From IMG/VR virus record IMGVR_UViG_3300048672_001051, positions 124,001 to 188,000 of that record: a stretch of DNA of 64,000 nucleotides; one strand, given 5' to 3'. Within the stretch, counting starts at the first letter, position 1; every line of letters begins with the position of its first letter. A program made the translations under genes and the position numbers. Below the pieces are notes generated by a model, which did not search any database, had not been told where the DNA came from, and saw nothing but the letters and a program-made list of their open reading frames with translations. Shown here piece by piece: positions 1-64,000 of this stretch.

Positions 1-234
1 AGGTTTAGCTGAAAACATATAATTAACTCTATCAATAAAGTGATAACCGTTAAGTATAATTAAAGATCCGCCAGTATCAACAAGAGTCCAAATTAAAGAA
101 TCATGATTTTTTGAAATAAACTCAAGATCTTTGCCATATGTTTCAAAAAGACCGGCCTCATTTCCAGATTCTGTGGGGCCTAAATAGGGTGAATATTGTT
201 CAACCCACTCATCATAAGTTAAATTTGTAGACAT
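1..234 (-). CDS. Hypothetical phage protein, runs off window edge
   Basis: Manual translation from ATG at 234: [14 protein letters not shown]...[10 protein letters not shown]...IWTLVD...[11 protein letters not shown]; open to position 1. Confidence 0.7.
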
Positions 235-362
235 GCCAAAGTACCTAAGTTAAAGACTGTTAACAAATAGTTGCACCAAAGACTGTCTGATGAACCGCGA
301 AACGTTGGTATACCAGACTCGGCGCTAATTCCAGCGCCTGTTATAAAAACTAAATTTTCCAC
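219..362 (-). pseudogene. 47-aa N-terminal stub of a Sir2/CobB sirtuin
   Basis: Manual translation: [31 protein letters not shown] then stop; start overlaps upstream TAG (TAGTG), GAGG SD upstream; not in ORF track. Confidence 0.75.
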
Positions 363-1747
363 TAAGTTAAGTCCTCAGATAACCCTGTAGTCTTAAGTGA
401 TAATTCCCAATGCATATCTATAAACCTAATTATAGCTTGAGCATCAACATCAGCACTAAATACAATATTTGGACCGTGATGATTTAGATGAACTACCCAA
501 ATTAATTGGCCATTGTCAAGATAATACTCACGTAAACCTTGTATTGTGTTTTCAGCACAACTTAAACTTATTGTTTTATCAATAGCATTGTGGGAACCAC
601 ACTCAGCTTCAAATTGAGACTTACAATTAATAAAGTCCCTACTAGCTGACTTTAAAGGGCAATGAAAATGGACAATACAATCTAATGTCGGATATGCATC
701 AAATACAGATCTTTGAGTCTGACCGCCAACAGATGGCTTAGCACCATAAGCATAAATATGATCTGGGCCATCTGTAACAACTTTAACTAAACCTAAAGAC
801 TCTAATTCATTAAAATTAGATTTACGCATGGATGTTAAGAAAGTATTAGAACTTATACGCTGTGCAAAATGCCCAACGGATCCGATCTTACCAGTACCAT
901 CACCTACAGTGAAAGTTTTATAAGCGCCTTTACTTGTAACGTAGTTTACAACGTCTCTAAGAGTGCTAGCGACTTCTTCTGAGTTCCAAGGTACCAATGC
1001 ACTATCAATTACAGTAGAGCGCGTAAACGCTAAATTAGAGCGCTTAATGGCCATATCTACTAATGCTTCTAGTGCATCCTCTCTGGTATTATACCAATAA
1101 GAAGATTCTTCAGGTGTAATTAAACCATTATTTAAAATATCTGGGGAGACATCGTTTACAAAAACAATATTGGCTGAAGATTGTTTTACCAATTTCAGTC
1201 CACGTTCAAACTGAATTTCTTTAGATTTCCCACAAGTGGTTTTAAAACCAACCAATAAAATATCTTTACGAGTTTTACGAATTTTATTAATTACTTTTTC
1301 ATAAGGCTCTAGAGCTAATTCTGCTGAAGCAACATTATGAAGTCTTTCTGCATATTTGTTAAACATTGGTGCATTTAAATCACGGCAAACTCTTGTATAC
1401 CTATGGCCAACATTTAAATTATCTCTAGCGTGATACTTTAAATGTGTAGGTTTAAATTCAACCATGGCGATATTGAATACAACAATACGAACATCTGGGT
1501 CTTCAATAATTCTATCGACTTCTGAAGAAACATCTTCAGGCGTATCCATAGTACTATTAGCAGGATCTGCCATCTTAGTTAATTTTAAAATAACATCCAT
1601 TTTATTTTGTGGATGTTCTTTAAAAAGCTGCTCTAATTGCCTAGCAGTATTGCCGTAAGCAGGTGCAGACAATGCAAAATGATTGTAAACATAGGAGTTA
1701 GTGCCACCACCTAAAATTACTATTTTTTTGTTAGCTGGTAAAGCCAT
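362..1747 (-). CDS. CoaB/DFP-like domain fused to class II aldolase-like domain
   Basis: [14 protein letters not shown] and IVFVND resemble CoaB/DFP; C-terminal CIVHFHCP and LNHHG resemble class II aldolase metal motifs. Confidence 0.55.
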
Positions 1748-1754
1748 TATATTT

Positions 1755-2606
1755 TTACTCTAAGAAGAGTTTAAAAAACTCTTTTGTTGGAATTTTAACA
1801 CCGCTAGACATCTGATGCCCGCCACCACCAAGCTCTTTAGCTATTTCTGAAACATCTACACCAGTCTCAACTGATCTAAAACTAACATGTGCAACATCCC
1901 CACGTATTTCATACATAATAGAAAAAGTATATGGATTTGCTTTAGCTAAAGCATTTCCAACATGACTACTAAATTTGTAATAACAATTACAAATAGGTAC
2001 AAACATATCTTTATATTTAATTATAGTAGAATTCTCAACACACTGAGATATACACTTATCGTAATACTTTTTAATTATAGTACCTTGATTTATTAAAAAA
2101 TTAGTATGTACTGTACTTTCAGTTATAGACTTTTCTAAAACAACTGAATAGGTTTCTAGATTAAATGGTTCTAATTCAATAGCCATTAAGTATTCTTGAG
2201 TGTTAGAATACTTCCAATTCCATAAATCTCTATCTTCAACATACTTTATTAAATCTGGTACAGCCTTATTAGGATAAAAATAATCCCAAGTAAGTCCAGC
2301 GCCAGACTTTTCTAAACTAACATAAGGTGTAAATTTAGGGTGATTAAATATTGGCGCCAAAGCTTCAATTGCAGTCTTATGGTGATCAATAAAATAAACA
2401 TGATTTGCTGTTAGCAACATTTTTGAAACAACTTCGAGACTGTAAGAAAAATCTACAAAGTAAACATTCTTACCTACAACAGAAGGTGGAGCATCCGTAT
2501 AATTTCCTGGAAAATACTCAGCTTGATCTTTAAAATGTAGTTTAGTTACAGCAGCTGCTGCAAAACCGTCGGAACAGTTGTTGTGATAAATAACTATATT
2601 ATTCAT
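1755..2606 (-). CDS. DHH/DHHA1 phosphoesterase (oligoribonuclease-like)
   Basis: YHNNCSDGF, FVDF, IDHHKT, EDRDLW, GGGGH motifs. Confidence 0.9.
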   Translation of the reverse strand: MNNIVIYHNNCSDGFAAAAVTKLHFKDQAEYFPGNYTDAPPSVVGKNVYFVDFSYSLEVVSKMLLTANHVYFIDHHKTAIEALAPIFNHPKFTPYVSLEKSGAGLTWDYFYPNKAVPDLIKYVEDRDLWNWKYSNTQEYLMAIELEPFNLETYSVVLEKSITESTVHTNFLINQGTIIKKYYDKCISQCVENSTIIKYKDMFVPICNCYYKFSSHVGNALAKANPYTFSIMYEIRGDVAHVSFRSVETGVDVSEIAKELGGGGHQMSSGVKIPTKEFFKLFLE

Positions 2607-2665
2607 TTTTAATTAACTAGTTTTTAATATATTGCTATTATAAATAGCGTGTATTTGTTTAGATA

Positions 2666-2896
2666 CTAACAAGTGAGTTCAGGCTTTATTCTCGTGTAAT
2701 ACAAACTCTTCGGGAAGCTAAAACTATCTGGAAATTCTTTTAAAATATCTGAAGTGATATTCGGTGTCTCTTTTTTAAACACTAAATTTAAATGATCTTT
2801 TATAACTTTAACTTGTAGTGGTGTTATTGTTTCTGAATTAGAAAGTTCAAAAAAACCTTGGAGCCAATAACAGAAAAGTTCAGGATTATTAGTCAT
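2666..2896 (-). CDS. Hypothetical protein
   Basis: 76-aa ORF in operon; FCYWLQGFFEL...IKDHLNLVF is phage-like. Confidence 0.7.
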   Translation of the reverse strand: MTNNPELFCYWLQGFFELSNSETITPLQVKVIKDHLNLVFKKETPNITSDILKEFPDSFSFPKSLYYTRIKPELTC

Positions 2897-3180
2897 TATA
2901 AATCCACCATATTTAAAACACTGTTTAAAGTTTGAGTGTTAATCTCAAGCTCTGAATAGCAAGCGCGAATCTGTTTAGCTAAAGGCGATACATTAGGACT
3001 TCCAATAGCGCCTGAAATTGGTTGATCTTCAGGTTGAGGACTTTTTAAAACAGGCGTCAAAACTTGAAGCAGCTTGCTAATAACTGAAGATTGATTGTTA
3101 ATCTGAGCTTGCAAATTTGCAAGCTCAGATGTTAACGTAACTTCAGAGGGTGGTTTTAAAAATTGTTGAGGTTGTTGCAT
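2896..3180 (-). CDS. Hypothetical coiled-coil protein
   Basis: 94-aa ORF; its stop overlaps the start of the next gene. Confidence 0.65.
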   Translation of the reverse strand: MQQPQQFLKPPSEVTLTSELANLQAQINNQSSVISKLLQVLTPVLKSPQPEDQPISGAIGSPNVSPLAKQIRACYSELEINTQTLNSVLNMVDL

Positions 3181-3184
3181 AAAA

Positions 3185-3610
3185 TTATGCTTCCGGGTTA
3201 AATTTAATTATATTTGAAAATTTTTTAAAATGTTGTTTAAGAAATGGTTTTATTACAGGTTTACCATCAAGCCAAATACCTACAAAGATAATTGCTAGAC
3301 TAATAACTACGTAAAAAAGTATTGTCAAATAACTTACAAGTAACGCTAAAGCCGAGCTTAGAGTGTCAAGCTGCCAAGCAATTATAGGTGAAGTTACAAC
3401 AATTAAAATTGGAGCTAAAATTAAAAGTACTAGACCTGTAATAAAAATATTAAACAAAGTTGCTTTTAAAAAAGCAAAAGTATCATTAAATGCGCCAGTA
3501 CTTTCTGGGTAATTATCTGACTCTGGTTCTAAACAACCAAAAAGATAAAGACGAGAATGATAACTTTGATAAAATTTATAGATAGCTGAATGCCTAGTGA
3601 CAGTGAACAT
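3185..3610 (-). CDS. Membrane protein
   Basis: Two long hydrophobic segments. Confidence 0.7.
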   Translation of the reverse strand: MFTVTRHSAIYKFYQSYHSRLYLFGCLEPESDNYPESTGAFNDTFAFLKATLFNIFITGLVLLILAPILIVVTSPIIAWQLDTLSSALALLVSYLTILFYVVISLAIIFVGIWLDGKPVIKPFLKQHFKKFSNIIKFNPEA

Positions 3611-3619
3611 AAATAGACT

Positions 3620-4729
3620 CTAAGTGCAGGTTTTTAAACAACGTAAAACTGCTTGTGGGTATAAAGTCTTGAAGTGATCTTCAAGATTAAAATTTGGATC
3701 TTGTTTAAGCTTAAATAAAAAAGCTTTGCAAGGGTAATGTTTAACAGATTCTGCAAAATCTTTAGCAGAAAGAGCTGAGTCTATGCTGTTAAAAATAGTA
3801 TAAACATCTAAATAAAATTTATCTAAAGTGCTAAGTAATGTATCTATACAAAATTTATACTCAGGACAATAAGCAAGATACTCATGATATTCACCGCTGA
3901 GACATAATTCAATAGCTCTAACTGGTGTTAAAAAGTTACCTTTCAAATGATGTACTTTTAAATATGCATCAGATTTAACTTTAAGACGTAAGTTGTTAAC
4001 ATCTCTTAAAACAAAACCTTCTTGAAGATCTGGTAATAAATTTGCTGCTAAAACAATACTATCAAAAGTTGTAAAAGAATACTTTAAAGGCCTGTGAACA
4101 TTTAAATCTAATGCTATAGTATCAAGAATATCAGTAGTTGTATCATATCCACTTATGTTATTAAAACAACCTAAAAGAAATATTTTAGGTTCTTCGTACA
4201 TATGAACAACTTTATTATCCATAGTGCACAATTCAAAACAATACGTAAATTGTTTATCAAGCTTACTGTAAAATACTGATATGTCTTGACCTGTAGTTTC
4301 AGTGAAAGTTTTAATAAACAAATCTTTAAAAGAAATTAAAGATTCTTTTTCAAACATTGCACTTAACTGTTGGACAGGTGATTCACCATTAGGTGTACCA
4401 TTAGTACCAATTTCAAAAGACTCTGTCAGTTCATTATACCAAACGCCAATAATAGAACCATCTTCTTTAGATTCAATGGTGCAGTTTTCAAATTGAAATT
4501 TAAGATCATTTTCAGGAAATTCTCCTAAATTAAAAAATCTTGGAAACATTCGGCGGACAATTTTCATATCAGACTTACGTACAACAGTGCCACGACAATT
4601 ATGAACAATGGCAGATTCTCTAGGACTTTTTAATTGGTCATAGCTTAAAAGTATATGATCACCGTAATCACGGATATTTACAGATAAATCTGTTAAAGTT
4701 TGAAGTAATGGCTGTAATAAAATATTCAT
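3620..4729 (-). CDS. T4 Rnl1-like RNA ligase
   Basis: Nucleotidyltransferase motifs SKEDGS, CFELCT, EGFVLRD, LKVKSDAY. Confidence 0.85.
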   Translation of the reverse strand: MNILLQPLLQTLTDLSVNIRDYGDHILLSYDQLKSPRESAIVHNCRGTVVRKSDMKIVRRMFPRFFNLGEFPENDLKFQFENCTIESKEDGSIIGVWYNELTESFEIGTNGTPNGESPVQQLSAMFEKESLISFKDLFIKTFTETTGQDISVFYSKLDKQFTYCFELCTMDNKVVHMYEEPKIFLLGCFNNISGYDTTTDILDTIALDLNVHRPLKYSFTTFDSIVLAANLLPDLQEGFVLRDVNNLRLKVKSDAYLKVHHLKGNFLTPVRAIELCLSGEYHEYLAYCPEYKFCIDTLLSTLDKFYLDVYTIFNSIDSALSAKDFAESVKHYPCKAFLFKLKQDPNFNLEDHFKTLYPQAVLRCLKTCT

Positions 4730-4735
4730 AAAATC

Positions 4736-5665
4736 TCAACGAAAAGAACAATTATATCTAGACAATGATCTTGAAAGATCGGGTGATTGTAAATTAAAAA
4801 TTGCAATATATTGTGCAAGAGAATAATAGTCTGCAGGTTGTTTAAAAAACCAAGTTAAAAATAATTGCTGTCTGGAGTAATTATAACCAAACATTTTATA
4901 ATAGATGTCGTGTTCATCGAGCAATAATTGTAGAAGCTTATCGGAATAATTTCTTCGAAAAATACTGACAATTAGTGTAAAACTTGTTTTAGTATATAAG
5001 TTAGATAAGCAAATAAGCTTCCTAGCTCTATCAGCATCAATACGTCGAGTTAGTTGTACAAAAATTAAATAATGCGTAATCTTATCTAGCCCGAGATATT
5101 CTTCAAAAGGTAAACTTGTAACTACCACAGGCATATTATATTGCTGCAAAGAATCGGCTAAGCCTGCATAGTAAAGCTCTGCAACCTTTCGATACTTAGG
5201 TCTCTCTGTATTATATAAATTTAATAAATAATTATTAGTATCAGTAGTTATTGAAGCTAATTTATTCATATTATAACGTCTAACAGCACTACCTTTTCTG
5301 TAAGAACTGGCAGCTCTAATTTTAAGAATAGGTATTAAATGCTGCAAGTTTGTCATCAAATATTCATAAAAAGCAGCATTTAAAGTTTTAGTCAAACCTT
5401 TAATTGTTATACCATACTCTTGAAAAAATTTCTGATAAACAGTTGGAAAATATAGTGTAGGTTGAATGCCAAGGCGGTTAAGCGCATTGGAGCCGTAATT
5501 TTGCAATTGCCGCATTATTATATGAGCAGTTTGAGTAATTGAATAAGAGTTAAAAGGAAAACTTAAGAGTGGAGTTTGAGTGTCAACAAGAAGCACATCT
5601 AATCTAAATAATAGACGTGCTTCGTCACAGCTGACTACCTGAACTCTAAAAGGTAGAGTAGACAT
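4736..5665 (-). CDS. Hypothetical protein
   Basis: 309-aa ORF in operon, no recognised motif. Confidence 0.7.
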   Translation of the reverse strand: MSTLPFRVQVVSCDEARLLFRLDVLLVDTQTPLLSFPFNSYSITQTAHIIMRQLQNYGSNALNRLGIQPTLYFPTVYQKFFQEYGITIKGLTKTLNAAFYEYLMTNLQHLIPILKIRAASSYRKGSAVRRYNMNKLASITTDTNNYLLNLYNTERPKYRKVAELYYAGLADSLQQYNMPVVVTSLPFEEYLGLDKITHYLIFVQLTRRIDADRARKLICLSNLYTKTSFTLIVSIFRRNYSDKLLQLLLDEHDIYYKMFGYNYSRQQLFLTWFFKQPADYYSLAQYIAIFNLQSPDLSRSLSRYNCSFR

Positions 5666-5679
5666 AAAGAGTTTTTAAA

Positions 5680-6261
5680 TTAACGCCGACGGCTAGACGA
5701 ACTGCTAACACTACGGACTGAACGAGTAGAAGACTTACTAAAAGACGGTTTACTTGAATAGTTTGAAGAAGATGGTTTGTTAATAACAGGCTTAGGTGCT
5801 TGAGGCTTAACAACAACTGTTTTATTAATAATTACAGTTTTCTTAACTTGTTGTGGTTGCCGATTATAGCTACCATAATTGTTAGAATTCCCATAGTTAT
5901 TGTTATAGCGGTTGTCATAGCCATAATCTGATGAGCGATTGTTATTACTCATAGCACTAGTTAGCGCAGCACCTGCAACGGCACCAATTGCAGCACCAGC
6001 CAATGCATCACCCATACCACTGTCTTGTTGTACAATGACAGGTTGCTGTGTTGGTTGTTGTACAACCACAGGCTGTTGATACTGTTCAGCAGGCGGCTCA
6101 GATGTATAATACACAGGCGCTGGAGGCTGTTGTGTTTGAACAGGCGCAGAAGTGCGAATCACTTTTGAAACAGCAGGCTCTGAATCATCAGAGCATGCTG
6201 TAAGTGGAAACGCAACTGCTAATGCTAAACAAACAATAAGAGATTTTCGATAATTTAACAT
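5680..6261 (-). CDS. Lipoprotein with low-complexity Q/N/S-rich tail
   Basis: Signal peptide with lipobox LTAC; QQP and NNYG repeats; basic Ser-rich C-terminus. Confidence 0.75.
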   Translation of the reverse strand: MLNYRKSLIVCLALAVAFPLTACSDDSEPAVSKVIRTSAPVQTQQPPAPVYYTSEPPAEQYQQPVVVQQPTQQPVIVQQDSGMGDALAGAAIGAVAGAALTSAMSNNNRSSDYGYDNRYNNNYGNSNNYGSYNRQPQQVKKTVIINKTVVVKPQAPKPVINKPSSSNYSSKPSFSKSSTRSVRSVSSSSSRRR

Positions 6262-6277
6262 ACAGTTGGCGCTCAGT

Positions 6278-6730
6278 TTAAGATTGAACTTTATATTTTG
6301 AAGAGTACCGTTTCAGAATCAAATCAGCGCCTTTAATCAAAACAGACTGCATTGACTCATCTTCGCCTTTTGGCAAAGTAATCAAACGTTTGGTAAGACT
6401 AGCAGCAGTAGCTTCATCTTCAATAGGCAGCAAAGACGCATGAAGTGCATCTGCAGCAATTTTCAAACCAAGGGCACGAGAGAAGTTACACTCTTCACCA
6501 CAAATTGACAACGCCATGTGAACTTCGTCGACATCATTCAAAACACCGGCAATAGTGGCACCGCCACCAATCAGTTCTGGAATGCTAAGTTCTTTTTGAA
6601 CAGCAGGTGTGCAGAAAGTACGACGATCATCTACGTAGTTACGTAGGTGAATAGCGGCAACAACTGGCTCAACACCAGGATTTACACGACGAGCAGAAGC
6701 TTCGAGACTTTTTTGAGCAGGAGAGGTCAT
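6278..6730 (-). CDS. Hypothetical phage protein
   Basis: 150 aa; ALSICGEECNFSRALGLKIA resembles a common phage motif. Confidence 0.7.
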   Translation of the reverse strand: MTSPAQKSLEASARRVNPGVEPVVAAIHLRNYVDDRRTFCTPAVQKELSIPELIGGGATIAGVLNDVDEVHMALSICGEECNFSRALGLKIAADALHASLLPIEDEATAASLTKRLITLPKGEDESMQSVLIKGADLILKRYSSKYKVQS

Positions 6731-6732
6731 TA

Positions 6733-7074
6733 TTATTTCATACCTTTTTTAAGTTCACTTTTATGCACATTTTCAACTTTGGTTACAAATTTGATTGTTT
6801 GTGCAATGCCGTTAGCCACGTCTTTAGTGACAGTGGGGATATTACTTCGAATATAGGAAGTAACTGTGGCGTTACTTTGAAGCCAGCCGAGTTTATTTTT
6901 TGGTTTTTTACGAATGTTAGCAGAGCCAACAACAGTTAGAGCTTGAGCAGCTTTAACATCATTTGGAAACTTTTTGACATGTTTTTCAATTTTGCTACGC
7001 TTATTTTTGATAAACGAGCCGAGCTGTTGATAAACGGTGCCTTTTGACGGTTTACCACCTTTTTGGGGAGCCAT
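6733..7074 (-). CDS. Basic hypothetical protein
   Basis: 113 aa, Lys-rich, AAGGA SD upstream. Confidence 0.7.
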   Translation of the reverse strand: MAPQKGGKPSKGTVYQQLGSFIKNKRSKIEKHVKKFPNDVKAAQALTVVGSANIRKKPKNKLGWLQSNATVTSYIRSNIPTVTKDVANGIAQTIKFVTKVENVHKSELKKGMK

Positions 7075-7160
7075 GAAAATAAATCCTTAAAGATAAAAGG
7101 GAGGGGAGAGATTAGGGTCTTTAAGAAGCAGAGTAACAATCTACACTTAAAGACCCAGGA

Positions 7161-7234
7161 GGTTTCGAATGCGGGATTTGAACCCGCGATGACGCCTTGA
7201 AAGGGCATTGTTATAACCGCTTAACTAATTCGAA
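7161..7234 (-). tRNA. tRNA-Glu(TTC)
   Basis: Cloverleaf; anticodon loop CT-TTC-AA; T-loop TTCAAAT; ends CC-T. Confidence 0.9.
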
Positions 7235-7246
7235 ATAGTATTTAAT

Positions 7247-7322
7247 TGGAGCTACCTATAGGACTCGAACCTATAACAGGCTGATTACAAATCAGCTACT
7301 CTACCAATTGAGTTAAGGAAGC
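7247..7322 (-). tRNA. tRNA-Thr(TGT)
   Basis: GCTGA-TT-TGT-AA-TCAGC; CCA encoded. Confidence 0.95.
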
Positions 7323-7323
7323 T

Positions 7324-7521
7324 TTAAGTAGCATCTGAAATCTTAGAAACTTCGACTACAGAAGAACATTTTAAACATTTAATATAATAAAGAGTATAGT
7401 CAACATCCCAAACAGAACCAAGTTTTGTTTGAATATCAGTTTGAGAGTACTGTAAAAGAGTATAGCACCTCTTACACACAACTCTACTAAAAGAACCAAC
7501 CATACCAACCATACTGACCAT
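7324..7521 (-). CDS. Small Zn-ribbon protein
   Basis: CKRC and CLKC pairs. Confidence 0.55.
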   Translation of the reverse strand: MVSMVGMVGSFSRVVCKRCYTLLQYSQTDIQTKLGSVWDVDYTLYYIKCLKCSSVVEVSKISDAT

Positions 7522-7547
7522 GCTAGCTATCTCAATAATATTAAATT

Positions 7548-7624
7548 TGGTGCTACGGGCTGGAATCGAACCAGCGACACCTGGATTTTCAATCCAGTGC
7601 TACTACCAACTGAGCTACCGAAGC
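7548..7624 (-). tRNA. tRNA-Phe(GAA)
   Basis: CTGGA-TT-GAA-AA-TCCAG; CCA encoded. Confidence 0.95.
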
Positions 7625-7629
7625 AAAAT

Positions 7630-7870
7630 ATTAGCCGATGCCTAATAAAGCGATACTCAGTTCTTAACACTTGACCTCGCTCGAGGGTGCTGCTCGGATC
7701 CGCAAACAAGTTTGTTTGTTCTTTAGAGACCGTCGGACATATAAACGGTCTTTTGTGAAAGTTAACTTTCACAAATCATTGTAAGCAGATAAAAATACTT
7801 AAGCTGGTTTATTTGCCTAACATGCGAAGTAAGCCTAAGACAACAAAACTACTTACAATGATTTGTGAAA
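7630..7870. ncRNA. Candidate structured RNA or switch
   Basis: Perfect 19-bp inverted repeat 7767-7785/7852-7870, alternative partner 7752-7760, GC-rich hairpins at 7675-7703. Confidence 0.35.
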
Positions 7871-7899
7871 AAACCTAGAGTAACTATACTCTAGGTTTT
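7870..7899. terminator. Intrinsic terminator-like hairpin
   Basis: AAAACCTAGAG-8nt-CTCTAGGTTTT. Confidence 0.6.
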
Positions 7900-8269
7900 A
7901 ACAATACAACAATTACATGACACTTAGCCAAGCTGATTGTTTACCTTGACGCCTTGCATGCTTTTTACGATCACGTAAGTTACACATTCTATAAGGAAAA
8001 CAGCATCCAAATTTACAAGCAGCTTGGGGGAATATCTGAACGTTTAACGCCATAAGCTTTCAAAGTCAGACAAGCCCAAAGCTTTCAGCAATGCCGTCAC
8101 CATCAAACACACCCAGACCATAGCCAGCAGTCTTTGCATGAGCAGGTGAAGCAAGTACACTATACTGCATAAAAATACCTCTTTGTTTGTGATAATTAAA
8201 TGAGTACTAAAAGTACACGTTGTATTTGTGCAATTAAGCACAAAGCAGTTGTTTATTTCAAACAACTGC

Positions 8270-8364
8270 TGGCGGTAAGTGTGGGGTACGATCCCACAAC
8301 CCGATTCATCATCAGGCTCTAGTTTTCAGGACTAGTGCAATTATTCCATTTCTGCCAACTTACC
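8270..8364 (-). tRNA. tRNA-Ser(TGA)
   Basis: CTAGT-CC-TGA-AA-ACTAG; long variable arm; G73; T-loop ATCGTAC. Confidence 0.9.
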
Positions 8365-8368
8365 GTTG

Positions 8369-8457
8369 TGGAAAAAGAGCTAGGATTCGAACCTAGGACA
8401 GCTCACGCACGACGGAGTCAAATTCCGTTGTGTTGAACCAGACTTCACCACTCTTCT
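8369..8457 (-). tRNA. tRNA with TTG (Gln) anticodon on a class II long-variable-arm body
   Basis: ACGGA-AT-TTG-AC-TCCGT; 15-nt extra arm; 3-bp D stem; T73; CCA. Confidence 0.8.
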
Positions 8458-8460
8458 ATT

Positions 8461-8537
8461 TGGTGCGGAAAGCGGGACTCGAACCCGCAGCATCTGAAAT
8501 CTAAATCCAGCGTGTTTGCCAATTTCACCATTTCCGC
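8461..8537 (-). tRNA. tRNA-Leu(TAG) with short variable loop
   Basis: CTGGA-TT-TAG-AT-TTCAG; 5-nt variable loop ATGCT; A73; CCA. Confidence 0.9.
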
Positions 8538-8540
8538 AAA

Positions 8541-8615
8541 GGTACATCGTAATGGATTCGAACCATTGACCTACTCCTTGTAAGGGAGCCGCGCTACCAA
8601 CTGCGCTAACGATGC
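8541..8615 (-). tRNA. tRNA-Val(TAC)
   Basis: GCTCC-CT-TAC-AA-GGAGT; ends CC-T. Confidence 0.92.
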
Positions 8616-8670
8616 ATCTAACAAGAGCCTAACATAAGTATGCTCTTGTATTTTAAAAATTTATTAAAAA

Positions 8671-8765
8671 TGGTGTATGCAGTAGGAATCGAACCTACAC
8701 TGTGATCATTAATCCGGGATCGCGTTTACAGCGCGGTGCAACCAACCAATAGTTGCATTACATAC
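8671..8765 (-). tRNA. tRNA-Tyr(GTA)
   Basis: CT-GTA-AA loop; long variable arm; CCA. Confidence 0.92.
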
Positions 8766-8778
8766 ATGGAAAAAATCG

Positions 8779-9165
8779 TTATAAATAACGATTTACTAGA
8801 ATTGCATCGCAATTCGAAACATAAACATCGTGAGCATAATAACCGTTATGCTCATTATAAACAGTAATTTGAAACAAACCTTTAGTAGTTTCAATATTTA
8901 CAAAGATACAGTTGTCAGCTTGCACTTCTTTCAATTTTAAAGTTGTCAAATTTAAAGCGCTGTCTACTACAGAAACAGATAAAACTTGAGAATCAATAAA
9001 ATCATCAAAATTATCTAGAGAACTGAGGTAACCGTAAGATTCACAACATTTCCGTCCTTCCTGTATACCTACACCGATACACCCAGAAGATGTTTCAATT
9101 ACAAATCCAACATATCTTAAGTGTCCAACTACAAAAGAAGATTCTGATATACTTAAAATTTTCAC
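8779..9165 (-). CDS. Conserved phage hypothetical protein
   Basis: CCESYGY and YNEHNGYYAH motifs; TTG/GTG-type start. Confidence 0.7.
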   Translation of the reverse strand: MKILSISESSFVVGHLRYVGFVIETSSGCIGVGIQEGRKCCESYGYLSSLDNFDDFIDSQVLSVSVVDSALNLTTLKLKEVQADNCIFVNIETTKGLFQITVYNEHNGYYAHDVYVSNCDAILVNRYL

Positions 9166-9199
9166 ACAATAACCTCAATCTAAAAAATAACTACTACAA

Positions 9200-9372
9200 T
9201 GCTGGCCGCCGAAACTCTTTAGCACTTACTCTAGCCTACAAAAATGCAAACTAAACCGGGTTCAGGTTGTTTAAACCATTACAGAATAAACCCTCCAGCA
9301 ATTATACCGCAACTTGTATAACAATCTAGAACAGAACAGTGCATTAAGTATGTTGCTACGCTGCTGGATCCT
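9200..9372 (-). ncRNA. Candidate small structured RNA
   Basis: Nested pairings CCAGCA/TGCTGG, AATGCA/TGCATT, GGGTT/AACCC; shares GGATCC(G)AGCAGC with 7689-7701. Confidence 0.3.
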
Positions 9373-9374
9373 CG

Positions 9375-9752
9375 TTATTTTGAAGTAATTATTAAACCTT
9401 CTAAAGTTATAAAACCATACTGCTTAGAATGGTAGTAACCATATTGTCTAATATAATAAACTTCACGGTTAAACATATCAATAAAATAACTTTGATATTT
9501 TTTATGCTCTAAGAAATAAGGACTTTTAACAATATCTTTATAGACATTGTTTATAGACTTATTAATATTTTGGGCTAAAGATTTTTTAAATATTTTATAA
9601 AAAACATTAAGAATATTATTAGCACGCCAAGGAATTTTTTCTGAAACTTCATAATAAGTATTGTTTTCTTTGAATCTATATTTCATAGATTTAATATGAG
9701 TAGAAGACTCATTATTAAACTTTTTTATTTTATGCTGAATACTCAAAAACAC
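9375..9752 (-). CDS. Hypothetical protein
   Basis: 125-aa basic ORF. Confidence 0.6.
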   Translation of the reverse strand: MFLSIQHKIKKFNNESSTHIKSMKYRFKENNTYYEVSEKIPWRANNILNVFYKIFKKSLAQNINKSINNVYKDIVKSPYFLEHKKYQSYFIDMFNREVYYIRQYGYYHSKQYGFITLEGLIITSK

Positions 9753-10161
9753 ACCTACTTAAAAAGTAATATTTGGTCGAGTATTTTTTAAAGAAGATCT
9801 CGAAAACTCCACCCAAATCGGCTACAAGTTGGGATCCTTGTAGCCTGACGCAACTTTTACGACTAAGTCCAAGGTGTAATAGACTTATAGCTAAAATTTA
9901 AGAGTTTTTCTGAAACTAAGTTATCAGAAAAAACAACATTATTTATAACTAATTTAGCACTATCGCCAGCAATTGTAATAGTCCAATCTGTAATATTTTT
10001 TGGCAACTCAGTATTATTTCTAAAAATTTAAAGGCGGAAATTCAGGGATTTTAACCCCATTATATTGAGCAATTACTTCAATATTGTGAACTCTATGAAT
10101 AACTAAATTATACATAAGAATAATTTCTACCATTTTAAACATGCCTTTAAGTTAATTGTTT

Positions 10162-10207
10162 TGGTTGGCCGGGAGGGATTTGAACCCTCGATACCCTGAT
10201 TAAAAGT
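10162..10207 (-). pseudogene. 3' half of a canonical tRNA-Lys(TTT), positions 31-76
   Basis: A-CT-TTT-AA-TCAGG, T arm, CCGGCCA-A-CCA; 5' half missing. Confidence 0.85.
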
Positions 10208-10215
10208 GTAAATAT

Positions 10216-10289
10216 TGGTTGGCCTTGAAGGTATTGATCCTTCTTCTGGAAATTAAAAGTTTCCTGCATCACCTTAATGCTTAAAGCCA
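10216..10289 (-). tRNA. tRNA-Lys(TTT), divergent variant
   Basis: GGAAA-CT-TTT-AA-TTTCC; T-loop ATCAATA; CCA. Confidence 0.85.
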
Positions 10290-10296
10290 ATTATAC

Positions 10297-10325
10297 TTGA
10301 CAATATATTATAAACATAATATAGT
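10297..10325 (+). promoter_or_regulatory. Sigma70-type promoter for HNH gene
   Basis: TTGACA-N17-TATAGT. Confidence 0.7.
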
Positions 10326-10391
10326 AGTAGTTCAATAGTTAGTAGTAAACTACTAACTCAACTTACAATTAAAATTAAAGAGTATCATATT

Positions 10392-10904
10392 ATGAATAAA
10401 CAAATATTATTAGATTTTATTAAACAAAATAAATCTTCTAGACAAATTGCAGAAGAACTTCAAGTATCACAAACAACTATTAGATATTGGCTTAAAAAAT
10501 ATAATTTAAAAACTAAAATATACACACAAATTATAGATAATAAAAAAGTTTGTACTAAATGCAATATTAATAAAGAAATTTCAGAATATTATTTTAAAAA
10601 TAAAAAACATAAAAATATGCACTCGGAATGTAAACTGTGTTTTAATTCTAGAATTACCGAGCAGTTTAGAGATTTAAAAACACAGTGTATAGAATACAAA
10701 GGATCTAAATGTCAAATTTGCGATTATAATAAATATCAAGGAGCTTTAGAATTTCATCATTTAGATCCAAATGAAAAAGATTTTGCTATTTCAGCAGCAA
10801 CTTCAAGGTTGTTAAATGAAACAATGAAAAAAGAATTAGATAAATGTATATTAGTTTGTTCGAATTGCCATAAAGAAATTCACGCTAAACTAGTTGATAT
10901 TTAA
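10392..10904 (+). CDS. Freestanding HNH homing endonuclease with N-terminal HTH
   Basis: RQIAEELQVSQTTIRYWL HTH; CQIC...LEFHHLDP...CSNCHKEIH. Confidence 0.88.
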   Translation: MNKQILLDFIKQNKSSRQIAEELQVSQTTIRYWLKKYNLKTKIYTQIIDNKKVCTKCNINKEISEYYFKNKKHKNMHSECKLCFNSRITEQFRDLKTQCIEYKGSKCQICDYNKYQGALEFHHLDPNEKDFAISAATSRLLNETMKKELDKCILVCSNCHKEIHAKLVDI

Positions 10905-10929
10905 ATTTTCTACCACTGAAATATACTCC
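10905..10929 (-). pseudogene. 5' tRNA fragment (acceptor strand plus D arm)
   Basis: TGGAGTA-TA-TTTC-AGTGGTA-GAAA; perfect D stem; partner 3' half unclear. Confidence 0.5.
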
Positions 10930-10979
10930 AAAATTGCTTATTTTAAAAAATAACCACTAATCTACCGACCAATTGTGTG

Positions 10980-11165
10980 TTAAGTATTTTTTAATAACCA
11001 ATCAGCACGAACTCCTGTGAGAATATTACACTGGCTGTTATACTCACCCTCTATTTCAGCTAATTTTGTCTTAAGAATTCTATTTTCTTGAGCTAGCTGC
11101 ATATTTGCACGTCTTAAAATTTGTAATTCTTCAGTAAGCTTTAAATATTTTACACTTTCTTGCAT
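10980..11165 (-). CDS. Small coiled-coil protein
   Basis: 61 aa with heptad pattern. Confidence 0.55.
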   Translation of the reverse strand: MQESVKYLKLTEELQILRRANMQLAQENRILKTKLAEIEGEYNSQCNILTGVRADWLLKNT

Positions 11166-11293
11166 AATAAACCTTTAATACAGTTAAAAAATAAGGGTCT
11201 TTTGTTTATGAGAATAGACTGTAGTATTAAACTACAGTGAAATCAAAACATTCTGAAGACTTAAAAGTCTTACACAGGGGCGACCTACTCCTG

Positions 11294-11527
11294 TCACTTT
11301 GCCTTACGGCTACGATAATACTTTTTAAAAACACTGTAAGGAATCCGATAACTATTCAAAAACTTATTTAAATAATGCGCAGAAATTTCAGGATGATCTA
11401 TGACAAATTGATGTATATTACACAAGTATTCAAGAAGTTCTGCTCTTTCCATTTGATGTCCAGGTTCTATTGGACAATGGTACGAAGGGCCTTGTAAGTG
11501 ACGTTCCATACGATCTTTATCAAACAT
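11294..11527 (-). CDS. Hypothetical protein
   Basis: 77 aa, AAGG SD. Confidence 0.6.
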   Translation of the reverse strand: MFDKDRMERHLQGPSYHCPIEPGHQMERAELLEYLCNIHQFVIDHPEISAHYLNKFLNSYRIPYSVFKKYYRSRKAK

Positions 11528-11741
11528 AATAAACCTTAATTTTTAAAATAATACTTAGAATTTAGTTGAGGAGGTTTTACTACATACTGTTGAGTTTTAT
11601 CACACCAGATAAAAGAAGATTTTCTTTTATACAAAGTAGGTATAAGTATATTTTCATTTGGTATGTTAATAACTGCATGTATATAACTAGCATATAATTT
11701 TTTAAATAAGCTCATTTTAACTCAATCTTAAAATATATAAA

Positions 11742-11815
11742 GGCGCATTTAATGGGAATCGAACCCACATAAGACTCCTAGACAGGGAGTTACCTTACCA
11801 ATCGGCCTCAAATGC
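11742..11815 (-). tRNA. tRNA-Asp(GTC)
   Basis: ACTCC-CT-GTC-TA-GGAGT (unusual pyrimidine at 37); G73. Confidence 0.88.
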
Positions 11816-11867
11816 GTAAAAAACCAACACGTATAAGTCATAAACCTATGCTGATGTTGGTAAACAG

Positions 11868-11896
11868 TTGCATTGCTAATTACTTTGTAATATACT
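11868..11896 (+). promoter_or_regulatory. Sigma70-type promoter for HNH gene
   Basis: TTGCAT-N17-TATACT. Confidence 0.6.
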
Positions 11897-11970
11897 TGCG
11901 CTACACAAGTTCGAGTTGTTATTAAATAATCGAACAAACATTAAAATTAATAAATTACAGAGTTATAAAC

Positions 11971-12567
11971 ATGCTAAAAGAAACATCTTTAAAAGAGAAA
12001 ATAATTGATTTAAGAAATCAAAATTTAAGTTACAGAGAAATTTCTGAAAAACTTAACTGTACAAAAAGTGTAATATGCTATCACCTTACAGAAAAAGAAA
12101 AACAGAGAGTTGCAGATTCGACTAAAAAATTTAAAGAAAATAACCCTTTAAGTACAAAATTAACTCAATTTACAAGAGAGCAAGCAAAAGGACTTAATAA
12201 TAAAGCTCTTAAATTCTCTCAAGATAGAGAGATTAGAAAAGGCTTAAAATTACATAAAGATGGTGAAAATTATATAAATTATAAAAATCTTTATGAAGAG
12301 TTAATAAAAAAGCCTTATTGTTATTTAACTGGTGAAAGTGTTGATTTAACAAAGTCAGCAGATTATCAACTAGATCATATTATACCTATTTCAAAAAATG
12401 GTAGTTCTACTCTAGATAATATGGGGTTAACAACTAAAGCAGCTAATAAAGCTAAAAGCGATCTAACTTTAGAAGAGTTTTTTGATTTATGCGCAAGTGT
12501 TATTGTTCATAATAATTTAATGCCTTTAGTGGAGGCAAAACTTGCCAATAAAATATTAGCAAAATAA
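11971..12567 (+). CDS. Freestanding HNH homing endonuclease with N-terminal HTH
   Basis: LSYREISEKL HTH; CYLTG...LDHIIPISKNG...NMGLTTKAANKAK. Confidence 0.88.
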   Translation: MLKETSLKEKIIDLRNQNLSYREISEKLNCTKSVICYHLTEKEKQRVADSTKKFKENNPLSTKLTQFTREQAKGLNNKALKFSQDREIRKGLKLHKDGENYINYKNLYEELIKKPYCYLTGESVDLTKSADYQLDHIIPISKNGSSTLDNMGLTTKAANKAKSDLTLEEFFDLCASVIVHNNLMPLVEAKLANKILAK

Positions 12568-12568
12568 G

Positions 12569-12647
12569 TGGCTGCCCATCTAGGTAACGATCCTAGCTAT
12601 TCATTGTTTAACAGACAAGTCCGTGCACCATGCTCGGATTATGGGCA
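12569..12647 (-). tRNA. tRNA-Asn(GTT)
   Basis: TTGT-CT-GTT-AA-ACAA; T-loop ATCGTTA; CCA. Confidence 0.88.
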
Positions 12648-12716
12648 AAAATTTGAAGTTATGTTTTAAATGCACATAACTTCAACTACAACAAGAAAAT
12701 ATAAAGTTAAAAAATT

Positions 12717-12968
12717 TTATATAAAAAATTCACACCAGCTACTTCCAAACTTATCACTATTATTCTCTTCAGCTAATTTTTTAAATTCTTTAGCTGTGTA
12801 AGGTGTGTTAACAATAATAGATTCAAATGCTTGAGTATGTTTAAACTTAGACCAAGTTAAACTAGCACAAGACCCGCATAAATTATAAACTTGTCTAATT
12901 TGTTTACTAATTACTGGAACGTTGAAAGATACTTCTACTTCACCATTATGACAATTTACGCAACCCAT
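12717..12968 (-). CDS. Small Zn-finger protein
   Basis: CVNC and CGSC pairs. Confidence 0.6.
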   Translation of the reverse strand: MGCVNCHNGEVEVSFNVPVISKQIRQVYNLCGSCASLTWSKFKHTQAFESIIVNTPYTAKEFKKLAEENNSDKFGSSWCEFFI

Positions 12969-12971
12969 TTT

Positions 12972-13073
12972 TTAAAACTCTAAATAAATTTTAATTTGTT
13001 GTCTTGCACAAGCTTCACAACAACCATCAGGTACAGTAGCACCTGTTAAAGAATTCCAAATTACTTTTAACAT
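12972..13073 (-). CDS. Possible 33-aa peptide (track ORF trimmed to exclude tRNA)
   Basis: MLKVIWNSLTGATVPDGCCEACARQQ. Confidence 0.35.
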   Translation of the reverse strand: MLKVIWNSLTGATVPDGCCEACARQQIKIYLEF

Positions 13074-13117
13074 GCTTATCCTGCATTTTTTTAACACGTT
13101 ATAAAAACAGTGTATAA

Positions 13118-13206
13118 TGGTCCGGCCGGTGGGACTTGAACCCACAATGTGCTGTAGCACGCTCGATTATGAGTCGAGTCCATTTAACCAATTCTGGCAC
13201 AGCCGG
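13118..13206 (-). tRNA. tRNA(CAT), Ile2-like anticodon arm on a class II long-variable-arm body
   Basis: CTCGA-CT-CAT-AA-TCGAG; extra arm GTGCT-ACA-GCAC; 3-bp D stem; A73; CCA. Confidence 0.85.
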
Positions 13207-13240
13207 ATAAATTTAAAATATAAATAAAAAGGAAATAAAT

Positions 13241-13999
13241 ATGACTACATTACCAAAATATTACATTACAACTCAACATGAAATTGACAACATGAAATCA
13301 AATTCTTTAATTTTTATTAATTGTGAGTATTGCAATACAGAGTTTTCACTGCAAAAGAAGTATTTAACATTACAGCTTAAAAATCAAAACACTTACAGAA
13401 CAACATGCAGTGGAAGTTGTTTTATAAAGCTTAAATCAATAGACTCTAAAGTAATTACAAATTGTAAAACATGCGATAAAGAAATTACTAAAACAAAAAA
13501 AGAAATAGAAGGATCTAAGTCAGGTTTTGTTTTTTGCTCTAGTTCTTGTGCAGCTAAAACAAATAATATCACAAGTAAATTAAAATACTCAATTAAAAAT
13601 TGTTTAAACTGTCTTGTAGATTATAAACCTACAAGATGTAGAGATAGTGGAACATGTTCTCAATTTTGTTTAATGGAGTATGGCATGAAATCAAGAAAAT
13701 TATCAGACGTAGTTAAAAGAACTCATTCAAATAAATACGACGGCGTTAGAAGTAATGCAAGGCTTTACGCTAAATACCACTATTTACCAAAATGTGCACT
13801 ATGTAATTATGATAAACATTTTGAAGTTTGTCATATAAAAGCTTTAACTAATTTTAATAATAATGATTCATTATTTGAAATTAACAATAAAACTAATTTA
13901 ATCCATTTATGTCCAAATTGTCATTGGGAGTTTGATCACAATTTAATACAGCTTGAAACTATAGTTAAAGCACAAGTAGAAAGTTTGCTAGTCTTGTAG
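13241..13999 (+). CDS. Freestanding HNH homing endonuclease with Zn-finger repeats
   Basis: Multiple CxxC; CALC...EVCHIK...LCPNCHWEFDH. Confidence 0.88.
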   Translation: MTTLPKYYITTQHEIDNMKSNSLIFINCEYCNTEFSLQKKYLTLQLKNQNTYRTTCSGSCFIKLKSIDSKVITNCKTCDKEITKTKKEIEGSKSGFVFCSSSCAAKTNNITSKLKYSIKNCLNCLVDYKPTRCRDSGTCSQFCLMEYGMKSRKLSDVVKRTHSNKYDGVRSNARLYAKYHYLPKCALCNYDKHFEVCHIKALTNFNNNDSLFEINNKTNLIHLCPNCHWEFDHNLIQLETIVKAQVESLLVL

Positions 14000-14213
14000 A
14001 CTAGCTATGCTACAGTTGCTAAATAAAAAACGCGTACTCCCAGAATGAATACGACTAGTTGTTTAAAAATATATTTTTAAAGGATAATAACTCAGCGCTG
14101 TCTTCACACGCATAAAAAACCTAGAAGCTTTATATTCCTTCCTGTCAACACTTTCTAGTTTTATAGTCTAAAAGTGCGAAAACGACAAAAGCCTTTCTGA
14201 AGGGCTTAATTTG

Positions 14214-14642
14214 TTATTTAACCAATTCATAAATATGATAACAATAAACTTTTTCAATAAAAGGTTCATCATAAATATATTCATACTGAGGGTCTAAATT
14301 TCCAATATACTCACCCCATTTATGCCAACGCCAACCACCTTCTGCGGGTTGATCAGCTTTAACAACTGGAGTTAATGTAATCACAAATGAACGATCAGTA
14401 GAATCTACCAGTTCAGGGCATTGCTCTAGGATTTGTTCACAATTATCACAAACGCCATAAGGGCCAATATCCAAAGTTGGATATCGTTCAAAATCAGATA
14501 AAATATGGGTACCACCAAAAGAATTAATCTGGTAGATTCCAGGAATAATTTCTACAGATGGAGGTAAGTTGTGGAACTCAGTTAACATCTTTAACACTGG
14601 ATCAGCTGGATCTGCCAATAAAGAAGGCATTGGAATTAACAT
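14214..14642 (-). CDS. Conserved phage hypothetical protein
   Basis: YGVCDN and GGWRWHKWGEYIG motifs. Confidence 0.75.
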   Translation of the reverse strand: MLIPMPSLLADPADPVLKMLTEFHNLPPSVEIIPGIYQINSFGGTHILSDFERYPTLDIGPYGVCDNCEQILEQCPELVDSTDRSFVITLTPVVKADQPAEGGWRWHKWGEYIGNLDPQYEYIYDEPFIEKVYCYHIYELVK

Positions 14643-14667
14643 AATATATTTACCTATTTAAAAAGTT

Positions 14668-14741
14668 TGGAGCGGTGTGGCAGATTCGAACTGCCAACTA
14701 TTGGTTGGAAGCCAAGGTGCTGACCGTTACACTACAGTCCC
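14668..14741 (-). pseudogene. tRNA-Gly(TCC) with non-pairing (chimeric) acceptor stem
   Basis: D, anticodon (CT-TCC-AA) and T arms normal; 5' GGGACTG pairs with 3' ACACCGC at only 2 of 7 positions. Confidence 0.75.
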
Positions 14742-14760
14742 CATCACATTACAACAAAAA

Positions 14761-14847
14761 GGCAGAGTGCAGTGGACTCGAACCACAACCGTAAAAACAA
14801 TCACGTTGCTTAGCAGGCAAGTCTTAACCCAGTTAAGTTTACACTCT
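14761..14847 (-). tRNA. tRNA-Ser(GCT)
   Basis: TTGC-CT-GCT-AA-GCAA; long arm; G73. Confidence 0.88.
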
Positions 14848-15007
14848 ATTTAATTGACAATTATATGCTTCTTTTGCCGTTTAGACATGCTGTACATATC
14901 TTTAGCATTAAGAACATCTTTATATGTTGCTTTAAGAGCTTTAGATAATAACTCAGAAAACTCTTTTAAGTCAATAACTTTTTTCATATTTTTAACAATA
15001 ATAAAAA

Positions 15008-15082
15008 TGGTAGTTCTATCAAGACTTGAACTTGAGTCAAACGATTATCAATCGTCCGTTTTACCGACTAAACTACAGAACT
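15008..15082 (-). tRNA. tRNA-Ile(GAT)
   Basis: ACGA-TT-GAT-AA-TCGT; CCA. Confidence 0.92.
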
Positions 15083-15087
15083 AGTAA

Positions 15088-15117
15088 TGGTCTACTGTTG
15101 TATTAAACAGTAGACCA
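15088..15117 (-). terminator. Terminator-like hairpin after vWA gene
   Basis: TGGTCTACTGT-8nt-ACAGTAGACCA. Confidence 0.6.
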
Positions 15118-15124
15118 TAAAGAA

Positions 15125-15979
15125 TTAACGATTGCAGTAAGCTTGATAATCTTTAATCCAATTTGGAAATTCAGTTAGAAGTTTATCATACAGCTGCTCG
15201 TCAGTAATTGAAGACAAAGAGTCTACTTCAAAGAAGTTGCAGTTGTCAACAGCACGACCTGACATTGTATCAAGATGCTCAAGAATGCCGTAATTGCTGC
15301 CACCCAAACCTACAAACTGCCAGAAAATATTTTCTGTAGAAGCCTGACGGATTAGTTTAGTAATTTCAGCGTCTTTATAGACGCCACCATCACTGATGAA
15401 AATAACGTAGGTTGGTAAACCATTAGTTTCATTTTTATGGTTGGCAATAACTTCATGAATAACTTTTGGCTCATCATTTGAAAAACCAATACCTACGCCA
15501 CTGCCAGCACGGCTCAAGCTTACATTCTTAACGTAGTCTGCGATTGTAGTTAAAGTAATGCTAGGCATTTGGCGAGTCTTACAAGCGAACGCATGACACT
15601 CTAAAATGCCGTCAGGATCGAAATGAGTGGCTAGTGGTACTACACGGTCAAGAACACCCTGAACAGCGCCTGAGCCGTATTGTGAGGTCATAGAGCCAGA
15701 CGCATCAAGAACAATAACAACATTTGCTTTAACTGTAGTTAAGTTATTTTTAACCAAACTAATTGCAGCCGTTTTTGCAAAATTCAGCAAGCTTGGATTT
15801 TGAGTTTCGTACTTTTTAACAAAGTCTAATGTGCTGCTAGGGCGTTCGCCAGCGGCAAACATTTCAAGAGGAGATTTTGAAGGTTGCGGCTTAACAGCTG
15901 GAGTTGGACTTACAGGGGCAGGTGGTTCTGCTACAACAGCAGCAGGTTTACTACCAAAGAGATTTGAAAAAAAGCTCAT
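15125..15979 (-). CDS. vWA domain protein (vWA-TerF-like, Ter stress system)
   Basis: MIDAS VLDASGSM; FISDGG; FWQFVGLG; LEHLDTMSGRAVDNCNFF. Confidence 0.88.
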   Translation of the reverse strand: MSFFSNLFGSKPAAVVAEPPAPVSPTPAVKPQPSKSPLEMFAAGERPSSTLDFVKKYETQNPSLLNFAKTAAISLVKNNLTTVKANVVIVLDASGSMTSQYGSGAVQGVLDRVVPLATHFDPDGILECHAFACKTRQMPSITLTTIADYVKNVSLSRAGSGVGIGFSNDEPKVIHEVIANHKNETNGLPTYVIFISDGGVYKDAEITKLIRQASTENIFWQFVGLGGSNYGILEHLDTMSGRAVDNCNFFEVDSLSSITDEQLYDKLLTEFPNWIKDYQAYCNR

Positions 15980-16189
15980 AGATTACTCGTAAAAAATCTG
16001 AAGAATATTCTTCATTAGAAATAAAGGCTGATGTTTGTATCAAACATCACTAGGGAGTTACTGCAACTGAAGGGCAGAGTGGCTGATGATTTAGGAATAA
16101 TTCACTAACATTGTATGTAGTAACTGATACAACAACTGTAATAATCACCCAAAACCATTGACGGCTTGTAAGTACAACCATAATACATC

Positions 16190-16480
16190 CTAAAGTTTAT
16201 TGACAAATCTGGATGATTTTAAGTCAACTGGAGATACATCATTTATCAAATACTGATAGAGTTCGTCAGTAAGTTTGATTGTTCTCAAATAAATTTGAAA
16301 AGCGTAGTCAACATTTTCATGCTTATAATGAAAATAACTAACTTCTAAATCAATACTAACATCATACAGAAAATGATGATCACCACCATGAAAATTCTCT
16401 ACAGCATTTTCAAATGCTTCAATAATTTTTTTAGAAGAACTATCATTAAATAAGTCTTTCATTATAAAACGTTTAATCAT
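16190..16480 (-). CDS. Hypothetical protein
   Basis: 96-aa ORF in operon. Confidence 0.6.
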   Translation of the reverse strand: MIKRFIMKDLFNDSSSKKIIEAFENAVENFHGGDHHFLYDVSIDLEVSYFHYKHENVDYAFQIYLRTIKLTDELYQYLINDVSPVDLKSSRFVNKL

Positions 16481-16488
16481 ATTAAGTC

Positions 16489-16767
16489 TTAATCTTTTTT
16501 CCGAAATTGCCAGCCAGAAGTATGTGCATAATACATAACTGTTTTTAAGTCTGAACTTACATAAACTTTACGGCTACTTTTTAAAGTCTGATAAAAAACT
16601 TTAAAAAGTTCTTGTTGCTTGTTAAGTTCTACAGTAGTCAAAGCGGTTGAGAGTCTGTTAAACAGGGGATGTTGTATAACATTAAGTTGCTTAGCTAGCG
16701 CTAAAGCATCTGATAAACAGCCATTAATTAAAAGAAACTCAATAACAGAATCATTAAGCTTATTCAT
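16489..16767 (-). CDS. Hypothetical protein
   Basis: 92-aa ORF in operon. Confidence 0.6.
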   Translation of the reverse strand: MNKLNDSVIEFLLINGCLSDALALAKQLNVIQHPLFNRLSTALTTVELNKQQELFKVFYQTLKSSRKVYVSSDLKTVMYYAHTSGWQFRKKD

Positions 16768-16787
16768 AATAAAATCTCTCGAATATG

Positions 16788-16900
16788 TGGCAGTAGACCA
16801 AGGACTTGAACCTAAAAGATATTTATTTTAAATATCTCACAGCACCATTTTAAATAACAGTAACTAGTATGTTAAATAAACTTGACCTGTGGGGTCTACC
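16788..16900 (-). ncRNA. Atypical tRNA-like element
   Basis: Acceptor GGTAGAC/GTCTACT, G73, CCA, T-loop TTCAAGT, AT-rich hairpin arm; no recognisable D or anticodon arm. Confidence 0.5.
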
Positions 16901-16906
16901 ATAATT

Positions 16907-17416
16907 TCAGCTTAAAATTTTTAACAAATCTGGAACTGCACTAGTCATACAATAAAACTGATTGACTTGGACTTGTAGAGTTTGACGCATAAAATGCGAA
17001 AAATTATCTAATCCTTTTTGTCGATCGTCAGTAATTAGATGAACTCTTGCAAATTTTAATTGATTAACAACATCAAAAACAATATTTGCTGGAAAAATAA
17101 ATTCTTTTACATTAAAAGGATCTAATGTAAAGGAATAAGTTCTTAAATTAATGTTAATATTTAATTTATTAACAGTAATAAATTCAAACCAGACTAAAAT
17201 CTCCGGTGTTAGAACAACTTTATCATTTATAGTATTTGCTTTAAAAAAAAGACCATTGACAGCTAATACATTATTTAAAAACTCTAATCGCTGTGTAGCA
17301 GAAAATGTGGCTATAAGCCACAAATGAGGCTCAAGATTTCTTTTTTGACTATTTAAAAAACTTAAAAGCGTAGGAAAGCTTGAGCCGTGAAAACTTTCAA
17401 AAAAATGATTATTCAT
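16907..17416 (-). CDS. Hypothetical protein
   Basis: 169-aa ORF. Confidence 0.65.
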   Translation of the reverse strand: MNNHFFESFHGSSFPTLLSFLNSQKRNLEPHLWLIATFSATQRLEFLNNVLAVNGLFFKANTINDKVVLTPEILVWFEFITVNKLNININLRTYSFTLDPFNVKEFIFPANIVFDVVNQLKFARVHLITDDRQKGLDNFSHFMRQTLQVQVNQFYCMTSAVPDLLKILS

Positions 17417-17475
17417 TTTTAAAGCAACCTATAATATGGGAGTACTCTCGAGATTTGGACTAGTTCTAAAAAACT

Positions 17476-18165
17476 TTAATTTATTAAATCTAGCGTGCTT
17501 TTAACAAAATACAAATCTTGCAAAGATTTTTCAATATCTTTTAATTGAGCTTCATGTCTAAGACGTGGTGAAATACATTCTAAAATATTATTAAAGTATT
17601 CAGAGTCAGACAAACAACGACTATAAAAATCAATGTAAACTTGAGTAATAAGTTTACTTAGTTTTAATAGATTCTTTTCTGTATTATCATTGATTTTAAA
17701 AACTCTAGAGTAATTTTCTGAAATACACATTGTTGGAAAATATTTTAAATCAGTAACTAAGTTTTCATACCAAAAATCATAATTAAAAATATTTTCAGGT
17801 GTTAAAAATACTATAGAGTTAATTTTTTCATCTGTTTCTTTTAAAGCTTTTTCCCACTGCTCTTCTTCAGTTAATTTTAAAAAATTATTTATACGTTTTC
17901 TAGATTTGTAATTTTCTTCAAGTCTATTTTCTATATAAACATTTTCATAATATTGAAGGCACCTTTCTGGTGTTTGTACATCTTTATAGTACTCTGTAAA
18001 AGGAATGTGCCTGTAAAATTGAACAGACTCTACTGGATTACCTTCTACAAAATCAACTCCATTCCCTATAGTAAATAAAAAATGGCTTAATACATCAATC
18101 GGTTTTGAAAAACCTGCTGTATATTTAATTTGAGTTTCAGTTACATATTGAATTAAATAACTCAT
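17476..18165 (-). CDS. Hypothetical protein
   Basis: 229-aa ORF. Confidence 0.7.
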   Translation of the reverse strand: MSYLIQYVTETQIKYTAGFSKPIDVLSHFLFTIGNGVDFVEGNPVESVQFYRHIPFTEYYKDVQTPERCLQYYENVYIENRLEENYKSRKRINNFLKLTEEEQWEKALKETDEKINSIVFLTPENIFNYDFWYENLVTDLKYFPTMCISENYSRVFKINDNTEKNLLKLSKLITQVYIDFYSRCLSDSEYFNNILECISPRLRHEAQLKDIEKSLQDLYFVKSTLDLIN

Positions 18166-18186
18166 TTTTAAATTAACCTGGAATAT

Positions 18187-18244
18187 TGGTCGGCGCAGTC
18201 GGAATCGAACCGACGGTGTACCATTACGATGTACGCGATTCGAA
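18187..18244 (-). pseudogene. 3' half (33-76) of a class II-bodied tRNA with TCG (Arg) anticodon
   Basis: T-TCG-AA-TCGC, long arm, GTCGG-TTCGATT-CCGAC, TGCGCCG-A-CCA. Confidence 0.8.
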
Positions 18245-18253
18245 CTAAGAATT

Positions 18254-18280
18254 TGGTATCACGAACGGGATTCGAAACTG
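18254..18280 (-). pseudogene. Degenerate tRNA 3' end fragment
   Basis: TTCGAAT T-loop plus acceptor strand and ACCA. Confidence 0.55.
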
Positions 18281-18288
18281 TACTATAT

Positions 18289-18339
18289 TGGTGTGGGTAG
18301 GGAGAGTCGAACTCCCAAGGCCGAAACCTGTCAGATTTT
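18289..18339 (-). pseudogene. 3' half (35-76) of a tRNA-Leu-like gene
   Basis: AA-AA-TCTGA, AGGT-TTCG-GCCT arm, T arm, TACCCAC-A-CCA. Confidence 0.75.
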
Positions 18340-18378
18340 CTTACCACTATAGTGTAGGTTTTGGTATACAGTATAAAC

Positions 18379-18407
18379 TTGTAATTTATGTGTATAGCTG
18401 TTATAAT
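18379..18407 (+). promoter_or_regulatory. Sigma70-type promoter reading antisense through tRNA-Leu into the endonuclease gene
   Basis: TTGTAA-N17-TATAAT with extended -10 TGn. Confidence 0.65.
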
Positions 18408-18411
18408 ATAT

Positions 18412-18497
18412 TGGTGGGCGCGACAGGACTTGAACCTGCATGCTTTAAAGCGGGACTGTTTAAGAATCCTGAGTCTACCTGATTTCTCCACACGCCC
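18412..18497 (-). tRNA. tRNA-Leu(TAA)
   Basis: GGATT-CT-TAA-AC-AGTCC; long arm; CCA. Confidence 0.9.
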
Positions 18498-18526
18498 AAT
18501 AAATTAAAACTAATAAAGGATTAAAA

Positions 18527-19285
18527 ATGAATCAATTATCAAAAGAACAATTATATAGTTTATATATAAATTATTATCAAACAAATATAAGTAAATTAAA
18601 AACTGCTAAAGAAACTAAAATAGATCGCAGTACAGTAAGAAAATACTTTAATTTATTTCAAACTTCTAATATTGAAGATATTATAAATACAACACACTCA
18701 GAACTTGCTTCATTAAAAGACTATATAAATAGCTGGTCAGTAGTTGAAAAACGTTGTTATACTTATATTTTAGCACAATATTTTGGGGATGGCTATATAA
18801 ATAAAACAGCCAGAACTTGGAAATTAAGGATTTCCAATGATAAAAAATATGAAAATATAAACTGTCTTATAGAAGATTGTCTTACTACTTTATTTCCAAA
18901 CAATTGTGTATCAAGGATTAATAAAACAGGGTGTTGGGATATTTGCGTTCACAGTAAAAAACTCCCTATTTTATTTCCTCACTTAGGGCAGGGTAAAAAA
19001 CATGAAAGAAAAATAAGTTTAACAACAGAACAATTAGAACTATTAAAAATGTATCCTAAGGATTTTATCTTAGGTTGTTTACATTCCGATGGTGCTAAGT
19101 GTAAAAGAAAAACAACAAATCACTTTTATCAATTTACTAATTTATCTTTAGATATAAAAGAATTTTTTGAAATTGCTTGTAGTTGTATAGGCATACCACT
19201 TAAAAATATTAAAGCTAAAAATGTTTATATTTATAAAAGAGAATATATAAATATTATAGATTCATTTTATATTGATAAATCTTAA
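18527..19285 (+). CDS. Freestanding LAGLIDADG-type homing endonuclease with N-terminal HTH
   Basis: YILAQYFGDGYI and FILGCLHSDG motifs. Confidence 0.8.
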   Translation: MNQLSKEQLYSLYINYYQTNISKLKTAKETKIDRSTVRKYFNLFQTSNIEDIINTTHSELASLKDYINSWSVVEKRCYTYILAQYFGDGYINKTARTWKLRISNDKKYENINCLIEDCLTTLFPNNCVSRINKTGCWDICVHSKKLPILFPHLGQGKKHERKISLTTEQLELLKMYPKDFILGCLHSDGAKCKRKTTNHFYQFTNLSLDIKEFFEIACSCIGIPLKNIKAKNVYIYKREYINIIDSFYIDKS

Positions 19286-19293
19286 TTTTAACA

Positions 19294-19313
19294 ACCTGCT
19301 TCGCCATGCGCCG
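19294..19313 (-). pseudogene. 5' fragment of the split Arg(TCG) tRNA
   Basis: CGGCGCA-TG-GCGAAGCAGGT; pairs 7/7 with acceptor strand TGCGCCG at 18191-18197. Confidence 0.8.
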
Positions 19314-19624
19314 ATATGTTTCTAACAACAATATAAAATCTTCTGGCTATATTTTCGTATACAGCATATCTGTTTTGTTAAAAGATCCGGACCTTTCAGA
19401 TGTTTTTACTCTTAAACTACAGAAGATAAACTACTTATTACAAAATTTTTGCAGTGCAAACTGCTTTGTAATCCGTATAAAAACGTGTATTAAATAACTT
19501 AGTTTGTACTTGTTTCGCTTCTAAGCAAGCTTTAGGCGTTGAATACTCTTGAGAGCCGCTAGAAACACTGTCAGTGCTACTTACAAGAACCCAAGTTAAA
19601 ATCCAAATATTCATACAAAAGTCC

Positions 19625-19840
19625 TTAAATAATAAATTCGACAGTACTTGGTGCTGTCACCATGTAATAAGTTTCTTTAAAAAGTTTTAAAGAAACACTT
19701 ACGTTTTTAAACGGAATTTTATCACGAAAAGCATTAATCAAATTTGGTAAAGATTCTGCAAGAGCTAGTTTAATATCAACTAATCCAGACTCTTTTTCTT
19801 TATCCAATAACTTTAAAAGTTCTTGTTTAAAGTTAATCAT
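19625..19840 (-). CDS. Hypothetical protein (start moved to MINFKQ)
   Basis: 71 aa after trimming overlap with upstream gene. Confidence 0.5.
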   Translation of the reverse strand: MINFKQELLKLLDKEKESGLVDIKLALAESLPNLINAFRDKIPFKNVSVSLKLFKETYYMVTAPSTVEFII

Positions 19841-20054
19841 ATGTAATCGTCCGTTGTTTAAAAGTTGCACTACTAGTAGTGCTATTTTCGCAACGTGCAA
19901 TGTAAAGTCTTTCGGCATTAACCCACAATTTTGTTAATGCGCAGTCTTCAAAACCTGAACGTAAATTTAATTCACGCTCAGCTTCTTCTATAGACGTACA
20001 GCCTTGTAAAAAAGCTAAAAACACTGCAGCAATAATAAAACTTTTAATTTTCAT
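19833..20054 (-). CDS. Small lipoprotein
   Basis: Signal peptide with lipobox LQGC. Confidence 0.7.
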   Translation of the reverse strand: MKIKSFIIAAVFLAFLQGCTSIEEAERELNLRSGFEDCALTKLWVNAERLYIARCENSTTSSATFKQRTITYD

Positions 20055-20180
20055 AAGTAATCCTAGTTATAAAGTCATGCTTACTGAACAGCTTCAGCAG
20101 CTTTAAACATTTTATCAATAATAATTTCAAGCTCATCGAGTAAAAGATGAGCTTGTTTAATAAGTTCTGGCATAAATACC

Positions 20181-20717
20181 TCAACAATATTGTGAGTGGT
20201 TATTTGGTGCAATACAAAAATTGTTAGTCAACAGTTTAAAACAACCTTGAGGTACAATTTTTGAAAGCTTGATATACTCATTGGCATTTAAAAGTTCACG
20301 CACAAGTGTGCCTGAAATGTTTAAATCTGATGTAAAATCACAAAAAGTAACTTTTGGATTTAACTCTAAAATTTGATTTAAATATGTAGTAGTACTTAAG
20401 TCTTTCTTAGAACCCGCTAAATGACTGATATCAAAAAGATCAATGAGTTTTGAAACAGACTGTAGCCAGCTGTTGGTGTCTAAGTCATCGTATAACGGTA
20501 TAAATAAGAATTTATCTGCGTCATCAGATGAAAAAGAATTTTTAATACAGTTGACTCTAAAATTAAAATCAAATGGATTTAAATCGTCTACAATACCTAC
20601 GCCTATAGCGACAACAACATTGTTCAAAGTTTTATTCAAAGCTTGTTGAAGTTGCTGAAAATGTCCATTATGGAAACCTTGAAAACGCCCAACAATTAGA
20701 AAATTTGAGTTAATCAT
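20181..20717 (-). CDS. NMN adenylyltransferase (NadM-like, HxGH nucleotidyltransferase)
   Basis: GRFQGFHNGH and ISGTLVRE motifs. Confidence 0.8.
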   Translation of the reverse strand: MINSNFLIVGRFQGFHNGHFQQLQQALNKTLNNVVVAIGVGIVDDLNPFDFNFRVNCIKNSFSSDDADKFLFIPLYDDLDTNSWLQSVSKLIDLFDISHLAGSKKDLSTTTYLNQILELNPKVTFCDFTSDLNISGTLVRELLNANEYIKLSKIVPQGCFKLLTNNFCIAPNNHSQYC

Positions 20718-21195
20718 TTTGACAACCTTGAAGCTTTTTAATTAAATTATCAGCAACTTCAGCAGTAAAACCATAACTATTATCAATTTTTAGAAACTTA
20801 GTTTCATGTTGATAACTTGCATCAGAATCGTCGTCTAAGACGTAGTAATCTTCACAAGTGTTATTGGCTAACCAGTCGGAGATTTGCAAGCCACGGGCAA
20901 TTAAGCCCGCGCGCTTACGGTGTTCTTCAGGTACTAAATCTTTGCAAGTTGTTGAACCAACAACTTCTGCTGTTAAACCCATTGATTTACAAACTATCTG
21001 TAAAGTTTGAAAGTCATATAGTTTGCGCCAACTACTGCTGACAACTATTTTAAAATTACAAACATCAGTTAAGCGATTAATATTTGCAATTAATATTGGA
21101 GAATAAGAATCAATATCATTAGATTGTAATGTTACTAAGTCTGTCGACTCACAAGCATTTATAACACCATCAAAATCAAGAAAAAGAATTTTCAT
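20710..21195 (-). CDS. HAD-family phosphatase (RNA-repair type)
   Basis: FLDFDGV, VVSSSWR, VLDDD; start trimmed to exclude tRNA-Trp. Confidence 0.85.
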   Translation of the reverse strand: MKILFLDFDGVINACESTDLVTLQSNDIDSYSPILIANINRLTDVCNFKIVVSSSWRKLYDFQTLQIVCKSMGLTAEVVGSTTCKDLVPEEHRKRAGLIARGLQISDWLANNTCEDYYVLDDDSDASYQHETKFLKIDNSYGFTAEVADNLIKKLQGCQND

Positions 21196-21209
21196 GTCTA
21201 AACTCAAAA

Positions 21210-21284
21210 TGGCAGCTATGCACGGACTCGAACCGCAACTAATGGTTTTGGAGACCATTGTCCTGCCAATTAGACGACATAGCT
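21210..21284 (-). tRNA. tRNA-Trp(CCA)
   Basis: ATGGT-CT-CCA-AA-ACCAT; CCA. Confidence 0.93.
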
Positions 21285-21291
21285 ACAACAA

Positions 21292-23829
21292 TTAACGATA
21301 CATTTTTGTTAAATATTTTGTTAACAAAAACTGTGCGTGTAAATCAGAACGCTCTTCTGCGTACTCAATTTCTAACTCAGTTGAAAGCTCTTGTAAACGT
21401 TTATCAATTTTAAGTAATAAAGAGTCAAGGCTAAAAGTCATTTCATTTAAACCTACCACTTTTAAACCTGCCAAAGTTTTTAAACGTGATATGGCAACAT
21501 AACCCTGACCTTTTTCAAAAACTTTTGATAAATCTATCTCAGCTTCGTCTAAACTCATACCTTGACAGTTTGACATTACAAAGCCATTTTGAATAAAATT
21601 TCCAGCATTTGGAACCTCAACACATTGCGATTCAAGTTCAATATTGACTAAATTTTCAATTCGAACGTAATAAAAATCTAACAAGTCAGAACAAATTGAA
21701 GGTACATAATCTCTAGTGACGTAACCTCTTTTTAAACTAGCTTTATACATTGTATAAGATATGTATTTATTCGTATACCAATTTAAAAGAGTTTCCTTAG
21801 TTACTGGAACTCTACTATTAGAATCAGTTCTGATAATAGTGTAATTTAAAAGTCTTTGTTGATTAAATTTATTTATAAATCCGACATAATCTCTAAAAAG
21901 CTTGCAGTACTTACCATAAATATATAAATAAGTAATGTTATCTTTTTTTGATATTGTACAAGCAATCCCTACACGTAATAAGACTTGCTGTACAAATTGA
22001 CAAACAGTAAAAGATTTATTAGCAAATTCAATGTGATCTACTTTACTTTGTTTAATATTTACAGTGCCGTCTTCATAAAGACCTTTTAAAAAAGATAACT
22101 GAACAGAAAGGGGTGATTGTTTTATAATATGAGGAACTTGTTTTAAATTTGAAACTAATTCAGGACACCACTCATTCAGTATATAATGAGAAAGATGACG
22201 AGAACAGACTTCAAATTGATAAAAATCTTTACCACCCACATTTAAAATTCTAATAGGGTTATCAACGACATTAAATAAATTAATACATAATTGTTTAAAA
22301 CGTTCTACTGTTTCAATATGTTTTTTAGTTAAGCTAAAAGAACTTTTTCTAACAGTTCCGTCAGCTAAAAGCAATCCTAAGAATTCTGAGAAATTTTCAT
22401 CAAGTACTTCTGGTAATTTGTATTTTACAGTGCGTACATCAAATATTTTTGAAGTCGCAGATGACAATTTTAAATAAGGACTATTACATGTTTGATTAAG
22501 TTTCAGTTTAAGCCATTGACCTACAATAAGCTCTTTAGCTTCTACATAATTCCAAGAATCTCCAGTAAAAGCTAAGCACTTGTGAGAATCAGTGACCTTA
22601 ATACTATAGTTACGCTCACAAATAATTTCTTTTCCAGTTAGTAAGTGGTTATTAACTTTATTAACATAAGGCAACACTTCAAACTCAGTTTGTATTGCGC
22701 CTGACTCTTGTATATCTTTAATCTGCAATAAGCCTTGAGTAGTATTAACATAAGTGTCAGGATGAATACACTTATGGACTGTTATAGCGTAAGCAAGCGT
22801 TAAAGGCACTTGAGTATAAGTAGCGGTGTTACCAGCGCCATTGTTTTCAAAACGCCATTCAACAGGGTCGGCAGTCACTGTTAATCCTGTTGTTAATTTA
22901 ACTTTAGGATAATATTGACCATTAAATCTTTCAAAACCTACGACTGTACCTTGAGACCCATTAGCGTACTGTCCATTTATGTTGTCATTTTTAACAAACA
23001 TAACTTTAGTGTTAAGTTTTAATTCAAGAACTTCAGGAGCTTTAATATTTGCTTTTAACATATCTACAAATATAGATTTACCTGTAGTTTTAGCCTTATT
23101 AGTATACACAATACCTGGCAGGGCATCAAAATGTTGTTTATTAATAGCTGTAACGTCTCTGTTGTGAGTATACAACTTTAAAGGATTTGTGAGCGTATTT
23201 GAAGAAGTCGCAGCAATAATATCAATGTGCTCTTGAGTGACAGTTTGAGATCTTATTGCATTTAAAATATCATTTAACTTATCACCATCAGCTTGACGAT
23301 ATTGTTTTGTTAAGTAGCAAGACTTAAAATTTGCTCTAACCCAAACAGGTGACATAAAGCAAAATTTATCGCGATTGGCTTCACCATTAGTACTAACTGG
23401 TGGTAATTGTAGCCCATCACCAGCTAATATAACTTGAAGACCGCCAAATGGTTTTTCACTCTGCCGTAGCCTACGTAGTACAAAATCAATTGCTTCAAAC
23501 TGATCTTTGTGCAACATAGATATTTCATCAATAACTAAAACGCGAGCTTTAATTATCTTCATGTATTTTATTTGATTTTTCTTAATCTTGTCGACATGTG
23601 TTTGTGTAATGTGGCTTTTAATTCCAATGCCAGTCCAAGAGTGAATTGTCTGACCATCAATATTTGTAGCTGCAATACCTGTAGACGCAGTAATAGCGTA
23701 AGGCACGTTACGAGCTTTAAGATAGTCTAAATACACTTTTAAAGTATAAGATTTACCAACACCTGCAGAGCCAGTTAAAAATACATTGGCACCTGTTTTA
23801 AGAATATTTAAAGCAGTTGTTTGATCCAT
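21292..23829 (-). CDS. Pif1-family SF1B helicase precursor containing an intein
   Basis: GSAGVGKS, IDEISM, GDGLQLPP, AITVHK|CQG, YVAISR. Confidence 0.92.
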   Translation of the reverse strand: MDQTTALNILKTGANVFLTGSAGVGKSYTLKVYLDYLKARNVPYAITASTGIAATNIDGQTIHSWTGIGIKSHITQTHVDKIKKNQIKYMKIIKARVLVIDEISMLHKDQFEAIDFVLRRLRQSEKPFGGLQVILAGDGLQLPPVSTNGEANRDKFCFMSPVWVRANFKSCYLTKQYRQADGDKLNDILNAIRSQTVTQEHIDIIAATSSNTLTNPLKLYTHNRDVTAINKQHFDALPGIVYTNKAKTTGKSIFVDMLKANIKAPEVLELKLNTKVMFVKNDNINGQYANGSQGTVVGFERFNGQYYPKVKLTTGLTVTADPVEWRFENNGAGNTATYTQVPLTLAYAITVHKCIHPDTYVNTTQGLLQIKDIQESGAIQTEFEVLPYVNKVNNHLLTGKEIICERNYSIKVTDSHKCLAFTGDSWNYVEAKELIVGQWLKLKLNQTCNSPYLKLSSATSKIFDVRTVKYKLPEVLDENFSEFLGLLLADGTVRKSSFSLTKKHIETVERFKQLCINLFNVVDNPIRILNVGGKDFYQFEVCSRHLSHYILNEWCPELVSNLKQVPHIIKQSPLSVQLSFLKGLYEDGTVNIKQSKVDHIEFANKSFTVCQFVQQVLLRVGIACTISKKDNITYLYIYGKYCKLFRDYVGFINKFNQQRLLNYTIIRTDSNSRVPVTKETLLNWYTNKYISYTMYKASLKRGYVTRDYVPSICSDLLDFYYVRIENLVNIELESQCVEVPNAGNFIQNGFVMSNCQGMSLDEAEIDLSKVFEKGQGYVAISRLKTLAGLKVVGLNEMTFSLDSLLLKIDKRLQELSTELEIEYAEERSDLHAQFLLTKYLTKMYR
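21568..22770 (-). mobile_element. 401-aa intein with LAGLIDADG endonuclease
   Basis: Starts CIHPDT after TVHK, ends FVMSN before Cys+1; FLGLLLADG and FLKGLYEDG motifs. Confidence 0.92.
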
Positions 23830-23885
23830 AGCAGTGTTTCATTTTTAATAATTGTATATTTAATGTGTTTTATAAAATTTGTGAG

Positions 23886-23961
23886 TGGTCCACCTGGAGG
23901 GATTCGAACCCCCAATCTAGAGAATAGAAGTCTCTTGCTTTATCCATTTAGCCACAGGCGG
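23886..23961 (-). tRNA. tRNA-Arg(TCT)
   Basis: AGAGA-CT-TCT-AT-TCTCT; CCA. Confidence 0.93.
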
Positions 23962-23971
23962 AAAATAAAAA

Positions 23972-24148
23972 TTAATCAAAAAAACTTTCAAGAATATCTA
24001 GAAAGTTTTTTAAAACATAATCTAGAAAAGCCAAAATAATTGCAGCAACAAATCCAATTAACAATGCAAAAGAAACTTTAGTAATTGTTAAAGAAATTCC
24101 TGCAACTACAATAAATACAGCAATAAAAAATTGGAGTCTTGCTGACAT
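23972..24148 (-). CDS. 58-aa two-helix membrane protein
   Basis: Manual translation MSARLQFFIAVFIVVAG...; below track cutoff. Confidence 0.55.
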   Translation of the reverse strand: MSARLQFFIAVFIVVAGISLTITKVSFALLIGFVAAIILAFLDYVLKNFLDILESFFD

Positions 24149-24335
24149 TTTGTGAAACCTTTTAGCCTAAAGCTGAGAAATTAAAGTGTAATCACTAAGT
24201 TTAAAATTCTTAATGATAAAAACTTTGCCAGTAAAAAAGCATACTTCTTCATAATGCTGCCCTAAAATTTTTGGAGGCTTACATAAATAAAGACGACACA
24301 ATGCTTTTGTTTTATTATTACGATAAAAACTCATA

Positions 24336-24548
24336 TTAATAAAGTTTCTCTAAATATCTGTCTAGATTAGTTTTCAGCTTAAGTTTTTCTTCAGGCGTAC
24401 ATTTTGAGTAATAGCTGTAGAAAAAACTAAATTCTATCCAACCTTCCGTATTAATTACTGAACATTTGCGACACACAACATCGGTAGTTTTTAAAAACCA
24501 AGAGATTGTCGTGCCACAGGAGTGGCAGTGAGAATAAAAAATACCCAT
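24336..24548 (-). CDS. Small Zn-ribbon protein
   Basis: CHSC and CRKC pairs. Confidence 0.6.
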   Translation of the reverse strand: MGIFYSHCHSCGTTISWFLKTTDVVCRKCSVINTEGWIEFSFFYSYYSKCTPEEKLKLKTNLDRYLEKLY

Positions 24549-24572
24549 AATATAGTAAAATCCTGCGTATTT

Positions 24573-24809
24573 TTAAATTGCTAAATTCATTTTACAACAA
24601 AAATCGTCAATGTCCCGATGGTATATCTCTCCAAGACTACTTTGGTAAACAATCAATATAGGAGTACCTTTTAAAACACCTGCTGGTTTACTAATACCTA
24701 AAACTTTATATGTATTAGGTTGATCTGAATAAGTAGCTTCAATATCATTATGATCGTTCAACAGTTTTAATAAGAGATCTGGAACATAACTCTTTGCAAC
24801 TAAATTCAT
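24573..24809 (-). CDS. Hypothetical protein
   Basis: 78 aa; YKVLGI...IVYQS...YHR pattern. Confidence 0.6.
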   Translation of the reverse strand: MNLVAKSYVPDLLLKLLNDHNDIEATYSDQPNTYKVLGISKPAGVLKGTPILIVYQSSLGEIYHRDIDDFCCKMNLAI

Positions 24810-24823
24810 ATTTAAAATCTATA

Positions 24824-24900
24824 TGGAGCTTGTGCAGAGACTTTAACTCTGTATCACTGGATTTGCAATCCAGTCCCTCGAACACTTCGGGTTAACAAGC
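24824..24900 (-). tRNA. tRNA-Cys(GCA)
   Basis: CTGGA-TT-GCA-AA-TCCAG; atypical T-loop TTAAAGT; T73; CCA. Confidence 0.85.
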
Positions 24901-24904
24901 ATGT

Positions 24905-25114
24905 TTAATGGATGTTTAAAACATACCACAAAATACAACCTGCAACAATTGAAGAAGCTGCAGAAACTAAAAAACTTGCGAAATATGATTTAAAATCACA
25001 ATCTTTTTTTAAAACTTCAGGTGGAGTAGTTTGAGGGCTGCTGGATGCAATTCCCAAATCGTTACCCAGACCATCCCACATTTCAAAACAATTTTGAGAG
25101 TAAATGTTAAACAT
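24905..25114 (-). CDS. Small membrane protein
   Basis: C-terminal hydrophobic helix. Confidence 0.55.
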   Translation of the reverse strand: MFNIYSQNCFEMWDGLGNDLGIASSSPQTTPPEVLKKDCDFKSYFASFLVSAASSIVAGCILWYVLNIH

Positions 25115-25130
25115 AAAAATACCTTAAAAA

Positions 25131-25261
25131 GTACAAGGCCAGGACTCGAACCTGGAACCAGCTGATTGGTCGATGTAAACCTTTACTACAACACTCTATG
25201 GAGGTTAAAAGTGCAAAAGTTACTTTTTGTCGGCTGCTCTACCGATTGAGCTACCCTGTAC
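25131..25261 (-). ncRNA. tRNA-shaped RNA with about 60-nt insert in place of the anticodon loop; candidate Y (Yrl) RNA
   Basis: Acceptor (G)TACAGGG/CCTTGTA(C), canonical D and T arms, no CCA, followed by U run; starts 11 nt after TROVE stop. Confidence 0.75.
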
Positions 25262-25272
25262 TATTTTAAAAC

Positions 25273-26736
25273 TTAAACTGAAAGTGTATTAATTAACACT
25301 TCAGCATCACCAGACATGCTAAGGTATTGTAAGATGTTGTCGCTATAGCCTGCAAACTGAGTCCAACCATTAGATGGCTGTGCAGCAGATGTAGGTGAGC
25401 GGCCCATATTAAAAGCAAATTTATGCTCAATACTTCTAAAAAAGCTGTCAAAAGAATTGCCAGTGGCTAAAGACTGCAGCTGCATGTCTGAAAACATGAA
25501 CACAGTGTCTAATTCAACATTTGGAATGTTGTCAACAATACTTGCTAAATTAGTTCCACCGCCGACATCAAAGTGTTTAATCTTATTAATGATATCTTGA
25601 TAAGAATCACTAACAGACACTTCAATATTTTTAGAGAATGTGCCAAAGGTTGTAATGTAAACTGGTATGTTGTAATTATGTAATGATTTACAAATCACAG
25701 CAGCCAGAAAAGCACTATTATTCATTGGAATGCCCTGCATTGACAAGCTTGCGTCAACAACTAACCAACAAGCTCGTTTAGAAACTTGTGGAACATTGTC
25801 AATAGCGTAGCCCAAAGCTTGCACTAACTCGCTTTTGTACGATTGCGTTTGGTCGATAGCTGAATAAAACTGATATGGATACAGTTTTGCTCTAGCTACT
25901 GAACGACGATCGACAAGTTTTGAGCGAATTAAACTTTGAATTTCAGTTAAGCTTTCTGAAGCAACAAGCATACTAATAGACATGCGTTCGATATTAGCTA
26001 AGTTTTTAAGCAAAGCTTGATAACCGAGTTTATTGTTGCGTAGAAGGCTTAACCAACTGTCAATTCGAGCTTGAGGTGTTGAATTTTGCGAACTATCACT
26101 AAGCAAAACTTCGTGAGTGTCAGGTTTTTCTAAAGTATTATTTAAAATACATTTAAAAATACGTGACTGCTCAGAATCCTTAGGTTGAGGCCTTGCTGTT
26201 AAAATAAGAAACTTCAAATTGACATTGTTAATCTTTCGGTTATATTTGCCAAATTGATAAGCATCAAACTTATTTAAACCAACTTCCAAAGATTTTTTTA
26301 CAATTTTAGGAAGTTCTTTAGGCAGCAAACCGCCTGCAAGTAAATTACCAACTAGTTTCAACATGTCATCGACACGATAAAAATACTCGCCAATCAACTT
26401 ATAAGAGTTTGGAGGAAACTCAGTACAAGTTAAAAGATAGCTAGTTAGTAAATCTAAAGGTGCTTGTTTTAACCCAAGTATATGCCGTGCAAAAATAGCC
26501 AGATTAAAAACAAATTTACTTTCACCTGCAGCGTGTAAGTCTGCAAGTAGTTTAATAACAACAGTCTGAAGTTCAGTCTGTGTGTGGTAAAAAGTATCAC
26601 CTTTAATTAAACTGTTCAACACAATGTTTAAAAGTTGTTGTTTAGAGCTTAAAGTTAGTTGAGGATTCCCCTCAAGAGAAATTGACATTTTTGTCATTTG
26701 AACATCGCCTTTTAAAAGGGAAATGCTGACTTTCAA
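25273..26736 (-). CDS. Ro60/TROVE domain protein with C-terminal vWA
   Basis: FGKYNRK, THEVLLS, YQALLKNLANI, LYPYQFYSA, VVDASLSM, GGTN, FSDMQ. Confidence 0.85.
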   Translation of the reverse strand: MKVSISLLKGDVQMTKMSISLEGNPQLTLSSKQQLLNIVLNSLIKGDTFYHTQTELQTVVIKLLADLHAAGESKFVFNLAIFARHILGLKQAPLDLLTSYLLTCTEFPPNSYKLIGEYFYRVDDMLKLVGNLLAGGLLPKELPKIVKKSLEVGLNKFDAYQFGKYNRKINNVNLKFLILTARPQPKDSEQSRIFKCILNNTLEKPDTHEVLLSDSSQNSTPQARIDSWLSLLRNNKLGYQALLKNLANIERMSISMLVASESLTEIQSLIRSKLVDRRSVARAKLYPYQFYSAIDQTQSYKSELVQALGYAIDNVPQVSKRACWLVVDASLSMQGIPMNNSAFLAAVICKSLHNYNIPVYITTFGTFSKNIEVSVSDSYQDIINKIKHFDVGGGTNLASIVDNIPNVELDTVFMFSDMQLQSLATGNSFDSFFRSIEHKFAFNMGRSPTSAAQPSNGWTQFAGYSDNILQYLSMSGDAEVLINTLSV

Positions 26737-26760
26737 TTGAAAGTCAGCTTTAAATTTAAA

Positions 26761-27330
26761 TTACTGAATTGAGCGGATAAAACCTGCCAAGTCAGTCTTA
26801 CTACCTGCGCCAACAGCTTTAAACTTCCAATCGCCGTTATGTCGATACAGCTCTGCAAAAGTCACAAGAGTGCTTGTCGAATGATCTTCAGTCAAGTCAA
26901 AACGAAGAATTTCAACGTTAGTAACATTGTCAACCATACGTGCATACGAGTTATCGACTTGGCCAAAATTTTGCGAATTTTCCGCTGCATTGTGGATGCT
27001 AACCACGATTACAATTTTGGCAACATCAGCAGGCACTAGTGGCAAGTTGATAAAAATTTCTTCATCATCACCAGAGGCGCCACCAGTACGGTTATCACCA
27101 CTTAAAGTGACAGCCTTGTTTGGAGATTCTTTTTGGTTATAAAAAATGACGTTGGCTTCAGTGGCAAGTTTGCCATCTGAATTTAACAAATATGCAGAAG
27201 CATCCAAATCATGCGGATATGGAGAAGCAGTGGCATTTGGATTCCAGCCAAGTCCAATCATAATTTTACTAAGAGTTGGACAATCTTTGCTCAAGTTGAG
27301 GCTTTGGCCCTTTTCAAAAGACAATGACAT
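26761..27330 (-). CDS. terD: TerD-family stress protein
   Basis: LSFEKGQSLNL, GLGW, DLDASA, GDNRTG...GDDE, ELYRHNGDWKFKAVG. Confidence 0.92.
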   Translation of the reverse strand: MSLSFEKGQSLNLSKDCPTLSKIMIGLGWNPNATASPYPHDLDASAYLLNSDGKLATEANVIFYNQKESPNKAVTLSGDNRTGGASGDDEEIFINLPLVPADVAKIVIVVSIHNAAENSQNFGQVDNSYARMVDNVTNVEILRFDLTEDHSTSTLVTFAELYRHNGDWKFKAVGAGSKTDLAGFIRSIQ

Positions 27331-27366
27331 ATTTATACAAACCTTTGTTAACAGCATTAAGATTAA

Positions 27367-27714
27367 TTAGTCACAAATTTTGTAACTAACATTACAAGTG
27401 CCTTGGTTTAGGAAACCTAAACTTTGTGCAGCTTTTTTTGATAAATCAAGAGCTCGCCCTTTAATATAAGGCCCTCTGTCATTAACACGAACTTTAATTG
27501 TCTTAGCAGTCTTCAAATTAGTGACACACAAAACAGTACCAAAAGGTAACGTTTTATGCGCTACGGTCAAATCATTTTGATTAAACCTTTCACCATTTGC
27601 AGTTTGTTTTCCATGAAAACCTGGCCCGTACCAAGAAGCTTTACCGTGAAGTAAATCTGCAGCTGGGCATAAACTACTAAAACAAAGAGCTAATACTGAA
27701 ATAAAATATTTCAT
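27367..27714 (-). CDS. rlpA: RlpA-family lytic transglycosylase (DPBB)
   Basis: GKASWYG, TANGERF, HKTLPFGT, VNDRGPY, LDLSKKAA. Confidence 0.92.
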   Translation of the reverse strand: MKYFISVLALCFSSLCPAADLLHGKASWYGPGFHGKQTANGERFNQNDLTVAHKTLPFGTVLCVTNLKTAKTIKVRVNDRGPYIKGRALDLSKKAAQSLGFLNQGTCNVSYKICD

Positions 27715-27908
27715 ATAAACTCTCCTTCTATAATATTTTGCAGAATTGCAAAAATAGTATGTAAGTTTTGTCGGTTATGTTCCGACATTGGATTGTCGTA
27801 CCAATCATTGAGACGGTCAGGTGTGAGACCTGGCAGAATATAGTCAACATACTCACATAATCGACTATAGCAACACACAGTATTTTGTACGAAGTGTGTT
27901 ACAAACAA
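27711..27908 (-). CDS. Hypothetical protein
   Basis: 65 aa, coupled to neighbours. Confidence 0.55.
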   Translation of the reverse strand: MFVTHFVQNTVCCYSRLCEYVDYILPGLTPDRLNDWYDNPMSEHNRQNLHTIFAILQNIIEGEFI

Positions 27909-27909
27909 C

Positions 27910-28392
27910 TCAGGTGAGCATTAGCTTAATAGTTTCTCGAACTTCCATAAGTACAAGACCCAGCTTATTTTCACCTAGCCATTTTTCTTTTTTATAGATA
28001 TCTGGATTATATAAACTTAAACCAACACCCCAAAGTAAATCTTTAGGTGAGGCTTCAACAAGAATTTTATCACCAGTTTCTAAAAGACGAGTACGGATAT
28101 AAGGATTTTGCATAAACTTCAACAAGTTAGCTTCCACCATATACTCGTATGAAACTTGCAACCAATCTTCAGGTACAAAGTTGGCTACACGTCGACCAAA
28201 ACCTTTAATTTCGTCTGGGTTTGAAGTCTTTAAAATCTTTTGTGCAATTTTTACATCGTTGAAATACAAAGCTTTAGAATACATAAAGTATTGCTCAGTG
28301 CTCGTAAACCAATGATTATAGCGATCGCTATAAAATTTTGTAATATAAAAATTACTAAAATAATTTTTATAAAAAGGTACTATGTTATTCAC
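27910..28392 (-). CDS. NADAR (YbiA-like) family protein
   Basis: FSNFY, EQYFMYSKA, LVEASPKDLLWGVG, GENKLG. Confidence 0.92.
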   Translation of the reverse strand: MNNIVPFYKNYFSNFYITKFYSDRYNHWFTSTEQYFMYSKALYFNDVKIAQKILKTSNPDEIKGFGRRVANFVPEDWLQVSYEYMVEANLLKFMQNPYIRTRLLETGDKILVEASPKDLLWGVGLSLYNPDIYKKEKWLGENKLGLVLMEVRETIKLMLT

Positions 28393-28540
28393 GGAGTAAC
28401 TCGTTTATTTTTAATATTACGGGAATTTCGCCATGTACGATAAGATGTTTTCTTTGTTGTAAGCCAACATCCAAAAACATAAAACCAGTAAAGAGCTGTA
28501 ATAAGCCCAATCAACGCTAAAACATTTGTTACACTGATAA

Positions 28541-29167
28541 TCAGCATGTTTGAACACTCTCTGCCTTAATGAGGTTGAAAATAGTTTTATACAAACCTGG
28601 ATGAATATCATGCAAAAGTGGTGTAACTTGTGCACGAATTCTATTACGCCTATATTTTAAATTTGAATTGGATTTATCTGTGTGATAACAGATTGAATGC
28701 CTAGCTGCATACTCGTAAAAATCATTCTTACGTACAAGCAAAAATGGTCTTATAACATTAACTGTCGAGTATGGAATTAACTTAGGCTTGCCAGTAAGAC
28801 AAGTCATAATCCAATTTTCAACCTGATCATCTAAATGATGACCAGTGATAATTGGGTATTCTTTTTTAGTGAAAAAGTTATAACGTTGTCTATGATAATA
28901 ACTTTCTTCATTAACAGAAGAGTCAGTTAATTTTTTTAGATAGTCAATATGCAACTTAATGTTTGGGTATTCTTTAACATTCGACCAATAAAAATTTAAA
29001 ACTGCATTTAAATTTGCAGAACTATCTTGTGTATAATGCCACAAGTAGTGGATATGAATTTCACGGCTTTTTGATTGCATTAAAAAATGAACAATACTCA
29101 AGCTGTCAACACCGCCAGAACAAGCTACACCTAAAATATTAGGAATTTTACCAAGAAGTTCAAACAT
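28541..29167 (-). CDS. tilS: tRNA(Ile)-lysidine synthetase, N-terminal catalytic domain only
   Basis: PP-loop ACSGGVDS, GHHLDDQVE, RPFL, DKSN...RRNRIR; 208 aa. Confidence 0.82.
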   Translation of the reverse strand: MFELLGKIPNILGVACSGGVDSLSIVHFLMQSKSREIHIHYLWHYTQDSSANLNAVLNFYWSNVKEYPNIKLHIDYLKKLTDSSVNEESYYHRQRYNFFTKKEYPIITGHHLDDQVENWIMTCLTGKPKLIPYSTVNVIRPFLLVRKNDFYEYAARHSICYHTDKSNSNLKYRRNRIRAQVTPLLHDIHPGLYKTIFNLIKAESVQTC

Positions 29168-29179
29168 ACAATTTCGCTA

Positions 29180-29836
29180 TTAAGTAAAGTCTACTTCAGG
29201 CATAATTTTTTGATAAATCATTGTATTCATGTCTAACTCATATTCCAGCTCTGGTGGGAAATGAATGTGTGCATCTGGGCTGATATAAATCCGCAAAGTA
29301 TGATCTGGAGAGATGCCTTCAATGAGACCAATAAATTGGACTTCGTGTGCCATTTCTGGGAAAAATGGGAAAATCCAAGGAGTATCTTGATTATACGTAA
29401 GAAGCAAATATTCATAAGCTTCCATATGTAAATCAAAATCATCAATCATTTTCAGACGAATTTTATGAGGATACTCAGCAGTTGGTACCGTTTGACGGAC
29501 AACAGACCCATCGCTAGGTGTTGGAGTAGGTTCAACATAAGCACTCATTTGAGCAATACGTTCCAACAGTGCAGCGTCTGTCGCTGACACACCAGTAGTA
29601 GCTTGGATAGTTTCTTGTGGTGTACTGAAAGTTGCAGTAGGCTCAGATGTGGGAGCTAATGTCGCTGCAGCTTCTGTAGGTGCAGCAGCTACAACTGGCT
29701 GAATATTCAGCTGACTAGCAAGACTTTGCGTAGTTGTCACTGTAGCATCAGCAACCACAAGCTGCGGTGTATTTGCATTACGAGCATCTAAAGCGGTTTG
29801 TAGATTATTAGTCACTGTCATAGAGATTATACTCAA
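29180..29836 (-). CDS. Hypothetical protein with Ala/Thr/Pro-rich linker
   Basis: 218 aa; low-complexity N half, globular acidic C half. Confidence 0.7.
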   Translation of the reverse strand: MSIISMTVTNNLQTALDARNANTPQLVVADATVTTTQSLASQLNIQPVVAAAPTEAAATLAPTSEPTATFSTPQETIQATTGVSATDAALLERIAQMSAYVEPTPTPSDGSVVRQTVPTAEYPHKIRLKMIDDFDLHMEAYEYLLLTYNQDTPWIFPFFPEMAHEVQFIGLIEGISPDHTLRIYISPDAHIHFPPELEYELDMNTMIYQKIMPEVDFT

Positions 29837-29869
29837 TTGATATTTATGTTGATAATTTTAAAAATAAAA

Positions 29870-30178
29870 GACCTAGCTTTGATCCTAAGGCTAGGGCTTA
29901 GCCTACACACCAGCTACGAGTAAACACCAAGGACAGACCCCTTGTAAAAACATATACGTAGATTTTAAAAAGCTTTAAGCATTACGCTTTAAACTTTGCC
30001 TATCATAAACTTTTAGCTTTTAGCTTTAAGCTTTAAGCTTTAAGAGTCGAAAAGCACCGTCTTGCCAGAAGCAAGACAGTCCACTTTTTTATCTTATGAT
30101 AGCGGTAATAAATAATGGCTATTACCAAGCCCGTCTGTAACGGTATTTGCAGTGTGCAAGTAAAGATCAGTTCAAATA
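29870..30178 (-). ncRNA. Candidate structured RNA with tandem T(T/A)AAAG(C/T) heptamers
   Basis: Five tandem 7-mers at 30008-30044 plus two more nearby; multiple hairpins; 9-bp long-range stem. Confidence 0.55.
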
Positions 30179-30799
30179 CTAAAGTTCGAGTTCGACTTTA
30201 ATATTAATATTTGCTTCTGAAAGTACAGTGTCAAGTTCTGATTTCAAGAACTCAATCTGTACAGCCATTGCTTCCATATGCTCAGCTGGGGTACTTGAAG
30301 AGCCTTTATAAGCTAAGATAACTGGACAATGTAACTTGTCCAAACTATCTTTAAACGAGGCCACCATATCTGCAGGTGTAGTCGGATCCATTTTAGCTAA
30401 AGTTTGTGCTTCATAAGCTTCAGCAATTTTTTGAGTATCAAGAAATTGCCGACGATACGTAGCTAAAATAGTCTCAAGCTCTGCCACATAATTTTTACGA
30501 ATAATGGCTTCAGCAATAGACATTTCTACACCATTCACAACAACAGTGTTTTCAACGTTTGCTTTAGCAATAGCACTTTTAATGCGAATAATTTGATCTG
30601 CTTTTGCAGTCAGGCTTTGGCCTGACGACATAATAGCATTATTCAAACTTTTATCATCTGGATACGTCTTCAAACTTGGGCGACGTGTTTGAGTTCCAAT
30701 TACAAGACTGACAAGTACAGAACGATCTAATAGTTTTTTAAAACTATCAGGATGCTGTTTAACCATACTGAGAAGACGATGAAGGGTGTACTGGGCCAT
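30179..30799 (-). CDS. Coiled-coil protein, DIP1984-like from memory (start at MAQYTLHRLL)
   Basis: TLHRLL, MSIAEAIIRK, IEFLKSELDTVLSEAN pattern. Confidence 0.65.
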   Translation of the reverse strand: MAQYTLHRLLSMVKQHPDSFKKLLDRSVLVSLVIGTQTRRPSLKTYPDDKSLNNAIMSSGQSLTAKADQIIRIKSAIAKANVENTVVVNGVEMSIAEAIIRKNYVAELETILATYRRQFLDTQKIAEAYEAQTLAKMDPTTPADMVASFKDSLDKLHCPVILAYKGSSSTPAEHMEAMAVQIEFLKSELDTVLSEANINIKVELEL

Positions 30800-30945
30800 A
30801 AAAAATCCTATGTTTAAGTGTAAAGGAAAAAAGAAATAATAAGAAAAAGAATAGTTGTAGTATAGTAAATAAAACAACAATATTCTTTACAAAATAATGT
30901 TAAAAATTTCATGTTTAACCTTCAAAGGTAAACAAAGGCATTAAT

Positions 30946-30979
30946 GATGCTCCCTCTTATTTAAATAAGAGGGAGCATC
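30946..30979 (-). terminator. Terminator-like hairpin after NAMPT-like gene
   Basis: 15-bp perfect stem GATGCTCCCTCTTAT/ATAAGAGGGAGCATC. Confidence 0.7.
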
Positions 30980-30982
30980 TAG

Positions 30983-31272
30983 TTAAGACCAAAGACGCTG
31001 GCGAATTGCTTCCAATGAAGTTTCAGCAACAAACTGACCATCTTTATAGACAGTTTGAAGACATCCAACAGCTTCTTCTTCAAGTGTCACACTGTCTTTT
31101 AAGACGTATGCGCCACTCTCGCCAACAACTTGCAAAAGACCTTTTGCAGATTTTTTTGAAGAATCTGTTTTAGGATCTTTATAAATTGCTTGTGATTGGC
31201 CATTAACAATAGCGTTAGTGGCTTTCACTGCAGTGCCCAAATGATCACGAGAAAGCATATTCAAAGAGAATG
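30983..31272 (-). CDS. nadV: NAMPT-like protein, exon 2
   Basis: Splicing gives GVG-S-FSLNMLSRDHLGTAVKAT...KDPKTD...KKSAKG, matching the NAMPT C-terminus. Confidence 0.88.
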
Positions 31273-32289
31273 CATTTTTAAATAGTCGCCTAAAGGCGAT
31301 ACTACAGGAATATTAAAAAGTTCTGTCGACCAGTTCGTAAACACGCGAAAACTTTTATGCGTGTCTAAAATTAGTTGTTCAATCTGATAGGCAGTGTATA
31401 AATTTGTTTGTAAGCTGTCTAATAAGCTAACAGAGAGTTTAGACTTACTTTCAATAGCTTTTAAACGCTTATCTAAATTAGTCGTAATACCTATTTTATA
31501 ATAGGGTCCAACTTTTAAATAATAGACAAAAGCATTTACAAATTTTTTATCAGGATTTCTCAAAAAGAAACAATCTGAATAATTGCCGAGTAATTTTTTA
31601 TTTGCAACTAAATCGTCTATAGCACATCTAAAACAATGCTGACCTTGCAAATGTTTTGCAAAAGATTTTTTAAACAATCCGTGAATTGGGCATACAATAT
31701 CAATTACACTACGCATATTAACATATAAATCCAAATTTGTTTTAGGATAAATATATTTAAAATTGTAGTGATTATTGCAACGATTGATAACAGAATAATA
31801 GTCAGAAGTTCTTGTAACTTTAGATAAGTTAATGACACATCTCGGACAAAATTCTGTATATAATCTTTTATAAGCAAAATTTGTTAATTGATAAAAATAT
31901 GCACAATTTTTACAAATAAAATTTACTTTCAACTCTTTAAGAGTTGTTACAGTCGGTTGATCAACAACTTCATAAATAAAAGCATTAGTTTCGAAATTTT
32001 CCTTTAAAAGTGTTAAACGTTCTAAAAACTTATTAGCCATAGCTTTTGACAAATTAACATGCCTTTTTAAAGCTACGGCTGCAGCTGTAGATTGTTTATA
32101 CTCTTTTAAACATAAATGACAAGAATGTTTAGCTTGTAAATGCTTATCAGCTGTTTGCTGAAAAACATAGTTATGTTTTAAACATTTTATATCTGATTTA
32201 TCTTTCCAACTTTTAGCTTGGAAATTTGAATAATCGTATAAGCCATTGTAACGATTTTTTGCTTTGTTTATAAAAAACTCAATATTCAT
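31261..32289 (-). CDS. Intron-encoded endonuclease: Zn-finger repeats plus C-terminal GIY-YIG-like (T5orf172-type) domain
   Basis: C-x2-H...H-x4-C-x2-C repeats; VYYLKVGPYYKIGITTNLDKRL; GGAGGT SD. Confidence 0.8.
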   Translation of the reverse strand: MNIEFFINKAKNRYNGLYDYSNFQAKSWKDKSDIKCLKHNYVFQQTADKHLQAKHSCHLCLKEYKQSTAAAVALKRHVNLSKAMANKFLERLTLLKENFETNAFIYEVVDQPTVTTLKELKVNFICKNCAYFYQLTNFAYKRLYTEFCPRCVINLSKVTRTSDYYSVINRCNNHYNFKYIYPKTNLDLYVNMRSVIDIVCPIHGLFKKSFAKHLQGQHCFRCAIDDLVANKKLLGNYSDCFFLRNPDKKFVNAFVYYLKVGPYYKIGITTNLDKRLKAIESKSKLSVSLLDSLQTNLYTAYQIEQLILDTHKSFRVFTNWSTELFNIPVVSPLGDYLKMHSL

Positions 32290-32640
32290 CTAGTATTACA
32301 CCTCCATTTTTTGTGTTAATTATTATAACACAAAAATTAAAAATGTAAATTTAAAAATGGACTATATCTTCACTCCTAAATAAGGAGGCTTCCTGTTTCG
32401 GGTGATAAAACCCTACTCTACTCGCTTCTTCGGGTAGTTAACCCTATGCTTTCGATAGTCTCTGAACTCTCATCTGTATTTATTATACAGATGCTCAGCT
32501 GCGGATTAATTCATCAATAAACTTTTTACTATACCTAGGTCATTACGCTAGCCCTTATCTATATCACTATGATAAGTTAGTATTTATTGATTAAGAACAG
32601 TCCCCGCAATTAAGGAAGTTTTACTTGGGCCATTTTGTTA
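31273..32640 (-). mobile_element. Group I intron, 1368 nt
   Basis: P AATTGCGGGGA 32601-32611, Q AATCCGCAGC 32498-32507, R GTTCAGAGACTAT 32455-32467, S AAGATATAGTCC 32359-32370; P1 TTGGGT/GCCCAA with U.G at splice site; terminal G. Confidence 0.93.
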
Positions 32641-34096
32641 ACCCAACGCCAAATACAATATTGGTGCTAGCAAAGCCTTTCGCTTCAAGCCGTTTGAAAA
32701 TTTCAGTAGCACGTTCAAATGTAATGCCATCGCCATAAATCATACCGATATGACTATCTAGTACTTTATAGCCAAGCTCGTTAACCGTGCCGCCGAATAA
32801 ATCCCAAAGAGCTTCAATTGTGCCTTTGTACTCAACATCAATTTCTTTTTCAACAAAAGACATTACTGCAGTTTTATGATTGAGCTGATAATAATTTGGA
32901 GCTGCACGAACCCACGTTAATTCATTAGCAGTCACAACCCACAGCTTATCATCCCATTTAAAAGACATTGTGTAAGTAGTCACACCTTCTTTATTAGTTG
33001 GTGTGGTAGCTTCGACTTTGTTTGCAATACGCATTTTACAAACACTTAAAAATTCATCAAAAGTCTCAGCAGACTCTTTTGAAATTTCAATGTATTGCAA
33101 ATTTGTACCTGTAATGATATCGACAGGATTGCCGGAATCACCACGAATAACAAATTTGCCATCACGCGACATAATTTTGTCTTTGTGAATTGGTAAAATG
33201 TTTTCAATAACATTCCAATAGTCATAACTGTCAGCTACATAGCTGACAATACCCGTTTTGAATTGATTCAATACGTAGTCAATATACTTGACTTCACCAT
33301 CGTACTTATCATCAGGGTTAGACATTGTAATACCTAAAGTGGTAACACTATGCTCACCAGCTGGGACTGAATAGGCAATAGGTTGTTTTGAAATATCAGC
33401 ATTATAGTACTGTTCTAAGTACATGATTGCAGGCATATTATCTGAGCCCAAAGAGCTTAGAAGAAAACCTGCACCATTTGCTGCTGAACTTTCAAAACCA
33501 CTTTGACCGCGGAATGAAAAATCATGCAATTGAAAATCTACACCATCTGTTGAACCAGTGGTTTTGATTGCTGCCGCATTAGCTAAAATACGGAACAATC
33601 GGCCAACAGTTGCAACTGTCATTGGCTTCCAAATCTGAGCACTCAAGATAGTCTCAAGATAATTTGGAAGCCACTGAAAATCTGGATGAGTATTTTTTAT
33701 AGTAAACAGTGGAATGTTTGGTTGTACTAAGGAACCTTCAGGCAAGCCTTTGATTTCAATAGGTAAATAGCCCAAATCATGCAACTGTTCAAAATGCGAG
33801 TAATCACTCATACCGATGTATGGCGTGAGTACACGTTTCATCTCAGCGATAACTTCATCTTTTGGCTGATTAAAAAATGTGTCATTCCACATATTGTGAA
33901 AAATTTCTTTGATAGCTGCTTGCAAACCAAAGAAAACAATTTGATCATCAAACAACGGATAAAGTTGTTTCAAATAATGCGTAAATCGAGCAGTAAAGTT
34001 CGAATAAATCTGCTGTGTACCTGGAGTGGTAAACTGAATATGACTCAATTTGTATGAGTCTGTTAGTAGTGCTGCAAAAGCTGGAGTTAACTTCAT
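32641..34096 (-). CDS. nadV: NAMPT-like protein (NadV or Namat), exon 1; spliced product 581 aa
   Basis: LTDSYKLSH, YLET, LHDFSFRG, PAGEHS, VADSYD, RGDSGNP, IYGDGIT. Confidence 0.92.
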
Positions 34097-34105
34097 AAAA
34101 ATCTC

Positions 34106-34933
34106 TTAAAAATCATTAGCTGTTTTAACAAACATAGTATTAATCATACCATGCCAATTATAATAAGCATAAACCATGTCAATATCTACAAGCAGAGGTT
34201 CGAGACCTTTACTGAAAATACCATGAGTAATGTATAGTGTAACAGTTTTAGCGCCAGCTTCTTTTAAAGCTTTAGCTAGTTGGATAAAAGTCCAACCACC
34301 GTCGCAGATATCATCTGCAATTAAAACATCCAAACCGTCAACAGGATCAGTTACACGAGTACCTGTGATTGCACCAGTAGTGACATCACGGTCTTTCAAT
34401 GCAACAATTAACTTGTTGACGCCAAGAGCTTTGCTAACATTTAAACACTTTTTATAAGCACCAGCATCTGGACTAATAATAGCGTCAAAAGTTTTTCCAA
34501 AGTCGAATGTTTTAATACACTCATATTGATTTATAACATAAGAGTTATTAATTAAAGCTGGAGCAACATCACTGTGAGGATCAGTTACTATAACTTTAGG
34601 AAGATTGAAGCTATTTAGCAATTCTGCAAATAACTTTAAACTTTGAGCATCACCTTCAACCATTGCACGATCTTGACGTGCAAAAGAGATATATGGCAGA
34701 TATAACACAATATCAGAAGATGTTGATTTGAGGACGCTTAAGACTTGGAGCAATGCAAGAACGCCACTGGAATCTTTTATTTTCGCAGTAACATTAAAGC
34801 TATCACAAGTGTTAGCAGCCCCTAGAGTGACTTGTACTTCTCCAGCTGAGAAAGTTTTGCAACTCACCTCAAGTGGGATTGTTGTTTGAAGTCCTTTGAG
34901 ACGACCAACAACGGTAATTAATGATTTCATCAT
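34106..34933 (-). CDS. prs: Ribose-phosphate pyrophosphokinase-like protein (PRS or Adps)
   Basis: FSAGEV, PYISFARQDR, DPHSDV, SPDAGA, ADDICDGGWTF, THGIFSKG. Confidence 0.9.
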   Translation of the reverse strand: MMKSLITVVGRLKGLQTTIPLEVSCKTFSAGEVQVTLGAANTCDSFNVTAKIKDSSGVLALLQVLSVLKSTSSDIVLYLPYISFARQDRAMVEGDAQSLKLFAELLNSFNLPKVIVTDPHSDVAPALINNSYVINQYECIKTFDFGKTFDAIISPDAGAYKKCLNVSKALGVNKLIVALKDRDVTTGAITGTRVTDPVDGLDVLIADDICDGGWTFIQLAKALKEAGAKTVTLYITHGIFSKGLEPLLVDIDMVYAYYNWHGMINTMFVKTANDF

Positions 34934-35007
34934 AATTCCTGTAGAAGTTGTCTATATGATAGATACTAAAACAATACCTATCAGATAACCGCCTTATACA
35001 AAAAGAG

Positions 35008-35040
35008 TGGGGGGGTTGATTTAAAAAATCAATCCCCCCA
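35008..35040 (-). terminator. Terminator-like hairpin
   Basis: G-run TTGAT / ATCAA C-run stem downstream of TerC-like gene. Confidence 0.6.
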
Positions 35041-35047
35041 CTTCAAA

Positions 35048-36091
35048 TTATTTAGCTTTTAAAGACTTAACAACAGCAATACCGATAAATACAATACCGA
35101 GAACTGCAGCTAAAAACTCATTAACATGGCTAAAAATTGAATAAAACATAATACCAACTAGACCTAAGATAGCCCAGAATGCACCATGTTCAAGATATTT
35201 CAGTGTTGAAATACGTTGATTATCAAGCAGTTGCAATGTAAAACTACGTACAAACATTGCACCAATACCTAGACCTAGCATAATAATAAAGATGTTGGTA
35301 CTAACAGCAAAAGCTGCTACAACGCCATCTAAACTGAAAGATGCATCAACAAGCTCAAGATAAAGCAAACCAACAACACCTTGTCGAATTACACCATCTG
35401 CAGTTCCATCAGAGAGTTTATCTGAAATGAAATGCAGTGCATAAAATGACACCATACCGATGGCTGCTGCGATAACTACTTCAACGCCAAAATATGCTTG
35501 ATAAAATCCATAAACAAATGCTGCAAGCGCAACGGAAGTTACCAGCAATGGTTGGCGAAGTTTTTGAAATAATGTTTCAAACTTAGGAAACAAGTGGTCT
35601 TCTTTATCTTTATTAATAAAGAAACCCATAGCAACACAAAGAAGAAACATACCGCCAAAAGCTGCAATCTGAGGATGAACTGATTGCAAAACTTCACCAT
35701 AGTGTTTTGAATCGTTAACTGCCATATTGAAAGTTTCAATCAAGCCTAAGCTTGCAGCAGAACTAACAATTACCAGTGGGAACACAAAACGCATACCAAA
35801 GACGGCGATAGGTAAACCAACCCAAAGGAAAATTTTACGCCATTTATCATTCCAATTTTTCAAAATTGTCATGTTAAAAACAGCATTATCCAATGATACA
35901 GAGGTTTCAACAAGGCCTAGCATTAAAACGCTAAGCAAGCCTGCCAGTCCAAAAAAATAAAAAGCAACAATTGCAGCAAAGATTGTTGCAAAAAAGGACG
36001 CAGTATGATACTTACGGATTTGATCAAACATGATAGAACTCTGATTTAACGCCAAGAAAGCCACGCGTTGTTGCCACTTTATACGTTTCAC
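35048..36091 (-). CDS. TerC-like (DUF475-type) membrane protein
   Basis: ETSVSLDNAV, DASFSLDGVVAAFA, YLEHGAFWAI; many TM helices. Confidence 0.88.
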   Translation of the reverse strand: MKRIKWQQRVAFLALNQSSIMFDQIRKYHTASFFATIFAAIVAFYFFGLAGLLSVLMLGLVETSVSLDNAVFNMTILKNWNDKWRKIFLWVGLPIAVFGMRFVFPLVIVSSAASLGLIETFNMAVNDSKHYGEVLQSVHPQIAAFGGMFLLCVAMGFFINKDKEDHLFPKFETLFQKLRQPLLVTSVALAAFVYGFYQAYFGVEVVIAAAIGMVSFYALHFISDKLSDGTADGVIRQGVVGLLYLELVDASFSLDGVVAAFAVSTNIFIIMLGLGIGAMFVRSFTLQLLDNQRISTLKYLEHGAFWAILGLVGIMFYSIFSHVNEFLAAVLGIVFIGIAVVKSLKAK

Positions 36092-36118
36092 CTGTTAAGG
36101 TAGTGGGTTTTAACTGCA

Positions 36119-36514
36119 TTAATGGAGTAAGCTAAACAATTTACTGTTTTCTTCGCAGTAATTTGAATGCTGCGGGTTTAACAACGTTTCTTTTGTAACA
36201 AAAAAGACATAACCTAGTTTGGTCAAATCTATGTTATCAAAAGCAGGCCCTTGATATTTATAGACCATAATCATAACATCTGTGGTATGTTTTAAAAGAA
36301 AACGAACATGCTCAACTTCTAAAGCAATACCTAGATCTAGATGTACTTTACGGACTAGTCCATGCCAGTAATTTTCATAAGGCCCTAGAAGACCTCCAGG
36401 CAACCTGAATTTACCAGTAGTCTCATCACGAACTACAAGAATTAATCCTTCAGGTGTTTCGTGATACAAACAACTGGCTGCATCAATATTAGTCGTAGTC
36501 ATAGTCGTAGTCAT
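36119..36514 (-). CDS. Nudix-fold protein with degenerate Nudix box
   Basis: LPGGLLGPYENYWHGLVRKVHLDLGI; REUXEE glutamates lost. Confidence 0.7.
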   Translation of the reverse strand: MTTTMTTTNIDAASCLYHETPEGLILVVRDETTGKFRLPGGLLGPYENYWHGLVRKVHLDLGIALEVEHVRFLLKHTTDVMIMVYKYQGPAFDNIDLTKLGYVFFVTKETLLNPQHSNYCEENSKLFSLLH

Positions 36515-36710
36515 TATCGCGGCCTTTAGATTTCCGTTGACGAGACTTCAATCGTCGGTCATCACGACCTGGTTTTTGAAGCCATCCTTTTTGACCAGTC
36601 TTTGTAACTGGTTGTTCGTCAAGCTCTTGAAAACCTGAGTTTTCAAACAACTTAATTTCATTATTAAAATCATCAGACATGATAAGCAAGTCCTGGAATA
36701 CCTGTTGCAT
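36489..36710 (-). CDS. Small charged protein
   Basis: RRLKSRQRK and DYDYDYD tail; start uncertain. Confidence 0.55.
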   Translation of the reverse strand: MQQVFQDLLIMSDDFNNEIKLFENSGFQELDEQPVTKTGQKGWLQKPGRDDRRLKSRQRKSKGRDNDYDYDYD

Positions 36711-37014
36711 TTACAGCCATAGTGTCAATCTGAATTGGCGCGTCTTTCCAGTACAAATGCCGAGTCCACTGCTTACAAGCCAACACTTTAATTTTCAAAC
36801 CGCGGCTTACAAGCAATTCGTGAGTACTTCGAATTTCAAATGTGCGTTGGGGTAACCCCAAAGTTTTTGCAATAATTTGACACAACCCTGTAAATTCAGA
36901 GTAGGATAATTCGTTAACTTTGTTAACATTTACAAATTTAACGAAGTTGTCAGCAAAACGACACAAGTCTGATTCTGACCAACGAGGGCGGGGGTTTACT
37001 GCTAAGCGTGGCAT
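36673..37014 (-). CDS. Hypothetical protein (start moved to MPRLAV)
   Basis: 113 aa after trimming overlap with HD gene. Confidence 0.55.
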   Translation of the reverse strand: MPRLAVNPRPRWSESDLCRFADNFVKFVNVNKVNELSYSEFTGLCQIIAKTLGLPQRTFEIRSTHELLVSRGLKIKVLACKQWTRHLYWKDAPIQIDTMAVNATGIPGLAYHV

Positions 37015-37060
37015 AAGGGCTACCTTACATACTAAAAAAGAATGAACTACAACAACATGC

Positions 37061-37573
37061 TTAACGCAATGCAGCAAAAATCTGCATATACTCAGCTTGA
37101 TATTTTGAAATGCGAAGCAAACTTTGCTCAACAGTTTCAGAATTTTTAAAGCGACCAATAAGACTATTGTGAGTTAAGTCAGCAAGTTTGATATATTTAA
37201 CATATTCAAATTCTGCTGGAACTTCACAAATATTCTGAATATACTCTGCACGAGACATATCCGATTTTTTTGTCAAGAAGACTAAAGCTTGATCTAGCAG
37301 TAGAGCTACACGATCGCCTAAAATGCTCTCTAAGCCGTTAAATAGCTCTTGAGCTACAACTGGACTTAAATCTTCGTACACGTCGTGTAGAAGGGCTACG
37401 GCGGCAGCAAACTCGCTATAGTCTGGCAGAAGAGCCTCTGTAAATACAGCCACTGTTTCGCAATGGAAATAATAAGGCAAACCATCAGAAAGTTTTTTAG
37501 CTGAGAATTCACATCTTACAAATTCAAGTGCAAAATCGTCTAAACGATTTTTAGGCTTGTAAGTGATATACAT
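37061..37573 (-). CDS. HD-domain hydrolase, RelA/SpoT-hydrolase (SAH/Mesh1) type
   Basis: PYYFHCETVA, LLHDVYED, LTKK, IKLADLTHNS. Confidence 0.8.
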   Translation of the reverse strand: MYITYKPKNRLDDFALEFVRCEFSAKKLSDGLPYYFHCETVAVFTEALLPDYSEFAAAVALLHDVYEDLSPVVAQELFNGLESILGDRVALLLDQALVFLTKKSDMSRAEYIQNICEVPAEFEYVKYIKLADLTHNSLIGRFKNSETVEQSLLRISKYQAEYMQIFAALR

Positions 37574-37575
37574 GG

Positions 37576-38001
37576 CTATGATCCCATAACTAGTGGTCGA
37601 TAACTTTCAAAAAGATTTTTAATATCTGCAGTAACTGGCTCTAAAGCCAATGTTGTAGCAGAATAAAAACCATCTTTGTCAGTATACAAAATTGCCGATA
37701 AATTTAAGTTATCACGAATATATTCGTGAAGACTAGAGACTGTGTCTGGCGCTACTAGCAAGATTAACTCTGGTTGCCGTTTACTAGGACTTCCATAAAG
37801 TAAACCAGCTTCATAAGCAGCCATAGCAATATGCTTTAAATAAACTTGAACAGGTAAACCTTTATTTACAAAAATATGCAAATATGTAGGCTCTTGTCCA
37901 AGCATGTCGCCAACAAAGTTGTTGGTAAACTTATCAGCAGTTAGCAACGCTTGGTCTGGTAGGATACCAGAAGTTGGAAATTCCATAGCAGTAGCTGGCA
38001 T
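37576..38001 (-). CDS. Peptidyl-tRNA hydrolase 2 (Pth2)-like protein
   Basis: YLHIFVNKGL...HIAMAAYEAG...LILLV...TTLALEPV pattern. Confidence 0.5.
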   Translation of the reverse strand: MPATAMEFPTSGILPDQALLTADKFTNNFVGDMLGQEPTYLHIFVNKGLPVQVYLKHIAMAAYEAGLLYGSPSKRQPELILLVAPDTVSSLHEYIRDNLNLSAILYTDKDGFYSATTLALEPVTADIKNLFESYRPLVMGS

Positions 38002-38003
38002 GT

Positions 38004-38384
38004 TTAAAGTCCTCTGACTTTACAGATTGTTTGTTTGATTTCAATTAAATCATCTTTGATTTGTTCCTGTTCTTCGTGAGTAAAAATATCACGATCAACA
38101 ATAACTTTTGTAATCATATTTGCAATAATGCAAGGAATGATTACAAATATCCAAAAATGACCTAAAAGAATAGTTAAAACTTTACCTAAAACAGTGTGTG
38201 GTGATATATCTCCATAACCAATAGTTAATGAAGTTATGCAAGCCCACCAAAGGCTGTTGAACAACGTCTCATGCTCAACAATTGAGTAAACAACAGTGCT
38301 TAAAACAAGGCTTAGCCCGTATGTAAAAAATAACAGGCTGAGATTGTTTGAAAGCTTTGTAAACAGCTTTATAAATGAGGACAT
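38004..38384 (-). CDS. Pore-only two-TM potassium channel
   Basis: SLWWACITSLTIGYGDISP selectivity filter flanked by TM helices. Confidence 0.9.
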   Translation of the reverse strand: MSSFIKLFTKLSNNLSLLFFTYGLSLVLSTVVYSIVEHETLFNSLWWACITSLTIGYGDISPHTVLGKVLTILLGHFWIFVIIPCIIANMITKVIVDRDIFTHEEQEQIKDDLIEIKQTICKVRGL

Positions 38385-38824
38385 TTTGGATTGTGATCTT
38401 GAAAATGATCAAACAGTAGTGTAAATACGCGACTGTTATAAGTTTCAAAACGATACGATGGAATATGATTAAGTTTTACAGGCAATTTTAAAAGTTCAAT
38501 TACATCTTTAATGAACAAAACAATTGCAGCAGAACGACTTATACCCATTAAACAATGTACATAAATATTGTCGTAAGGTTTTAAATCACCATTCACATCA
38601 AAAACGAGATCGTAGATTACCTTAGCATGCTTTGTTGTGAAACTAAAGTGATCATCTTCAAAGATTAACTGTGCACTAGCCGCAAATTTGTCACCTAAAT
38701 CAAAACGATTATCAGGTTTGGTGATAACAGAAATTGCAAGAGTTTTAGACAAATCTAAATTACCTTGCATAATTTTTTCACCAAAAACATATTGTGAAAA
38801 AAAGTCAATATTTAAATTTTTCAT
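38369..38824 (-). CDS. Protein-tyrosine/dual-specificity phosphatase-like protein
   Basis: VHCLMGISRS (CX5R). Confidence 0.82.
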   Translation of the reverse strand: MKNLNIDFFSQYVFGEKIMQGNLDLSKTLAISVITKPDNRFDLGDKFAASAQLIFEDDHFSFTTKHAKVIYDLVFDVNGDLKPYDNIYVHCLMGISRSAAIVLFIKDVIELLKLPVKLNHIPSYRFETYNSRVFTLLFDHFQDHNPKCPHL

Positions 38825-38826
38825 CG

Positions 38827-39273
38827 TTAAGGCTCCAACCGTAGCTGCTCTTTTAAAAAAGAATAGTTAGGATATTTTTCAAATTGAATACAATGCCAAA
38901 CATTAGGCGTATCGGAATATTGCAGGATATTAGTAATAGTTCCAACACGCCCATGATACATTGAACCTGGATAATAAATTTTCACGTTATCATTAATTTT
39001 AAAAGACCGTGGTTGAGACGATGCAATTAAAATTTTTAAGAAATCTTCAGAGACTACTCGACAAGGCGGACTTCCAACTATTAAAGAAACAGTATTTTCA
39101 AAAATATCTAAACATTCAGTATTAGATATTTTTTTGAAAATACTGTAGCTACAAATTTCAAGTACACCATCAACTAAACGTTGTTTAGGTTGAATATAGT
39201 GCTGACCTTTCTTAACAAATAAGCTGAGAGGGTTTGTTAGAGTACTCATAAGAAGACCTTTAGAATAAATCAA
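38827..39273 (-). CDS. Hypothetical protein
   Basis: 148 aa; C-terminal KOW/SH3-like GRVGTITNI. Confidence 0.6.
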
Positions 39274-40481
39274 GCAAAGATTTTAATCCGTGCAATATTT
39301 TTCTTACCAAGTTGAACTACAACAGTTTGACCAGCTGTAAAAACAACAGTTGGTGTAGCAATAACACCATCAACTTTTACAGCACTATTTTTTAAAGCGT
39401 CCTTAGCCATTGCAGAGTTTTTAGCTAATTTAGCTCGTAGTAGTACACTACCAATAAACAACTGCTCCTGTCCTTCTAAAGATAGGCTGACTTCAGGCAT
39501 GTCCTCTGGTAGCTCACCATCCATGATGCGGTTGCCTGAGCTCTTGTGAGCATTGGCGGCGGCATCGGCGTCGTGGAAGCGTTCGATCAACTCTAATGCC
39601 AAGATGCGCTTGATCTCTTGCGGGTTACGGCCTGCTTGCATTTCGGCAAGTAGCGATTCGACTTCGCTCATGCTGCGGAAACTGAGCAGCTCGAAGTAAC
39701 GGGCGATCAGTGTGTCTGGCATGGAGAGGATTTTTTGATACATGCTGCCTGCGCTGTCGTGCACACCAATATAGTTGCCCAGTGACTTTGACATTTTTTG
39801 TACGCCGTCAAGTCCTTCTAGGATTGGGACGGTGATACAGACTTGTGGGGTTTGGTCGTAGCGCGATTGCAGGGTGCGACCCATCAATAGGTTAAAGGTT
39901 TGATCGGTTCCACCAAGTTCGACGTCAGCCTTGAGTGCAACAGAATCATAGCCTTGTACTAATGGGTACAAAAACTCGTGAATTGCAATCGGTTGTTGGT
40001 CGTTAAAGCGCTTACTAAAGTCATTACGTTCCATCATGCGGGAGACGGTTTGCTGACTGGCTAGACGAATCAGGTCGGCGGCGGACATGGCATCAAACCA
40101 TGTGCTGTTAAACACGACTTCGGTTTTGGCGGGATCCAGAATTTTAAACACTTGTTCTTGGTAGCTCTTGGCATTTTCGGCCACTTGTTCGCGAGTCAGT
40201 GGTGGGCGGGTAGCGCTTTTGCCTGTGGGATCGCCAATCATGCCGGTGTAGTCGCCAATCAAGAAGAGGACGTGGTGGCCAAGTTCTTGGAAGGTGCGTA
40301 GTTTGTTGATCAATACGGTATGACCCAAATGCAGGTCTGGTGCGGTGGGATCGAATCCGGCTTTGATGCGCAGCGGGCGATTTTCTTGCAGTTTTTTGAG
40401 CAGGTCTTCGCGCGAGATGATTTCGCTGGTGCCGCGTTCGATCAGGGCCAGTTGTTGCTCGGCTGGGAGAAAGGAGGTCAT
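39270..40481 (-). CDS. tyrS: Tyrosine--tRNA ligase, GC-mosaic, Moraxellaceae-like
   Basis: [34 protein letters not shown]; C-terminal S4 domain. Confidence 0.97.
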
Positions 40482-40669
40482 GTTAATATGCTCAAGATGA
40501 CAGAAGCAATAGCAACTGTTTCAGAAGAATGAGCAATTAAAAAATAAGTTAAGATAATCATGTGTCATCATCACAAGTAAAAGATTTAAAAAAGAATAAA
40601 GCTATAAAAATAGCTAGAGGATATTTTAGAAGTTTCATTTTGAATAGCCTTTGAGTCGTGGTATAACTT

Positions 40670-40960
40670 TTAATGGAAGTGTTGGTATAAAACAATCCCG
40701 ATACAATGAGTTAAAATAAGACAAATAAAATTAATTAAAAAATAATTTTTAAAAGTCTTTTGAGCATAGTATTCTCTATTAAAAATTAAAAAGAATACTA
40801 AAGCTTGTGCAAAACAGCTAAGTAAAATACCTACGTAAGTCAATTCTGGTGGTGGCGCAACAAATGCTAACCAACCAGAAATTGCAATAACATAGATAAT
40901 AACTCTGCCAAAAAGCATAATATTATTAAAAAAATTTGAAGGTTGTGCTGAAGAATTCAT
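40670..40960 (-). CDS. Small three-TM membrane protein
   Basis: Hydrophobic segments. Confidence 0.65.
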   Translation of the reverse strand: MNSSAQPSNFFNNIMLFGRVIIYVIAISGWLAFVAPPPELTYVGILLSCFAQALVFFLIFNREYYAQKTFKNYFLINFICLILTHCIGIVLYQHFH

Positions 40961-40962
40961 TT

Positions 40963-41190
40963 TTAAATACTCTCAGAATACTTTAAAAGCCAATGACGAG
41001 TTACTGTACATTGATCAACTGGATAAGCTTTATCACCAATGAAGTAGATGTTTTTAATACGACTTACTTCAAAATTTAATACATACATTTTTTCAGTATT
41101 ACAAACAACTGTCAAAGGCATGATAATTAAATACAAAATAAAGAATATTCCAGCAGTAATCAAAACAAGTTTACTAATACTTTTAAACAT
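40963..41190 (-). CDS. Small membrane-anchored protein
   Basis: N-terminal TM helix. Confidence 0.6.
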   Translation of the reverse strand: MFKSISKLVLITAGIFFILYLIIMPLTVVCNTEKMYVLNFEVSRIKNIYFIGDKAYPVDQCTVTRHWLLKYSESI

Positions 41191-41229
41191 TGCGCTAACC
41201 TTTAGCTAAAAAATTATTAGTTGTAGCGC

Positions 41230-41870
41230 CAGAGTCGGCGTACATTCCGTTTTGTGTTAAAAGAACAGTACTCATATCGGTAACACTTAATCAGGGTAGA
41301 GAGGAAAAGCTTTGTTGTTTCTCAATAATAGTCTATTTTACAAAAGCATTATTGAGAAACAACAACTTTTTAAGGTTGTTGTTTCTACGGCGTTCTTTAG
41401 ATTCTAATTTTAAATAAGGTTGATGTAATTTAGCCTTTCGGCTAACGATAAAGCAGTAATTTAGGCATATTTTATCTCGCAAGGTGGGGGCGGGAACGGC
41501 GGAAAGAACTGGGCTAATGTTACATTACAACAAAGAATTAATAGTTGCAAAACAGACAGACTAGCTAGAAAGTTTTGCAACATGGGTTTTACCGATTAAG
41601 CAGATAAATAAATCAACTGCCTTGTAGAGCCTATAGCAAAATAGGTTTTACGCGCTGTATACACTATATTTTAGTATATTAGTGTATTTCTCAACGCTTA
41701 AAAAATTGCTTTTTGACTAAACAAACGGTACGGTTGTCGCACTTTTTAGTCGCTATAATATTTTAAAAAGTGCGACATTTACTCAGAAAGATGGAATGCC
41801 ACTTTTGGACATTCAATATACACCCCCTGAGCTATGCTATAAGCGTAAGACGCCTTTTACAAGGCGTCCG
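41230..41870 (-). ncRNA. About 640-nt ORF-free, hairpin-rich region (large ncRNA or origin candidate)
   Basis: Perfect inverted repeats of 18, 14 and 10 bp; two GNRA-capped hairpins on the minus strand. Confidence 0.4.
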
Positions 41871-41903
41871 GTGACTTTCACACCTTTAAGTACCTAGGGC
41901 ATT

Positions 41904-42329
41904 TTAAGTGCGGGCTGGTTTTTTGATCTTTGCCAACTCTTTCAAATCTTTTGGATCCAGAAGAATTTCAAGCGCTTGATCTTTCAATTGGCACTTGCCA
42001 ACTAGCAACTGCAAAAGCGGTACAGGATTCGAAGATTCACATGCGTAATTTTCTGCTTCTGTAACGTCTTTAAGCAACTTTGTTAGGCGAGTTTCTTGCG
42101 CGCGAAGCGAACGAAGCTCGGCCACCATCTTAATGCGAGTTTCTTGGCTGATATTAATCAAGCGAGTTACACCAGTAGCGTAAACAGTAGCTTTCTCAAT
42201 TTCAGCTGCAGCATTTTGTTGCGCTAAGATTTGCTTGACCAAGTCGATATTTACACCAGCTGGTGCCATACTTGTCAAGTCGTCAGGTTTCAAATGTGCT
42301 TGAGCAGCACGGCTCAATACGCTAGACAT
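41904..42329 (-). CDS. Coiled-coil hypothetical protein
   Basis: 141 aa, GAGG SD, higher-GC codon usage. Confidence 0.7.
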   Translation of the reverse strand: MSSVLSRAAQAHLKPDDLTSMAPAGVNIDLVKQILAQQNAAAEIEKATVYATGVTRLINISQETRIKMVAELRSLRAQETRLTKLLKDVTEAENYACESSNPVPLLQLLVGKCQLKDQALEILLDPKDLKELAKIKKPART

Positions 42330-42396
42330 GGGCTTATCCTCATAAGGGCGGATTGGTATGAAAGATTACTGCAACAACAACACAAACATGCTTTTA

Positions 42397-42849
42397 CTAC
42401 TTTGTTAAAACAACACTTCCATTTTGAAAATGTTTACAAAGTTCGTTCGTAGCTACAGCAGATAAACTTGTAACTAAAGGCAACATTTGATCTGTTGTGC
42501 GTAATGAGTTAGCACTACGTGCAAGTTTTCCATTGTTATCGCGATAAGTTTCGTAAATAACCTCTGAGTTAATTACTAACTTAAATTTTGAAAAATTGTC
42601 AAATGTGCATTTTAAAGTTCGAGATTTATTTGTCAAAACTAAAAGACCATTTACTTTAGTTTTGACAATATCTTTTCGAGCATAAAGATTAAAAATTGTG
42701 TAATAAACAACTTTTTTAACAGGATATTTTTGGATAACAATCCAAAAAAGAATTAAAATCAATAACAAAAAAGCTAGCAGTGTAAAAATTGCTTGTAAGC
42801 TTATAAGTATAAAAGACATGGTGGTTGCTACAGTATATGGAGGACACAC
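42397..42849 (-). CDS. Membrane-anchored hypothetical protein
   Basis: N-terminal TM helix. Confidence 0.6.
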   Translation of the reverse strand: MCPPYTVATTMSFILISLQAIFTLLAFLLLILILFWIVIQKYPVKKVVYYTIFNLYARKDIVKTKVNGLLVLTNKSRTLKCTFDNFSKFKLVINSEVIYETYRDNNGKLARSANSLRTTDQMLPLVTSLSAVATNELCKHFQNGSVVLTK

Positions 42850-42859
42850 ACATGCTTAT

Positions 42860-43450
42860 TTATGGTGCTAATGTTGTACTATCTAAGTGCAGTCCTGCTT
42901 TCAAAGCTTCCATGAAATCTACATCCATTCCAGGCGAATACTGAGATTTAATTTTGGATGCGACATAAGAGGTTCTAGGCTCTGCTAAACCAGTACCATA
43001 TTGATATTCCCGACTAAAGAAATCTCTTTGGCCATAGCTACCTAACTCAACACCATCATACTCCAAATCGCAGTCTACTTTTTTACAATACAAGCCTATG
43101 CTTCTAAAAAAAATCAAAGCATCTTCTTGTATATTTCTAGTTGTAGGTCCAATTGTACACAACTCTAATTTTAAAAAAATCTTTTGATGTGTCTCATCTT
43201 CTACGTCATTTCTAACACAAGGAGTTAGAGCCATGTAAGCTCCATCTTCAAGTTTAGGTAGTAGACTAAAGAATGACTGTTCGGCACTACCAACATAATA
43301 TTGATTTGTTGGTGGATAAGCTTTAGAAATTCCTTCAAAGCTTAAATCAATAAATTCTTTATCAATGATATATGGCACTGATAATGCTTTATAACCTAAA
43401 CTTTGATAAAAATTTATTGCAGCAGTCAAGTAAGGTAAGGATATCATCAT
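42860..43450 (-). CDS. Minimal class II aminoacyl-tRNA synthetase-like catalytic domain
   Basis: Motif 2-like TPCVRND...HQKIFLKLEL; ELGSYG; motif 3-like GTGLAEPR; ATGATGA overlap with upstream gene. Confidence 0.65.
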   Translation of the reverse strand: MMISLPYLTAAINFYQSLGYKALSVPYIIDKEFIDLSFEGISKAYPPTNQYYVGSAEQSFFSLLPKLEDGAYMALTPCVRNDVEDETHQKIFLKLELCTIGPTTRNIQEDALIFFRSIGLYCKKVDCDLEYDGVELGSYGQRDFFSREYQYGTGLAEPRTSYVASKIKSQYSPGMDVDFMEALKAGLHLDSTTLAP

Positions 43451-44043
43451 AGCGTAAATCTCTGTAAATGATACATTGGAAGTTTTTCGCAATTATCTAG
43501 AAAGCTTAACTCTAATTTAGATTCATGAATAACTCTAAAAACACTGAAATCATGTGAATTTTGAACAGCAAGTTTATCAATAATTTCAAGATCATTTGTA
43601 AAATACATTTTAGAATTAATTACAGGAGTACCTTTAAGAATCTCTAAAATAGCATTTTTTGAAAAAATTGTCTGATCATTTGAATTAGGGACTGAGTTTT
43701 CTGTAACATAGTAAGTTATGTTACCAATAACTACTACATGACAATTATTCTGGCAAACAATATATTCACCATTATCTATCAGATACTCAAATAAGTTAAA
43801 ACAAGGTCTTGAACCTGTTTCAAATACTTCTTTAGTTTTACTAGCCATTATGTCTAGATCTTTGACAGTTAAGCCTAATTTAAATGCTTCTGATTTTATA
43901 CATAAAAATAAATCAGACAACTCTGTAGCTGCCATTATTTTATTTTTATGACTAAGCGCATCAATATATTCTAAAAATTCTTCATAAATTTTAAAAGGTG
44001 ATGTGTGCGGAACTTTTGGAATTTCAAGTGTATGATAAGACAT
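43447..44043 (-). CDS. MazG-like nucleotide pyrophosphohydrolase with C-terminal extension
   Basis: KIYEEFLEYIDA...ATELSDLF. Confidence 0.65.
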   Translation of the reverse strand: MSYHTLEIPKVPHTSPFKIYEEFLEYIDALSHKNKIMAATELSDLFLCIKSEAFKLGLTVKDLDIMASKTKEVFETGSRPCFNLFEYLIDNGEYIVCQNNCHVVVIGNITYYVTENSVPNSNDQTIFSKNAILEILKGTPVINSKMYFTNDLEIIDKLAVQNSHDFSVFRVIHESKLELSFLDNCEKLPMYHLQRFTL

Positions 44044-44081
44044 ATTTAAATATTTCTCTAAATTATAATACTTAAATGCTT

Positions 44082-44546
44082 TTATAAATATCTAAGATTG
44101 TGTATAGGTACAACTTCACCTGCAATGTAAAAAATTGAAGAGTATCTTTGTCCAGAATTTACATTTGAAATTCGTGCAGTAGATCCGTGTAATAAGCCAT
44201 TTTTAAAAAATCCTTCAGGTACAGTTGAATTATAAGCTCTGCGGCTATTTTTAAAATTACCGAACATACGTCTATTTGAAAGGTAAAAAGAATCTTTAAA
44301 TGTTGCAACAGTTGATTCATAATCAGTAACACACTTACAAGATTTTGGGATATTAGGATACGTATTATAAAAAACAACTTGATTATAAAAATATTTTAAA
44401 ATATTTTCAAATTGAAGTAGTCTGTTAGTTTTTAATAAAAATTTTAAAATTTTTATTTTTTCAATTAAAGGATACCTTGAAGTCATCCTGTGAGAATTAT
44501 TTAAAATAAATGTGTAATATTCTTCAGCTTCACTTCTTTTTAACAT
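44082..44546 (-). CDS. LRxL-array paralog 1
   Basis: LHG...YIAG...LRYL. Confidence 0.8.
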   Translation of the reverse strand: MLKRSEAEEYYTFILNNSHRMTSRYPLIEKIKILKFLLKTNRLLQFENILKYFYNQVVFYNTYPNIPKSCKCVTDYESTVATFKDSFYLSNRRMFGNFKNSRRAYNSTVPEGFFKNGLLHGSTARISNVNSGQRYSSIFYIAGEVVPIHNLRYL

Positions 44547-44547
44547 A

Positions 44548-44934
44548 TTATAAATCTCTTAGTTGTAAATATTTTGGTAATTCTTCATCATTAATGATAA
44601 AAGAAACTAAACTAGTAGCCATATCTTTAAAAGCTCCGTGAAGTTCATAGCTCTCTAAAAAATACATTTTATTTTGATAAGCATGTTGAAAGCCACTAAC
44701 TTGTAAACCAATTTTATTTAATTTAGAAGTTAAATAGTATGAGTTATATCTACTCTTACAAAAACCTGACGGAATTTTAAGAGAACCTTTTCGACAATAA
44801 ATATCATGAAGTATCGCTCTAAAATACGCATTAAAATCTTTAGGGTTTTCCATTGTAATTAGATGTTCGTACTGGCTTTTATTAAACTCTTTAAGGTTTA
44901 ATAAAAAATCTATATATTCTTTTGTATATATCAT
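44548..44934 (-). CDS. LRxL-array paralog 2
   Basis: LHG...LRDL. Confidence 0.8.
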   Translation of the reverse strand: MIYTKEYIDFLLNLKEFNKSQYEHLITMENPKDFNAYFRAILHDIYCRKGSLKIPSGFCKSRYNSYYLTSKLNKIGLQVSGFQHAYQNKMYFLESYELHGAFKDMATSLVSFIINDEELPKYLQLRDL

Positions 44935-44951
44935 ACTTTAAACCTGTAACT

Positions 44952-45305
44952 TTATAAATGTGCTAAATTTGTTATATTTAAAACTAGTCGTTTATTTATA
45001 TAAAAAGAATATTTTTTAGTATATTTTTCAAAGTAGCAGCCGTGTTGATTCCCACAAGTTAAAAAAGAATTTACATATAAACTTTTAGAAATTCCGAAAA
45101 TATAATTTTCGGAATGTTGATAAAATTCAACATTTCTCCATTTAGCAAAACCTGCTTTTTTAAAATGTTTTCTTAAATCTTTAAATAAATTAAGCCTGTA
45201 GAAACTATAACGCATTAAAATATCAAAATCTACACAAGAACCTACTTTAGCAGTTTTTATCAGGTCAGTATACAAATCAGTTAAGTATCTTTCGTTCATA
45301 CTCAT
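44952..45305 (-). CDS. LRxL-array paralog 3
   Basis: QHG...YIN...LAHL. Confidence 0.8.
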   Translation of the reverse strand: MSMNERYLTDLYTDLIKTAKVGSCVDFDILMRYSFYRLNLFKDLRKHFKKAGFAKWRNVEFYQHSENYIFGISKSLYVNSFLTCGNQHGCYFEKYTKKYSFYINKRLVLNITNLAHL

Positions 45306-45306
45306 A

Positions 45307-45708
45307 TTAAAGCTCTCTTAAATTTGAAATTTTTAATCTTTGATTATTTATTGCAAAATGTGTTTTTTGATATTCTGATGCAACTGCGCCCAAGAATCTG
45401 TTAGCCACAACAAAGCCAGTTCTCCTTGTAGTGCTAGTACAAAGACCTATTGCGTCACATTTAGTGGTTAAAAAACCTGACAGGCCAGAATCACTTTTAA
45501 ATTTACCAGCTAAAGGTTGTTTATAATCCCAAGCAATTGTTCGATTACCAGTTGTTTTGTTAAGATAAACTATAGACCGAGCATACTCCCAAAACATTTT
45601 TTTACTTTTAATTCCTAAAAAATATTTATTATTAAAGTACTTTTTATCCCAATTTTTTGTAACAAATTTACTAGCTTCTGGGTCGTGTTGCCAATCAAAT
45701 GTTTGCAT
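45307..45708 (-). CDS. LRxL-array paralog 4
   Basis: KMFWEYAR...LREL. Confidence 0.8.
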   Translation of the reverse strand: MQTFDWQHDPEASKFVTKNWDKKYFNNKYFLGIKSKKMFWEYARSIVYLNKTTGNRTIAWDYKQPLAGKFKSDSGLSGFLTTKCDAIGLCTSTTRRTGFVVANRFLGAVASEYQKTHFAINNQRLKISNLREL

Positions 45709-46106
45709 TATAAGTATCTCAAGTTAGTAATTGGTTTTTTGTATCCAGCTATGTAGTGCGTCAGCTGAGCGTTATAAACCTCTGCACCATGTTGTGCTGA
45801 ACTATTTAGATGGTACTTAATTCTATCACCACGAACTGATTTGACTAAACCAATTGTTTTTGCCTTAGCTGTAATAATATAGCTAATATCTGAGTTAGGT
45901 GAATACGCAATTCCACCTATATTATAAAAAATATCTAACAGATCATATCTTAGCATGTCTCTAACAAGAGAATAAAATTCTTTAGAATTTTTATTTCTAG
46001 TTGTATTTTTAAAAATTCCTATTAGTTGTGGAGTTACTTTTGAACAAGCACTAAAGCCATCTAAAATTTCTTGCGGTGTTGAATTATTAAAATCAATTTT
46101 TTTCAT
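45708..46106 (-). CDS. LRxL-array paralog 5
   Basis: QHG...YIAG...LRYL. Confidence 0.8.
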   Translation of the reverse strand: MKKIDFNNSTPQEILDGFSACSKVTPQLIGIFKNTTRNKNSKEFYSLVRDMLRYDLLDIFYNIGGIAYSPNSDISYIITAKAKTIGLVKSVRGDRIKYHLNSSAQHGAEVYNAQLTHYIAGYKKPITNLRYL

Positions 46107-46483
46107 AAATGTCTCAAATGTGTAGCTGCTACACGTTCACCATCAATATAAAGTTTTAAAGAATTTGCGACAGCACCATGACGGATGTCGTTAGCATAAA
46201 ATATTCTTAAATCGCCTTCCTCGAAAATCCCAAGCATGCCACTATTTTTTAAATAATAATTACAACCGTAAGTACTTCGTATAAAGCCATTTTTTAATTT
46301 AGCTAGTAACCTATGATTAAATAGAGAAGGGTATACTTGAATCGTATTTCTCAAGAATCCCCAAAAATATTTAGGATTTTTTTCGTATGAATATTTTATC
46401 AAATATTTATAATAAAGATTGGAAGTTCCTAAATGTTTTTTTATAAGTTTAATAGCATCAAAAACATCTTTAATTTCATGCAT
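46103..46483 (-). CDS. LRxL-array paralog 6
   Basis: KYFWGFLR...RHG...LRHL. Confidence 0.8.
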   Translation of the reverse strand: MHEIKDVFDAIKLIKKHLGTSNLYYKYLIKYSYEKNPKYFWGFLRNTIQVYPSLFNHRLLAKLKNGFIRSTYGCNYYLKNSGMLGIFEEGDLRIFYANDIRHGAVANSLKLYIDGERVAATHLRHL

Positions 46484-46484
46484 A

Positions 46485-46922
46485 TTACAAATACCTTAAA
46501 TGTGTACAGGATACAACTTGATCAGCAATATTAAAATAAGTTTCTACGTAAGAGTGATATGTGTCTGTCGCGTCGTCATAATCTTCTCCGCTGTAAATAG
46601 TAGCTCCATGCTCCCCAACTGAAGACTTAAACCACTGCGAATCTGAAGTGGTAATTAAGCCTCTGGTGCTATTGTGGTAAGAACTGTAGTAGTGTGTTGG
46701 TGGAGAATGTGTAGACTTGAGTGGATCATAACTCTCAGCCGGTCCAGAACTTACTGTTATAGTTTCGTTTTTAAATGTTCTTCTAATTTTTAAATATCTA
46801 ACATACCGCCAAAATGATTTTAGATCTTTTTCTAATAATAATTTTTCAAGCATTATTACTTCATGCTGATAATTTTTAATTGAGCTAAGCTCTTTAAGTA
46901 TTTCAAGAGGTGTACTATACAT
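46485..46922 (-). CDS. LRxL-array paralog 7
   Basis: KSFWRYVRY...EHG...LRYL. Confidence 0.8.
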   Translation of the reverse strand: MYSTPLEILKELSSIKNYQHEVIMLEKLLLEKDLKSFWRYVRYLKIRRTFKNETITVSSGPAESYDPLKSTHSPPTHYYSSYHNSTRGLITTSDSQWFKSSVGEHGATIYSGEDYDDATDTYHSYVETYFNIADQVVSCTHLRYL

Positions 46923-46942
46923 TATAAATCTCTAAATTTTAA

Positions 46943-47353
46943 TTACAAGTATCTTAAAGATGCCGTATCAATAGGTCTGTTGTTAATCCAAAAGCGTTTT
47001 GTTCTGTTAGGTTCATATAAACTCCCATGCACAGAACAACGTTCTTTGCAGAAATATTTCCTTTTTGTAGGTGATAAGTGAAAACCAATCAGTTCAAGAT
47101 TTTTTTTACGATAATAGATTTCACTATTAAAGTCTAAGCTGTTGACATATTTACCAGCACCTAACTCTTTTTTAAATTTTTTTAAAAATTTAGAATTCTG
47201 GGAGTTATAATTTTCTAAAAAATGCCTAATTCTTGGAATAATATTTTTTAAATCTGTAGAATTTTCAATTTTAATATTATTAAAATAATTAAAAAAAACA
47301 GTTTGTTCAGAAATTTTTTTAACAAATTTTCTAAATTTTTTTTCGGTTAACAT
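46943..47353 (-). CDS. LRxL-array paralog 8
   Basis: VHG...WIN...LRYL. Confidence 0.8.
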   Translation of the reverse strand: MLTEKKFRKFVKKISEQTVFFNYFNNIKIENSTDLKNIIPRIRHFLENYNSQNSKFLKKFKKELGAGKYVNSLDFNSEIYYRKKNLELIGFHLSPTKRKYFCKERCSVHGSLYEPNRTKRFWINNRPIDTASLRYL

Positions 47354-47370
47354 TATAAAGTCCTTAGTAG

Positions 47371-47772
47371 CTACAAACTTCTTAAAGAAGTTATTAATGT
47401 TTGGTGCCCATTTAGATATAAAGATATATCATTAAAATGTTTAGAAGCGCCGTGTTGTTTAGTATCTAGTAAAAAATACATATATTGCTTATTTTGAAAT
47501 ACTAATTTATGTCTACGATTTGGTGGACCTATAGTGTAAATAGCATAAGTAATTTTATTAACTTTTAAATATACGCTACAAACATAACCAAAACTGCTGT
47601 TAAAATTTGGTAATTTAATATACTTTCTTGATGCTAAAAATCTAACATAAGCCCAAAAGTCTTTAAGATTACCATTACTACTTAAAGACAGCATATAATT
47701 TGTTCTACTTCCAAGAGTATATTTATCAATTTCATTTAGTACAGTTTGAATTTTATTCATATTACAATTCAC
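47371..47772 (-). CDS. LRxL-array paralog 9
   Basis: KDFWAYVRF...QHG...LRSL. Confidence 0.8.
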   Translation of the reverse strand: MNCNMNKIQTVLNEIDKYTLGSRTNYMLSLSSNGNLKDFWAYVRFLASRKYIKLPNFNSSFGYVCSVYLKVNKITYAIYTIGPPNRRHKLVFQNKQYMYFLLDTKQHGASKHFNDISLYLNGHQTLITSLRSL

Positions 47773-48187
47773 TTAATTTTAAATTTGAAATATGTTTATC
47801 ATTAACATAAATTAGATAAGAAGTAGTACCAATCTGCGCCATACCGTGAGACTCATCCTGTTTTTTATAAGTTTTTTGATTTGACATACTAAGTAAACCA
47901 AAAGTATTGTCAGAACTATTAACATAACCTACAACTTTTAAGCTGTGCGGTGCTATAAGGTGTCCAGCAATTTTTAATTCTAAATCTTCTAGATTAAAAA
48001 AAGTGTAACGTTTATAAAATCGCAGAGTACCAAAAAATTTCATTAAATTTTTATAATTATTTAATGAAATTTTTTTCAAAGATATCAAAGCATTTGTTGC
48101 AAAGTATGAACTAACTACAGAATTTTGCTCTGCAATAGCCTCTATTTCACCTAATATTTGTAAACATGAATCTTTAGTTTCTAGCAT
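47762..48187 (-). CDS. LRxL-array paralog 10
   Basis: SHG...YVN...LSEL. Confidence 0.8.
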   Translation of the reverse strand: MLETKDSCLQILGEIEAIAEQNSVVSSYFATNALISLKKISLNNYKNLMKFFGTLRFYKRYTFFNLEDLELKIAGHLIAPHSLKVVGYVNSSDNTFGLLSMSNQKTYKKQDESHGMAQIGTTSYLIYVNDKHISNLKLSEL

Positions 48188-48202
48188 AATTTGTAATAAT
48201 CC

Positions 48203-48583
48203 TTAAAGATTTCTTAATGTTCTATATGCAGGTACCCTACAGCCTTCAAAATAGAAGGTTGTTATATTACCTGTCTTAGAGCAGCCGTGTATAACATTTT
48301 TAGAATAAAAATTAACTCTAATAAAAGATACTGAAAAACCTACACAACTATTATTACTTGTTAGGTAGTAACTTACTGTATTATCTGTTGAAATTATAGC
48401 ACCATAGCTTTTAGAGCACAGGTACATCTCAAATAAGCCTCTAGATATTTTTTTTAAATAGCGCACTTTAGCCCAAAAATACTTATATTCACCAGCATCT
48501 AAATGTTTTTTTAAAGTTTGGATACTCTTATCTTCGTATATATCTAAATCTATTATATATTTCAAAACATCTTGTGGGGTCAT
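48203..48583 (-). CDS. LRxL-array paralog 11
   Basis: KYFWAKVRY...IHG...LRNL. Confidence 0.8.
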   Translation of the reverse strand: MTPQDVLKYIIDLDIYEDKSIQTLKKHLDAGEYKYFWAKVRYLKKISRGLFEMYLCSKSYGAIISTDNTVSYYLTSNNSCVGFSVSFIRVNFYSKNVIHGCSKTGNITTFYFEGCRVPAYRTLRNL

Positions 48584-49065
48584 AAGTCTCTCAATCTTAA
48601 GTTTTTTGGGGCGTAGCAGTCTGGTTTAAATAAAAATTTAAATTTTATAGACTGGGCTTCGTATACAGTACCGTGTGACCCAGTAAATTTTGTTTGAAAA
48701 TGTTTAGAATATGTATGCACTACTAACCCTACGTTGTTTAAATTTTTACCATTTGCGTAATAACTACAGTTTTCTTTATAATAATATCCAGACATATTTA
48801 AATTAAGTCTAAAATAGGTTGGAAGTTGATAATTTATATATCTTGCATACCCCCAAAATTTTTTAAAATCTTTGTCCATAAAAAATTTTAAAAGTTTATC
48901 GTATTTTGCGCTTGATACCGTGTCTAGTGCATAAAAATATTGCAAAACTTTTAAAGGATTAACAATAACTGTGTAGTTAAAGCTTTTATAAAAAAGCATT
49001 AAAGTTTTTGTAGAATTATCATATATCTTAATATTTAAAATATAGTTTATAAGCTTATTAAACAT
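48580..49065 (-). CDS. LRxL-array paralog 12
   Basis: KKFWGYARY...SHG...LRDL; start uncertain. Confidence 0.8.
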   Translation of the reverse strand: MFNKLINYILNIKIYDNSTKTLMLFYKSFNYTVIVNPLKVLQYFYALDTVSSAKYDKLLKFFMDKDFKKFWGYARYINYQLPTYFRLNLNMSGYYYKENCSYYANGKNLNNVGLVVHTYSKHFQTKFTGSHGTVYEAQSIKFKFLFKPDCYAPKNLRLRDL

Positions 49066-49067
49066 AG

Positions 49068-49466
49068 TTATAAGTACCTTAAATTTGAAATATGTATAAG
49101 GTCACCGTCTAGATAATAAGCTACCTCAGAGGAGTTGTGCTGATATGTGCCGTGCCTTGAAGAGTTTTTTAAAAAATAATTAAAATAATATTTATTGCTT
49201 TTAACTAAGCCAATTAAATCTCTAGCTGTATTTATAGTGTATAGTGCGTTTTCACCCGGAGTGTTTGCACTCCCCGCTACATTATAAAAGTTAGTTAATT
49301 CATAAAAATGTACTATATATCTTAAATATTTTAAAGCTTCGTTAAACATTAAATTTTTAATATAGTCTTCAGCAGTTTTTATATGACTAAAGTGTATCTG
49401 AGGTATTTGTTTTAAAATTTTTAAAATCTGCTGAGGTTTTAAATTATTAAAATCTGTTGTAATCAT
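49068..49466 (-). CDS. LRxL-array paralog 13
   Basis: RHG...YLDG...LRYL. Confidence 0.8.
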   Translation of the reverse strand: MITTDFNNLKPQQILKILKQIPQIHFSHIKTAEDYIKNLMFNEALKYLRYIVHFYELTNFYNVAGSANTPGENALYTINTARDLIGLVKSNKYYFNYFLKNSSRHGTYQHNSSEVAYYLDGDLIHISNLRYL

Positions 49467-49834
49467 AAATTCCTTAAACCTGTATACGGTATTTTTTTAC
49501 CCATCAGATATAACCTTGTATTCTTGCGATCAACATCATCTTTAAAACTTCCATGTTGCATATTATTACTTGTAAAATATTTTAAATATTTATATTCTAA
49601 ATAGCCGACTTTATAAAAATCCTTAGAAGTGCCTATAAAAAAAGTATGCCAATTATTAATATCTCTAGTTTGACCGGTTTTAAATTTGCCTAGGTTTAGA
49701 TGAGGAATTAAATAATATCTAGCGCGCTCCCAAAATAATTTAATATCATTTGTAAGGTAAATTTTATTCAGTGCATTAAAAATTGAAGCATATTTTAAAT
49801 ATTCTAAAACTTTTTCTGGTGTGTCGTAAATCAT
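49463..49834 (-). CDS. LRxL-array paralog 14
   Basis: KLFWERARY...QHG...LRNL. Confidence 0.8.
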   Translation of the reverse strand: MIYDTPEKVLEYLKYASIFNALNKIYLTNDIKLFWERARYYLIPHLNLGKFKTGQTRDINNWHTFFIGTSKDFYKVGYLEYKYLKYFTSNNMQHGSFKDDVDRKNTRLYLMGKKIPYTGLRNL

Positions 49835-49846
49835 TTTATAAGCCTA

Positions 49847-50278
49847 TTAAAGATTTCTTAAAGTAGTTTTTAAACTTAACTTTTGTCCATAAATATAGTG
49901 AAAAGCTGAAGTAATTTTATAATATTCAAAAATGTTGATATCAAAAAATTGTCCATGAGGCAAACTTGCAGTGTAGTAACCTTTTTTTGTAGCCCTTTTA
50001 TAAAGTCCAAATCTTTCTGAGTTATTTTTAATATAATAGTTTGGTGCGTCATTATAGTCGAACGCTACATAACCTTTAGCAGTATGTGAATTTAAAAATT
50101 TTGCATCTAAGCGCCAACGCATAGTGTTAATATATCTAATATTATTCCAAAAATTATTTAAATCATCGTTAATAATATTTGTAACTAATTTTTCATAAGT
50201 TTTATTATTAAGATTATTTTTTATATATTTTAAAATATCAAATATTTCTCGAGCTTCTTCAACACTTACTTTACCCAT
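49847..50278 (-). CDS. LRxL-array paralog 15
   Basis: NNFWNNIRY...PHG...LRNL. Confidence 0.8.
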   Translation of the reverse strand: MGKVSVEEAREIFDILKYIKNNLNNKTYEKLVTNIINDDLNNFWNNIRYINTMRWRLDAKFLNSHTAKGYVAFDYNDAPNYYIKNNSERFGLYKRATKKGYYTASLPHGQFFDINIFEYYKITSAFHYIYGQKLSLKTTLRNL

Positions 50279-50279
50279 A

Positions 50280-50669
50280 TTATAATTCCTTTAAAGCTAC
50301 ATTTAAAATATTATTGTTAACCAACAACTCGTAACGTCGCCTATTTAGTTTTGTTGTTGCAGGTAAAACTCTACCATTCATAAAAGTTTTATGACTGCGG
50401 TTGGCTATTACGAGGCCAACTTTTAAGTTATTACTTTTTATGTAAAAAGTGCTTAACATACTATGAGTTATAACAAAAGCTTTACCGATGTTGTAAATAC
50501 CTAAATCAATTTTTAATTTATAATAGGATTTTATTCCACGCGCAAACATCCAAAATAACTTATCGTTTTTAGATAACAATTCACGTCTTAGCTTATAAAA
50601 TTCTAAATAAACTTGAGAATGATTTCTTAAAAGTTCATCCATAAATTCTTCAGGTGTGTCAAAAACCAT
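50280..50669 (-). CDS. LRxL-array paralog 16
   Basis: KLFWMFAR...LKEL. Confidence 0.8.
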   Translation of the reverse strand: MVFDTPEEFMDELLRNHSQVYLEFYKLRRELLSKNDKLFWMFARGIKSYYKLKIDLGIYNIGKAFVITHSMLSTFYIKSNNLKVGLVIANRSHKTFMNGRVLPATTKLNRRRYELLVNNNILNVALKEL

Positions 50670-50681
50670 TGCATAATGCTC

Positions 50682-51068
50682 CTATATATATCTTAAATTA
50701 TTTACATTCAAATTTGAACCATTAATAAAATATACACCTGAAACTTTACTAAATCCGTTTAGCATGTTTTTATTATAAAAAGAACTCGAAGAATCACGGT
50801 TGTGTAGTCCAAATTTTACAAAATTTTTTTTAAAATAGTAAAAATTTCTAAAAGAGTTGCTTGCAAAACGTCCGGTAGATATTTTAGAATTTTTACTGAC
50901 AGGTTCTAAATCTAAAATACAGTTATTAGTATATCGGATAATTTCCCAAAACTTTTTATAATCACCTTCGTTAATACTATTTAATAATCTTACACAGAAA
51001 GAGTCTTTAGCGCCTAAATTATTTTCAATATATTTAACTATATTAAATATTTCTACAACTTCAGTCAT
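50682..51068 (-). CDS. LRxL-array paralog 17
   Basis: KKFWEIIRY...FING...LRYI. Confidence 0.8.
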   Translation of the reverse strand: MTEVVEIFNIVKYIENNLGAKDSFCVRLLNSINEGDYKKFWEIIRYTNNCILDLEPVSKNSKISTGRFASNSFRNFYYFKKNFVKFGLHNRDSSSSFYNKNMLNGFSKVSGVYFINGSNLNVNNLRYI

Positions 51069-51070
51069 AA

Positions 51071-51445
51071 CTACAAATCTCTTAATTTTAAAAATTTTGG
51101 TAAAGGTTTATTATCAATAATAAACCTACCCCTAGTATTTTGTCCGTGATAGCAGTCATTTTTAAAATATTGTACTTTACGGTCATTATAATGTTTTCCA
51201 AATCTCTGTCGACGACTGTTTACATAAAATTTATCGTTAAATAAACTGTATTTTGCAAAACCAGCTTTACGTTTATCGGATAAAATTTTTAACTCTTGAG
51301 TAAATTCAATATGTCTACAAATTTTCCAAAAATCTTCTAAAGATTTTTGGAAAATAACTTCAAGAATTTTTTTAAGACCGGGAGATTTATTACCCAAGCT
51401 TTTTTGAAATTCTTTATATGTTTGAAATATTTCTTCATGATCCAT
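51071..51445 (-). CDS. LRxL-array paralog 18
   Basis: EDFWKICRH...YHG...LRDL. Confidence 0.8.
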   Translation of the reverse strand: MDHEEIFQTYKEFQKSLGNKSPGLKKILEVIFQKSLEDFWKICRHIEFTQELKILSDKRKAGFAKYSLFNDKFYVNSRRQRFGKHYNDRKVQYFKNDCYHGQNTRGRFIIDNKPLPKFLKLRDL

Positions 51446-51446
51446 T

Positions 51447-51872
51447 TTATATATACCTTAAGTTTTTTACAGATAGAGGTCGGCCATTAATAATAATTCC
51501 AGTTTCACTGCTAGTACCATGATACTGACTATTATTAAAAAAATTTAATTCGCCATTCCAGTTATCAAAACCTAAAATACAATGGTCTTTAACATAATTA
51601 GTTACAGTTAAAGTTTTACCAGAAATAGCTTTACCAGTAGGATATTTATTAAATATCCTACTTAGGTTTAGCTCTTCATTTAAATTTAAATTTAAATAAA
51701 TATGTCTAACTACACACCAAAACAAATTTATATTTGGAGGTTCAGCCAAAAGGCTTAGTCTTAATACTTCAACACTAACTTGTGTATCATAAGCTAAAGA
51801 ATCGTAACAGTTATCTTCAGCTATAAGATTATTAATATAGTTTAAAAATTCTTCACATTCTAATATGTCCAT
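51447..51872 (-). CDS. LRxL-array paralog 19
   Basis: LFWCVVRH...YHGT...LRYI. Confidence 0.8.
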   Translation of the reverse strand: MDILECEEFLNYINNLIAEDNCYDSLAYDTQVSVEVLRLSLLAEPPNINLFWCVVRHIYLNLNLNEELNLSRIFNKYPTGKAISGKTLTVTNYVKDHCILGFDNWNGELNFFNNSQYHGTSSETGIIINGRPLSVKNLRYI

Positions 51873-52279
51873 TATAAATACCTTAAGTTAGTAACATTGC
51901 ACGCGACAGCATTTACATAAAATCTTCTTGTGTGTTGACAATAACCGTGAACTTTACCTAAAAATCTAGCGCGGTACAAATAGCCTGATACTCCTGGGAG
52001 CCGAATAACGCCAAAAACTATAGAATTACTATTTACGTAAATTTTAAGGTCTTCAGCATGTCGGTTACAGACTCCAGCTTCATATTCATATAGTGTAAAA
52101 GTAAAATTACATAAATATTTAAAGTATCTTGCAACTTCCCAAAATCTTTTGAAAGACTTTTTAATTAAAAGATTTTCCAAATATTCATAATCACGGTGGC
52201 TTAAGTGTATAAATCTTTCTAAAACTTCAGTTGCTTTTTGAAACTCACTCATTCTTATAAATACCTTAAATTTGAACAT
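51872..52279 (-). CDS. LRxL-array paralog 20
   Basis: KRFWEVARY...VHGY...LRYL; likely start MSEFQ. Confidence 0.8.
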   Translation of the reverse strand: MFKFKVFIRMSEFQKATEVLERFIHLSHRDYEYLENLLIKKSFKRFWEVARYFKYLCNFTFTLYEYEAGVCNRHAEDLKIYVNSNSIVFGVIRLPGVSGYLYRARFLGKVHGYCQHTRRFYVNAVACNVTNLRYL

Positions 52280-52638
52280 TGAATATAAATATTTTTTATA
52301 TAAAATTCAGGGTTAGTCAGACTGCCTGAGCAGCCATGTAAAGTATCATTCACGTGAAATTGCTTTTTTTCGCAGTAGTTGTGTCGCCCAATTCTTTTAA
52401 AATTACTGTTAAAATAACAAAATTTTTTGTCTGTTAAATCTAGACTATATCCACTATTATATTTTCCAAAAGATACGTCGTACCTAAAACCGTGCTTAAT
52501 ATAACGAGCTACACTCCAAAATTTTTTTAAGTCTCCAGTTATTAAAATATTATTTAAAGTTTTTAATATACGTGTTGGGTACTTAAGTGTAGCCATATGG
52601 TCTATTATTACGTTTGGATCTTCAATAACTTGTAACAT
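52255..52638 (-). CDS. LRxL-array paralog 21
   Basis: KKFWSVARY...LHG...LRYL. Confidence 0.8.
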   Translation of the reverse strand: MLQVIEDPNVIIDHMATLKYPTRILKTLNNILITGDLKKFWSVARYIKHGFRYDVSFGKYNSGYSLDLTDKKFCYFNSNFKRIGRHNYCEKKQFHVNDTLHGCSGSLTNPEFYIKNIYIQCSNLRYL

Positions 52639-52639
52639 T

Positions 52640-53002
52640 TTAAAGCTCTCTTAATTTTAAATCGTAAATTGGCTTACCGTTAATTTTGAAACCTAAATAA
52701 CCTGTGCCATGCAATTTATCTTTATTTACAAACAAATGTCCAATTAAACATTTGTTTAGACCTACTCGCTCACTTTTTGAATTTACGTAAAAAGTTATTT
52801 GACTACTCATATTTTGTGAAAAACCAGAAGTGTGTGAATTTAACTTTAAGTGTGGACACAGACCTTTTAAAAACCTTGCATATATCCAAAAAAATTTAGT
52901 ATCACAACTTTTAACAATAGCTTTTAAATTTTTAAAAATAGTGTCATTAGACTCAAACTTAATTTCGTTTAAAAAAGTTAATATTTCTAATTCTTGATTC
53001 AT
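52640..53002 (-). CDS. LRxL-array paralog 22
   Basis: KFFWIYARF...LHGT...LREL. Confidence 0.8.
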   Translation of the reverse strand: MNQELEILTFLNEIKFESNDTIFKNLKAIVKSCDTKFFWIYARFLKGLCPHLKLNSHTSGFSQNMSSQITFYVNSKSERVGLNKCLIGHLFVNKDKLHGTGYLGFKINGKPIYDLKLREL

Positions 53003-53004
53003 GC

Positions 53005-53388
53005 TTATAAATGCCTTAAACTTGTTATAGGTCGACTATTACTTTTTATATAAAATTTTTTTGTAAAATTAGAATAGCCGTGTGCATAACCGTCAAGTCT
53101 AAATGTTTCACAAGATTTTCTCTCTAAAAGAAAAGTTTTACCAAATTTTCTGCCAGTACTATTTAAATAGTAAGCCCAATTATTATCTGATCTTTTGGCA
53201 AGACCAGACTCATATTCATATAATCCAATAGGAAGTCTTGATTCATATTTAATATATCTAGCTATTTCCCAAAATATTTTAAAGCATTTCTGCTTTAAAA
53301 TATAATTAAGATTAATGCAAATAATTTTGTAGCGCGCAAAATTTTCAAAATATTCTAAAACTCTGGTTGCTTTTTCAGATTCATTCAT
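53005..53388 (-). CDS. LRxL-array paralog 23
   Basis: KIFWEIARY...AHGY...LRHL. Confidence 0.8.
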   Translation of the reverse strand: MNESEKATRVLEYFENFARYKIICINLNYILKQKCFKIFWEIARYIKYESRLPIGLYEYESGLAKRSDNNWAYYLNSTGRKFGKTFLLERKSCETFRLDGYAHGYSNFTKKFYIKSNSRPITSLRHL

Positions 53389-53389
53389 A

Positions 53390-53788
53390 TTACAAGTACC
53401 TTAAGCTATTAACATGGTTAATAAAATTATTTAAAAAATATTTTTGCATAGTAAAATTATAACCGTGAAGTTTGTTTTGAATAGTGAAATAACGTTGAGG
53501 ATCTTTTCTATTGTCAACAACTTTACCTACTCGTCTGCTAATAGAATTAACATACGCATAGTAGGTATTTGAGCTGTTTATAGCTTTTCCAGCGCTATAT
53601 TCTGCTAAGTCTAAAGTTATTAAAGATTGATATTTTAATTTCAAATATCTTACATACTCCCAATAACGTTTAAAAATTCCTGTCTTTAAACCAAAATTAT
53701 ATTGCTCAGTTAAAAACTGCAAATTAAATTTCTCTTTAGAATTTTTAATTTGCATAAAAATATTTGCACCAAATGTCAAAACATTCAT
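53390..53788 (-). CDS. LRxL-array paralog 24
   Basis: KRYWEYVRY...LHGY...LRYL. Confidence 0.8.
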   Translation of the reverse strand: MNVLTFGANIFMQIKNSKEKFNLQFLTEQYNFGLKTGIFKRYWEYVRYLKLKYQSLITLDLAEYSAGKAINSSNTYYAYVNSISRRVGKVVDNRKDPQRYFTIQNKLHGYNFTMQKYFLNNFINHVNSLRYL

Positions 53789-53791
53789 CAG

Positions 53792-54226
53792 TTAAAGCTC
53801 TCTTAATTTTAAATTAAAAACATCTTCGTCATTAACACTAAATCCGAGACTATGAGTACCATGGCAGGTACTGTCTGTACAGTAGTACTTATGATCATCT
53901 GACGAGATATGCAAACCTATTGTAAAATTATCAGATTTTATATAACTAGTTGTTATAAGTTTTATCGGATCTATAATAGCACCTACTGGGTACTTATTAT
54001 AAAATTTATCTAAGTCTGCGTACCAACTAAATATATCATATGCATATCTGACTACGCCCCAAAAAAAGACTGAATTTAGAGGTTTTTGAGTTGCAATAAA
54101 ATCTAGCCTATTTACAATATCTATAAGTGTTGGTGAACACTCACCTTCAATACTTATTTTCACTATCTCTAAAACTTCTTTGAAGTATTTAACAACCTCT
54201 AAACACTCTTTTAATTTCAAATCCAT
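53792..54226 (-). CDS. LRxL-array paralog 25
   Basis: FFWGVVRY...CHGT...LREL. Confidence 0.8.
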   Translation of the reverse strand: MDLKLKECLEVVKYFKEVLEIVKISIEGECSPTLIDIVNRLDFIATQKPLNSVFFWGVVRYAYDIFSWYADLDKFYNKYPVGAIIDPIKLITTSYIKSDNFTIGLHISSDDHKYYCTDSTCHGTHSLGFSVNDEDVFNLKLREL

Positions 54227-54227
54227 A

Positions 54228-54620
54228 CTATAAATGCCTTAAATGCAGGTCAATCATGTCGCCATTAATAATAAAATAACTTTTATCGAGAGTATTACTT
54301 TGTCCATGGCTTGTACCTTTAAAACGAAAGCTGTGAGTTTTAATCCAGCCGGCTGCTACACAATTACCTAGTCTTATACCTGAAGTTGTACAGTAAAATT
54401 TTCCAAAAAATTTATTTGGTACTTGGCTAAAACCTTCAGAATATTTTTTTAAATCTACATTTTTCGTATGACAATTTTTTAAATAACGAGCTGCTTGCCA
54501 AAATACTTTAGCACTTCTTTCAATATTAATGACATTTAATAAAATTTTATAAGCTTCCTCATTTTCTTTTTTAAAGTCTGTTAAAACTTTAAAAATTTCT
54601 AACGCTTGAACTTCATTCAT
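54228..54620 (-). CDS. LRxL-array paralog 26
   Basis: KVFWQAARY...SHG...LRHL. Confidence 0.8.
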   Translation of the reverse strand: MNEVQALEIFKVLTDFKKENEEAYKILLNVINIERSAKVFWQAARYLKNCHTKNVDLKKYSEGFSQVPNKFFGKFYCTTSGIRLGNCVAAGWIKTHSFRFKGTSHGQSNTLDKSYFIINGDMIDLHLRHL

Positions 54621-54622
54621 AT

Positions 54623-55003
54623 TTACAGATACCTGAGAGATTTGATACGATTAGGAATACCGTTTAAATAATATTTTTTATCTATTTGGTCATAGCCGTG
54701 AAGCTCACCTTTAATATAAAAATATTCACGATTATCAAAAATAGCGCGACCAAATCTTTCGAGAGAGCTTGATAAATATCCTGGACGTCTAGACTCTGAA
54801 TTAAATATAGGTCCAGCAGTGTATTCTTTTAAATCTATTTCATGTCCAGCACACGCTTTAAAAAATCTCAGTATCATCCAGTATTTTTTAAAATTGGCAG
54901 TTTTTAATGCCAATTTAAATTCGTCTTTTAGTTCACTGCCTAGCTTATGACGCGTGTCCGGAATAAGTTGAAAAATATGCTGTGCAAATAGTTCTTCTCT
55001 CAT
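54623..55003 (-). CDS. LRxL-array paralog 27
   Basis: KKYWMILRF...LHGY...LRYL. Confidence 0.8.
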   Translation of the reverse strand: MREELFAQHIFQLIPDTRHKLGSELKDEFKLALKTANFKKYWMILRFFKACAGHEIDLKEYTAGPIFNSESRRPGYLSSSLERFGRAIFDNREYFYIKGELHGYDQIDKKYYLNGIPNRIKSLRYL

Positions 55004-55455
55004 TATAACTCTCTTAGTCTTAAAGTATTTTTTAGTGCGCGATCATTTATATTGAAACTAATACTATTATTAATACTGCAAGTCCCATGCTTCATATCTT
55101 TAAGTCTATAACTTGTACTCTCCAAGTAATAATCCAAACCTATTAGTTTAAAATCTGTTGTAAGATAACTTACAATTTTTAAATCTGTCGGTGATCTAGC
55201 CAAACCTGCAGGATATTTATTTAAAGTTTTGTCGAAATAATAAAAATAATTTGCCAAATTTAAATAGACATAACGGGTTATCTGCCAAAAACAAATAATA
55301 CTTGGACTAGGAGATTTAAAAATGTAGTCTAAAATTTTACAAGCAAGCGATAATTCATCAATATATTTTATACGAACATTTTTAAGCATTTCAGGCGTTT
55401 CTAAATATTCTTTAAAATATCTTAAGATTTTTTCAGAGTCTTCTAGTTGTGTCAT
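55003..55455 (-). CDS. LRxL-array paralog 28
   Basis: CFWQITRY...KHGT...LREL. Confidence 0.8.
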   Translation of the reverse strand: MTQLEDSEKILRYFKEYLETPEMLKNVRIKYIDELSLACKILDYIFKSPSPSIICFWQITRYVYLNLANYFYYFDKTLNKYPAGLARSPTDLKIVSYLTTDFKLIGLDYYLESTSYRLKDMKHGTCSINNSISFNINDRALKNTLRLREL

Positions 55456-55457
55456 AA

Positions 55458-55835
55458 TTACAAATCTCTCAGTTTTAAATTAGAATTTAAAACACAATTA
55501 TTTATTTTTAAAATAAATATTTTTGAAGCCTTATTAACATACACGCCGTGCATTCCACCGTTATTTTGAAAAAATTTTAAATTAATATTGTCATATTCGC
55601 CGAAAGACCTGAGATAACTATTAAAATAATATTTTCGATTAGTGCCAGGCGATACATACAAACCAGCTCTTGTTAGAAAATTTGGCCGTACTGGACGGCC
55701 AACATCATATTGTAATTCTCTTAAAACACCTAGGAATTTAGTTGTCTCACCGTCAGCTAACATTTTTAAACATAAAATATATGCATACGTATTTTTCGGA
55801 ATATTTTGTAATAAATCTAAAAATAATATTTTCAT
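55458..55835 (-). CDS. LRxL-array paralog 29
   Basis: YYFNS...MHG...LRDL. Confidence 0.8.
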   Translation of the reverse strand: MKILFLDLLQNIPKNTYAYILCLKMLADGETTKFLGVLRELQYDVGRPVRPNFLTRAGLYVSPGTNRKYYFNSYLRSFGEYDNINLKFFQNNGGMHGVYVNKASKIFILKINNCVLNSNLKLRDL

Positions 55836-56242
55836 TATAAATGCCTTAATTCTCTAGTTTTTACATCACGGCTGTTAATAATAAAAATAAAGCCTCTCTC
55901 AATGTCAAAAACCCCATGTTTTCGACTTTGTTTGTAATGCCTTCTAGCTACACTATTAAATTTAGCCATACCAATTACTTTGTCTTGTTTGTTTACATAA
56001 TAATGATAATTACCTAATATTGATGTAGCTAAGCCTGAACGCATGTGGCCTATATCTACACCCGAAGGCTTTATAGCTTTATGGTAATTATAATGTCTAA
56101 TAATCTCCCAAAATTTTTTAAAATTGTTAGTAGCAATTAAACTTTCTAATTTTCTAGTAGTTTTTTTGTCAATACTTGGTTGATTATACTCTTGTATAAT
56201 TTTTAAAATTTCATAAGGATTTGTAGTAATCATTTGCCACAC
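55835..56242 (-). CDS. LRxL-array paralog 30
   Basis: KKFWEIIRH...KHG...LRHL. Confidence 0.8.
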   Translation of the reverse strand: MWQMITTNPYEILKIIQEYNQPSIDKKTTRKLESLIATNNFKKFWEIIRHYNYHKAIKPSGVDIGHMRSGLATSILGNYHYYVNKQDKVIGMAKFNSVARRHYKQSRKHGVFDIERGFIFIINSRDVKTRELRHL

Positions 56243-56254
56243 CTTTGTTAATAT

Positions 56255-56674
56255 TTATAAATACCTTAGATTTTTTTTGTAAAAAAAATCATTATTAATA
56301 TACATGGTAGTAATATTATTCAGGAAAGCCATGCCGTGAAAATAATTATTTTTAAAAAATAAACATTCTTTATTAATACCAGTCTTGTGTAAACCTATTC
56401 TTAAGCCTAAGGAGTTAATATAAAAACTTTCATTGCCTGAGTTTAGGCTAACAAAACCGCTTGCCTTACTTCCTAGCGGTATTTTTAAATCATAATTTTG
56501 ATTAACATACCGACATACTTCCCAAAATTTTTTAGTATTATTTTGATAAATCAATTGTGATAGTATTGCAGGGTAATCTTTTAAAGTAATATACTTTTTT
56601 GTATATTTTTCAACTTCTTTTATAATTTCTAAGGGTTGCATTTCTAGAGATTCCTTAAAGACTTTGTTGGGCAT
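56255..56674 (-). CDS. LRxL-array paralog 31
   Basis: KKFWEVCRY...FHG...LRYL; likely start MQPLE. Confidence 0.8.
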   Translation of the reverse strand: MPNKVFKESLEMQPLEIIKEVEKYTKKYITLKDYPAILSQLIYQNNTKKFWEVCRYVNQNYDLKIPLGSKASGFVSLNSGNESFYINSLGLRIGLHKTGINKECLFFKNNYFHGMAFLNNITTMYINNDFFYKKNLRYL

Positions 56675-57039
56675 TCAGAATTATTAATATAATTTTGAAA
56701 ATAAGAATTCACAGTACGAACTCCGTGTAATTTTCTATTTTTAAAAAATAATTTTGCTTTATGATGGATTGATAAACCCACCACCTTACCTTTACTATTT
56801 AAATAGTAACTACTAGATAAGTTATGCATACAAGCTAAGCCCACTAAACGTGGGCCTGTAATATATTTTAAATCAAATTCATTTTTTAAATATCTGTACA
56901 GTTCCCAAAATTCTTTAACATTTTTAGTAGTACTTAAAAGATTGTAAACATAATGATTACAGTCAGCAGGATCTTTTAAAATTAATTTTAAAAGATCATA
57001 TATTTCAATAATTTCGTGTTGTTCAATTGTCTTAGTCAC
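56644..57039 (-). CDS. LRxL-array paralog 32
   Basis: KEFWELYRY...LHG...LRNL. Confidence 0.8.
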   Translation of the reverse strand: MTKTIEQHEIIEIYDLLKLILKDPADCNHYVYNLLSTTKNVKEFWELYRYLKNEFDLKYITGPRLVGLACMHNLSSSYYLNSKGKVVGLSIHHKAKLFFKNRKLHGVRTVNSYFQNYINNSECPTKSLRNL

Positions 57040-57408
57040 TTATAAATACCTTAAGCTCCGCCATGTCAGTAAATTGCCTTTAAGCCAGAATTTATGAAAT
57101 CTATCATCGCAACCATGCCTATAGCCTTGACAATAAAAAACTCTATCTCGAGAGTTTCTTGCAAATCCAAATTCTCTAGCTTCTCTATTAATATAACTTA
57201 AAAAATTAGAATTAGAGTTATAAATTTTACCAGCAGTATACTCACCTAAAATTAAATTAAACTTTTCTGTTTTTTTAATTCTACGAGCTACACTCCAAAA
57301 TTCTTTAAAATTTTGGTTAAGAAGACATTCTTGCAAAAGTCTAGTGTCAATATGGTAACTAAATCTTAAGTGGTCTAAAACATTTTTAGCTGATTCTAAT
57401 TCAGTCAT
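57040..57408 (-). CDS. LRxL-array paralog 33
   Basis: KEFWSVARR...RHG...LRYL. Confidence 0.8.
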   Translation of the reverse strand: MTELESAKNVLDHLRFSYHIDTRLLQECLLNQNFKEFWSVARRIKKTEKFNLILGEYTAGKIYNSNSNFLSYINREAREFGFARNSRDRVFYCQGYRHGCDDRFHKFWLKGNLLTWRSLRYL

Positions 57409-57409
57409 A

Positions 57410-57886
57410 TCATAAATACCTTAGCCTAGTCACATTACTTCGTATTCCATCAATATAAAAATCAGGTGCATTGAATCTTTTATATGCGCCATGTCTAATA
57501 TTATTTTTAAAATAACATGATTCATTATCAGACCTTTGACACAGACCTATCATGCCACTATTTTTTAATTTATAATAAAAATTATTATAACGCATAAACT
57601 TACCATTAAAATAATGTTGTAAGTTTATTTCAGGGCAATAAGAAGTACTAATATATTTTATTTTAGGCCAAAAATTTTTGGTATTATTGTCTGATAGAGC
57701 ATTTTTAAAAAGTCGCAAAATATCTACAGACTTTAAAGATCTTTGATAAACAGTTCTAACTATATCTTCACGAGTGTGACACTTTTTTAAAATTTCTTTT
57801 GTATTACAAGGATTGTAAAAAAAAGGAAAAGGACTTGGTGACAATATGGTTGAATAAGCCATAGACGTAATATCTGTAGGGTACAT
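57410..57886 (-). CDS. LRxL-array paralog 34
   Basis: KNFWPKIKY...RHG...YIDG...LRYL. Confidence 0.8.
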   Translation of the reverse strand: MYPTDITSMAYSTILSPSPFPFFYNPCNTKEILKKCHTREDIVRTVYQRSLKSVDILRLFKNALSDNNTKNFWPKIKYISTSYCPEINLQHYFNGKFMRYNNFYYKLKNSGMIGLCQRSDNESCYFKNNIRHGAYKRFNAPDFYIDGIRSNVTRLRYL

Positions 57887-57898
57887 AAAATATCCGTT

Positions 57899-58117
57899 TT
57901 AAAGTTGTAATAGTGTAATATTTTTTGAAAGTTTTTTACCAGCTATATATAATGTAATATTCTCTTGATCCTGTAGCGAAGAACCATGTCTTCCAGCTAT
58001 AGAGTTAAAGAAACTTTCAAAAGAGTCCATATATAACCCAACAATTCTTGCCAAACTATCTCTAAAATAATTGCCGTATTCGCCAGTATAGTAACCTGCA
58101 ACTTCAGATTTTTCCAT
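57899..58117 (-). CDS. LRxL-array paralog 35, lacking the N-terminal helical half
   Basis: 72 aa: GYY...IVG...RHG...LYIAG...LLQL. Confidence 0.7.
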   Translation of the reverse strand: MEKSEVAGYYTGEYGNYFRDSLARIVGLYMDSFESFFNSIAGRHGSSLQDQENITLYIAGKKLSKNITLLQL

Positions 58118-58276
58118 AAAAATGACTCGTTATTGTAAACAAAAAAGGGGTTTTAAGCTAAGATGCTAAAGCTTTGCACCCCTTAAAATAAGTATACTTA
58201 AATAATATTGCTTAAAAAAATGACTCGTTATTGTGATAGAAAAATTTTTTAAAAACAATTCTAACAACAATAACGA
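58118..58276. repeat. 19-bp direct repeat and partial inverted copy upstream of the array
   Basis: AAAAATGACTCGTTATTGT at 58118-58136 and 58216-58234; ACAATAACGA at 58267-58276. Confidence 0.75.
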
Positions 58277-58310
58277 TAAAAAATAAAAAGTCAAAAAAGC
58301 CTTATAGCTC

Positions 58311-58592
58311 TTAAAGCTTTAAAAAGAATTTATTAGAATTTTCTAAATTAGAAAGCAGATATACGTGCTTAATATTCAGAAAAGAGTCAATAAATGAATA
58401 ACCTAAAATATTATTTTGATTTGAAGTTTTAAGAACCTTCAAATCTTTAATAAGATTCAAATTATTAATGAAATAATTCAAATAACTATGATTACCTTGA
58501 ACATTTGGAAAATTAGAATATAAATCTTCTAAAATTTTCCGAGTAGTATTCAAGTTACGAGCACGTGTTAAAACATACCGCGGGCGAGTCAT
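58311..58592 (-). CDS. Hypothetical protein (start MTRPRY)
   Basis: GGAGG SD before ATG at 58592; 93 aa. Confidence 0.6.
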   Translation of the reverse strand: MTRPRYVLTRARNLNTTRKILEDLYSNFPNVQGNHSYLNYFINNLNLIKDLKVLKTSNQNNILGYSFIDSFLNIKHVYLLSNLENSNKFFLKL

Positions 58593-58770
58593 TAAAACCT
58601 CCACAAAAAGAAAGAATTTTTGATACGGTAAACCAGAGATTGGGGGATTGTTTGCACTAGTCCAAGGGGGTTAGACCAGAATTGCAAATAAAAGAACCAC
58701 TACTACATAAGTTTTCCAAGACTACTCTAACGATCTTCAATGATCATTGATGCTATAATGCTTTTTAATT

Positions 58771-58800
58771 GGTGTTTCGGAAGTTAACTTCCGAAACACC
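58771..58800. terminator. Perfect 30-bp palindrome after the RNAP stop
   Basis: GGTGTTTCGGAAGTT|AACTTCCGAAACACC. Confidence 0.65.
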
Positions 58801-58810
58801 GTGTTAAGGA

Positions 58811-61800
58811 TTACATACCTAAACTTTTCATTAGTGCATCTAAGTCATCTGGCGGAACGTTACCATTTGAATTAGCGCCTTCTTGAATGTTAAGGTCACT
58901 AAACTCTTCAGGATCTGCACAGAAAGCCTCAAATTTCTGACGGATCTCGAAAAGTTTTGAAACAAGTGAACCGAAATATGTGTTTTCAGAAATGAATGTC
59001 TCCCACATTTTCAATTCACTTTCGTCTACCGGAATTCGACCCTTATTGTATAAAGAGATAAAATTCCGACAACCTTTTAAAGCCTTCGAATGAGAACCCC
59101 AAGTGATAATAAACAAAAGTTTATTAATATCACCAAGGGTCATCCGATATTCAGGTTTTTGCAATTCAGCAATAATAATCTTACGATTTTCAGGCAATGC
59201 CATATTGCGCAGAAAGAACATTTCAAAGTCCTTACTACCATTTTTGGCATGCTTAATTGCTTCAATAACTTTTTCCTGAACCAAACGAGTATAAGCAAAA
59301 GAGAATTGTTTAAATTCTAAATCGCTAAGGGGCTGCAATAAAACAGGGTTAGGGACATTAGCAGTTTTGTATAAACCTTTATTTGCGACAAAGAATGCTT
59401 GATAACACTGCATTAAAGCAGTAGCAGTCCAAATGTCTAGGGTGGCAGGGCCAATATTAGCTTTAGCAACAGAGGCATTAAGCAAATACTGTTGATAGCA
59501 TGGAATGCCATTTTGAGGTGCCATTGGAACTTTGTTCAGTTTATAAACATGTTGACCAATAGGTAACAACTTGTTAGTTGTTTCATACTCACCATCAATA
59601 TACTCTTCATTCCAACATAATTCTTGCTCAAGAGGTTGAGGCCGAACAAATCGACGAAGAATTTCTTGACCAATTGGATTAGGAATAGCTAATGGTAGAG
59701 CATCACCATCACAATCACTTCGTGCTTCCAAAGCAATAGTAGGGCTGATTAACAGAATGTCACTATTGTACCGAGGATTCAAATACGCGTGCAAATCAAT
59801 ATTATGCACTGTCTTCAAATACATTCGGAACAAGTTAACATCCCAAATACGAGGTACTTGTAGCTGCATTTCCCAAAGTACAGGATTACGCACTGCTAAG
59901 CTACGAGGAACTTCGTTTAAAGCACGATCTACAGCTTGTTTGTCTAAAGTGCCATGCTCATTTAAACGCGCTAAGATGTCAATCTGAGAACTAACAAGAC
60001 GTTCCCAATCATCACCAAAGGCTTCATTCGAGATACGTTCAAATTTAGACTGACTCATAACAACAACAACATCAGGTGGTAGATAATGATCAACTACCTG
60101 TTTCATACCAAAGCCTTTCATACGAGGCTTGATAAGATGTTGAATTACCATTTGAGCGGCTTCTTCGTCTGAATAAAGCGTCGATTTAACTGCACGCAAA
60201 TACTCGTCTAAAGCATAAGACTGTTGTCGATTGTTGTCAGGCATTAACATGTTTCGGAAAACTTTATTATACCCTTTCAGGTATTTATAGTTTTCACGAA
60301 CAAGTCGCAAAATCTTAGACAATCGAATTAAAATGTCTGGATAATTTGTTTCGCCACTCATAAGTCGACCAGTAAACCGGTTCAACAAATAAGCACTAGG
60401 CATCCGGACACAAGGGCCGCCGAGAGAGCTGAAATCCAAATAAAAACCATTCGGATTATATTCAGCATTTAACAAGCGAGAATTAGATGGAAAAATTGCC
60501 TTCTTTGTTAATACAAAGTCGTCAGGTCCATACATAGGATTCTTACTAATTAAATCGGCAGGGGTGATAATTGGAAGTTCATCAACTTCTGAAAATACAG
60601 CGCGATCATCTGTTAGAATTTTAAACAATTCATAAACAGCTTTAATAGAATCAGGATCACGATAACTTTCAAAAATATGATTTGCAAGTTCAAGCGATAC
60701 GCCACCTTGGAATGTTAACATCTTCAAGGTTTCAAACATTACAGATTGAGGTTTCCAATCTGCGTAGATGTCAGTAATTTCAGTGTAGTTGATATAGACA
60801 AGTCCAATCTCAACGTTAACTTCATTACCAAAATTATCTACATATTTGTATTCAGGCAAAGACTGAGACGCAGCATTAATTTCAGCTTCATCCAATGAAT
60901 TTAAATAGCCTGAATTACCACGTTTAACACTGGGTTTATAGTAGCCCAGCTTAACAGCTAGAGCAGCTCGTGCTAAAACAATGGTGTTTGATGCAGCTTT
61001 AACAGCATTCATACCAGTAACAATGTCCGGTACGAGAAAATCTTTTTCATTCCAAGTGTTATCTGTCGAGGAATCTCCAAGATATTCAGAAGCATTTGGA
61101 TAACGTTCAGCAATAGCAGAGTCATCAAAAACATTCTTAAACATAATCTTACCAGTATTGGTAAGAACTTTAGTAACACCTTTAAGTCCGGTGCTACTTG
61201 TGATACGGCAGTTACCTGCACGGCAAATACCTTTAAAACGAATTTTAAAAGAATTTGCAATGCTTGTCGCATCAATAGAAAGTACAGTAATGGTTTTAAA
61301 ATTGTACAAGTCGATAGGACTTGACAAGTTATTCAACCCAACTGTAAATGTTTTAAAAGAAGGCTGATAAGTCTTGCCAGCTTCTACTAAAACTTCAGAA
61401 AAAATTTCTTCAATACTGAAAGAAACTTCTAAAGCTTGAGCTGCAATAGTTGCTGCAATTTCAATTTCACCGGAAACAAAACGTTTAGTGTCTGGGTCCA
61501 TTGGATGAAATACAATAAAAGCTTCACGTTGGCAATCGTCTTTACGAGTAAAGACGTCACCATTAATGATATAATCCTGTGTAAAAACAGAATTACTAGG
61601 GTTTTCAATCTTTAGATGCTCTCCTAAAGAATGAGTTTTAAGACGAGCAGCTAACGACTGTTTATTATCGAAAATAGTCAAGATCGAAGGAACTGTATCT
61701 CGAAGATTTTCAGAATAACCTGTGTTGCGAAACATAAAAGGCTGTTCACCTGTAAACAGGCTAACAGTAGCAGTTTTAGACATACTACCTTCAGATGTCA

Positions 61801-62434
61801 GATGAATCTGACAATCACGGATAATATTTGGCCAATCTTTTTCACGAGGTTGTGAATTAGAAATAATTTGGCCAAGAACAAACTTACCATTATTGATTTT
61901 GTCCAGATGTTGATTAAAACTAAGAATAACAAAAGAATGTTCAGATTTTTTCTGAGCATTAAAACTTACAGGCTTGGTATAATTTGCAAAAGACTGCAAA
62001 TTATTAATATCAGTGTTTAACAAACCTGTATAGATGTCTTTGCTGTACTGTTGATACATATTAAGACGATCTACTAAAATAAGATAAAATACTTGATTTT
62101 GATTAAGAATCAAATAATTATGATGACCAAAATAATCAATTCGACTATTAGAAGTCGAGCTGACTTCTACGAGAAAAGGATAATACGTTGTCTGCACTGG
62201 TGCAGTGCTAGGTGAAAACAATGTTTTACGAATAATAACTTCCATTGCATGAGTATCACTGCGAGGGAAAGCTATAATAACATCATCATCAGCATTAATA
62301 GAATAATTGCACAGCCCACTGTAACCTTGAGGCAGGTGTCCAATAAGTTCTTCAGCTGTGCAATTTGCCGGAATATCACGAAAGGCTTGTGTGCGTACAA
62401 TACCATCCAAACGTGCAATCGGAAATGAAGACAT
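58811..62434 (-). CDS. Single-polypeptide two-barrel DNA-directed RNA polymerase (beta-like plus beta-prime-like)
   Basis: Beta-like RITSSTGLKGV (K/R-x7-K) and PDIV; beta-prime-like VRNPVLW and catalytic RSDCDGD at 59702-59716. Confidence 0.8.
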   Translation of the reverse strand: MSSFPIARLDGIVRTQAFRDIPANCTAEELIGHLPQGYSGLCNYSINADDDVIIAFPRSDTHAMEVIIRKTLFSPSTAPVQTTYYPFLVEVSSTSNSRIDYFGHHNYLILNQNQVFYLILVDRLNMYQQYSKDIYTGLLNTDINNLQSFANYTKPVSFNAQKKSEHSFVILSFNQHLDKINNGKFVLGQIISNSQPREKDWPNIIRDCQIHLTSEGSMSKTATVSLFTGEQPFMFRNTGYSENLRDTVPSILTIFDNKQSLAARLKTHSLGEHLKIENPSNSVFTQDYIINGDVFTRKDDCQREAFIVFHPMDPDTKRFVSGEIEIAATIAAQALEVSFSIEEIFSEVLVEAGKTYQPSFKTFTVGLNNLSSPIDLYNFKTITVLSIDATSIANSFKIRFKGICRAGNCRITSSTGLKGVTKVLTNTGKIMFKNVFDDSAIAERYPNASEYLGDSSTDNTWNEKDFLVPDIVTGMNAVKAASNTIVLARAALAVKLGYYKPSVKRGNSGYLNSLDEAEINAASQSLPEYKYVDNFGNEVNVEIGLVYINYTEITDIYADWKPQSVMFETLKMLTFQGGVSLELANHIFESYRDPDSIKAVYELFKILTDDRAVFSEVDELPIITPADLISKNPMYGPDDFVLTKKAIFPSNSRLLNAEYNPNGFYLDFSSLGGPCVRMPSAYLLNRFTGRLMSGETNYPDILIRLSKILRLVRENYKYLKGYNKVFRNMLMPDNNRQQSYALDEYLRAVKSTLYSDEEAAQMVIQHLIKPRMKGFGMKQVVDHYLPPDVVVVMSQSKFERISNEAFGDDWERLVSSQIDILARLNEHGTLDKQAVDRALNEVPRSLAVRNPVLWEMQLQVPRIWDVNLFRMYLKTVHNIDLHAYLNPRYNSDILLISPTIALEARSDCDGDALPLAIPNPIGQEILRRFVRPQPLEQELCWNEEYIDGEYETTNKLLPIGQHVYKLNKVPMAPQNGIPCYQQYLLNASVAKANIGPATLDIWTATALMQCYQAFFVANKGLYKTANVPNPVLLQPLSDLEFKQFSFAYTRLVQEKVIEAIKHAKNGSKDFEMFFLRNMALPENRKIIIAELQKPEYRMTLGDINKLLFIITWGSHSKALKGCRNFISLYNKGRIPVDESELKMWETFISENTYFGSLVSKLFEIRQKFEAFCADPEEFSDLNIQEGANSNGNVPPDDLDALMKSLGM

Positions 62435-62455
62435 AATACGTTCCTTAAAAAATGT

Positions 62456-62806
62456 CTAAAGTGTTGTGTATAAAAAACACTCTTGACTGTTGAAAAACAA
62501 CGGTTCAGTTTGAATAAGATAACCATTGGTCATCAGATTCATCTGAATCCTCTTTACAGCAGTATGATTTAAGAGTTCTGAATTTTTTAAAAACAAAAAT
62601 CCTAAACCAGAATCTTTACAATAATCAATATTATTGAAAAAATCTGTGACATCAAAGTCTTGATAAGACTTAGAGTCAGAAGCTTTAATGACAGACTCAA
62701 GATCAATAAAAACATGTTCAACATTTTCAAAGATGTTGACAGATTGATTTTGAGATTGTTTGGGTTGAAGAGCCAGTACAACTGGTTTCAAAATAGTATC
62801 AGACAT
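62456..62806 (-). CDS. Hypothetical protein
   Basis: 116 aa directly upstream of RNAP. Confidence 0.7.
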   Translation of the reverse strand: MSDTILKPVVLALQPKQSQNQSVNIFENVEHVFIDLESVIKASDSKSYQDFDVTDFFNNIDYCKDSGLGFLFLKNSELLNHTAVKRIQMNLMTNGYLIQTEPLFFNSQECFLYTTL

Positions 62807-63080
62807 GATAATAAGTCCTAAGAGGTATTGATAATAAAAAATCCATTATAGTCTGAATTTAAACATGTGGTAACCTCTTTAACCACATTAAAATTCAAAC
62901 CCTGAAATCGTAAAAACATTACACGATTCATCCTATCTGTTCAAAAGAATTACTGTAACCAGTAAAGTATTACAAAAATTGAAAGCAATAAAACAAAAAA
63001 TGTTACATTAAACATCAAAGATGATTAACATTTTAACCTCCGTTAAAAATTGATTAAACTTAATGTAATGCTCCAACTTA

Positions 63081-63344
63081 TTAAGTCAGAGCATTTTGAA
63101 CTTGAATGTTTTTAATACAGGCATTTTGTAAATAATGCCTATAAAAATACATCGCAATTCTTTCACAACATAAACCTGCAATAAATGTTGTAGCTAATAG
63201 CCAACTAACACTCATTACAGGTGCTAATAATGTAACGGAAAACCATGAAATTAAACAAAGAGAACTCAAAAGAACTACTGTATAAATTCTTGTAGAGTTT
63301 TCAAAAAATTTCATGTTAAGTGTTACTTGCCGCACGGGTTTCAT
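63081..63344 (-). CDS. Small two-TM membrane protein
   Basis: Hydrophobic segments. Confidence 0.65.
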   Translation of the reverse strand: MKPVRQVTLNMKFFENSTRIYTVVLLSSLCLISWFSVTLLAPVMSVSWLLATTFIAGLCCERIAMYFYRHYLQNACIKNIQVQNALT

Positions 63345-63586
63345 GCAGATACAGTTCGGATGTTGTTAATCATCGAATTGATACCTTCGCCAGCTAAATA
63401 AGCAGCAGCAAAGAGCCCCGCATAGTAAAAAACTTCAATGGCTGCATGTGCAAACAGCATATGAAAGCCAAAGAAATAACCAGCAGCAGCAACAACTGCC
63501 ATAGTAGCAGCGGTTACAAGAATACGTTGGCTGGTGTTATTGCTAACACAAATTTTAGCAGCAGGTGTGGCGGTTGCAGTAGTCAT
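63341..63586 (-). CDS. Small membrane protein (start MTTATATP)
   Basis: Ala-rich TM helices; GAGG SD. Confidence 0.65.
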   Translation of the reverse strand: MTTATATPAAKICVSNNTSQRILVTAATMAVVAAAGYFFGFHMLFAHAAIEVFYYAGLFAAAYLAGEGINSMINNIRTVSA

Positions 63587-63608
63587 GATTTGAATCCTCA
63601 AAATTTGA

Positions 63609-63794
63609 TTATGCAGCAACAGAATTGTTACTTGCATTTAAAAGAGTTGAATTTTCAGCGTATTGTTTATATAACGCAACGCATAAAAATCCAATGGCAC
63701 TAACTAGCATAATGTTGGTAAAACCAACAACACTGCCAAGAATAATGCCAACAAAAAGCAGTAACCAGTCTTGGACACTGACTAAGATTTTCAT
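63609..63794 (-). CDS. Small membrane protein
   Basis: Two TM helices; CAGGGAG SD. Confidence 0.55.
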   Translation of the reverse strand: MKILVSVQDWLLLFVGIILGSVVGFTNIMLVSAIGFLCVALYKQYAENSTLLNASNNSVAA

Positions 63795-64000
63795 ACAAAA
63801 GCTCCCTGAGGTAAACCTGTCCAGTCGCTATAAGCTTTGCCATAACCATGTTTATACTGTAAGCCAATGCTTCTGTAGGCATAAACAAGATTTGTAAACA
63901 TTGTTTTCAAAGCAAACCCGAATTGACCAAATCGAACATTCATTATGTTATACCTTGCCATTGCAAAGTAATAAATGAAGTAAGATTTAATAGCCCAAAC

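What the first reader, a model, noticed from the sequence alone, without database searches (positions are those of the whole stretch)
25131..26736. Ro60/TROVE gene followed by a tRNA-shaped RNA with a giant anticodon insert: candidate non-permuted Y RNA
Seen: 11 nt after the TROVE stop lies a 131-nt element with an acceptor stem, a canonical D arm (TAGCTCAATCGGTAGAGC) and T arm (CCAGG-TTCGAGT-CCTGG). It has no CCA, ends in a U run, and has about 60 nt in place of the anticodon loop, flanked by GCCGA and TCGACC. Established: bacterial Ro60 genes are typically flanked by Y RNAs; YrlA mimics tRNA but has its ends in the Ro-binding helix (permuted). Inference: this RNA keeps normal tRNA topology and places Y-like GNCGA/UNGACC motifs in the anticodon arm, so it may be a distinct Y-RNA architecture for a phage RNA-surveillance or decoy RNP.
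Basis: partly seen in the sequence, partly recalled or inferred. Interest (0 to 1): 0.8.

Follow-up and report, generated by a model that had tools for sequence, protein, structure and literature searches.

The report
tRNA-shaped Y RNA beside phage Ro60
Twelve bases after a phage Ro60 (TROVE) gene lies a tRNA-shaped RNA gene whose anticodon loop is replaced by a conserved 44-base two-helix module. It is one member of a widespread class, in phages and bacteria, that I found described in no paper or Rfam family and that looks like the un-permuted counterpart of the known bacterial Y RNA YrlA.

Summary
A 129-nt tRNA-shaped element lies on the minus strand at 25132-25260, 12 nt after the stop codon of a TROVE+vWA (Ro60) gene. 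It has no encoded CCA and is followed by a U run. The Rfam tRNA model scores 41.8 bits with a 63-nt insertion in the anticodon loop; YrlA does not hit.

GCCGA pairs with UCAGC (two compensated pairs in a 78% relative), and TCGACC is not conserved.

The insert holds a 44-nt module:
- P1, 9 bp
- a U-rich internal loop
- P2, a hairpin with a bulged U
- the motif UGUAG
- a UAC junction

I collected 107 members from phage contigs, crAss001 and bacterial genomes. In them 92% of structure cells pair, against 64% when shuffled, and 32 of 34 pairs show double changes. Every member near a TROVE gene lies on its strand.

The helix order matches YrlA's Ro60-binding module, but the ends are closed by a loop and the acceptor stem is open. 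The best reading is therefore a non-permuted Y RNA. Binding, expression and function are untested. The window copy lacks a usable anticodon loop, though most members keep one. Novelty: new variant of a known kind.

The parts
25273..26736 (-). Ro60 homologue (TROVE + vWA with a MIDAS DxSxS motif). The listed ORF starts at TTG 26736. The real start is probably ATG 26697, because a 10-bp palindrome covers the TTG.
   Evidence: Pfam TROVE 5e-13, VWA_2. PDB 9KOP/9L5Y phiLo Ro60, E 3.6e-10. D328/S330/S332/T395/D417 are invariant among 19 homologues. Hairpin at 26725-26748.
25131..25260 (-). The whole tRNA-shaped RNA gene: 129 nt plus the discriminator C.
   Evidence: Rfam tRNA 41.8 bits with a 63-nt insertion. 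Family models R1 103.7 bits and R2 103.1 bits.
25254..25260 (-). Acceptor stem, 5' strand UACAGGG.
   Evidence: Pairs with 25132-25138. The G5.U68 wobble becomes A-U in L004 and in the X2 variant. The family acceptor is 94-98% paired, and all 7 pairs show double changes.
25236..25251 (-). D arm GCUC-AAUCGGUA-GAGC, preceded by U8 A9.
   Evidence: U8-A14 is present in 33 of 33 members. The Levitt pair is A15:U48 here and G15:C48 in L004.
25230..25234 (-). Anticodon stem, 5' strand GCCGA.
   Evidence: Pairs with UCAGC at 25161-25165, with a C29.A41 mismatch. In L004 the stem is ACAGG/CCAGU: pairs 27-43 and 31-39 are compensated and the mismatch is kept.
25222..25229 (-). A-rich linker CAAAAAGU.
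   Evidence: The family linker usually starts UAAAA or AAAAA.
25213..25221 (-). Module helix P1, 5' strand AACUUUUGC.
   Evidence: Pairs with 25178-25186. L004 keeps all 9 pairs through three one-sided changes. Family P1: 180 of 207 cells pair, against 125 +/- 6.5 with shuffled partners. In the model alignments 82-84% pair, and all 8 pairs show double changes.
25207..25212 (-). U-rich 5' side of the internal loop, ACUUUU.
   Evidence: U-rich in most members.
25190..25206 (-). Module hairpin P2: AACCUC-CAUA-GAG-U-GUU, with the bulged U at 25193.
   Evidence: The bulged U is present in 17 of 17 members of its subgroup. Across 107 members the bulge is a pyrimidine in 86. P2 is 89-92% paired, and all 5 pairs show double changes.
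25187..25189 (-). 3' side of the internal loop. With the preceding U it reads UGUAG in the family register; this is the equivalent of GNCGAA/CGAA.
   Evidence: This segment starts CG in 51 members and UG in 46 of 107. Exactly UGUAG occurs in 5.
25178..25186 (-). Module helix P1, 3' strand GUAAAGGUU.
   Evidence: As for the P1 5' strand.
25166..25177 (-). Junction UACAU, then CGACCAA in place of an anticodon loop.
   Evidence: UAC follows P1 in 101 of 107 members. Here position 33 would be G. L004 has CUCCCAA.
25161..25165 (-). Anticodon stem, 3' strand UCAGC.
25156..25160 (-). Variable loop UGGUU.
25139..25155 (-). T arm CCAGG-UUCGAGU-CCUGG.
25132..25138 (-). Acceptor stem, 3' strand CCUUGUA.
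25126..25131 (-). Discriminator C followed by five U. No CCA is encoded.

Best explanation
The element is a gene for a roughly 130-nt non-coding RNA that partners the adjacent phage Ro60 protein. It is a Y RNA built on an intact, un-permuted tRNA frame.

Shown:
- It has a 7-bp acceptor stem with free ends, a D arm, a T arm, a variable loop and the tRNA tertiary pairs.
- The 5-bp anticodon stem is closed not by a 7-nt loop but by an A-rich linker, a 44-nt module and a UAC junction. The module consists of P1, an asymmetric internal loop, and hairpin P2 with a bulged U.
- Read from the tip towards the T arm, the module has the same order of elements as the 5' strand of YrlA and of animal Y RNAs: lower bulged helix, YG-N-A-G motif, upper helix, short junction, anticodon-stem strand, variable loop, T arm. 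The difference is that the lower helix is closed by a tetraloop instead of ending in the RNA termini.

Inferred:
- The RNA is transcribed with, or just behind, the TROVE mRNA.
- It is cut out by RNase P at the 5' end and ends or is trimmed at the U run. The host enzyme probably adds CCA.
- Ro60 binds the bulged distal helix on its outer surface.
- The tRNA-like body is the effector or gating domain, as proposed for YrlA. It could tether Ro60 to a host tRNA-binding enzyme or to an exoribonuclease such as PNPase during infection.

The window copy has no usable anticodon loop: position 33 would be G, the CM register leaves only a 4-nt loop, and the stem has a mid-stem mismatch. It is therefore not a decoding tRNA.
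For: - Anatomy and tRNA-model hit.
- Orthologue L004 (TROVE 78% identical): the element is 87% identical, and the changes in the acceptor stem, anticodon stem and P1 all preserve pairing.
- A third variant in run X2 has 2 changes in the 129-nt element, both structure-neutral, against 17 changes in 228 nt of adjacent TROVE coding sequence.
- Family of 33 phage members: 91.5% of cells paired, against 61.6% shuffled and at most 45% when slid.
- Family of 107 members from phages and bacteria: 92.1% paired against 63.7% shuffled, and 32 of 34 pairs show double changes.
- Levitt-pair covariation: G15:C48 in 80 members and A15:U48 in 17.
- Conserved single-stranded features: UAC in 101 of 107, YG in 97 of 107, a pyrimidine bulge in 86 of 107.
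- Linkage to TROVE: 44 of 114 pattern-scan loci carry a TROVE-family ORF; every element within 2.5 kb of one is on the same strand, none opposite. Of 115 bacterial loci, 81 carry a TROVE ORF within 8 kb, all on the same strand.
- The module type tracks the protein clade.
- YrlA consensus and topology: PMC4201824, bioRxiv 10.1101/312249.
- Phage Ro60 binds phage-encoded Y-like RNAs and host PNPase (PMC12135203).
Against: - There are no expression, end-mapping or binding data. No RNA run was listed.
- The Rfam YrlA model does not hit the element.
- The window's motif is UGUAG rather than GNCGAA.
- The TROVE clade nearest to the window's has no detectable member.
- The characterised phiLo Yrl RNAs are not of this class, so no experiment covers this architecture.
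- Covariation was counted on alignments fitted to the model, and I chose the P1 strands by eye before counting them.
- Seventy-one of 107 members keep a 7-nt loop with U33. Something other than pure mimicry may therefore be selected in the family.
Confidence: 0.6

Rival explanations
1. It is an intron-containing tRNA gene. The linker, module and UAC junction are excised and the halves ligated to give an ordinary tRNA. Ro60 would act as a chaperone or quality-control factor for that precursor, or be unrelated to it.
For: The module sits at a fixed site in the anticodon arm, with conserved boundaries (UAAAA ... UACUU). Seventy-one of 107 members keep a 7-nt loop with U33 and 27 different anticodons. 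Some have bodies typical of a specific tRNA; L078:6614-6738, for example, looks like tRNA-Gly(UCC) with a U73 discriminator. L004 would give the loop CUCCCAA. 'Enigmatic' tRNA introns have been noted in Lak phages (PMC6784885).
Against: For the window copy, exact excision leaves CGACCAA (G33) on a stem with a C.A mismatch, and an acceptor stem without glycine identity (sequence). The insert of 57-63 nt is too short for a group I intron, and no intron family hits it. No splicing endonuclease of the archaeal or eukaryal kind is known in bacteria (10.1101/312249). The strong covariation and conserved loops of the module are more than a passive intron needs. L201 holds a separate ordinary tRNA-Cys besides its module-bearing 'Cys' element.
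Confidence: 0.15
2. It is a cis-acting 3' element of the TROVE mRNA. The tRNA-like structure would serve mainly to define or stabilise the mRNA 3' end through RNase P cleavage or termination, and would have no role of its own in trans.
For: It starts 12 nt after the stop codon. It has no convincing promoter of its own; the one -10/-35-like site at 25292-25263 matches 9 of 12 positions, no better than in shuffled sequence. A U run follows it.
Against: In other members the element lies upstream of TROVE, hundreds of bases away, or in tandem sets of two or three. That does not fit a 3'-end role. The conserved 44-nt module is not needed for RNase P recognition.
Confidence: 0.08
3. It is a decayed tRNA pseudogene that picked up an arbitrary insertion.
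For: It has no canonical anticodon loop and default tRNA finders miss it.
Against: Compensatory changes occur in every helix across 107 members. The element is nearly invariant between strains. It is linked to TROVE in a strand-specific way.
Confidence: 0.02

Closest known systems
YrlA (Y RNA-like A; Rfam RF02553), the Ro60/Rsr partner in Salmonella, Mycobacterium, mycobacteriophages and others
   Same: It is encoded next to Ro60 on the same strand. Its D arm (GUAGCUCA..GGUAGAGC) and T arm (GGUUCGAxUCC) are nearly the same, and it shows the same tRNA tertiary pairs including Levitt-pair covariation. The Ro60-binding module has the same order: lower helix with the GNCG-type motif, a ~5-nt loop, a 7-9-bp upper helix, a short junction, an anticodon-like stem, a variable loop and the T arm (PMC4201824).
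   Different: YrlA is circularly permuted (T arm, closed acceptor stem-loop, D arm). Its ends lie in the Ro60-binding helix, and it has no free acceptor end and no anticodon loop (10.1101/312249). Here the acceptor stem is open, the Ro-type helix is closed by a tetraloop, and most family members keep an anticodon-like loop. The YrlA covariance model gives no hit.
Mycobacterium smegmatis YrlA after processing
   Same: It has a 7-bp acceptor stem. RNase P cleaves it and CCA is added, so a Y RNA with a free tRNA-like acceptor end exists in vivo (PMC4201824).
   Different: That end is made by cutting a closed loop of a permuted RNA, which leaves the Ro-binding helix open as well. Here the open acceptor is encoded as such.
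Deinococcus radiodurans Yrn1
   Same: It has been modelled with the order D-like loop, anticodon-like arm, T arm, that is, not permuted (PMC4201824).
   Different: In Yrn1 the Ro60-binding stem takes the place of the acceptor stem. Here it extends from the anticodon arm, and the acceptor is an ordinary 7-bp stem.
Animal Y RNAs (hY1, hY3, hY4, hY5)
   Same: They have a bulged lower helix contacted by Ro60, then an upper helix, then a loop that, as I recall the sequences, begins GUUAUC or GUUUAC, much like the family's GUUAC/GUUAUC and the window's GUUUAC. That resemblance is from memory and was not tested here.
   Different: They have no tRNA-like domain, and their termini lie in the lower helix.
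Phage phiLo Ro60 with Yrl1/Yrl2
   Same: A phage Ro60 homologue binds RNAs encoded next to its gene and assembles with host PNPase (PMC12135203). It is the best PDB match of the window's protein.
   Different: The phiLo upstream region gives no match to the family model. Those Yrl RNAs are stem-bulge-stem RNAs whose termini pair.
'Enigmatic introns' in Lak megaphage tRNAs; permuted and intron-bearing tRNA genes of archaea and algae
   Same: These are tRNA genes of phages or cells interrupted in the anticodon region (PMC6784885; 10.1101/312249 discussion).
   Different: No link to Ro60 and no conserved module has been described for them. I did not compare their sequences.

Membership tests
YrlA / bacterial Y RNA (RF02553) | Encoded within about 4 kb of a Ro60/TROVE gene, on the same strand | tested here: met
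   12 nt downstream, same strand. The family shows no opposite-strand case.
YrlA / bacterial Y RNA (RF02553) | tRNA-like D and T arms with conserved stems and tertiary pairs (U8-A14, G18/G19 with the T loop, Levitt 15:48) | tested here: met
YrlA / bacterial Y RNA (RF02553) | Permuted order T arm, closed acceptor stem-loop, D arm, with the 5' and 3' ends in the Ro60-binding helix | tested here: not met
   The order is D arm, module, T arm, closed by a covarying 7-bp acceptor stem.
YrlA / bacterial Y RNA (RF02553) | GNCGAAN0-1G motif on the strand that leads to the T arm | tested here: inconclusive
   The window has G-U-U-G-U-A-G next to the bulged helix. Family members have GGCGUAG, GCCGAGAG and UGAUG; the segment starts YG in 97 of 107. 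The motif is similar in place and form but does not match the consensus.
YrlA / bacterial Y RNA (RF02553) | Score at or above the Rfam gathering threshold (69 bits) | tested here: not met
   No YrlA hit at E up to 10. Other members are seen only as tRNA with an insertion.
YrlA / bacterial Y RNA (RF02553) | Bound by the Ro60 protein | not testable with these tools
   Needs immunoprecipitation or gel-shift assays.
tRNA (RF00005) | Cloverleaf scoring above the gathering threshold | tested here: met
   41.8 bits against 29, but only by allowing a 63-nt insertion.
tRNA (RF00005) | A 7-nt anticodon loop with U33 on a regular 5-bp stem | tested here: not met
   The loop is replaced by 63 nt. The last 7 nt are CGACCAA (G33), and the stem has C29.A41.
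tRNA (RF00005) | CCA end and aminoacylation | not testable with these tools
   CCA is not encoded. Addition and charging need experiments.
Group I or bulge-helix-bulge tRNA intron | Catalytic core of about 200 nt or more (group I) | tested here: not met
   The insert is 57-63 nt and matches no Rfam intron family.
Group I or bulge-helix-bulge tRNA intron | Bulge-helix-bulge motif at the exon-intron borders | not tested
   The borders lie at a three-way junction. No formal search for the motif was run.
Ro60 / TROVE protein (the neighbouring ORF) | TROVE HEAT-repeat ring plus a C-terminal vWA domain with a MIDAS motif | tested here: met
   Pfam TROVE and VWA_2. DxSxS, T and D are invariant. PDB phiLo Ro60, E 3.6e-10.

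The most novel reading that the evidence does not exclude
Ro60-family proteins, and a sister family (DUF2828+DUF7788+vWA), are routinely paired in phages and bacteria with tRNAs that carry a protein-binding 'handle' inserted in the 5' strand of the anticodon stem. Many of these tRNAs keep genuine anticodon loops. On this reading the class is not merely a tRNA mimic. It would be a system that puts a Ro60 ring on real or near-real tRNAs. It could protect, repair, sequester or decoy anticodon loops in the conflict between phage and host over tRNA cleavage, or it could act as a new protein-assisted kind of tRNA intron. The window's copy would then be a derivative that has lost decoding capacity, and YrlA would be a permuted descendant.
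Probability: 0.3. Interest if true: 0.85.

Novelty: new variant of a known kind. Interest (0 to 1): 0.68.

Why it matters
Y RNAs are the obligate partners of Ro60, a conserved RNA-surveillance protein and human autoantigen. Three questions about the bacterial YrlA class are open: why it mimics tRNA, what binds its tRNA-like domain, and how it arose.

- **Origin of YrlA.** A natural, widespread, un-permuted version gives a plausible ancestor or sibling of YrlA. It has an ordinary acceptor end and the Ro-type helix in the anticodon arm.
- **Missing Y RNAs.** It would explain why YrlA searches found few Y RNAs in delta-proteobacteria (PMC4201824); in these data Sorangium and Polyangium carry this class instead.
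- **Testable functions.** A free acceptor end, and in most members an anticodon-like loop, make specific tests possible: RNase P cleavage, CCA addition, charging, and targeting by anticodon nucleases.
- **Experimental systems.** Cultured systems are available. crAss001 has two unannotated copies after its early TROVE gene, and Chryseobacterium and Sorangium carry members.
- **Annotation.** These genes are currently missed or would be called odd tRNAs. No Rfam family covers them.

Tried and rejected
- Megablast of the locus against 50,697 phage records: no match.
- Exact-pattern scan of viral contigs for the window's module core: only the source contig.
- The same pattern in metagenome contigs: 7 hits, all chance matches with no tRNA-like context.
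- Protein search of 5.8 billion sequences: only one close TROVE relative, at 78% identity; the next is about 30%. The window's own lineage is therefore rare.
- RNA-seq: no RNA run was listed, so splicing and ends could not be tested. Laying DNA contigs showed no allele without the insert. The one 'joint' (table 5c) is a different tRNA-like gene with other flanks.
- MAFFT plus RNAalifold found only the tRNA helices. The insert needed anchoring by hand and covariance models.
- Model R1 placed the window's P1 one base out of register. R2 corrected it.
- phiLo Yrl1/Yrl2 as experimental proxies: not members of this class.
- The window's nearest TROVE clade (L124-L133): only ordinary tRNAs nearby.
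- Whether module-bearing 'Asn' and 'Cys' genes are the only genes for those anticodons in their phages: inconclusive, since only 9 kb was held and a second tRNA-Cys is present.
- Two review papers on bacterial Y RNAs were not held. 'Not described' therefore rests on six full-text searches and on Rfam release 15.
Full report
**1. What is there**

All features lie on the minus strand. An ORF at 25273-26736 encodes a Ro60 homologue:
- Pfam TROVE E 5e-13 plus a vWA domain.
- The MIDAS residues are invariant among 19 homologues.
- The best solved relative is the Ro60 of Thermus phage phiLo, E 3.6e-10.

The window is part of a 229,656-bp IMG/VR phage contig from a freshwater metagenome. It carries 16 tRNA genes, all on the minus strand.

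Twelve bases after the TAA stop (25275-25273) a 129-nt element begins, at 25260-25132. Its parts, in order:
- acceptor UACAGGG/CCUUGUA
- U8 A9
- D arm GCUC-AAUCGGUA-GAGC
- A26
- GCCGA
- 63 nt
- UCAGC
- variable loop UGGUU
- T arm CCAGG-UUCGAGU-CCUGG
- discriminator C
- five U
- no CCA

Default ARAGORN and a 10-kb Rfam scan miss it. Searched alone, the Rfam tRNA model gives 41.8 bits (gathering score 29), E 5e-8, with a 63-nt insertion in the anticodon loop. YrlA gives nothing. ARAGORN in intron mode calls it as the only such gene in the window.

**2.

The covariance alignment pairs GCCGA with UCAGC instead, with a C29.A41 mismatch.

The closest relative is L004, a contig assembled (by Logan) from a public sequencing run; its TROVE protein is 78% identical and its gene order is the same. 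There the stem is ACAGG/CCAGU. Pairs 27-43 and 31-39 are changed on both sides, the central mismatch is kept, and TCGACC has become TCTCCC. The named motifs are therefore not the conserved feature.

**3. The insert is a structured module**

Between the anticodon-stem strands lie:
- an A-rich linker, CAAAAAGU
- a 44-nt module at 25221-25178
- UACAU
- CGACCAA

The module folds as follows:
- P1: AACUUUUGC/GUAAAGGUU, 9 bp
- an internal loop: ACUUUU on the 5' side and (U)GUA on the 3' side
- P2: AACCUC-CAUA-GAG-U-GUU, with a bulged U at 25193

L004 keeps all nine P1 pairs through three one-sided changes.

**4. It belongs to a large family**

*Phage contigs.* I scanned phage contigs for a D arm and a T arm 58-88 nt apart. 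The scan gave at least 114 loci. A scan for TROVE relatives gave 80 more loci.

Elements with a closing 7-bp acceptor fall into two module types. The window's type has these features:
- an 8-10-bp P1
- a U-rich loop
- P2 with a bulged pyrimidine
- a YG-N-A-G segment
- a nearly invariant UAC(UU) junction

Modules are 40-49 nt long.

My own count of P1 gave 180 of 207 canonical cells, against 125 +/- 6.5 (maximum 149) when the strands were re-paired at random among members. The bulged U was present in 17 of 17 members of the subgroup.

*Covariance models.* A model built from 25 members scores the window element at 103.7 bits. The window's ordinary tRNAs reach at most 53.5 bits.
- On 33 members, 91.5% of cells pair, against 61.6% shuffled and at most 45% slid.
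- On 107 members, 92.1% pair against 63.7% shuffled, and 32 of 34 pairs show double changes. By helix: acceptor 94%, P1 84%, P2 92%, T arm 99%.
- Tertiary features hold: U8-A14 in 33 of 33 phage members. The Levitt pair is G15:C48 in 80 members and A15:U48 in 17 of 107; the window has A:U and L004 has G:C.

These alignments are fitted to the model, which inflates the pairing figures somewhat. The slid and shuffled controls and the many pair types argue that the signal is real.

*Strain variant.* A third, roughly 95% identical strain in run X2 has only two changes in the element: G5 to A, which turns the G.U into A-U, and U20 to C in the D loop. The next 228 nt of TROVE coding sequence has 17 changes.

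**5. Linkage to Ro60**

- A TROVE profile finds a TROVE-family ORF in 44 of the 114 pattern-scan loci, although the flanks held are short.
- Every non-permuted element within 2.5 kb of a TROVE gene is on its strand. None is opposite.
- A stricter pattern hit 115 bacterial genome loci, including Sorangium, Polyangium, Chryseobacterium, Chitinophaga, Hymenobacter and Ruminococcus MAGs. Of these, 81 hold a TROVE ORF within 8 kb, all on the same strand.
- Seventy-two elements in the first 100 bacterial loci score at least 62 bits.
- Rfam sees these elements only as tRNA with an insertion.
- The cultured phage crAss001 has two unannotated members after its TROVE gene gp96. That gene is an early gene (PMC8375218).
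- On a TROVE tree the window's module type is scattered among lineages that have classical permuted YrlA. The second module type goes with one deep clade.

**6. Relation to known Y RNAs**

YrlA is described as a circularly permuted tRNA mimic with these features (PMC4201824; bioRxiv 10.1101/312249):
- the order T arm, closed acceptor stem-loop, D arm
- termini in the Ro60-binding helix
- no anticodon loop
- a GNCGAAN0-1G motif near the 5' end

The Rfam consensus reads cggCga-AUGCu-uggGgaa-CUA-cgcc-uGUu-[T arm]...[D arm]-ggcg-uAuG-uucCcca-aAaAcUuG-ucGccg.

The family here has the same order on the strand that enters the T arm: P2 3' strand with bulge, YG-N-A-G, P1 3' strand, UAC, anticodon-stem strand, variable loop, T arm. 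The partner strands follow the D arm in the same way. Helix and loop sizes are similar.

Two things differ:
- The distal helix is closed by a 4-nt loop.
- The acceptor stem is open.

Two other known RNAs are related but distinct. D. radiodurans Yrn1 is also un-permuted in order, but its Ro60 site takes the place of the acceptor stem. M. smegmatis YrlA acquires a free acceptor end only after RNase P cleavage (PMC4201824).

Six full-text searches found no description of this architecture, and no Rfam family covers it. [quoted passage not shown] Either point could explain why the class was missed.

**7. How it probably works**

The following is inferred, not shown.
- The RNA is made with or just after the TROVE message. 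No promoter better than chance was found.
- RNase P releases it at position 1. It ends at the U run and probably receives CCA.
- Ro60 binds the bulged distal helix. The tRNA-like body then acts as the gate or tether, as proposed for other Y RNAs. Phage phiLo Ro60 with its Yrl RNAs recruits host PNPase (PMC12135203).

The window copy cannot decode. Position 33 would be G, the CM register leaves only a 4-nt loop, and the stem has a mismatch.

Seventy-one of 107 family members keep a 7-nt loop with U33, with 27 different anticodons. This keeps two alternatives open for the family:
- The module is a new kind of intron.
- Ro60 is placed on real tRNAs.

For the window element I rate the intron rival at 0.15.

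**8. Verdict**

Function and binding are unproven. It is a new variant of a known kind and is of real interest to the Ro60/Y RNA and phage-tRNA fields.

Noticed in passing
L010, L018, L020, L028, L033, L048, L056 and about 30 more viral loci: A second module type has a hairpin followed by ACAGCAA. It sits at the same site in the anticodon stem, starts with UAAAA, and often occurs in arrays of two to four interrupted tRNA genes. It lies next to DUF2828+DUF7788+vWA proteins, which form a deep sister clade of TROVE (27 of 29 rows of that clade). This looks like a parallel pairing of a protein with a tRNA handle.
   Followed up: partly
L209:4121-4263 and L209:4376-4513 (Bacteroides phage crAss001, MH675552.1): Two members of the family (79.6 and 48.7 bits) lie in the unannotated gap after the TROVE gene gp96 of a cultured phage. 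This is a ready experimental system.
   Followed up: partly
L210-L324 (bacterial genome contigs): The same RNA class lies next to TROVE genes in Sorangium, Polyangium, Chryseobacterium, Chitinophaga, Hymenobacter, Dyadobacter and gut Clostridia MAGs. Rfam YrlA does not hit the five loci tested, apart from one weak hit of 31 bits.
   Followed up: partly
window 24827-24900 (-): A tRNA-Cys(GCA) found by the Rfam tRNA model (41 bits) but missed by ARAGORN. In L004 it follows the Y-like element directly. In the window a 69-aa ORF (24905-25114) lies between them.
   Followed up: no
window 26725-26748: A perfect 10-bp palindromic hairpin (GCUGACUUUC-AAUU-GAAAGUCAGC) between the TerD and TROVE genes. 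It covers the TTG start of the listed ORF, so the TROVE start is probably ATG 26697 and the hairpin may terminate or attenuate transcription.
   Followed up: partly
window 21292-23829 (-): A Pif1-like helicase interrupted by an intein with a LAGLIDADG domain. The relative L004 has an uninterrupted 444-aa Pif1 gene.
   Followed up: no
window 20181-21258 and 27910-34933 (-): A cluster of NAD and ADP-ribose metabolism genes: NADAR, a PP-loop ATPase, NAPRTase/NAMPT, PRPP synthetase and a cytidylyltransferase-like gene. It also includes a HAD domain of the 'Swiss Army Knife' RNA-repair type. TerD and a DPBB protein sit just upstream of TROVE. This could be a counter-defence gene set.
   Followed up: no
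window 25139-25254, run X1 (table 5c): A 151-nt contig from the source sample has the same D and T arm sequences but a different 32-nt middle and different flanks. It is another tRNA-like gene of another genome, not an allele without the insert.
   Followed up: no
L005:4520-4960: After a crAss-like TROVE gene (30% identical) lies a chain of RNAs: a stem-closed Y-like RNA, then tRNA-Trp, then a classical permuted YrlA-like element (Rfam 40.8 bits, below the gathering score). Permuted and tRNA elements are mixed in one locus.
   Followed up: partly
L201:559-633 and L192:898-965: Default ARAGORN calls a 'tRNA-Asn' that starts inside the module of a module-bearing element. The 3' half of the module together with the anticodon and T arms can thus be misread as a whole tRNA.
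   Followed up: no

What the first reader, a model, noticed from the sequence alone, without database searches (positions are those of the whole stretch)
29870..30799. Coiled-coil gene with a downstream structured RNA carrying tandem heptamer repeats
Seen (minus strand, right after the stop): hairpins TTGCA/TGCAA, CCGT/ACGG, GGTAATA/TATTACC and GTCTTGC/GCAAGAC. Then TTAAAGC x3, TAAAAGC and TAAAAGT in tandem (30008-30044), with two further TTAAAGC copies. A 9-bp stem CTATCATAA/TTATGATAG encloses the repeats, and more hairpins run to about 29870. The roughly 300-nt gap has no ORF. Inference: a single-stranded repeat array presented by a scaffold looks like a multivalent landing site for an oligomeric RNA-binding protein (as with TRAP or CsrA sponges) or a type III-like RNA antitoxin. 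The adjacent protein is the obvious partner. I know of no described function for such a pair.
Basis: partly seen in the sequence, partly recalled or inferred. Interest (0 to 1): 0.72.

Follow-up and report, generated by a model that had tools for sequence, protein, structure and literature searches.

The report
Phage RNA with phased heptamers, protein-linked
The gap after this phage gene encodes a conserved, pseudoknotted RNA of about 260 nt carrying about ten evenly spaced 7-nt repeats; it always follows the same protein gene of unknown function in hundreds of phages, including the model phage T5, and seems undescribed.

Summary
Window 29902-30160 (minus strand) is a member of a large structured-RNA family that no Rfam 15 model detects.

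**Structure.** Three helices covary across 44 distinct loci: a closing stem P1, a 5-bp helix P2 and a pseudoknot PK. Together they close a large loop. The loop holds a variable insert and about 10-11 phased heptamers of consensus U-Y-A-N4, in which only U1 and A3 are strongly constrained.

**Linkage.** The RNA always lies directly 3' of one protein family of about 205 aa. This is a helical bundle whose nearest structure is 3KDQ (DIP1984 / DUF6847-like, function unknown).
- 49 of 49 phage records that carry the gene have one strong RNA hit just downstream.
- 30 of 30 RNA hits found independently, with enough upstream DNA, have the gene upstream.

**Distribution and expression.** The gene is in 735 cultured-phage records, including T5 (gene T5.085), where the RNA sits in an unannotated gap. 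In two RNA libraries of T5-infected cells, contigs run through gene plus RNA and stop at the RNA's 3' end.

**What it is not.** It is not a Ro60 Y RNA (TROVE in 1 of 48 records), not a type III antitoxin and not a VIPR RNA.

**Best reading (inferred).** It is a co-transcribed RNA whose phased repeats form a multivalent protein-binding lattice, most likely for the linked protein. Binding and function are untested.

The parts
30179..30796 (-). Protein gene, 205 aa plus stop. Helical bundle with a small beta sheet; remote DIP1984/DUF6847-like; phrog_1491.
   Evidence: ORF and alignment to homologs fix the start at ATG 30796. phrog_1491 E 3.5e-23. AF2 pLDDT 92.6. 3KDQ is the best structure match, Z 10.5.
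30152..30160 (-). P1 5' strand (CTTGCACAC), the closing stem of the RNA. It starts 18 nt after the stop codon.
   Evidence: It pairs with 29910-29902. Anchored P1 pairs are 98% paired in 44 distinct loci against 50% with shuffled partners.
30143..30148 (-). PK 5' strand (AAATAC), inside the family motif 'stem + CGAAAAC' (here TGCAAATAC).
   Evidence: It pairs with 29927-29922. The offsets are fixed in about 30 of 44 RNAs. The score is 5.62 against 4.36 (sd 0.13) with shuffled partners. There is a compensatory change against L003 (AAATGC/GCGTTT).
30051..30142 (-). Variable region with local hairpins: CCGT/ACGG, GGTAATA/TATTACC, GTCTTGC/GCAAGAC. It also holds the 5' strand CTATCATAA (30102-30094) of a lineage-specific 9-bp pairing.
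   Evidence: This region differs in length and content among loci. Some relatives carry a YrlA-type tRNA-like domain here.
30002..30050 (-). Heptamer block 1: seven phased units. The first (TCGACTC) and last (TTATGAT) are degenerate. h1-h5 (30043-30009) are TTAAAGC x3, TAAAAGC, TAAAAGT.
   Evidence: TRF. In register with the family array in alignment A7. Logo U .86, Y .83, A .81. The substitution profile constrains positions 1 and 3.
29972..29999 (-). Heptamer block 2: four phased units (GCAAAGT, TTAAAGC, GTAATGC, TTAAAGC).
   Evidence: Nearly invariant A at 7-nt spacing in A7 (A90, A97, A104, A111 of the window row).
29962..29971 (-). Junction motif TTTTTAAAAT (family consensus UCGAUAAAAU), directly 5' of P2.
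   Evidence: Nearly invariant columns in A7. Used as a search pattern.
29957..29961 (-). P2 5' strand (CTACG).
   Evidence: It pairs with 29918-29914. 41-44 of 44 are paired at four of the five positions (40 at the fifth), with all Watson-Crick types.
29928..29944 (-). P3 hairpin (CAAGG-GGTCTGT-CCTTG) inside the 3' core.
   Evidence: Read from the sequence and listed by the hairpin scan. An equivalent hairpin is seen by eye in relatives but was not scored.
29922..29927 (-). PK 3' strand (GTGTTT).
29911..29918 (-). P2 3' strand (CGTAG, 29918-29914) followed by CUG (29913-29911). G, C and U are invariant or nearly so and the last G is nearly invariant; the family motif is GGCUG or AGCUG.
29902..29910 (-). 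P1 3' strand (GTGTGTAGG), the end of the RNA core.
29858..29901 (-). Terminator-like hairpin (CCTAG...CTAGG) with a T run, identical in L003. A sigma-70-like promoter for the next gene follows (29855-29826).
   Evidence: Sequence and alignment. Promoter scan. Clear intrinsic terminators follow the RNA in several relatives.

Best explanation
SHOWN. The gap encodes a structured non-coding RNA of about 260 nt (core 29902-30160, minus strand).
- A closing stem (P1), a pseudoknot (PK) and a 5-bp helix (P2) form a compact core.
- The core closes a loop of 170-300 nt. The loop holds a variable insert and two blocks of phased heptamers, 7 + 4 units of U-Y-A-N4, which are C-poor.
- The RNA is genetically inseparable from the gene just upstream, a DIP1984/DUF6847-like helical protein of about 205 aa. 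It lies on the same strand and starts 10-60 nt after the stop codon.

SUGGESTED. Gene and RNA appear to be made as one transcript that ends at the RNA's 3' side. Terminators follow the RNA, and T5 RNA-library contigs stop there.

INFERRED. The phased UYA triplets are a multivalent lattice for a repeating protein unit with a 7-nt step.
- The co-encoded protein is the most likely ligand, giving a defined phage ribonucleoprotein of roughly ten protomers on a pseudoknot-anchored RNA.
- What that particle does is unknown. Its place among tRNA genes and early or nucleic-acid-metabolism genes, and the tRNA-like insert in some members, point to host RNA or translation metabolism or to conflict with host or rival elements.
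For: Periodicity: period 7 is the best periodicity in 68 of 87 homologous loci.

Helices:
- P1 is 98% paired against 50% with shuffled partners. G-U pairs are common and A-C pairs almost absent, so the pairing is at RNA level on this strand.
- P2 is kept through all pair types.
- PK shows covariation, z about 9.7, with a compensatory change between the two closest relatives.
- The spacing between the P2 strands is 46-56 nt in most RNAs.

Linkage:
- Model R1 finds one strong hit in 49 of 49 gene-bearing phage records, always just 3' of the gene.
- In the reverse test, 30 of 30 CM-positive loci with enough upstream DNA have the gene upstream, against 0 of 48 CM-negative pattern matches.
- The same holds in T5-like DT57C, Bacillus phages G and Deep Blue, Vibrio JSF10, Pseudomonas PHB09 and Erwinia Rebecca.

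Heptamers: the constraint sits at U1 and A3 (29 and 54 mismatches, against 277-502 at the other positions).

Expression: T5 RNA-library contigs span gene plus RNA and stop at L228 7961 and 7979, beside the P1 end at 7973.

Precedents for proteins reading phased short repeats: VIPR (10.64898/2026.04.26.720920). From my own knowledge: HutP (UAG every 7 nt), TRAP, and CsrA/RsmE sponges.
Against: - No direct evidence of binding. The complex job was not folded.
- The protein family is mildly acidic (median pI 6.1) and matches no known RNA-binding fold.
- Folding energies alone do not show the array as unpaired: pairing probability 0.59 against 0.64 for the rest.
- The RNA evidence comes from unstranded assembled contigs, which may include DNA.
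- The window's own phage has no RNA data; only a freshwater metagenome DNA run holds it.
- Many loci are related, so the counts are not all independent.
Confidence: 0.5

Rival explanations
1. Sponge or decoy for a host factor. The A/U-rich phased array titrates a host single-strand RNA binder or nuclease, such as ribosomal protein S1, RNase E, PNPase, cold-shock proteins or an SSB-type protein. The linked protein would be a chaperone, stabiliser or effector rather than the repeat reader.
For: - The array is long, C-poor and A/U-rich.
- The protein is acidic and has no RNA-binding fold.
- Some members carry a YrlA-type tRNA mimic, a module that recruits host tRNA enzymes in Y RNAs (PMC4201824).
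- The module sits among tRNA genes.
Against: - The module occurs in phages of Bacillus, Lactococcus, Vibrio, Pseudomonas and enterobacteria, so the host ligand would have to be universal.
- Strict co-inheritance with one phage protein is explained more simply by direct partnership.
- The exact 7-nt phasing with only U1 and A3 fixed implies a specific repeating reader.
Confidence: 0.2
2. A cis-acting 3' UTR element. The structure mainly stabilises or terminates the upstream mRNA, or lets the protein autoregulate its own message. The T4 gene 32 operator does this with a pseudoknot plus UUAAA repeats bound cooperatively by gp32, whose site size is about 7 nt (own knowledge).
For: - The RNA always lies within 10-60 nt of the stop codon on the same strand.
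- Terminators follow it.
- T5 contigs join gene and RNA.
- The pseudoknot-plus-repeats layout resembles the gene 32 operator.
Against: - It lies 3' of the ORF, not at the ribosome-binding site.
- 260-400 nt with three covarying long-range helices, and sometimes a tRNA-like domain, is far more than a terminator or stabiliser needs.
- Its sequence and size are conserved across very distant phages.
Confidence: 0.12
3. A VIPR-like noncontiguous guide. Protein units sit on the conserved UYA, and the variable positions of successive heptamers together read a nucleic-acid target.
For: - The layout matches vrRNAs: a tandem short-repeat tract, alternating conserved and variable positions, a structured pseudoknotted 3' part, phage-encoded, next to its protein (10.64898/2026.04.26.720920).
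- Positions 5-7 vary freely among relatives.
Against: - The protein is not a RAMP.
- Units are 7 nt, not 5.
- The variable positions are compositionally biased and more uniform within an array than across arrays: 4.24 against 4.67 distinct dinucleotides, and GC x4 in the window.
- There is one RNA per genome, not arrays of different guides.
- Between the window and L003, changes fall on positions 2 and 4 as often as on 6 and 7.
Confidence: 0.07
4. A Ro60-dependent Y RNA (YrlA-like) serving the TROVE protein encoded about 3.2 kb downstream on the same strand.
For: - The window has a TROVE gene within 4 kb on the same strand, which is the Y RNA search criterion of PMC4201824.
- The RNA has a closing stem followed by CGAA, resembling the GNCGAA motif.
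- Relatives carry a YrlA-type tRNA-like domain (29.5 bits, E 2e-4).
Against: - TROVE is present in only 1 of 48 records that carry the module.
- No hit reaches the YrlA gathering score.
- The window RNA has no tRNA-like domain.
- A separate tRNA-shaped element lies right after the TROVE gene and is the better Ro60 partner.
Confidence: 0.03
5. A type III toxin-antitoxin-like pair, with a repeat RNA neutralising a toxic protein.
For: A repeat RNA lies next to a protein gene in a phage.
Against: From my own knowledge, known type III antitoxins are units of about 34-36 nt placed upstream of an endoribonuclease toxin of the Kid/MazF-like fold, separated by a terminator. Here the units are 7 nt, the RNA is downstream, and the protein is a helical bundle.
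Confidence: 0.03
6. A DNA-level element: iterons, a replication origin or a protein-binding array acting on double-stranded DNA.
For: Tandem short repeats lie in an intergenic region near replication genes in some loci.
Against: - The helices covary with frequent G-U pairs and almost no A-C pairs, so selection acts on the transcribed strand.
- A 7-bp period does not match the DNA helical repeat.
- The strand and position relative to the gene are fixed.
Confidence: 0.02

Closest known systems
VIPR systems (Vipr RAMP protein + vrRNA), bioRxiv 10.64898/2026.04.26.720920
   Same: Both are phage-encoded. Both put a protein gene beside a non-coding RNA made of 9-16 tandem short units with conserved and variable positions. 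Both RNAs end in a conserved structured part that includes a pseudoknot. In VIPR the protein and RNA form an RNP.
   Different: - VIPR units are pentamers (YNNGG); here they are heptamers (UYA-N4).
- The VIPR protein is an RRM/RAMP fold; here it is a helical DIP1984/DUF6847-like bundle.
- VIPR loci often hold several different vrRNAs; here there is one RNA per genome.
- Here a 5'/3' closing stem and a large variable insert are present.
- There is no evidence that the variable positions encode a target.
Bacterial and phage Y RNAs of the YrlA type with Ro60 (PMC4201824; Rfam RF02553)
   Same: Both have a closing stem formed by the 5' and 3' ends, followed by a CGAA-containing motif. A subset of the family carries the same permuted tRNA-like domain (T arm, capped acceptor stem, D arm). 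Both are encoded beside a partner protein on the same strand.
   Different: - The partner is not Ro60 (TROVE in 1 of 48 records).
- Y RNAs are 80-130 nt and have no heptamer array and no pseudoknotted 3' core.
- The Rfam score is below threshold.
- The window RNA lacks the tRNA-like domain.
HutP, TRAP and CsrA/RsmE target RNAs (own knowledge)
   Same: All present short triplet motifs at regular spacing that are read by the subunits of an oligomeric protein. HutP reads UAG with 4-nt spacers, the same 7-nt period as here. TRAP reads 11 GAG/UAG triplets. RsmZ-type sponges present several GGA motifs on a scaffold.
   Different: Those are 5' leader attenuators or trans-acting sponges for host regulators of known folds. 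Here the triplet is UYA, the array is closed by a pseudoknotted core, the RNA lies 3' of its linked gene, and the protein family is unrelated.
T4 gene 32 translational operator (own knowledge)
   Same: Both combine a pseudoknot with an unstructured A/U-rich tract holding repeated UUAAA-like elements. In T4 a protein with a site size of about 7 nt coats the tract cooperatively.
   Different: The T4 operator lies at the 5' end over the ribosome-binding site of gene 32 and is short. Here the element is 3' of the ORF, is 260-400 nt long with exact phasing, and is linked to a different protein.
Type III toxin-antitoxin systems such as ToxIN (own knowledge)
   Same: Both put a tandem-repeat RNA beside a protein gene on a mobile element.
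   Different: Unit length is about 36 nt against 7 nt. The antitoxin RNA lies upstream of the toxin. The toxin is an endoribonuclease of a different fold.
DIP1984 / 'septicolysin' / DUF6847 proteins (PDB 3KDQ)
   Same: It is the nearest relative of the protein by profile (E 0.009), by Foldseek (probability 1.0) and by VIA-align (Z 10.5, 151 of 152 residues aligned).
   Different: The relationship is remote: 11-12% identity and below the Pfam threshold. The phage proteins are about 50 residues longer. 3KDQ has no known function, so the match explains nothing mechanistically.

Membership tests
Rfam families (all 4227, release 15) | Score at or above the family's gathering threshold. | tested here: not met
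   No family other than tRNA was found in the window or in 20 related loci. Only chance-level hits appeared at E up to 10 in the gap.
Y RNA / YrlA (RF02553) | Encoded near a Ro60 (TROVE) gene on the same strand. | tested here: not met
   TROVE was found in 1 of 48 phage records that carry the module. The window does have TROVE about 3.2 kb away.
Y RNA / YrlA (RF02553) | tRNA-like domain (T arm, capped acceptor stem, D arm). | tested here: not met
   No tRNA-like element lies in window 29822-30178. It is present only in a subset of relatives: L090 scores 29.5 bits against a gathering score of 69, and motifs for both arms occur in about 5 of 44.
Y RNA / YrlA (RF02553) | 5' motif GNCGAA(N0-1)G (PMC4201824). 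| tested here: inconclusive
   The family consensus is 'P1 stem + CGAAAAC', so only CGAA is shared. The window has TGCAAATAC.
VIPR (10.64898/2026.04.26.720920) | Vipr protein with a RAMP/RRM fold. | tested here: not met
   The AF2 model is a helical bundle. The best match is 3KDQ and there is no RAMP among the hits.
VIPR (10.64898/2026.04.26.720920) | vrRNA of YNNGG-type pentanucleotide repeats. | tested here: not met
   The period is 7 and the logo is U Y A A A N N.
VIPR (10.64898/2026.04.26.720920) | Repeat tract followed by a conserved structured 3' tail (pseudoknot in one clade). | tested here: met
   A conserved 3' core with P2, P3 and a pseudoknot lies after the array. This is a resemblance, not membership.
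Type III toxin-antitoxin | Antitoxin repeats of about 34-36 nt upstream of an endoribonuclease toxin gene (own knowledge). | tested here: not met
   The units are 7 nt, the RNA lies downstream of the gene, and the protein is a helical bundle.
DIP1984 / DUF6847 (PF20935) protein family | Significant profile match or shared fold. | tested here: inconclusive
   Pfam E is 0.081 for 2 of 4 members, below the cut-off. The 3KDQ profile gives E 0.009. Foldseek gives probability 1.0 with TM 0.48/0.62. VIA gives Z 10.5. Atlas structure neighbours include DUF6847. Together these point to a remote relative.
tRNA / tmRNA | Detected by ARAGORN or the Rfam tRNA model. | tested here: not met
   Nothing was detected in 29822-30178.
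This RNA family (model R1, built here) | Phased heptamer blocks + AAAUC-P2 ... GCUG + P1, directly 3' of the family gene. | tested here: met
   The window scores 108.3 bits as a training member. Non-training members also score: DT57C 58.9, Deep Blue 82.7, JSF10 81.1, phage G 71.4, PHB09 49.1, Rebecca 27.6, ME3 36.5 bits.

The most novel reading that the evidence does not exclude
The pair is a second, RAMP-independent class of phage tandem-repeat RNP. About ten copies of the DUF6847-like protein polymerise on the UYA-N4 lattice, anchored by the pseudoknotted core. The four variable positions of each unit are displayed to read a nucleic-acid or protein target, giving a programmable or multivalent effector used in phage-host or phage-phage conflict. 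It is present in T5 and hundreds of other phages.
Probability: 0.1. Interest if true: 0.95.

Novelty: categorically new. Interest (0 to 1): 0.83.

Why it matters
If the reading holds, a large and widespread phage RNA-protein module has gone unannotated.
- The protein profile search found 2231 clusters at 50% identity.
- 393 IMG/VR stretches and 735 cultured-phage records carry the gene.
- The hosts span Bacillus, Lactococcus, Vibrio, Pseudomonas, Erwinia, Klebsiella, Salmonella and E. coli, and the phages include the classical model T5.

The RNA's design is unusual. A pseudoknot-locked core closes a loop of exactly phased 7-nt units in which only two bases per unit are fixed. Apart from the recently reported VIPR RNAs and a few attenuator or sponge RNAs, I know of no described counterpart.

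The question is directly testable, because the module is in T5, with its E. coli host, genetics, and existing RNA libraries of infected cells.

It would also give a first functional lead for the DIP1984/DUF6847 ('septicolysin') superfamily. And it would correct the 'tail fiber protein' label now spread through many phage annotations, for which nothing in this analysis gives support.

Tried and rejected
**Promoter or regulatory motif.** ATCNACGTA, conserved after the array in the first relatives, is not repeated elsewhere in the genome in comparable contexts. It turned out to be the P2 strand.

**T4-type MotA box (GCTTTA on the plus strand).** Considered from memory and dropped, because the covariation is on the minus-strand RNA.

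**Ro60 Y RNA.** Rejected by TROVE absence.

**Degenerate tRNA or tmRNA.** Nothing was detected.

**Consensus folding.** RNAalifold on plain MAFFT alignments recovered only P2. P1 and PK had to be scored with junction-anchored scripts. Model R1 therefore covers only the 3' 190 positions and holds only 5 base pairs.

**Alignments for locus search.** The 150-sequence alignment was too divergent for the search for related loci. Sub-alignments worked.

**Pattern scan.** TCGATAAAATCC...GGCTG gave many chance hits inside coding DNA. These were sorted out with R1.

**Complex prediction.** The protein-plus-RNA job was accepted but not folded, so it is no evidence either way.

**Pairing probabilities.** They do not separate the array from the rest of the RNA.

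**Neighbouring genes.** No partner is conserved in more than a quarter of loci. The 845-aa ORF in the window is a Dda-like helicase, not the phrog_8308 neighbour.

**Literature.**
- Searches for septicolysin/DIP1984/DUF6847, heptamer-repeat RNAs and T5.085/T5p083 found no description.
- AcrIIIA1-RNA (PMC11662646) is unrelated.
- The RNA may be one of the unnamed candidates in the catalogue of 10,006 viral candidate RNAs (PMC10690425). This could not be checked.
Full report
**Context.** The window is bases 124001-188000 of a 229,656-bp IMG/VR phage record judged 98% complete. It is a large Acinetobacter-type phage. The only DNA relatives in the phage collection are Acinetobacter phages. The window carries 15 tRNA genes. 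Around the finding, all on the minus strand, lie:
- an NAMPT gene in two pieces;
- the gene of interest;
- a 357-nt gap;
- a 213-aa ORF of unknown function;
- a PP-loop ATPase, a NADAR protein, a DPBB protein, a TerD protein and a TROVE/Ro60 protein.

**Observation.**
- The five tandem heptamers lie at 30043-30009, with two further TTAAAGC copies at 29992-29986 and 29978-29972.
- TRF reports the array (period 7, 5.6 copies).
- The 14-mer TTAAAGCTTAAAGC is unique in the genome.
- The gap has no ORF of 40 aa or more.

**The protein.** The gene is 30796-30179, 205 aa. Homolog alignments support the ATG at 30796.
- It matches only phrog_1491, labelled 'tail fiber protein', and no Pfam family.
- A profile search of 1.84 billion representatives found 2231 clusters at E <= 0.001, nearly all of 200-215 aa.
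- N80 and N196 are invariant. Conserved motifs sit at the N terminus, around residues 73-101 and at the C terminus.
- With a deep alignment, AlphaFold2 gives a confident model (pLDDT 92.6). It shows long helices plus a small sheet built from the two termini and a central hairpin.
- The only meaningful structural relative is PDB 3KDQ, an uncharacterised Corynebacterium protein of the DIP1984/'septicolysin'/DUF6847 kind: profile E 0.009, Foldseek probability 1.0, VIA Z 10.5.
- No function is known for that family.
- The family is slightly acidic (median pI 6.1).
- I found nothing that supports the 'tail fiber' label. In T5-like phages the gene sits in the tRNA/early region.

**The RNA is a family.** The closest relative (L003, protein 82% identical) keeps the gap at 90% identity, and the 3' third is almost invariant. 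Distant homologs also have heptamer arrays downstream: ME3 at 25% identity, and L004 and L007 at 32%. Across 87 homologous loci, period 7 is the best periodicity downstream of the gene in 68.

Reading 13 loci side by side showed a common plan. I then scored it.
- **P1, the closing stem.** The 5' strand is followed at once by [C/U]GAAA. It pairs with a 3' strand that is preceded at once by GCUG. A stem of 9-15 bp was found at these anchors in about 49 of 87 loci. In 44 distinct sequences, 98% of anchored pairs form, against 50% when partners are shuffled. G-U pairs are frequent and A-C pairs almost absent. P1 was the selection criterion, so this figure is biased upward. The anchors and the shuffled control limit that bias.
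- **P2.** This 5-bp helix lies right after AAAUC and right before CUG. It was not used for selection, and it pairs in 41-44 of 44 sequences at four of its five positions (40 at the fifth). The variable positions show all four Watson-Crick types. The two P2 strands are 46-56 nt apart in 42 of 44.
- **PK, the pseudoknot.** Six bases starting three positions after P1 (the AAAYNN of CGAAAAC...) pair with a hexamer 3-4 nt upstream of the P2 3' strand. The offsets are fixed in about 30 of 44. The mean best score is 5.62, against 4.36 (sd 0.13) with shuffled partners. Pairs include AAACCT/AGGTTT, AAATCG/CGATTT, ACACTC/GAGTGT and CAACTA/TAGTTG. Between the window and L003 there is a compensatory change, AAATAC/GTGTTT against AAATGC/GCGTTT.

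P1, PK and P2 thus form a compact core. It closes a loop that contains a variable insert and the repeats.

**The repeats.** They align in register across the family.
- Block 1 has about seven units. A short linker follows, which is often a small hairpin. Block 2 has about four units. Then comes UCGAUAAAAUC and P2.
- The logo is U .86, Y .83, A .81, A .63, A .53, N, N.
- Among 148 related pairs, mismatches per position are 29, 399, 54, 277, 406, 502 and 454. Only U1 and A3 are tightly held.
- The variable positions are poor in C.

**Linkage.** A covariance model of the 3' 190 positions (R1) found one strong hit in each of 49 phage records that carry the gene. In every record checked, the hit lies just 3' of the gene on its strand. 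That set includes about 20 records not used for training and the distant ME3.

For the reverse test I scanned IMG/VR for TCGATAAAATCC-N44-58-GGCTG.
- Of 80 loci returned, 32 were R1-positive.
- All 30 positives with enough upstream DNA encode the family protein 208-484 nt upstream.
- None of the 48 R1-negative chance matches does.

No other neighbouring gene is conserved in more than a quarter of loci. tRNA genes are frequent neighbours.

**Cultured phages and expression.** tblastn finds the gene in 735 cultured-phage records.
- In T5-like DT57C it is the homolog of T5.085 (T5p083). A 442-nt unannotated gap follows it and scores 58.9 bits with R1.
- Bacillus phages G and Deep Blue, Vibrio JSF10, Pseudomonas PHB09 and Erwinia Rebecca all score in unannotated gaps of 380-560 nt.
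- T5 itself is locus L228, with the RNA at about 8320-7973 on the minus strand.
- RNA libraries of T5-infected cells hold the region.
- In two runs, contigs run from beyond the gene through the RNA and stop at 7961 (X6) and 7979 (X10), beside the P1 end at 7973.
- In X6 the next contig ends at 7911, about 10 nt past a TATAAT that precedes T5.084.
- In two other runs a single contig spans everything.
- Contigs carry no strand and may include DNA. This therefore suggests, but does not prove, a gene-plus-RNA transcript that ends at the RNA.
- For the window's own phage, only a freshwater metagenome DNA run exists.

**Window anatomy (minus strand).**

| Feature | Coordinates |
|---|---|
| Stop codon | 30181-30179 |
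| P1 5' strand | 30160-30152 |
| PK 5' strand | 30148-30143 |
| Variable region, three local hairpins | 30142-30051 |
| Heptamer block 1 | 30050-30002 |
| Heptamer block 2 | 29999-29972 |
| Junction motif | 29971-29962 |
| P2 5' strand | 29961-29957 |
| P3 hairpin | 29944-29928 |
| PK 3' strand | 29927-29922 |
| P2 3' strand | 29918-29914 |
| CUG | 29913-29911 |
| P1 3' strand | 29910-29902 |
| Terminator-like hairpin and T run | to about 29858 |
| Promoter-like site | 29855-29826 |

The 9-bp CTATCATAA/TTATGATAG pairing is specific to this lineage.

**Comparison with known systems.** Rfam 15 has no matching family.
- **Y RNAs.** They share the closing stem followed by CGAA, and a subset of our RNAs carries a YrlA-type tRNA mimic (PMC4201824). 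But TROVE is present in only 1 of 48 records. The window has a better Ro60 partner candidate right after its TROVE gene.
- **VIPR (10.64898/2026.04.26.720920).** This is the closest precedent in logic: a phage protein, a tandem short-repeat RNA and a pseudoknotted tail. It uses a RAMP protein and pentamers, and its variable dinucleotides are hypervariable guides. Here the variable positions are biased and rather uniform within an array.
- **From my own knowledge.** HutP reads UAG every 7 nt. TRAP and CsrA read phased triplets. The T4 gene 32 operator joins a pseudoknot to UUAAA repeats coated by a protein with a 7-nt site size. Type III antitoxins differ in unit length, gene order and toxin fold.

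**Mechanism.**
- *Shown:* a conserved pseudoknotted RNA with phased UYA-N4 units, and strict linkage to one protein family.
- *Suggested:* co-transcription, with the 3' end at the RNA.
- *Inferred:* the repeats are a lattice for a repeating protein unit, most simply the linked protein. I put this at about 0.5.
- *Rivals:* a sponge for a host factor (0.2), a cis-acting 3' UTR or autoregulatory element (0.12), a VIPR-like guide (0.07), a Ro60 Y RNA (0.03), a type III-like pair (0.03), and a DNA-level element (0.02).
- *Against the preferred reading:* the protein is acidic and has no known RNA-binding fold. Folding energies do not mark the array as unpaired. The complex prediction was not run by the tool.

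**Novelty.** I found no description of this RNA or of the pair.
- It may be hidden among unnamed candidates in a catalogue of viral structured RNAs (PMC10690425).
- It may also be among the 'stable RNAs' of early T5 literature, which the paper library does not hold.
- DT57C annotates a different stable RNA nearby.

On present evidence this is an undescribed RNA family and an undescribed kind of phage RNA-protein module.

Noticed in passing
window 30983-34096 (minus strand): The NAMPT gene is split into a 491-aa ORF (32621-34096) and a 93-aa ORF (30983-31264). The short ORF matches the C-terminal part of NAMPT profiles. Between them lie a 342-aa T5orf172/MUG113 endonuclease-type ORF (31261-32289) and a 330-nt gap. 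Relative L003 has the same split with only 290 nt between the pieces and no endonuclease. This looks like an intron with or without a homing endonuclease, but Rfam gave no group I hit.
   Followed up: partly
window 25148-25262 (minus strand): Directly after the TROVE/Ro60 gene (25273-26736) lies a tRNA-shaped element. It has an acceptor stem, a D arm and a T arm, but about 75 nt sit where the anticodon arm should be. It is a candidate Ro60 partner (Y-RNA-like) of this phage.
   Followed up: no
window 24827-24900 and 14679-14734 (minus strand): The Rfam tRNA model hits these sites (41.1 and 33.1 bits), but ARAGORN does not call them. They may be divergent or partial tRNA-like elements.
   Followed up: no
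L228 7973-8320 (phage T5) and L212 3007-3353 (DT57C): The model phage T5 carries the module: gene T5.085 plus an unannotated RNA before T5.084. RNA-library contigs from infected cells end at the RNA's 3' side.
   Followed up: yes
L212 4931-5486 (DT57C): The record annotates another 'rnaX, stable RNA with unknown functions', about 1.9 kb downstream of the module in T5-like phages.
   Followed up: no
L090 1955-2024, L010, L005 4716-4787 (ME3 'tRNA-OTHER'): In a subset of family members the variable region holds a permuted, YrlA-type tRNA-like domain (T arm, capped acceptor hairpin, D arm). In ME3 it is annotated as a tRNA of undetermined type.
   Followed up: partly
L026 67-2328 and 20 other loci: A protein of 750-850 aa of unknown function (phrog_8308) is the commonest upstream neighbour, in 21 of 86 loci. 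It has a weak match to an RNA-dependent RNA polymerase phrog. The window has no such gene next to the module.
   Followed up: partly
window 29183-29821 (minus strand): The 213-aa ORF just downstream of the RNA has no Pfam or PHROG match. It is conserved in L003 but is not a conserved neighbour in the family.
   Followed up: partly

What the first reader, a model, noticed from the sequence alone, without database searches (positions are those of the whole stretch)
30983..34096. Group I intron in a NAMPT-like gene whose endonuclease ORF runs through the 3' splice site
Seen: the two NAMPT ORF fragments are joined by a 1368-nt intron with textbook P/Q/R/S elements and P1 (exon TTGGGT with IGS GCCCAA). 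Splicing GGG T|CA TTC restores GVGSFSLNMLSRD and a 581-aa protein. The endonuclease ORF (31261-32289) includes the terminal G, and its TGA lies 10-12 nt inside exon 2. The excised intron therefore carries a non-stop ORF, and ribosomes on the precursor would cover the 3' splice site. Inference: nuclease translation and splicing compete, giving built-in control of NAD-enzyme output. Established phage group I hosts are mostly DNA-metabolism, lysin and terminase genes; I do not recall NAMPT as a host.
Basis: partly seen in the sequence, partly recalled or inferred. Interest (0 to 1): 0.7.

Follow-up and report, generated by a model that had tools for sequence, protein, structure and literature searches.

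The report
Mobile group I intron in phage NAMPT
A 230-kb freshwater phage carries a self-splicing-type intron, with a homing-nuclease gene, in its NAD-salvage gene NAMPT; the nuclease gene really does end 12 bases into the next exon, but relatives suggest this is a side effect of where the nuclease gene sits, not a control device.

Summary
The gene is on the minus strand. NAMPT exon 1 is 34096-32641, the group I intron is 32640-31273 (1368 nt), and exon 2 is 31272-30983. The spliced product is 581 aa. The 342-aa nuclease ORF (32289-31261) contains the intron's last G and stops at a TGA at exon-2 bases 10-12.

Relatives add context:
- A 91%-identical phage NAMPT has the same intron without the ORF (295 nt, core about 98% identical).
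- Two more distant NAMPT genes have the intron at the same site. Their nuclease is homologous but frameshifted, and its stop lies 7 nt before the 3' splice site.
- The nuclease cassette sits in the loop of a short terminal hairpin (P9.0-like). Its last codons are therefore the hairpin's 3' strand, the terminal G and the P10 exon bases.
- The nuclease is a zinc-ribbon + T5orf172 (GIY-YIG-type) protein. All six distant homologues examined lie next to or inside NAMPT genes.

A near-consensus promoter and a hairpin that hides the ribosome-binding site suggest the nuclease is made from its own transcript. No RNA data exist, so splicing is not shown. I found no earlier report of a NAMPT intron.

The parts
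32641..34096 (-). NAMPT exon 1 (485 codons plus the first base of a Ser codon); ends ...GGC GTT GGG T
   Evidence: Pfam NAPRTase and NAMPT_N. 45% identity to the uninterrupted NAMPT of Acinetobacter phage TAC1, up to GVG.
31273..32640 (-). Group I intron, subgroup IA type, 1368 nt
   Evidence: RF00028 at 48.6 bits, E 7.7e-11, full model. ORF-less twin of 295 nt in L011. 14 compensatory pairs across four NAMPT introns.
32625..32646 (-). P1: exon UUGGGU (32646-32641) pairs with the internal guide GCCCAA (32630-32625). AAUG (32634-32631) is the intron strand of P10.
   Evidence: Read from the sequence. P1 covaries with the exon in L013, which has exon GGC with guide GGUCAA.
32621..32623 (-). TAA that stops exon-1 read-through 18 nt into the intron, directly after the guide sequence
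   Evidence: L012 and L013 also have early in-frame stops.
32359..32620 (-). Ribozyme core P3-P8, including P5 extensions, P6, R element (32467-32456), P7.1/P7.2, P8 and S element (32371-32359)
   Evidence: cmscan alignment, RNAalifold pairs, element positions.
32353..32358 (-). 5' strand of the terminal P9.0-like pairing (AUUUUU)
   Evidence: Complementary to 31279-31274. The equivalents are AUUU/AAAU in L011 and UAGUUUA/UAAACUA in L012.
31278..32353 (-). Nuclease cassette (1076 nt), absent from the ORF-less twin intron
   Evidence: The contig of run X2 (the source of L011) skips exactly 31278-32353 and has 3 nt in its place; alignment.
32322..32349 (-). Promoter-like site: TTTACA, 16 nt, TATAAT with TG
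   Evidence: Best match of the region 30800-35200, 11 of 12. Such matches can be chance in AT-rich DNA.
32296..32348 (-). Hairpin that pairs the Shine-Dalgarno sequence (GGAGG, 32305-32301) with upstream UACAUUUUU
   Evidence: MFE -22.2 kcal/mol, z -4.3, 0 of 200 shuffles as stable. RNA starting near 32316 leaves the site open.
31261..32289 (-). Homing-endonuclease ORF, 342 aa: three zinc-ribbon (DUF723) modules plus a C-terminal T5orf172/MUG113 (GIY-YIG-type) domain. Its last 5 codons and stop cover the P9.0 3' strand, the terminal G and exon-2 bases 1-12.
   Evidence: Pfam hits above cut-off; PHROG 681 'endonuclease' at 8e-31; conserved residues; fold matches to Slx1, HIGLE and I-TevI.
31273..31279 (-). 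3' strand of the P9.0-like pairing (AAAAAU, 31279-31274) and the terminal G (31273); these bases are codons AAA AUG of the nuclease
30983..31272 (-). NAMPT exon 2 (96 codons). Its first 4 bases, CAUU, form P10. Bases 10-12 (31263-31261) are the nuclease TGA.
   Evidence: 50% identity to TAC1 NAMPT residues 481-581; Pfam NAPRTase C-terminal part.
30949..30976 (-). Perfect 12-bp hairpin after the NAMPT stop codon (possible terminator, no U tract)

Best explanation
This is a mobile-type group I intron of subgroup IA. It sits in the codons for the conserved GVGS motif of a phage nicotinamide phosphoribosyltransferase gene.

The whole ribozyme lies in the first ~285 nt. After the P7 3' strand only a short terminal hairpin (P9.0-like) and the terminal G remain. 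A 1076-nt cassette sits in the loop of that hairpin. It encodes a zinc-ribbon + T5orf172 (GIY-YIG-type) homing endonuclease from a clade that specialises on NAMPT genes.

Because only 7 nt of intron follow the cassette, the nuclease ORF has no stop of its own. It reads through the hairpin's 3' strand, the terminal G and the P10 exon bases, to an out-of-frame TGA formed by the conserved Ser-Leu-Asn codons of exon 2.

Most likely (inferred) the nuclease is translated from a transcript that starts at a promoter inside the cassette. That RNA lacks the ribozyme, cannot splice and still has the stop codon. On the NAMPT precursor, and on the excised intron, the ribosome-binding site is held in a hairpin. 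The splice-site pairings then stay free and NAMPT mRNA is made.

The crossing of the splice site is a by-product of compaction, tolerated because of this separation. It is not a regulatory device.
For: Shown:
- Junction, intron class and ORF geometry.
- Structure supported by 14 compensatory pairs, including P1 with its exon and P7, P8 and the terminal pairing.
- The ORF-less twin differs only by the cassette.
- The intron core is about 98% identical between the twins, while the exons are 86% and 82% identical. This points to recent transfer or loss.
- The homologous nuclease sits at the same place in L012 and L013, with its stop 7 nt before the splice site.
- Nuclease motifs are intact, and the extra tail KMHSL lies beyond the family's usual C-terminus.
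- The fold of residues 244-342 is closest to GIY-YIG nucleases.
- All six homologues examined are adjacent to or inside NAMPT genes.
- The T4 nrdD intron has the same layout, with the core first and the ORF after it, ending 21 nt before the 3' splice site.

Inferred:
- An internal promoter.
- Shine-Dalgarno sequestration only in RNA from upstream (weaker in L012).
Against: - No RNA or protein data exist for this phage. Splicing, the transcription start and the nuclease product are all unshown.
- RF00028 scores sit just under the curated cut-off (48.6 against 50).
- Sigma-70-like matches are not enriched in the window. An equally good match lies inside the L012 ribozyme core, and the host is unknown, so the promoter may be chance.
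- The sequestering stem is rich in G.U pairs and is not significant in L013.
- The terminal pairing in the window consists of A-U pairs only.
Confidence: 0.62

Rival explanations
1. Nuclease translation and splicing compete on the same precursor. Ribosomes finishing the nuclease ORF cover the 3' splice site, and spliced-out introns give a non-stop message. The overlap therefore tunes how much NAMPT is made.
For: - The geometry is real: the last five codons and the stop overlie the P9.0 3' strand, the terminal G and P10.
- The excised intron would lack the stop codon.
- From the literature, translation across splice sites and early I-TevI translation reduce splicing of T4 introns (Gibb and Edgell 2010, and others cited in PMC3984707).
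Against: - Sister introns that stop 7 nt upstream would suffer the same occlusion by a terminating ribosome. The crossing therefore adds little.
- The ribosome-binding site is predicted to be paired in precursor RNA.
- Nothing links the arrangement to NAD metabolism.
- An ORF-less twin shows that the intron and gene work, or at least persist, without it.
Confidence: 0.2
2. The nuclease gene is on its way out. A 7-nt loss removed its own stop codon, and the read-through is an early, neutral or slightly harmful step of decay. The intron persists only as a ribozyme.
For: - The tail after the conserved Tyr codon is 7 nt shorter than in L012 and L013.
- The L012 and L013 nucleases are already frameshifted.
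- L011 has lost, or lacks, the cassette.
- This is the known cycle of gain, decay and loss of homing genes.
Against: - The 342-codon frame is fully open in DNA of 32% G+C.
- All invariant family residues are present.
- The start, the Shine-Dalgarno sequence and the upstream signals are intact.
Confidence: 0.15
3. Not a working intron. NAMPT is a broken gene, or a gene in two pieces, with a nuclease gene between the pieces, as in some relatives.
For: Relatives L021, L023 and L028 have NAMPT split by a homologous nuclease gene with no detectable ribozyme.
Against: - A full ribozyme core is present here, with compensatory changes across lineages.
- Exon 2 has no start codon or ribosome-binding site of its own at the junction.
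- The junction restores the motif exactly.
Confidence: 0.03

Closest known systems
Phage T4 nrdD (sunY) group IA intron with I-TevII
   Same: - The complete ribozyme core comes first.
- A GIY-YIG-family nuclease ORF lies after the core.
- The 3' splice site lies about 1 kb from the core and has to be brought back by terminal pairings.

Checked here: core at L020 7884-7653, ORF 7613-6837, intron 7848-6816.
   Different: - I-TevII stops 21 nt before the 3' splice site, whereas here the ORF runs 12 nt past it.
- The nuclease domain order and family differ. Here the T5orf172 domain is C-terminal with zinc-ribbon modules in front.
- The host gene is nrdD, not NAMPT.
- The ORF-less form here has only 13 nt after P7.
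Phage T4 td intron with I-TevI (delayed translation)
   Same: From the literature (Gibb and Edgell 2010, cited in PMC3984707): the ribosome-binding site is hidden in a hairpin on early transcripts, and a promoter inside the intron gives RNA that lacks one arm. The predicted layout here is the same.
   Different: - In T4 this was shown by experiment; here it is only predicted.
- The I-TevI ORF sits in the P6 loop and does not touch a splice site.
Free-standing nucleases beside intron-containing genes (collaborative homing) and the ICP1 T5orf172 gene next to the terL intron
   Same: T5orf172-type homing genes associate with one essential or conserved phage gene and with group I introns (PMC10448857). 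Relatives of this nuclease lie free-standing beside NAMPT (L025-L027).
   Different: Here the T5orf172-type gene is inside the intron. In ICP1 it is reported beside the intron, not within it.
Genes-in-pieces ribonucleotide reductase (nuclease mobE splitting nrdA in phage Aeh1)
   Same: Relatives L021, L023 and L028 have NAMPT cut into two ORFs by a homologous nuclease gene, without a ribozyme.
   Different: The window itself has a true intron. Whether the split NAMPT works has not been tested.

Membership tests
Group I intron (RF00028) | Conserved core P3-P8 with P, Q, R, S elements, scored by covariance model | tested here: inconclusive
   48.6 bits against a curated cut-off of 50, E 7.7e-11, full model 1-253. 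Relatives score 38.7, 42.4 and 69.1 bits. The sub-threshold score is offset by covariation.
Group I intron (RF00028) | Helices kept by compensatory changes | tested here: met
   69 predicted pairs, 14 with changes on both sides, covering P1, P5, P5a-c, P6 and P7.1. P7, P8 and the terminal pairing were read directly. Only four sequences from two lineages were available.
Group I intron (RF00028) | U.G pair at the 5' splice site in P1, terminal G, P10 with the 3' exon | tested here: met
   UUGGGU/GCCCAA with U32641.G32630; G31273; CAUU/AAUG of 4 bp, and 6 bp in L011.
Group I intron (RF00028) | Guanosine-dependent self-splicing that gives ligated exons | not testable with these tools
   No RNA run holds the sequence.
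Subgroup IA | Extra hairpins P7.1 and P7.2 between P7 and the 3' strand of P3 | tested here: met
   Two hairpins (GGGU/ACCC twice) lie in the 58 nt between the R element and P3'. They are replaced by GAGA/UCUC and GGGAA/UUCCC in L012 and L013.
GIY-YIG superfamily nuclease, T5orf172/MUG113 type | Profile match above the curated cut-off | tested here: met
   MUG113 at 28.1 bits (cut-off 22.3) and T5orf172 at 26.8 bits (cut-off 20), residues 263-328.
GIY-YIG superfamily nuclease, T5orf172/MUG113 type | Conserved Tyr-Tyr, YKIG, Arg and Glu positions | tested here: met
   Y256, Y257, K265, G267, R275, E304 and E323 are invariant in 17 sequences. The assignment of catalytic roles comes from knowledge of the family.
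GIY-YIG superfamily nuclease, T5orf172/MUG113 type | GIY-YIG fold | tested here: inconclusive
   For residues 244-342 the best solved matches are Slx1 (Z 6.1 and 5.5), HIGLE (5.8) and I-TevI (4.0). These Z values lie in the range the tool calls middling. Foldseek on the whole model found nothing.
Homing endonuclease / mobile intron | Cleaves the intron-less allele near the insertion site and drives intron transfer | not testable with these tools
   Indirect only. There is a presence/absence polymorphism of the cassette. The intron core is about 98% identical against 82-86% for the exons. The clade is always found beside NAMPT. No close intron-less allele was found; the nearest intact gene is 64% identical.
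NAMPT (NadV) | NAPRTase and NAMPT_N domains, full length after splicing, conserved GVGS...SRD motif | tested here: met
   A 64%-identical intact homologue matches solved NAMPT at E 4e-121.

The most novel reading that the evidence does not exclude
A NAMPT-specific T5orf172 homing-nuclease clade has been caught in every stage of its life cycle:
- free-standing beside NAMPT;
- splitting NAMPT into two ORFs;
- inside a group I intron;
- decayed;
- deleted.

In the window the nuclease has fused its reading frame to the ribozyme's own 3' splice-site elements and to the host exon. A properly terminated nuclease can then be made only from RNA that has not spliced, which would make nuclease synthesis and exon ligation mutually exclusive on any one molecule.
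Probability: 0.3. Interest if true: 0.7.

Novelty: new variant of a known kind. Interest (0 to 1): 0.55.

Why it matters
- It adds an NAD-salvage gene to the list of phage genes that host group I introns.
- It places a T5orf172-type nuclease inside an intron, where previous reports placed one beside an intron.
- The twin introns, with and without the nuclease cassette and otherwise about 98% identical, show exactly where and how a homing gene sits in a ribozyme.
- The series of states around one target gene (free-standing, gene-splitting, intron-borne, decayed, lost) is useful material for the question of how mobile introns arise.
- The overlap of an ORF with the terminal pairing, the terminal G and P10 is a clean natural test case for interference between translation and splicing.
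- Phage NAMPT genes are also of interest because NAD depletion is a bacterial defence. I did not test any link to that here.

Tried and rejected
- **Free-standing nuclease idea.** I first read the MUG113 genes after the L012 and L013 ribozymes as free-standing nucleases beside an ORF-less intron. Reading the DNA showed they are the C-terminal pieces of a frameshifted intron-borne nuclease.
- **Second crossing in the same genome.** I suspected another ORF crossing a 3' splice site in the DNA polymerase gene. It is an intein in the downstream exon.
- **Pattern search.** A pattern from P3-P4 of the intron found nothing in the viral contigs. In the metagenome contigs it found only unrelated group I introns.
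- **Sequencing runs.** The two searches gave DNA metagenomes only, plus one doubtful 'RNA' run with 6% of the words. There is no splicing evidence.
- **Whole-model Foldseek against the PDB.** It gave no meaningful match.
- **Literature.** Searches for an intron ORF ending in the downstream exon found nothing relevant. This is a limited library, so it is no proof of absence.
- **Intron-less or other alleles.** The other DNA runs added only the ORF-less form.
Full report
**1. What is there**

The feature lies on the minus strand. ORF listing and direct reading give the layout:
- A 491-codon ORF (34096-32621) with NAPRTase and NAMPT_N domains.
- A 342-codon ORF (32289-31261) with MUG113/T5orf172 matches above Pfam's cut-offs.
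- A 93-codon ORF (31264-30983) that matches the C-terminal part of NAPRTase.

Compared with the uninterrupted NAMPT of Acinetobacter phage TAC1, the first ORF aligns to residue 479 (…NIVFGVG). The third ORF aligns from residue 481 (YSLNMLSRDHLG), leaving exactly one residue between them.

Joining U32641 to C31272 gives an open frame of 581 codons reading …FGVGSFSLNMLSRD…. Of 83 frame-compatible U…G junction pairs around the site, only this one restores the motif found in more than a hundred homologues.

**2. It is a group I intron**

Rfam's gathering search missed the intron. An E-value search gave RF00028 over the whole model at 48.6 bits (cut-off 50), E 7.7e-11, at 32696-32338. Features read from the sequence:
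- P1 is exon UUGGGU with GCCCAA, with a U.G pair at the splice site.
- AAUG next to the guide sequence can pair with the first four exon-2 bases (P10).
- The intron ends in G.
- Two hairpins between P7 and P3' mark subgroup IA.

An alignment with three related NAMPT introns (see section 3) gives 69 consensus pairs, 14 of them with compensatory changes. One of these lies in P1: L013 has the synonymous exon change GGG to GGC together with the guide change GCCCAA to GGUCAA. P7, P8 and P7.1 also change on both strands. Self-splicing itself is untested, because no RNA run holds this sequence.

**3. Relatives change the picture**

A search with the exon-1 ORF found 7929 NAMPT relatives. Among the best 120, three stop right after G[VI]G.

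- **L011** (wastewater metagenome; exon-1 protein 91% identical). It has a 295-nt intron at the same site with no ORF.
  - The core differs from the window only in five bases of the P6 loop.
  - The exons are only 86% and 82% identical.
  - After the S element it has just 13 nt, AUUUUAAGAAAUG, which can form a 4-bp hairpin followed by the terminal G.
  - Laying that run's contigs on the window shows a clean skip of 31278-32353, 1076 nt, with 3 nt in its place.
- **L012 and L013** (exon-1 proteins 54-55% identical). They carry introns of 1131 and 1129 nt at the same codon position.
  - Their nuclease is homologous to the window's (52% identity over the nuclease domain).
  - It is broken by a shared frameshift, and in L012 by a further stop codon.
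  - The cassette again follows the S element directly and lies inside a terminal pairing (UAGUUUA/UAAACUA in L012).
  - The nuclease stop codon is part of the 3' strand of that pairing, 7 nt before the splice site.

So the nuclease cassette occupies the loop of a short terminal hairpin in both intron lineages. The window differs only in having a tail 7 nt shorter after the conserved Tyr codon. The frame therefore runs on through AAA AUG|CAU UCU CUU UGA.

Because the homologous nuclease sits at the same spot in both lineages, the ORF-less L011 form is most simply a later loss. This is an inference.

**4. The nuclease**

- The closest relative in 5.8 billion proteins is only 39% identical.
- The family is about 325 aa long. 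It has three zinc-ribbon-like modules (Pfam DUF723; a weak match to RNA polymerase subunit RPA12) and a C-terminal T5orf172 domain.
- All invariant positions are present in the window protein. Its last residues, KMHSL, extend past the usual family end.
- A model with mean pLDDT 82.7 gives GIY-YIG nucleases as the best solved matches for residues 244-342: Slx1 Z 6.1, HIGLE 5.8, I-TevI 4.0. These are modest scores.

All six homologues whose contigs I fetched lie at NAMPT genes:
- In L021/L022, L023/L024 and L028 the nuclease gene splits NAMPT into two ORFs a few codons after GVGS, with no ribozyme detectable.
- In L025, L026 and L027 it lies free-standing beside an intact NAMPT.

This is a NAMPT-associated homing-nuclease clade.

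**5. How it probably works**

Shown by sequence: the last five sense codons and the stop of the nuclease ORF overlie the terminal pairing's 3' strand, the terminal G and the P10 exon bases. The excised intron would carry the ORF without a stop.

Inferred: the nuclease is made from its own transcript.
- The best promoter-like site between 30800 and 35200 (11 of 12, with TG) is at 32349-32322, 33 nt before the start codon.
- RNA arriving from upstream folds a hairpin (32348-32296, -22.2 kcal/mol, z -4.3) that pairs GGAGGUGUA with UACAUUUUU. RNA starting after the -10 element leaves the site free.
- This is the layout described for I-TevI in the T4 td intron (Gibb and Edgell 2010, cited in PMC3984707).
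- An RNA started there has no ribozyme, cannot splice and keeps the exon-2 stop codon.

Caveats:
- Sigma-70-like sites are not enriched in this window (4 found, 3.1 expected).
- An equally good match lies inside the L012 ribozyme core.
- L012 has a weaker sequestering hairpin, and L013 has none that is significant.
- The host is unknown.

**6.

Competition between nuclease translation and splicing is physically plausible, and the principle is known from T4. But nothing shows that it is used as control of NAMPT output. The sister introns that stop 7 nt earlier would be blocked by a terminating ribosome just the same. I rate it as a possible consequence, not the design.

**7. Comparison with known systems**

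- The nearest described architecture is the T4 nrdD (sunY) intron. I checked it in the T4 record: core 7884-7653, I-TevII 7613-6837 and intron 7848-6816 of L020, so that ORF ends 21 nt before the 3' splice site.
- The review of bacterial group I introns states that nuclease ORFs can overlap core sequences. I found no description of one ending in the 3' exon, within a limited library.
- A T5orf172 gene is described beside the terL intron of phage ICP1, not inside it.
- No paper in the library links NAMPT or nadV with an intron.
- Related intron cores in isolated phages lie in lysin, nrdD, recombinase and other genes.
- A spread sample of 60 of the 1985 phage records with NAMPT showed no intron-sized interruption.

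**8. Verdict**

The element is a new host-gene and nuclease-family combination of a well-known kind of element. The ORF crossing the splice site is real, but it is best read as a by-product of compaction. The main open points are experimental: splicing, the transcription start and nuclease activity.

Noticed in passing
L013:7028-7362: The NAMPT gene of this relative has a second group I intron (RF00028 at 69.1 bits), 12 codons after the first, between ...SRDHLG and FAVKATNA.
   Followed up: partly
L021:676-4276, L023:1524-4282, L028:1467-4282: NAMPT is split into two ORFs by a homologous nuclease gene, with no ribozyme detected. In L021 the N-terminal piece also carries an intein in the RPD|SGDP motif.
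   Followed up: partly
L025:1485-3984, L026:1364-3984, L027:3001-5598: Free-standing members of the same nuclease clade lie directly beside intact NAMPT genes, upstream or divergent.
   Followed up: partly
L019:2333-5861 (genome C1:70832-74360): The family A DNA polymerase gene of the same phage is interrupted by a group I intron (61.7 bits). Its downstream exon also holds a LAGLIDADG intein.
   Followed up: partly
L018:2506-2730 and 4424-4699 (genome C1:105505-105729, 107423-107698): Two further group I intron matches (43.3 and 48.8 bits). An HNH-like 'intron encoded nuclease' ORF lies nearby, and a LAGLIDADG ORF lies on the opposite strand. The host genes were not identified.
   Followed up: no
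L012:7050-7070 and L013:6475-6495: The intron nucleases of both relatives share the same frameshift at cggaaataaata. This is either inherited decay or a programmed shift.
   Followed up: no
window 7163-24900 (minus strand): Sixteen tRNA matches in about 18 kb. The genome is a 229,656-bp virus record rated 98% complete, from a freshwater metagenome.
   Followed up: no
window 34106-36091 and L011:2963-11368: NAMPT sits in a module with a ribose-phosphate pyrophosphokinase and a TerC/DUF475 membrane protein. In the close relative, NADAR, TerD and TROVE genes follow.
   Followed up: no
window 32621-32623: The exon-1 reading frame stops at a TAA directly after the internal guide sequence. A terminating ribosome would therefore sit on P1. 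L012 and L013 stop even earlier.
   Followed up: partly
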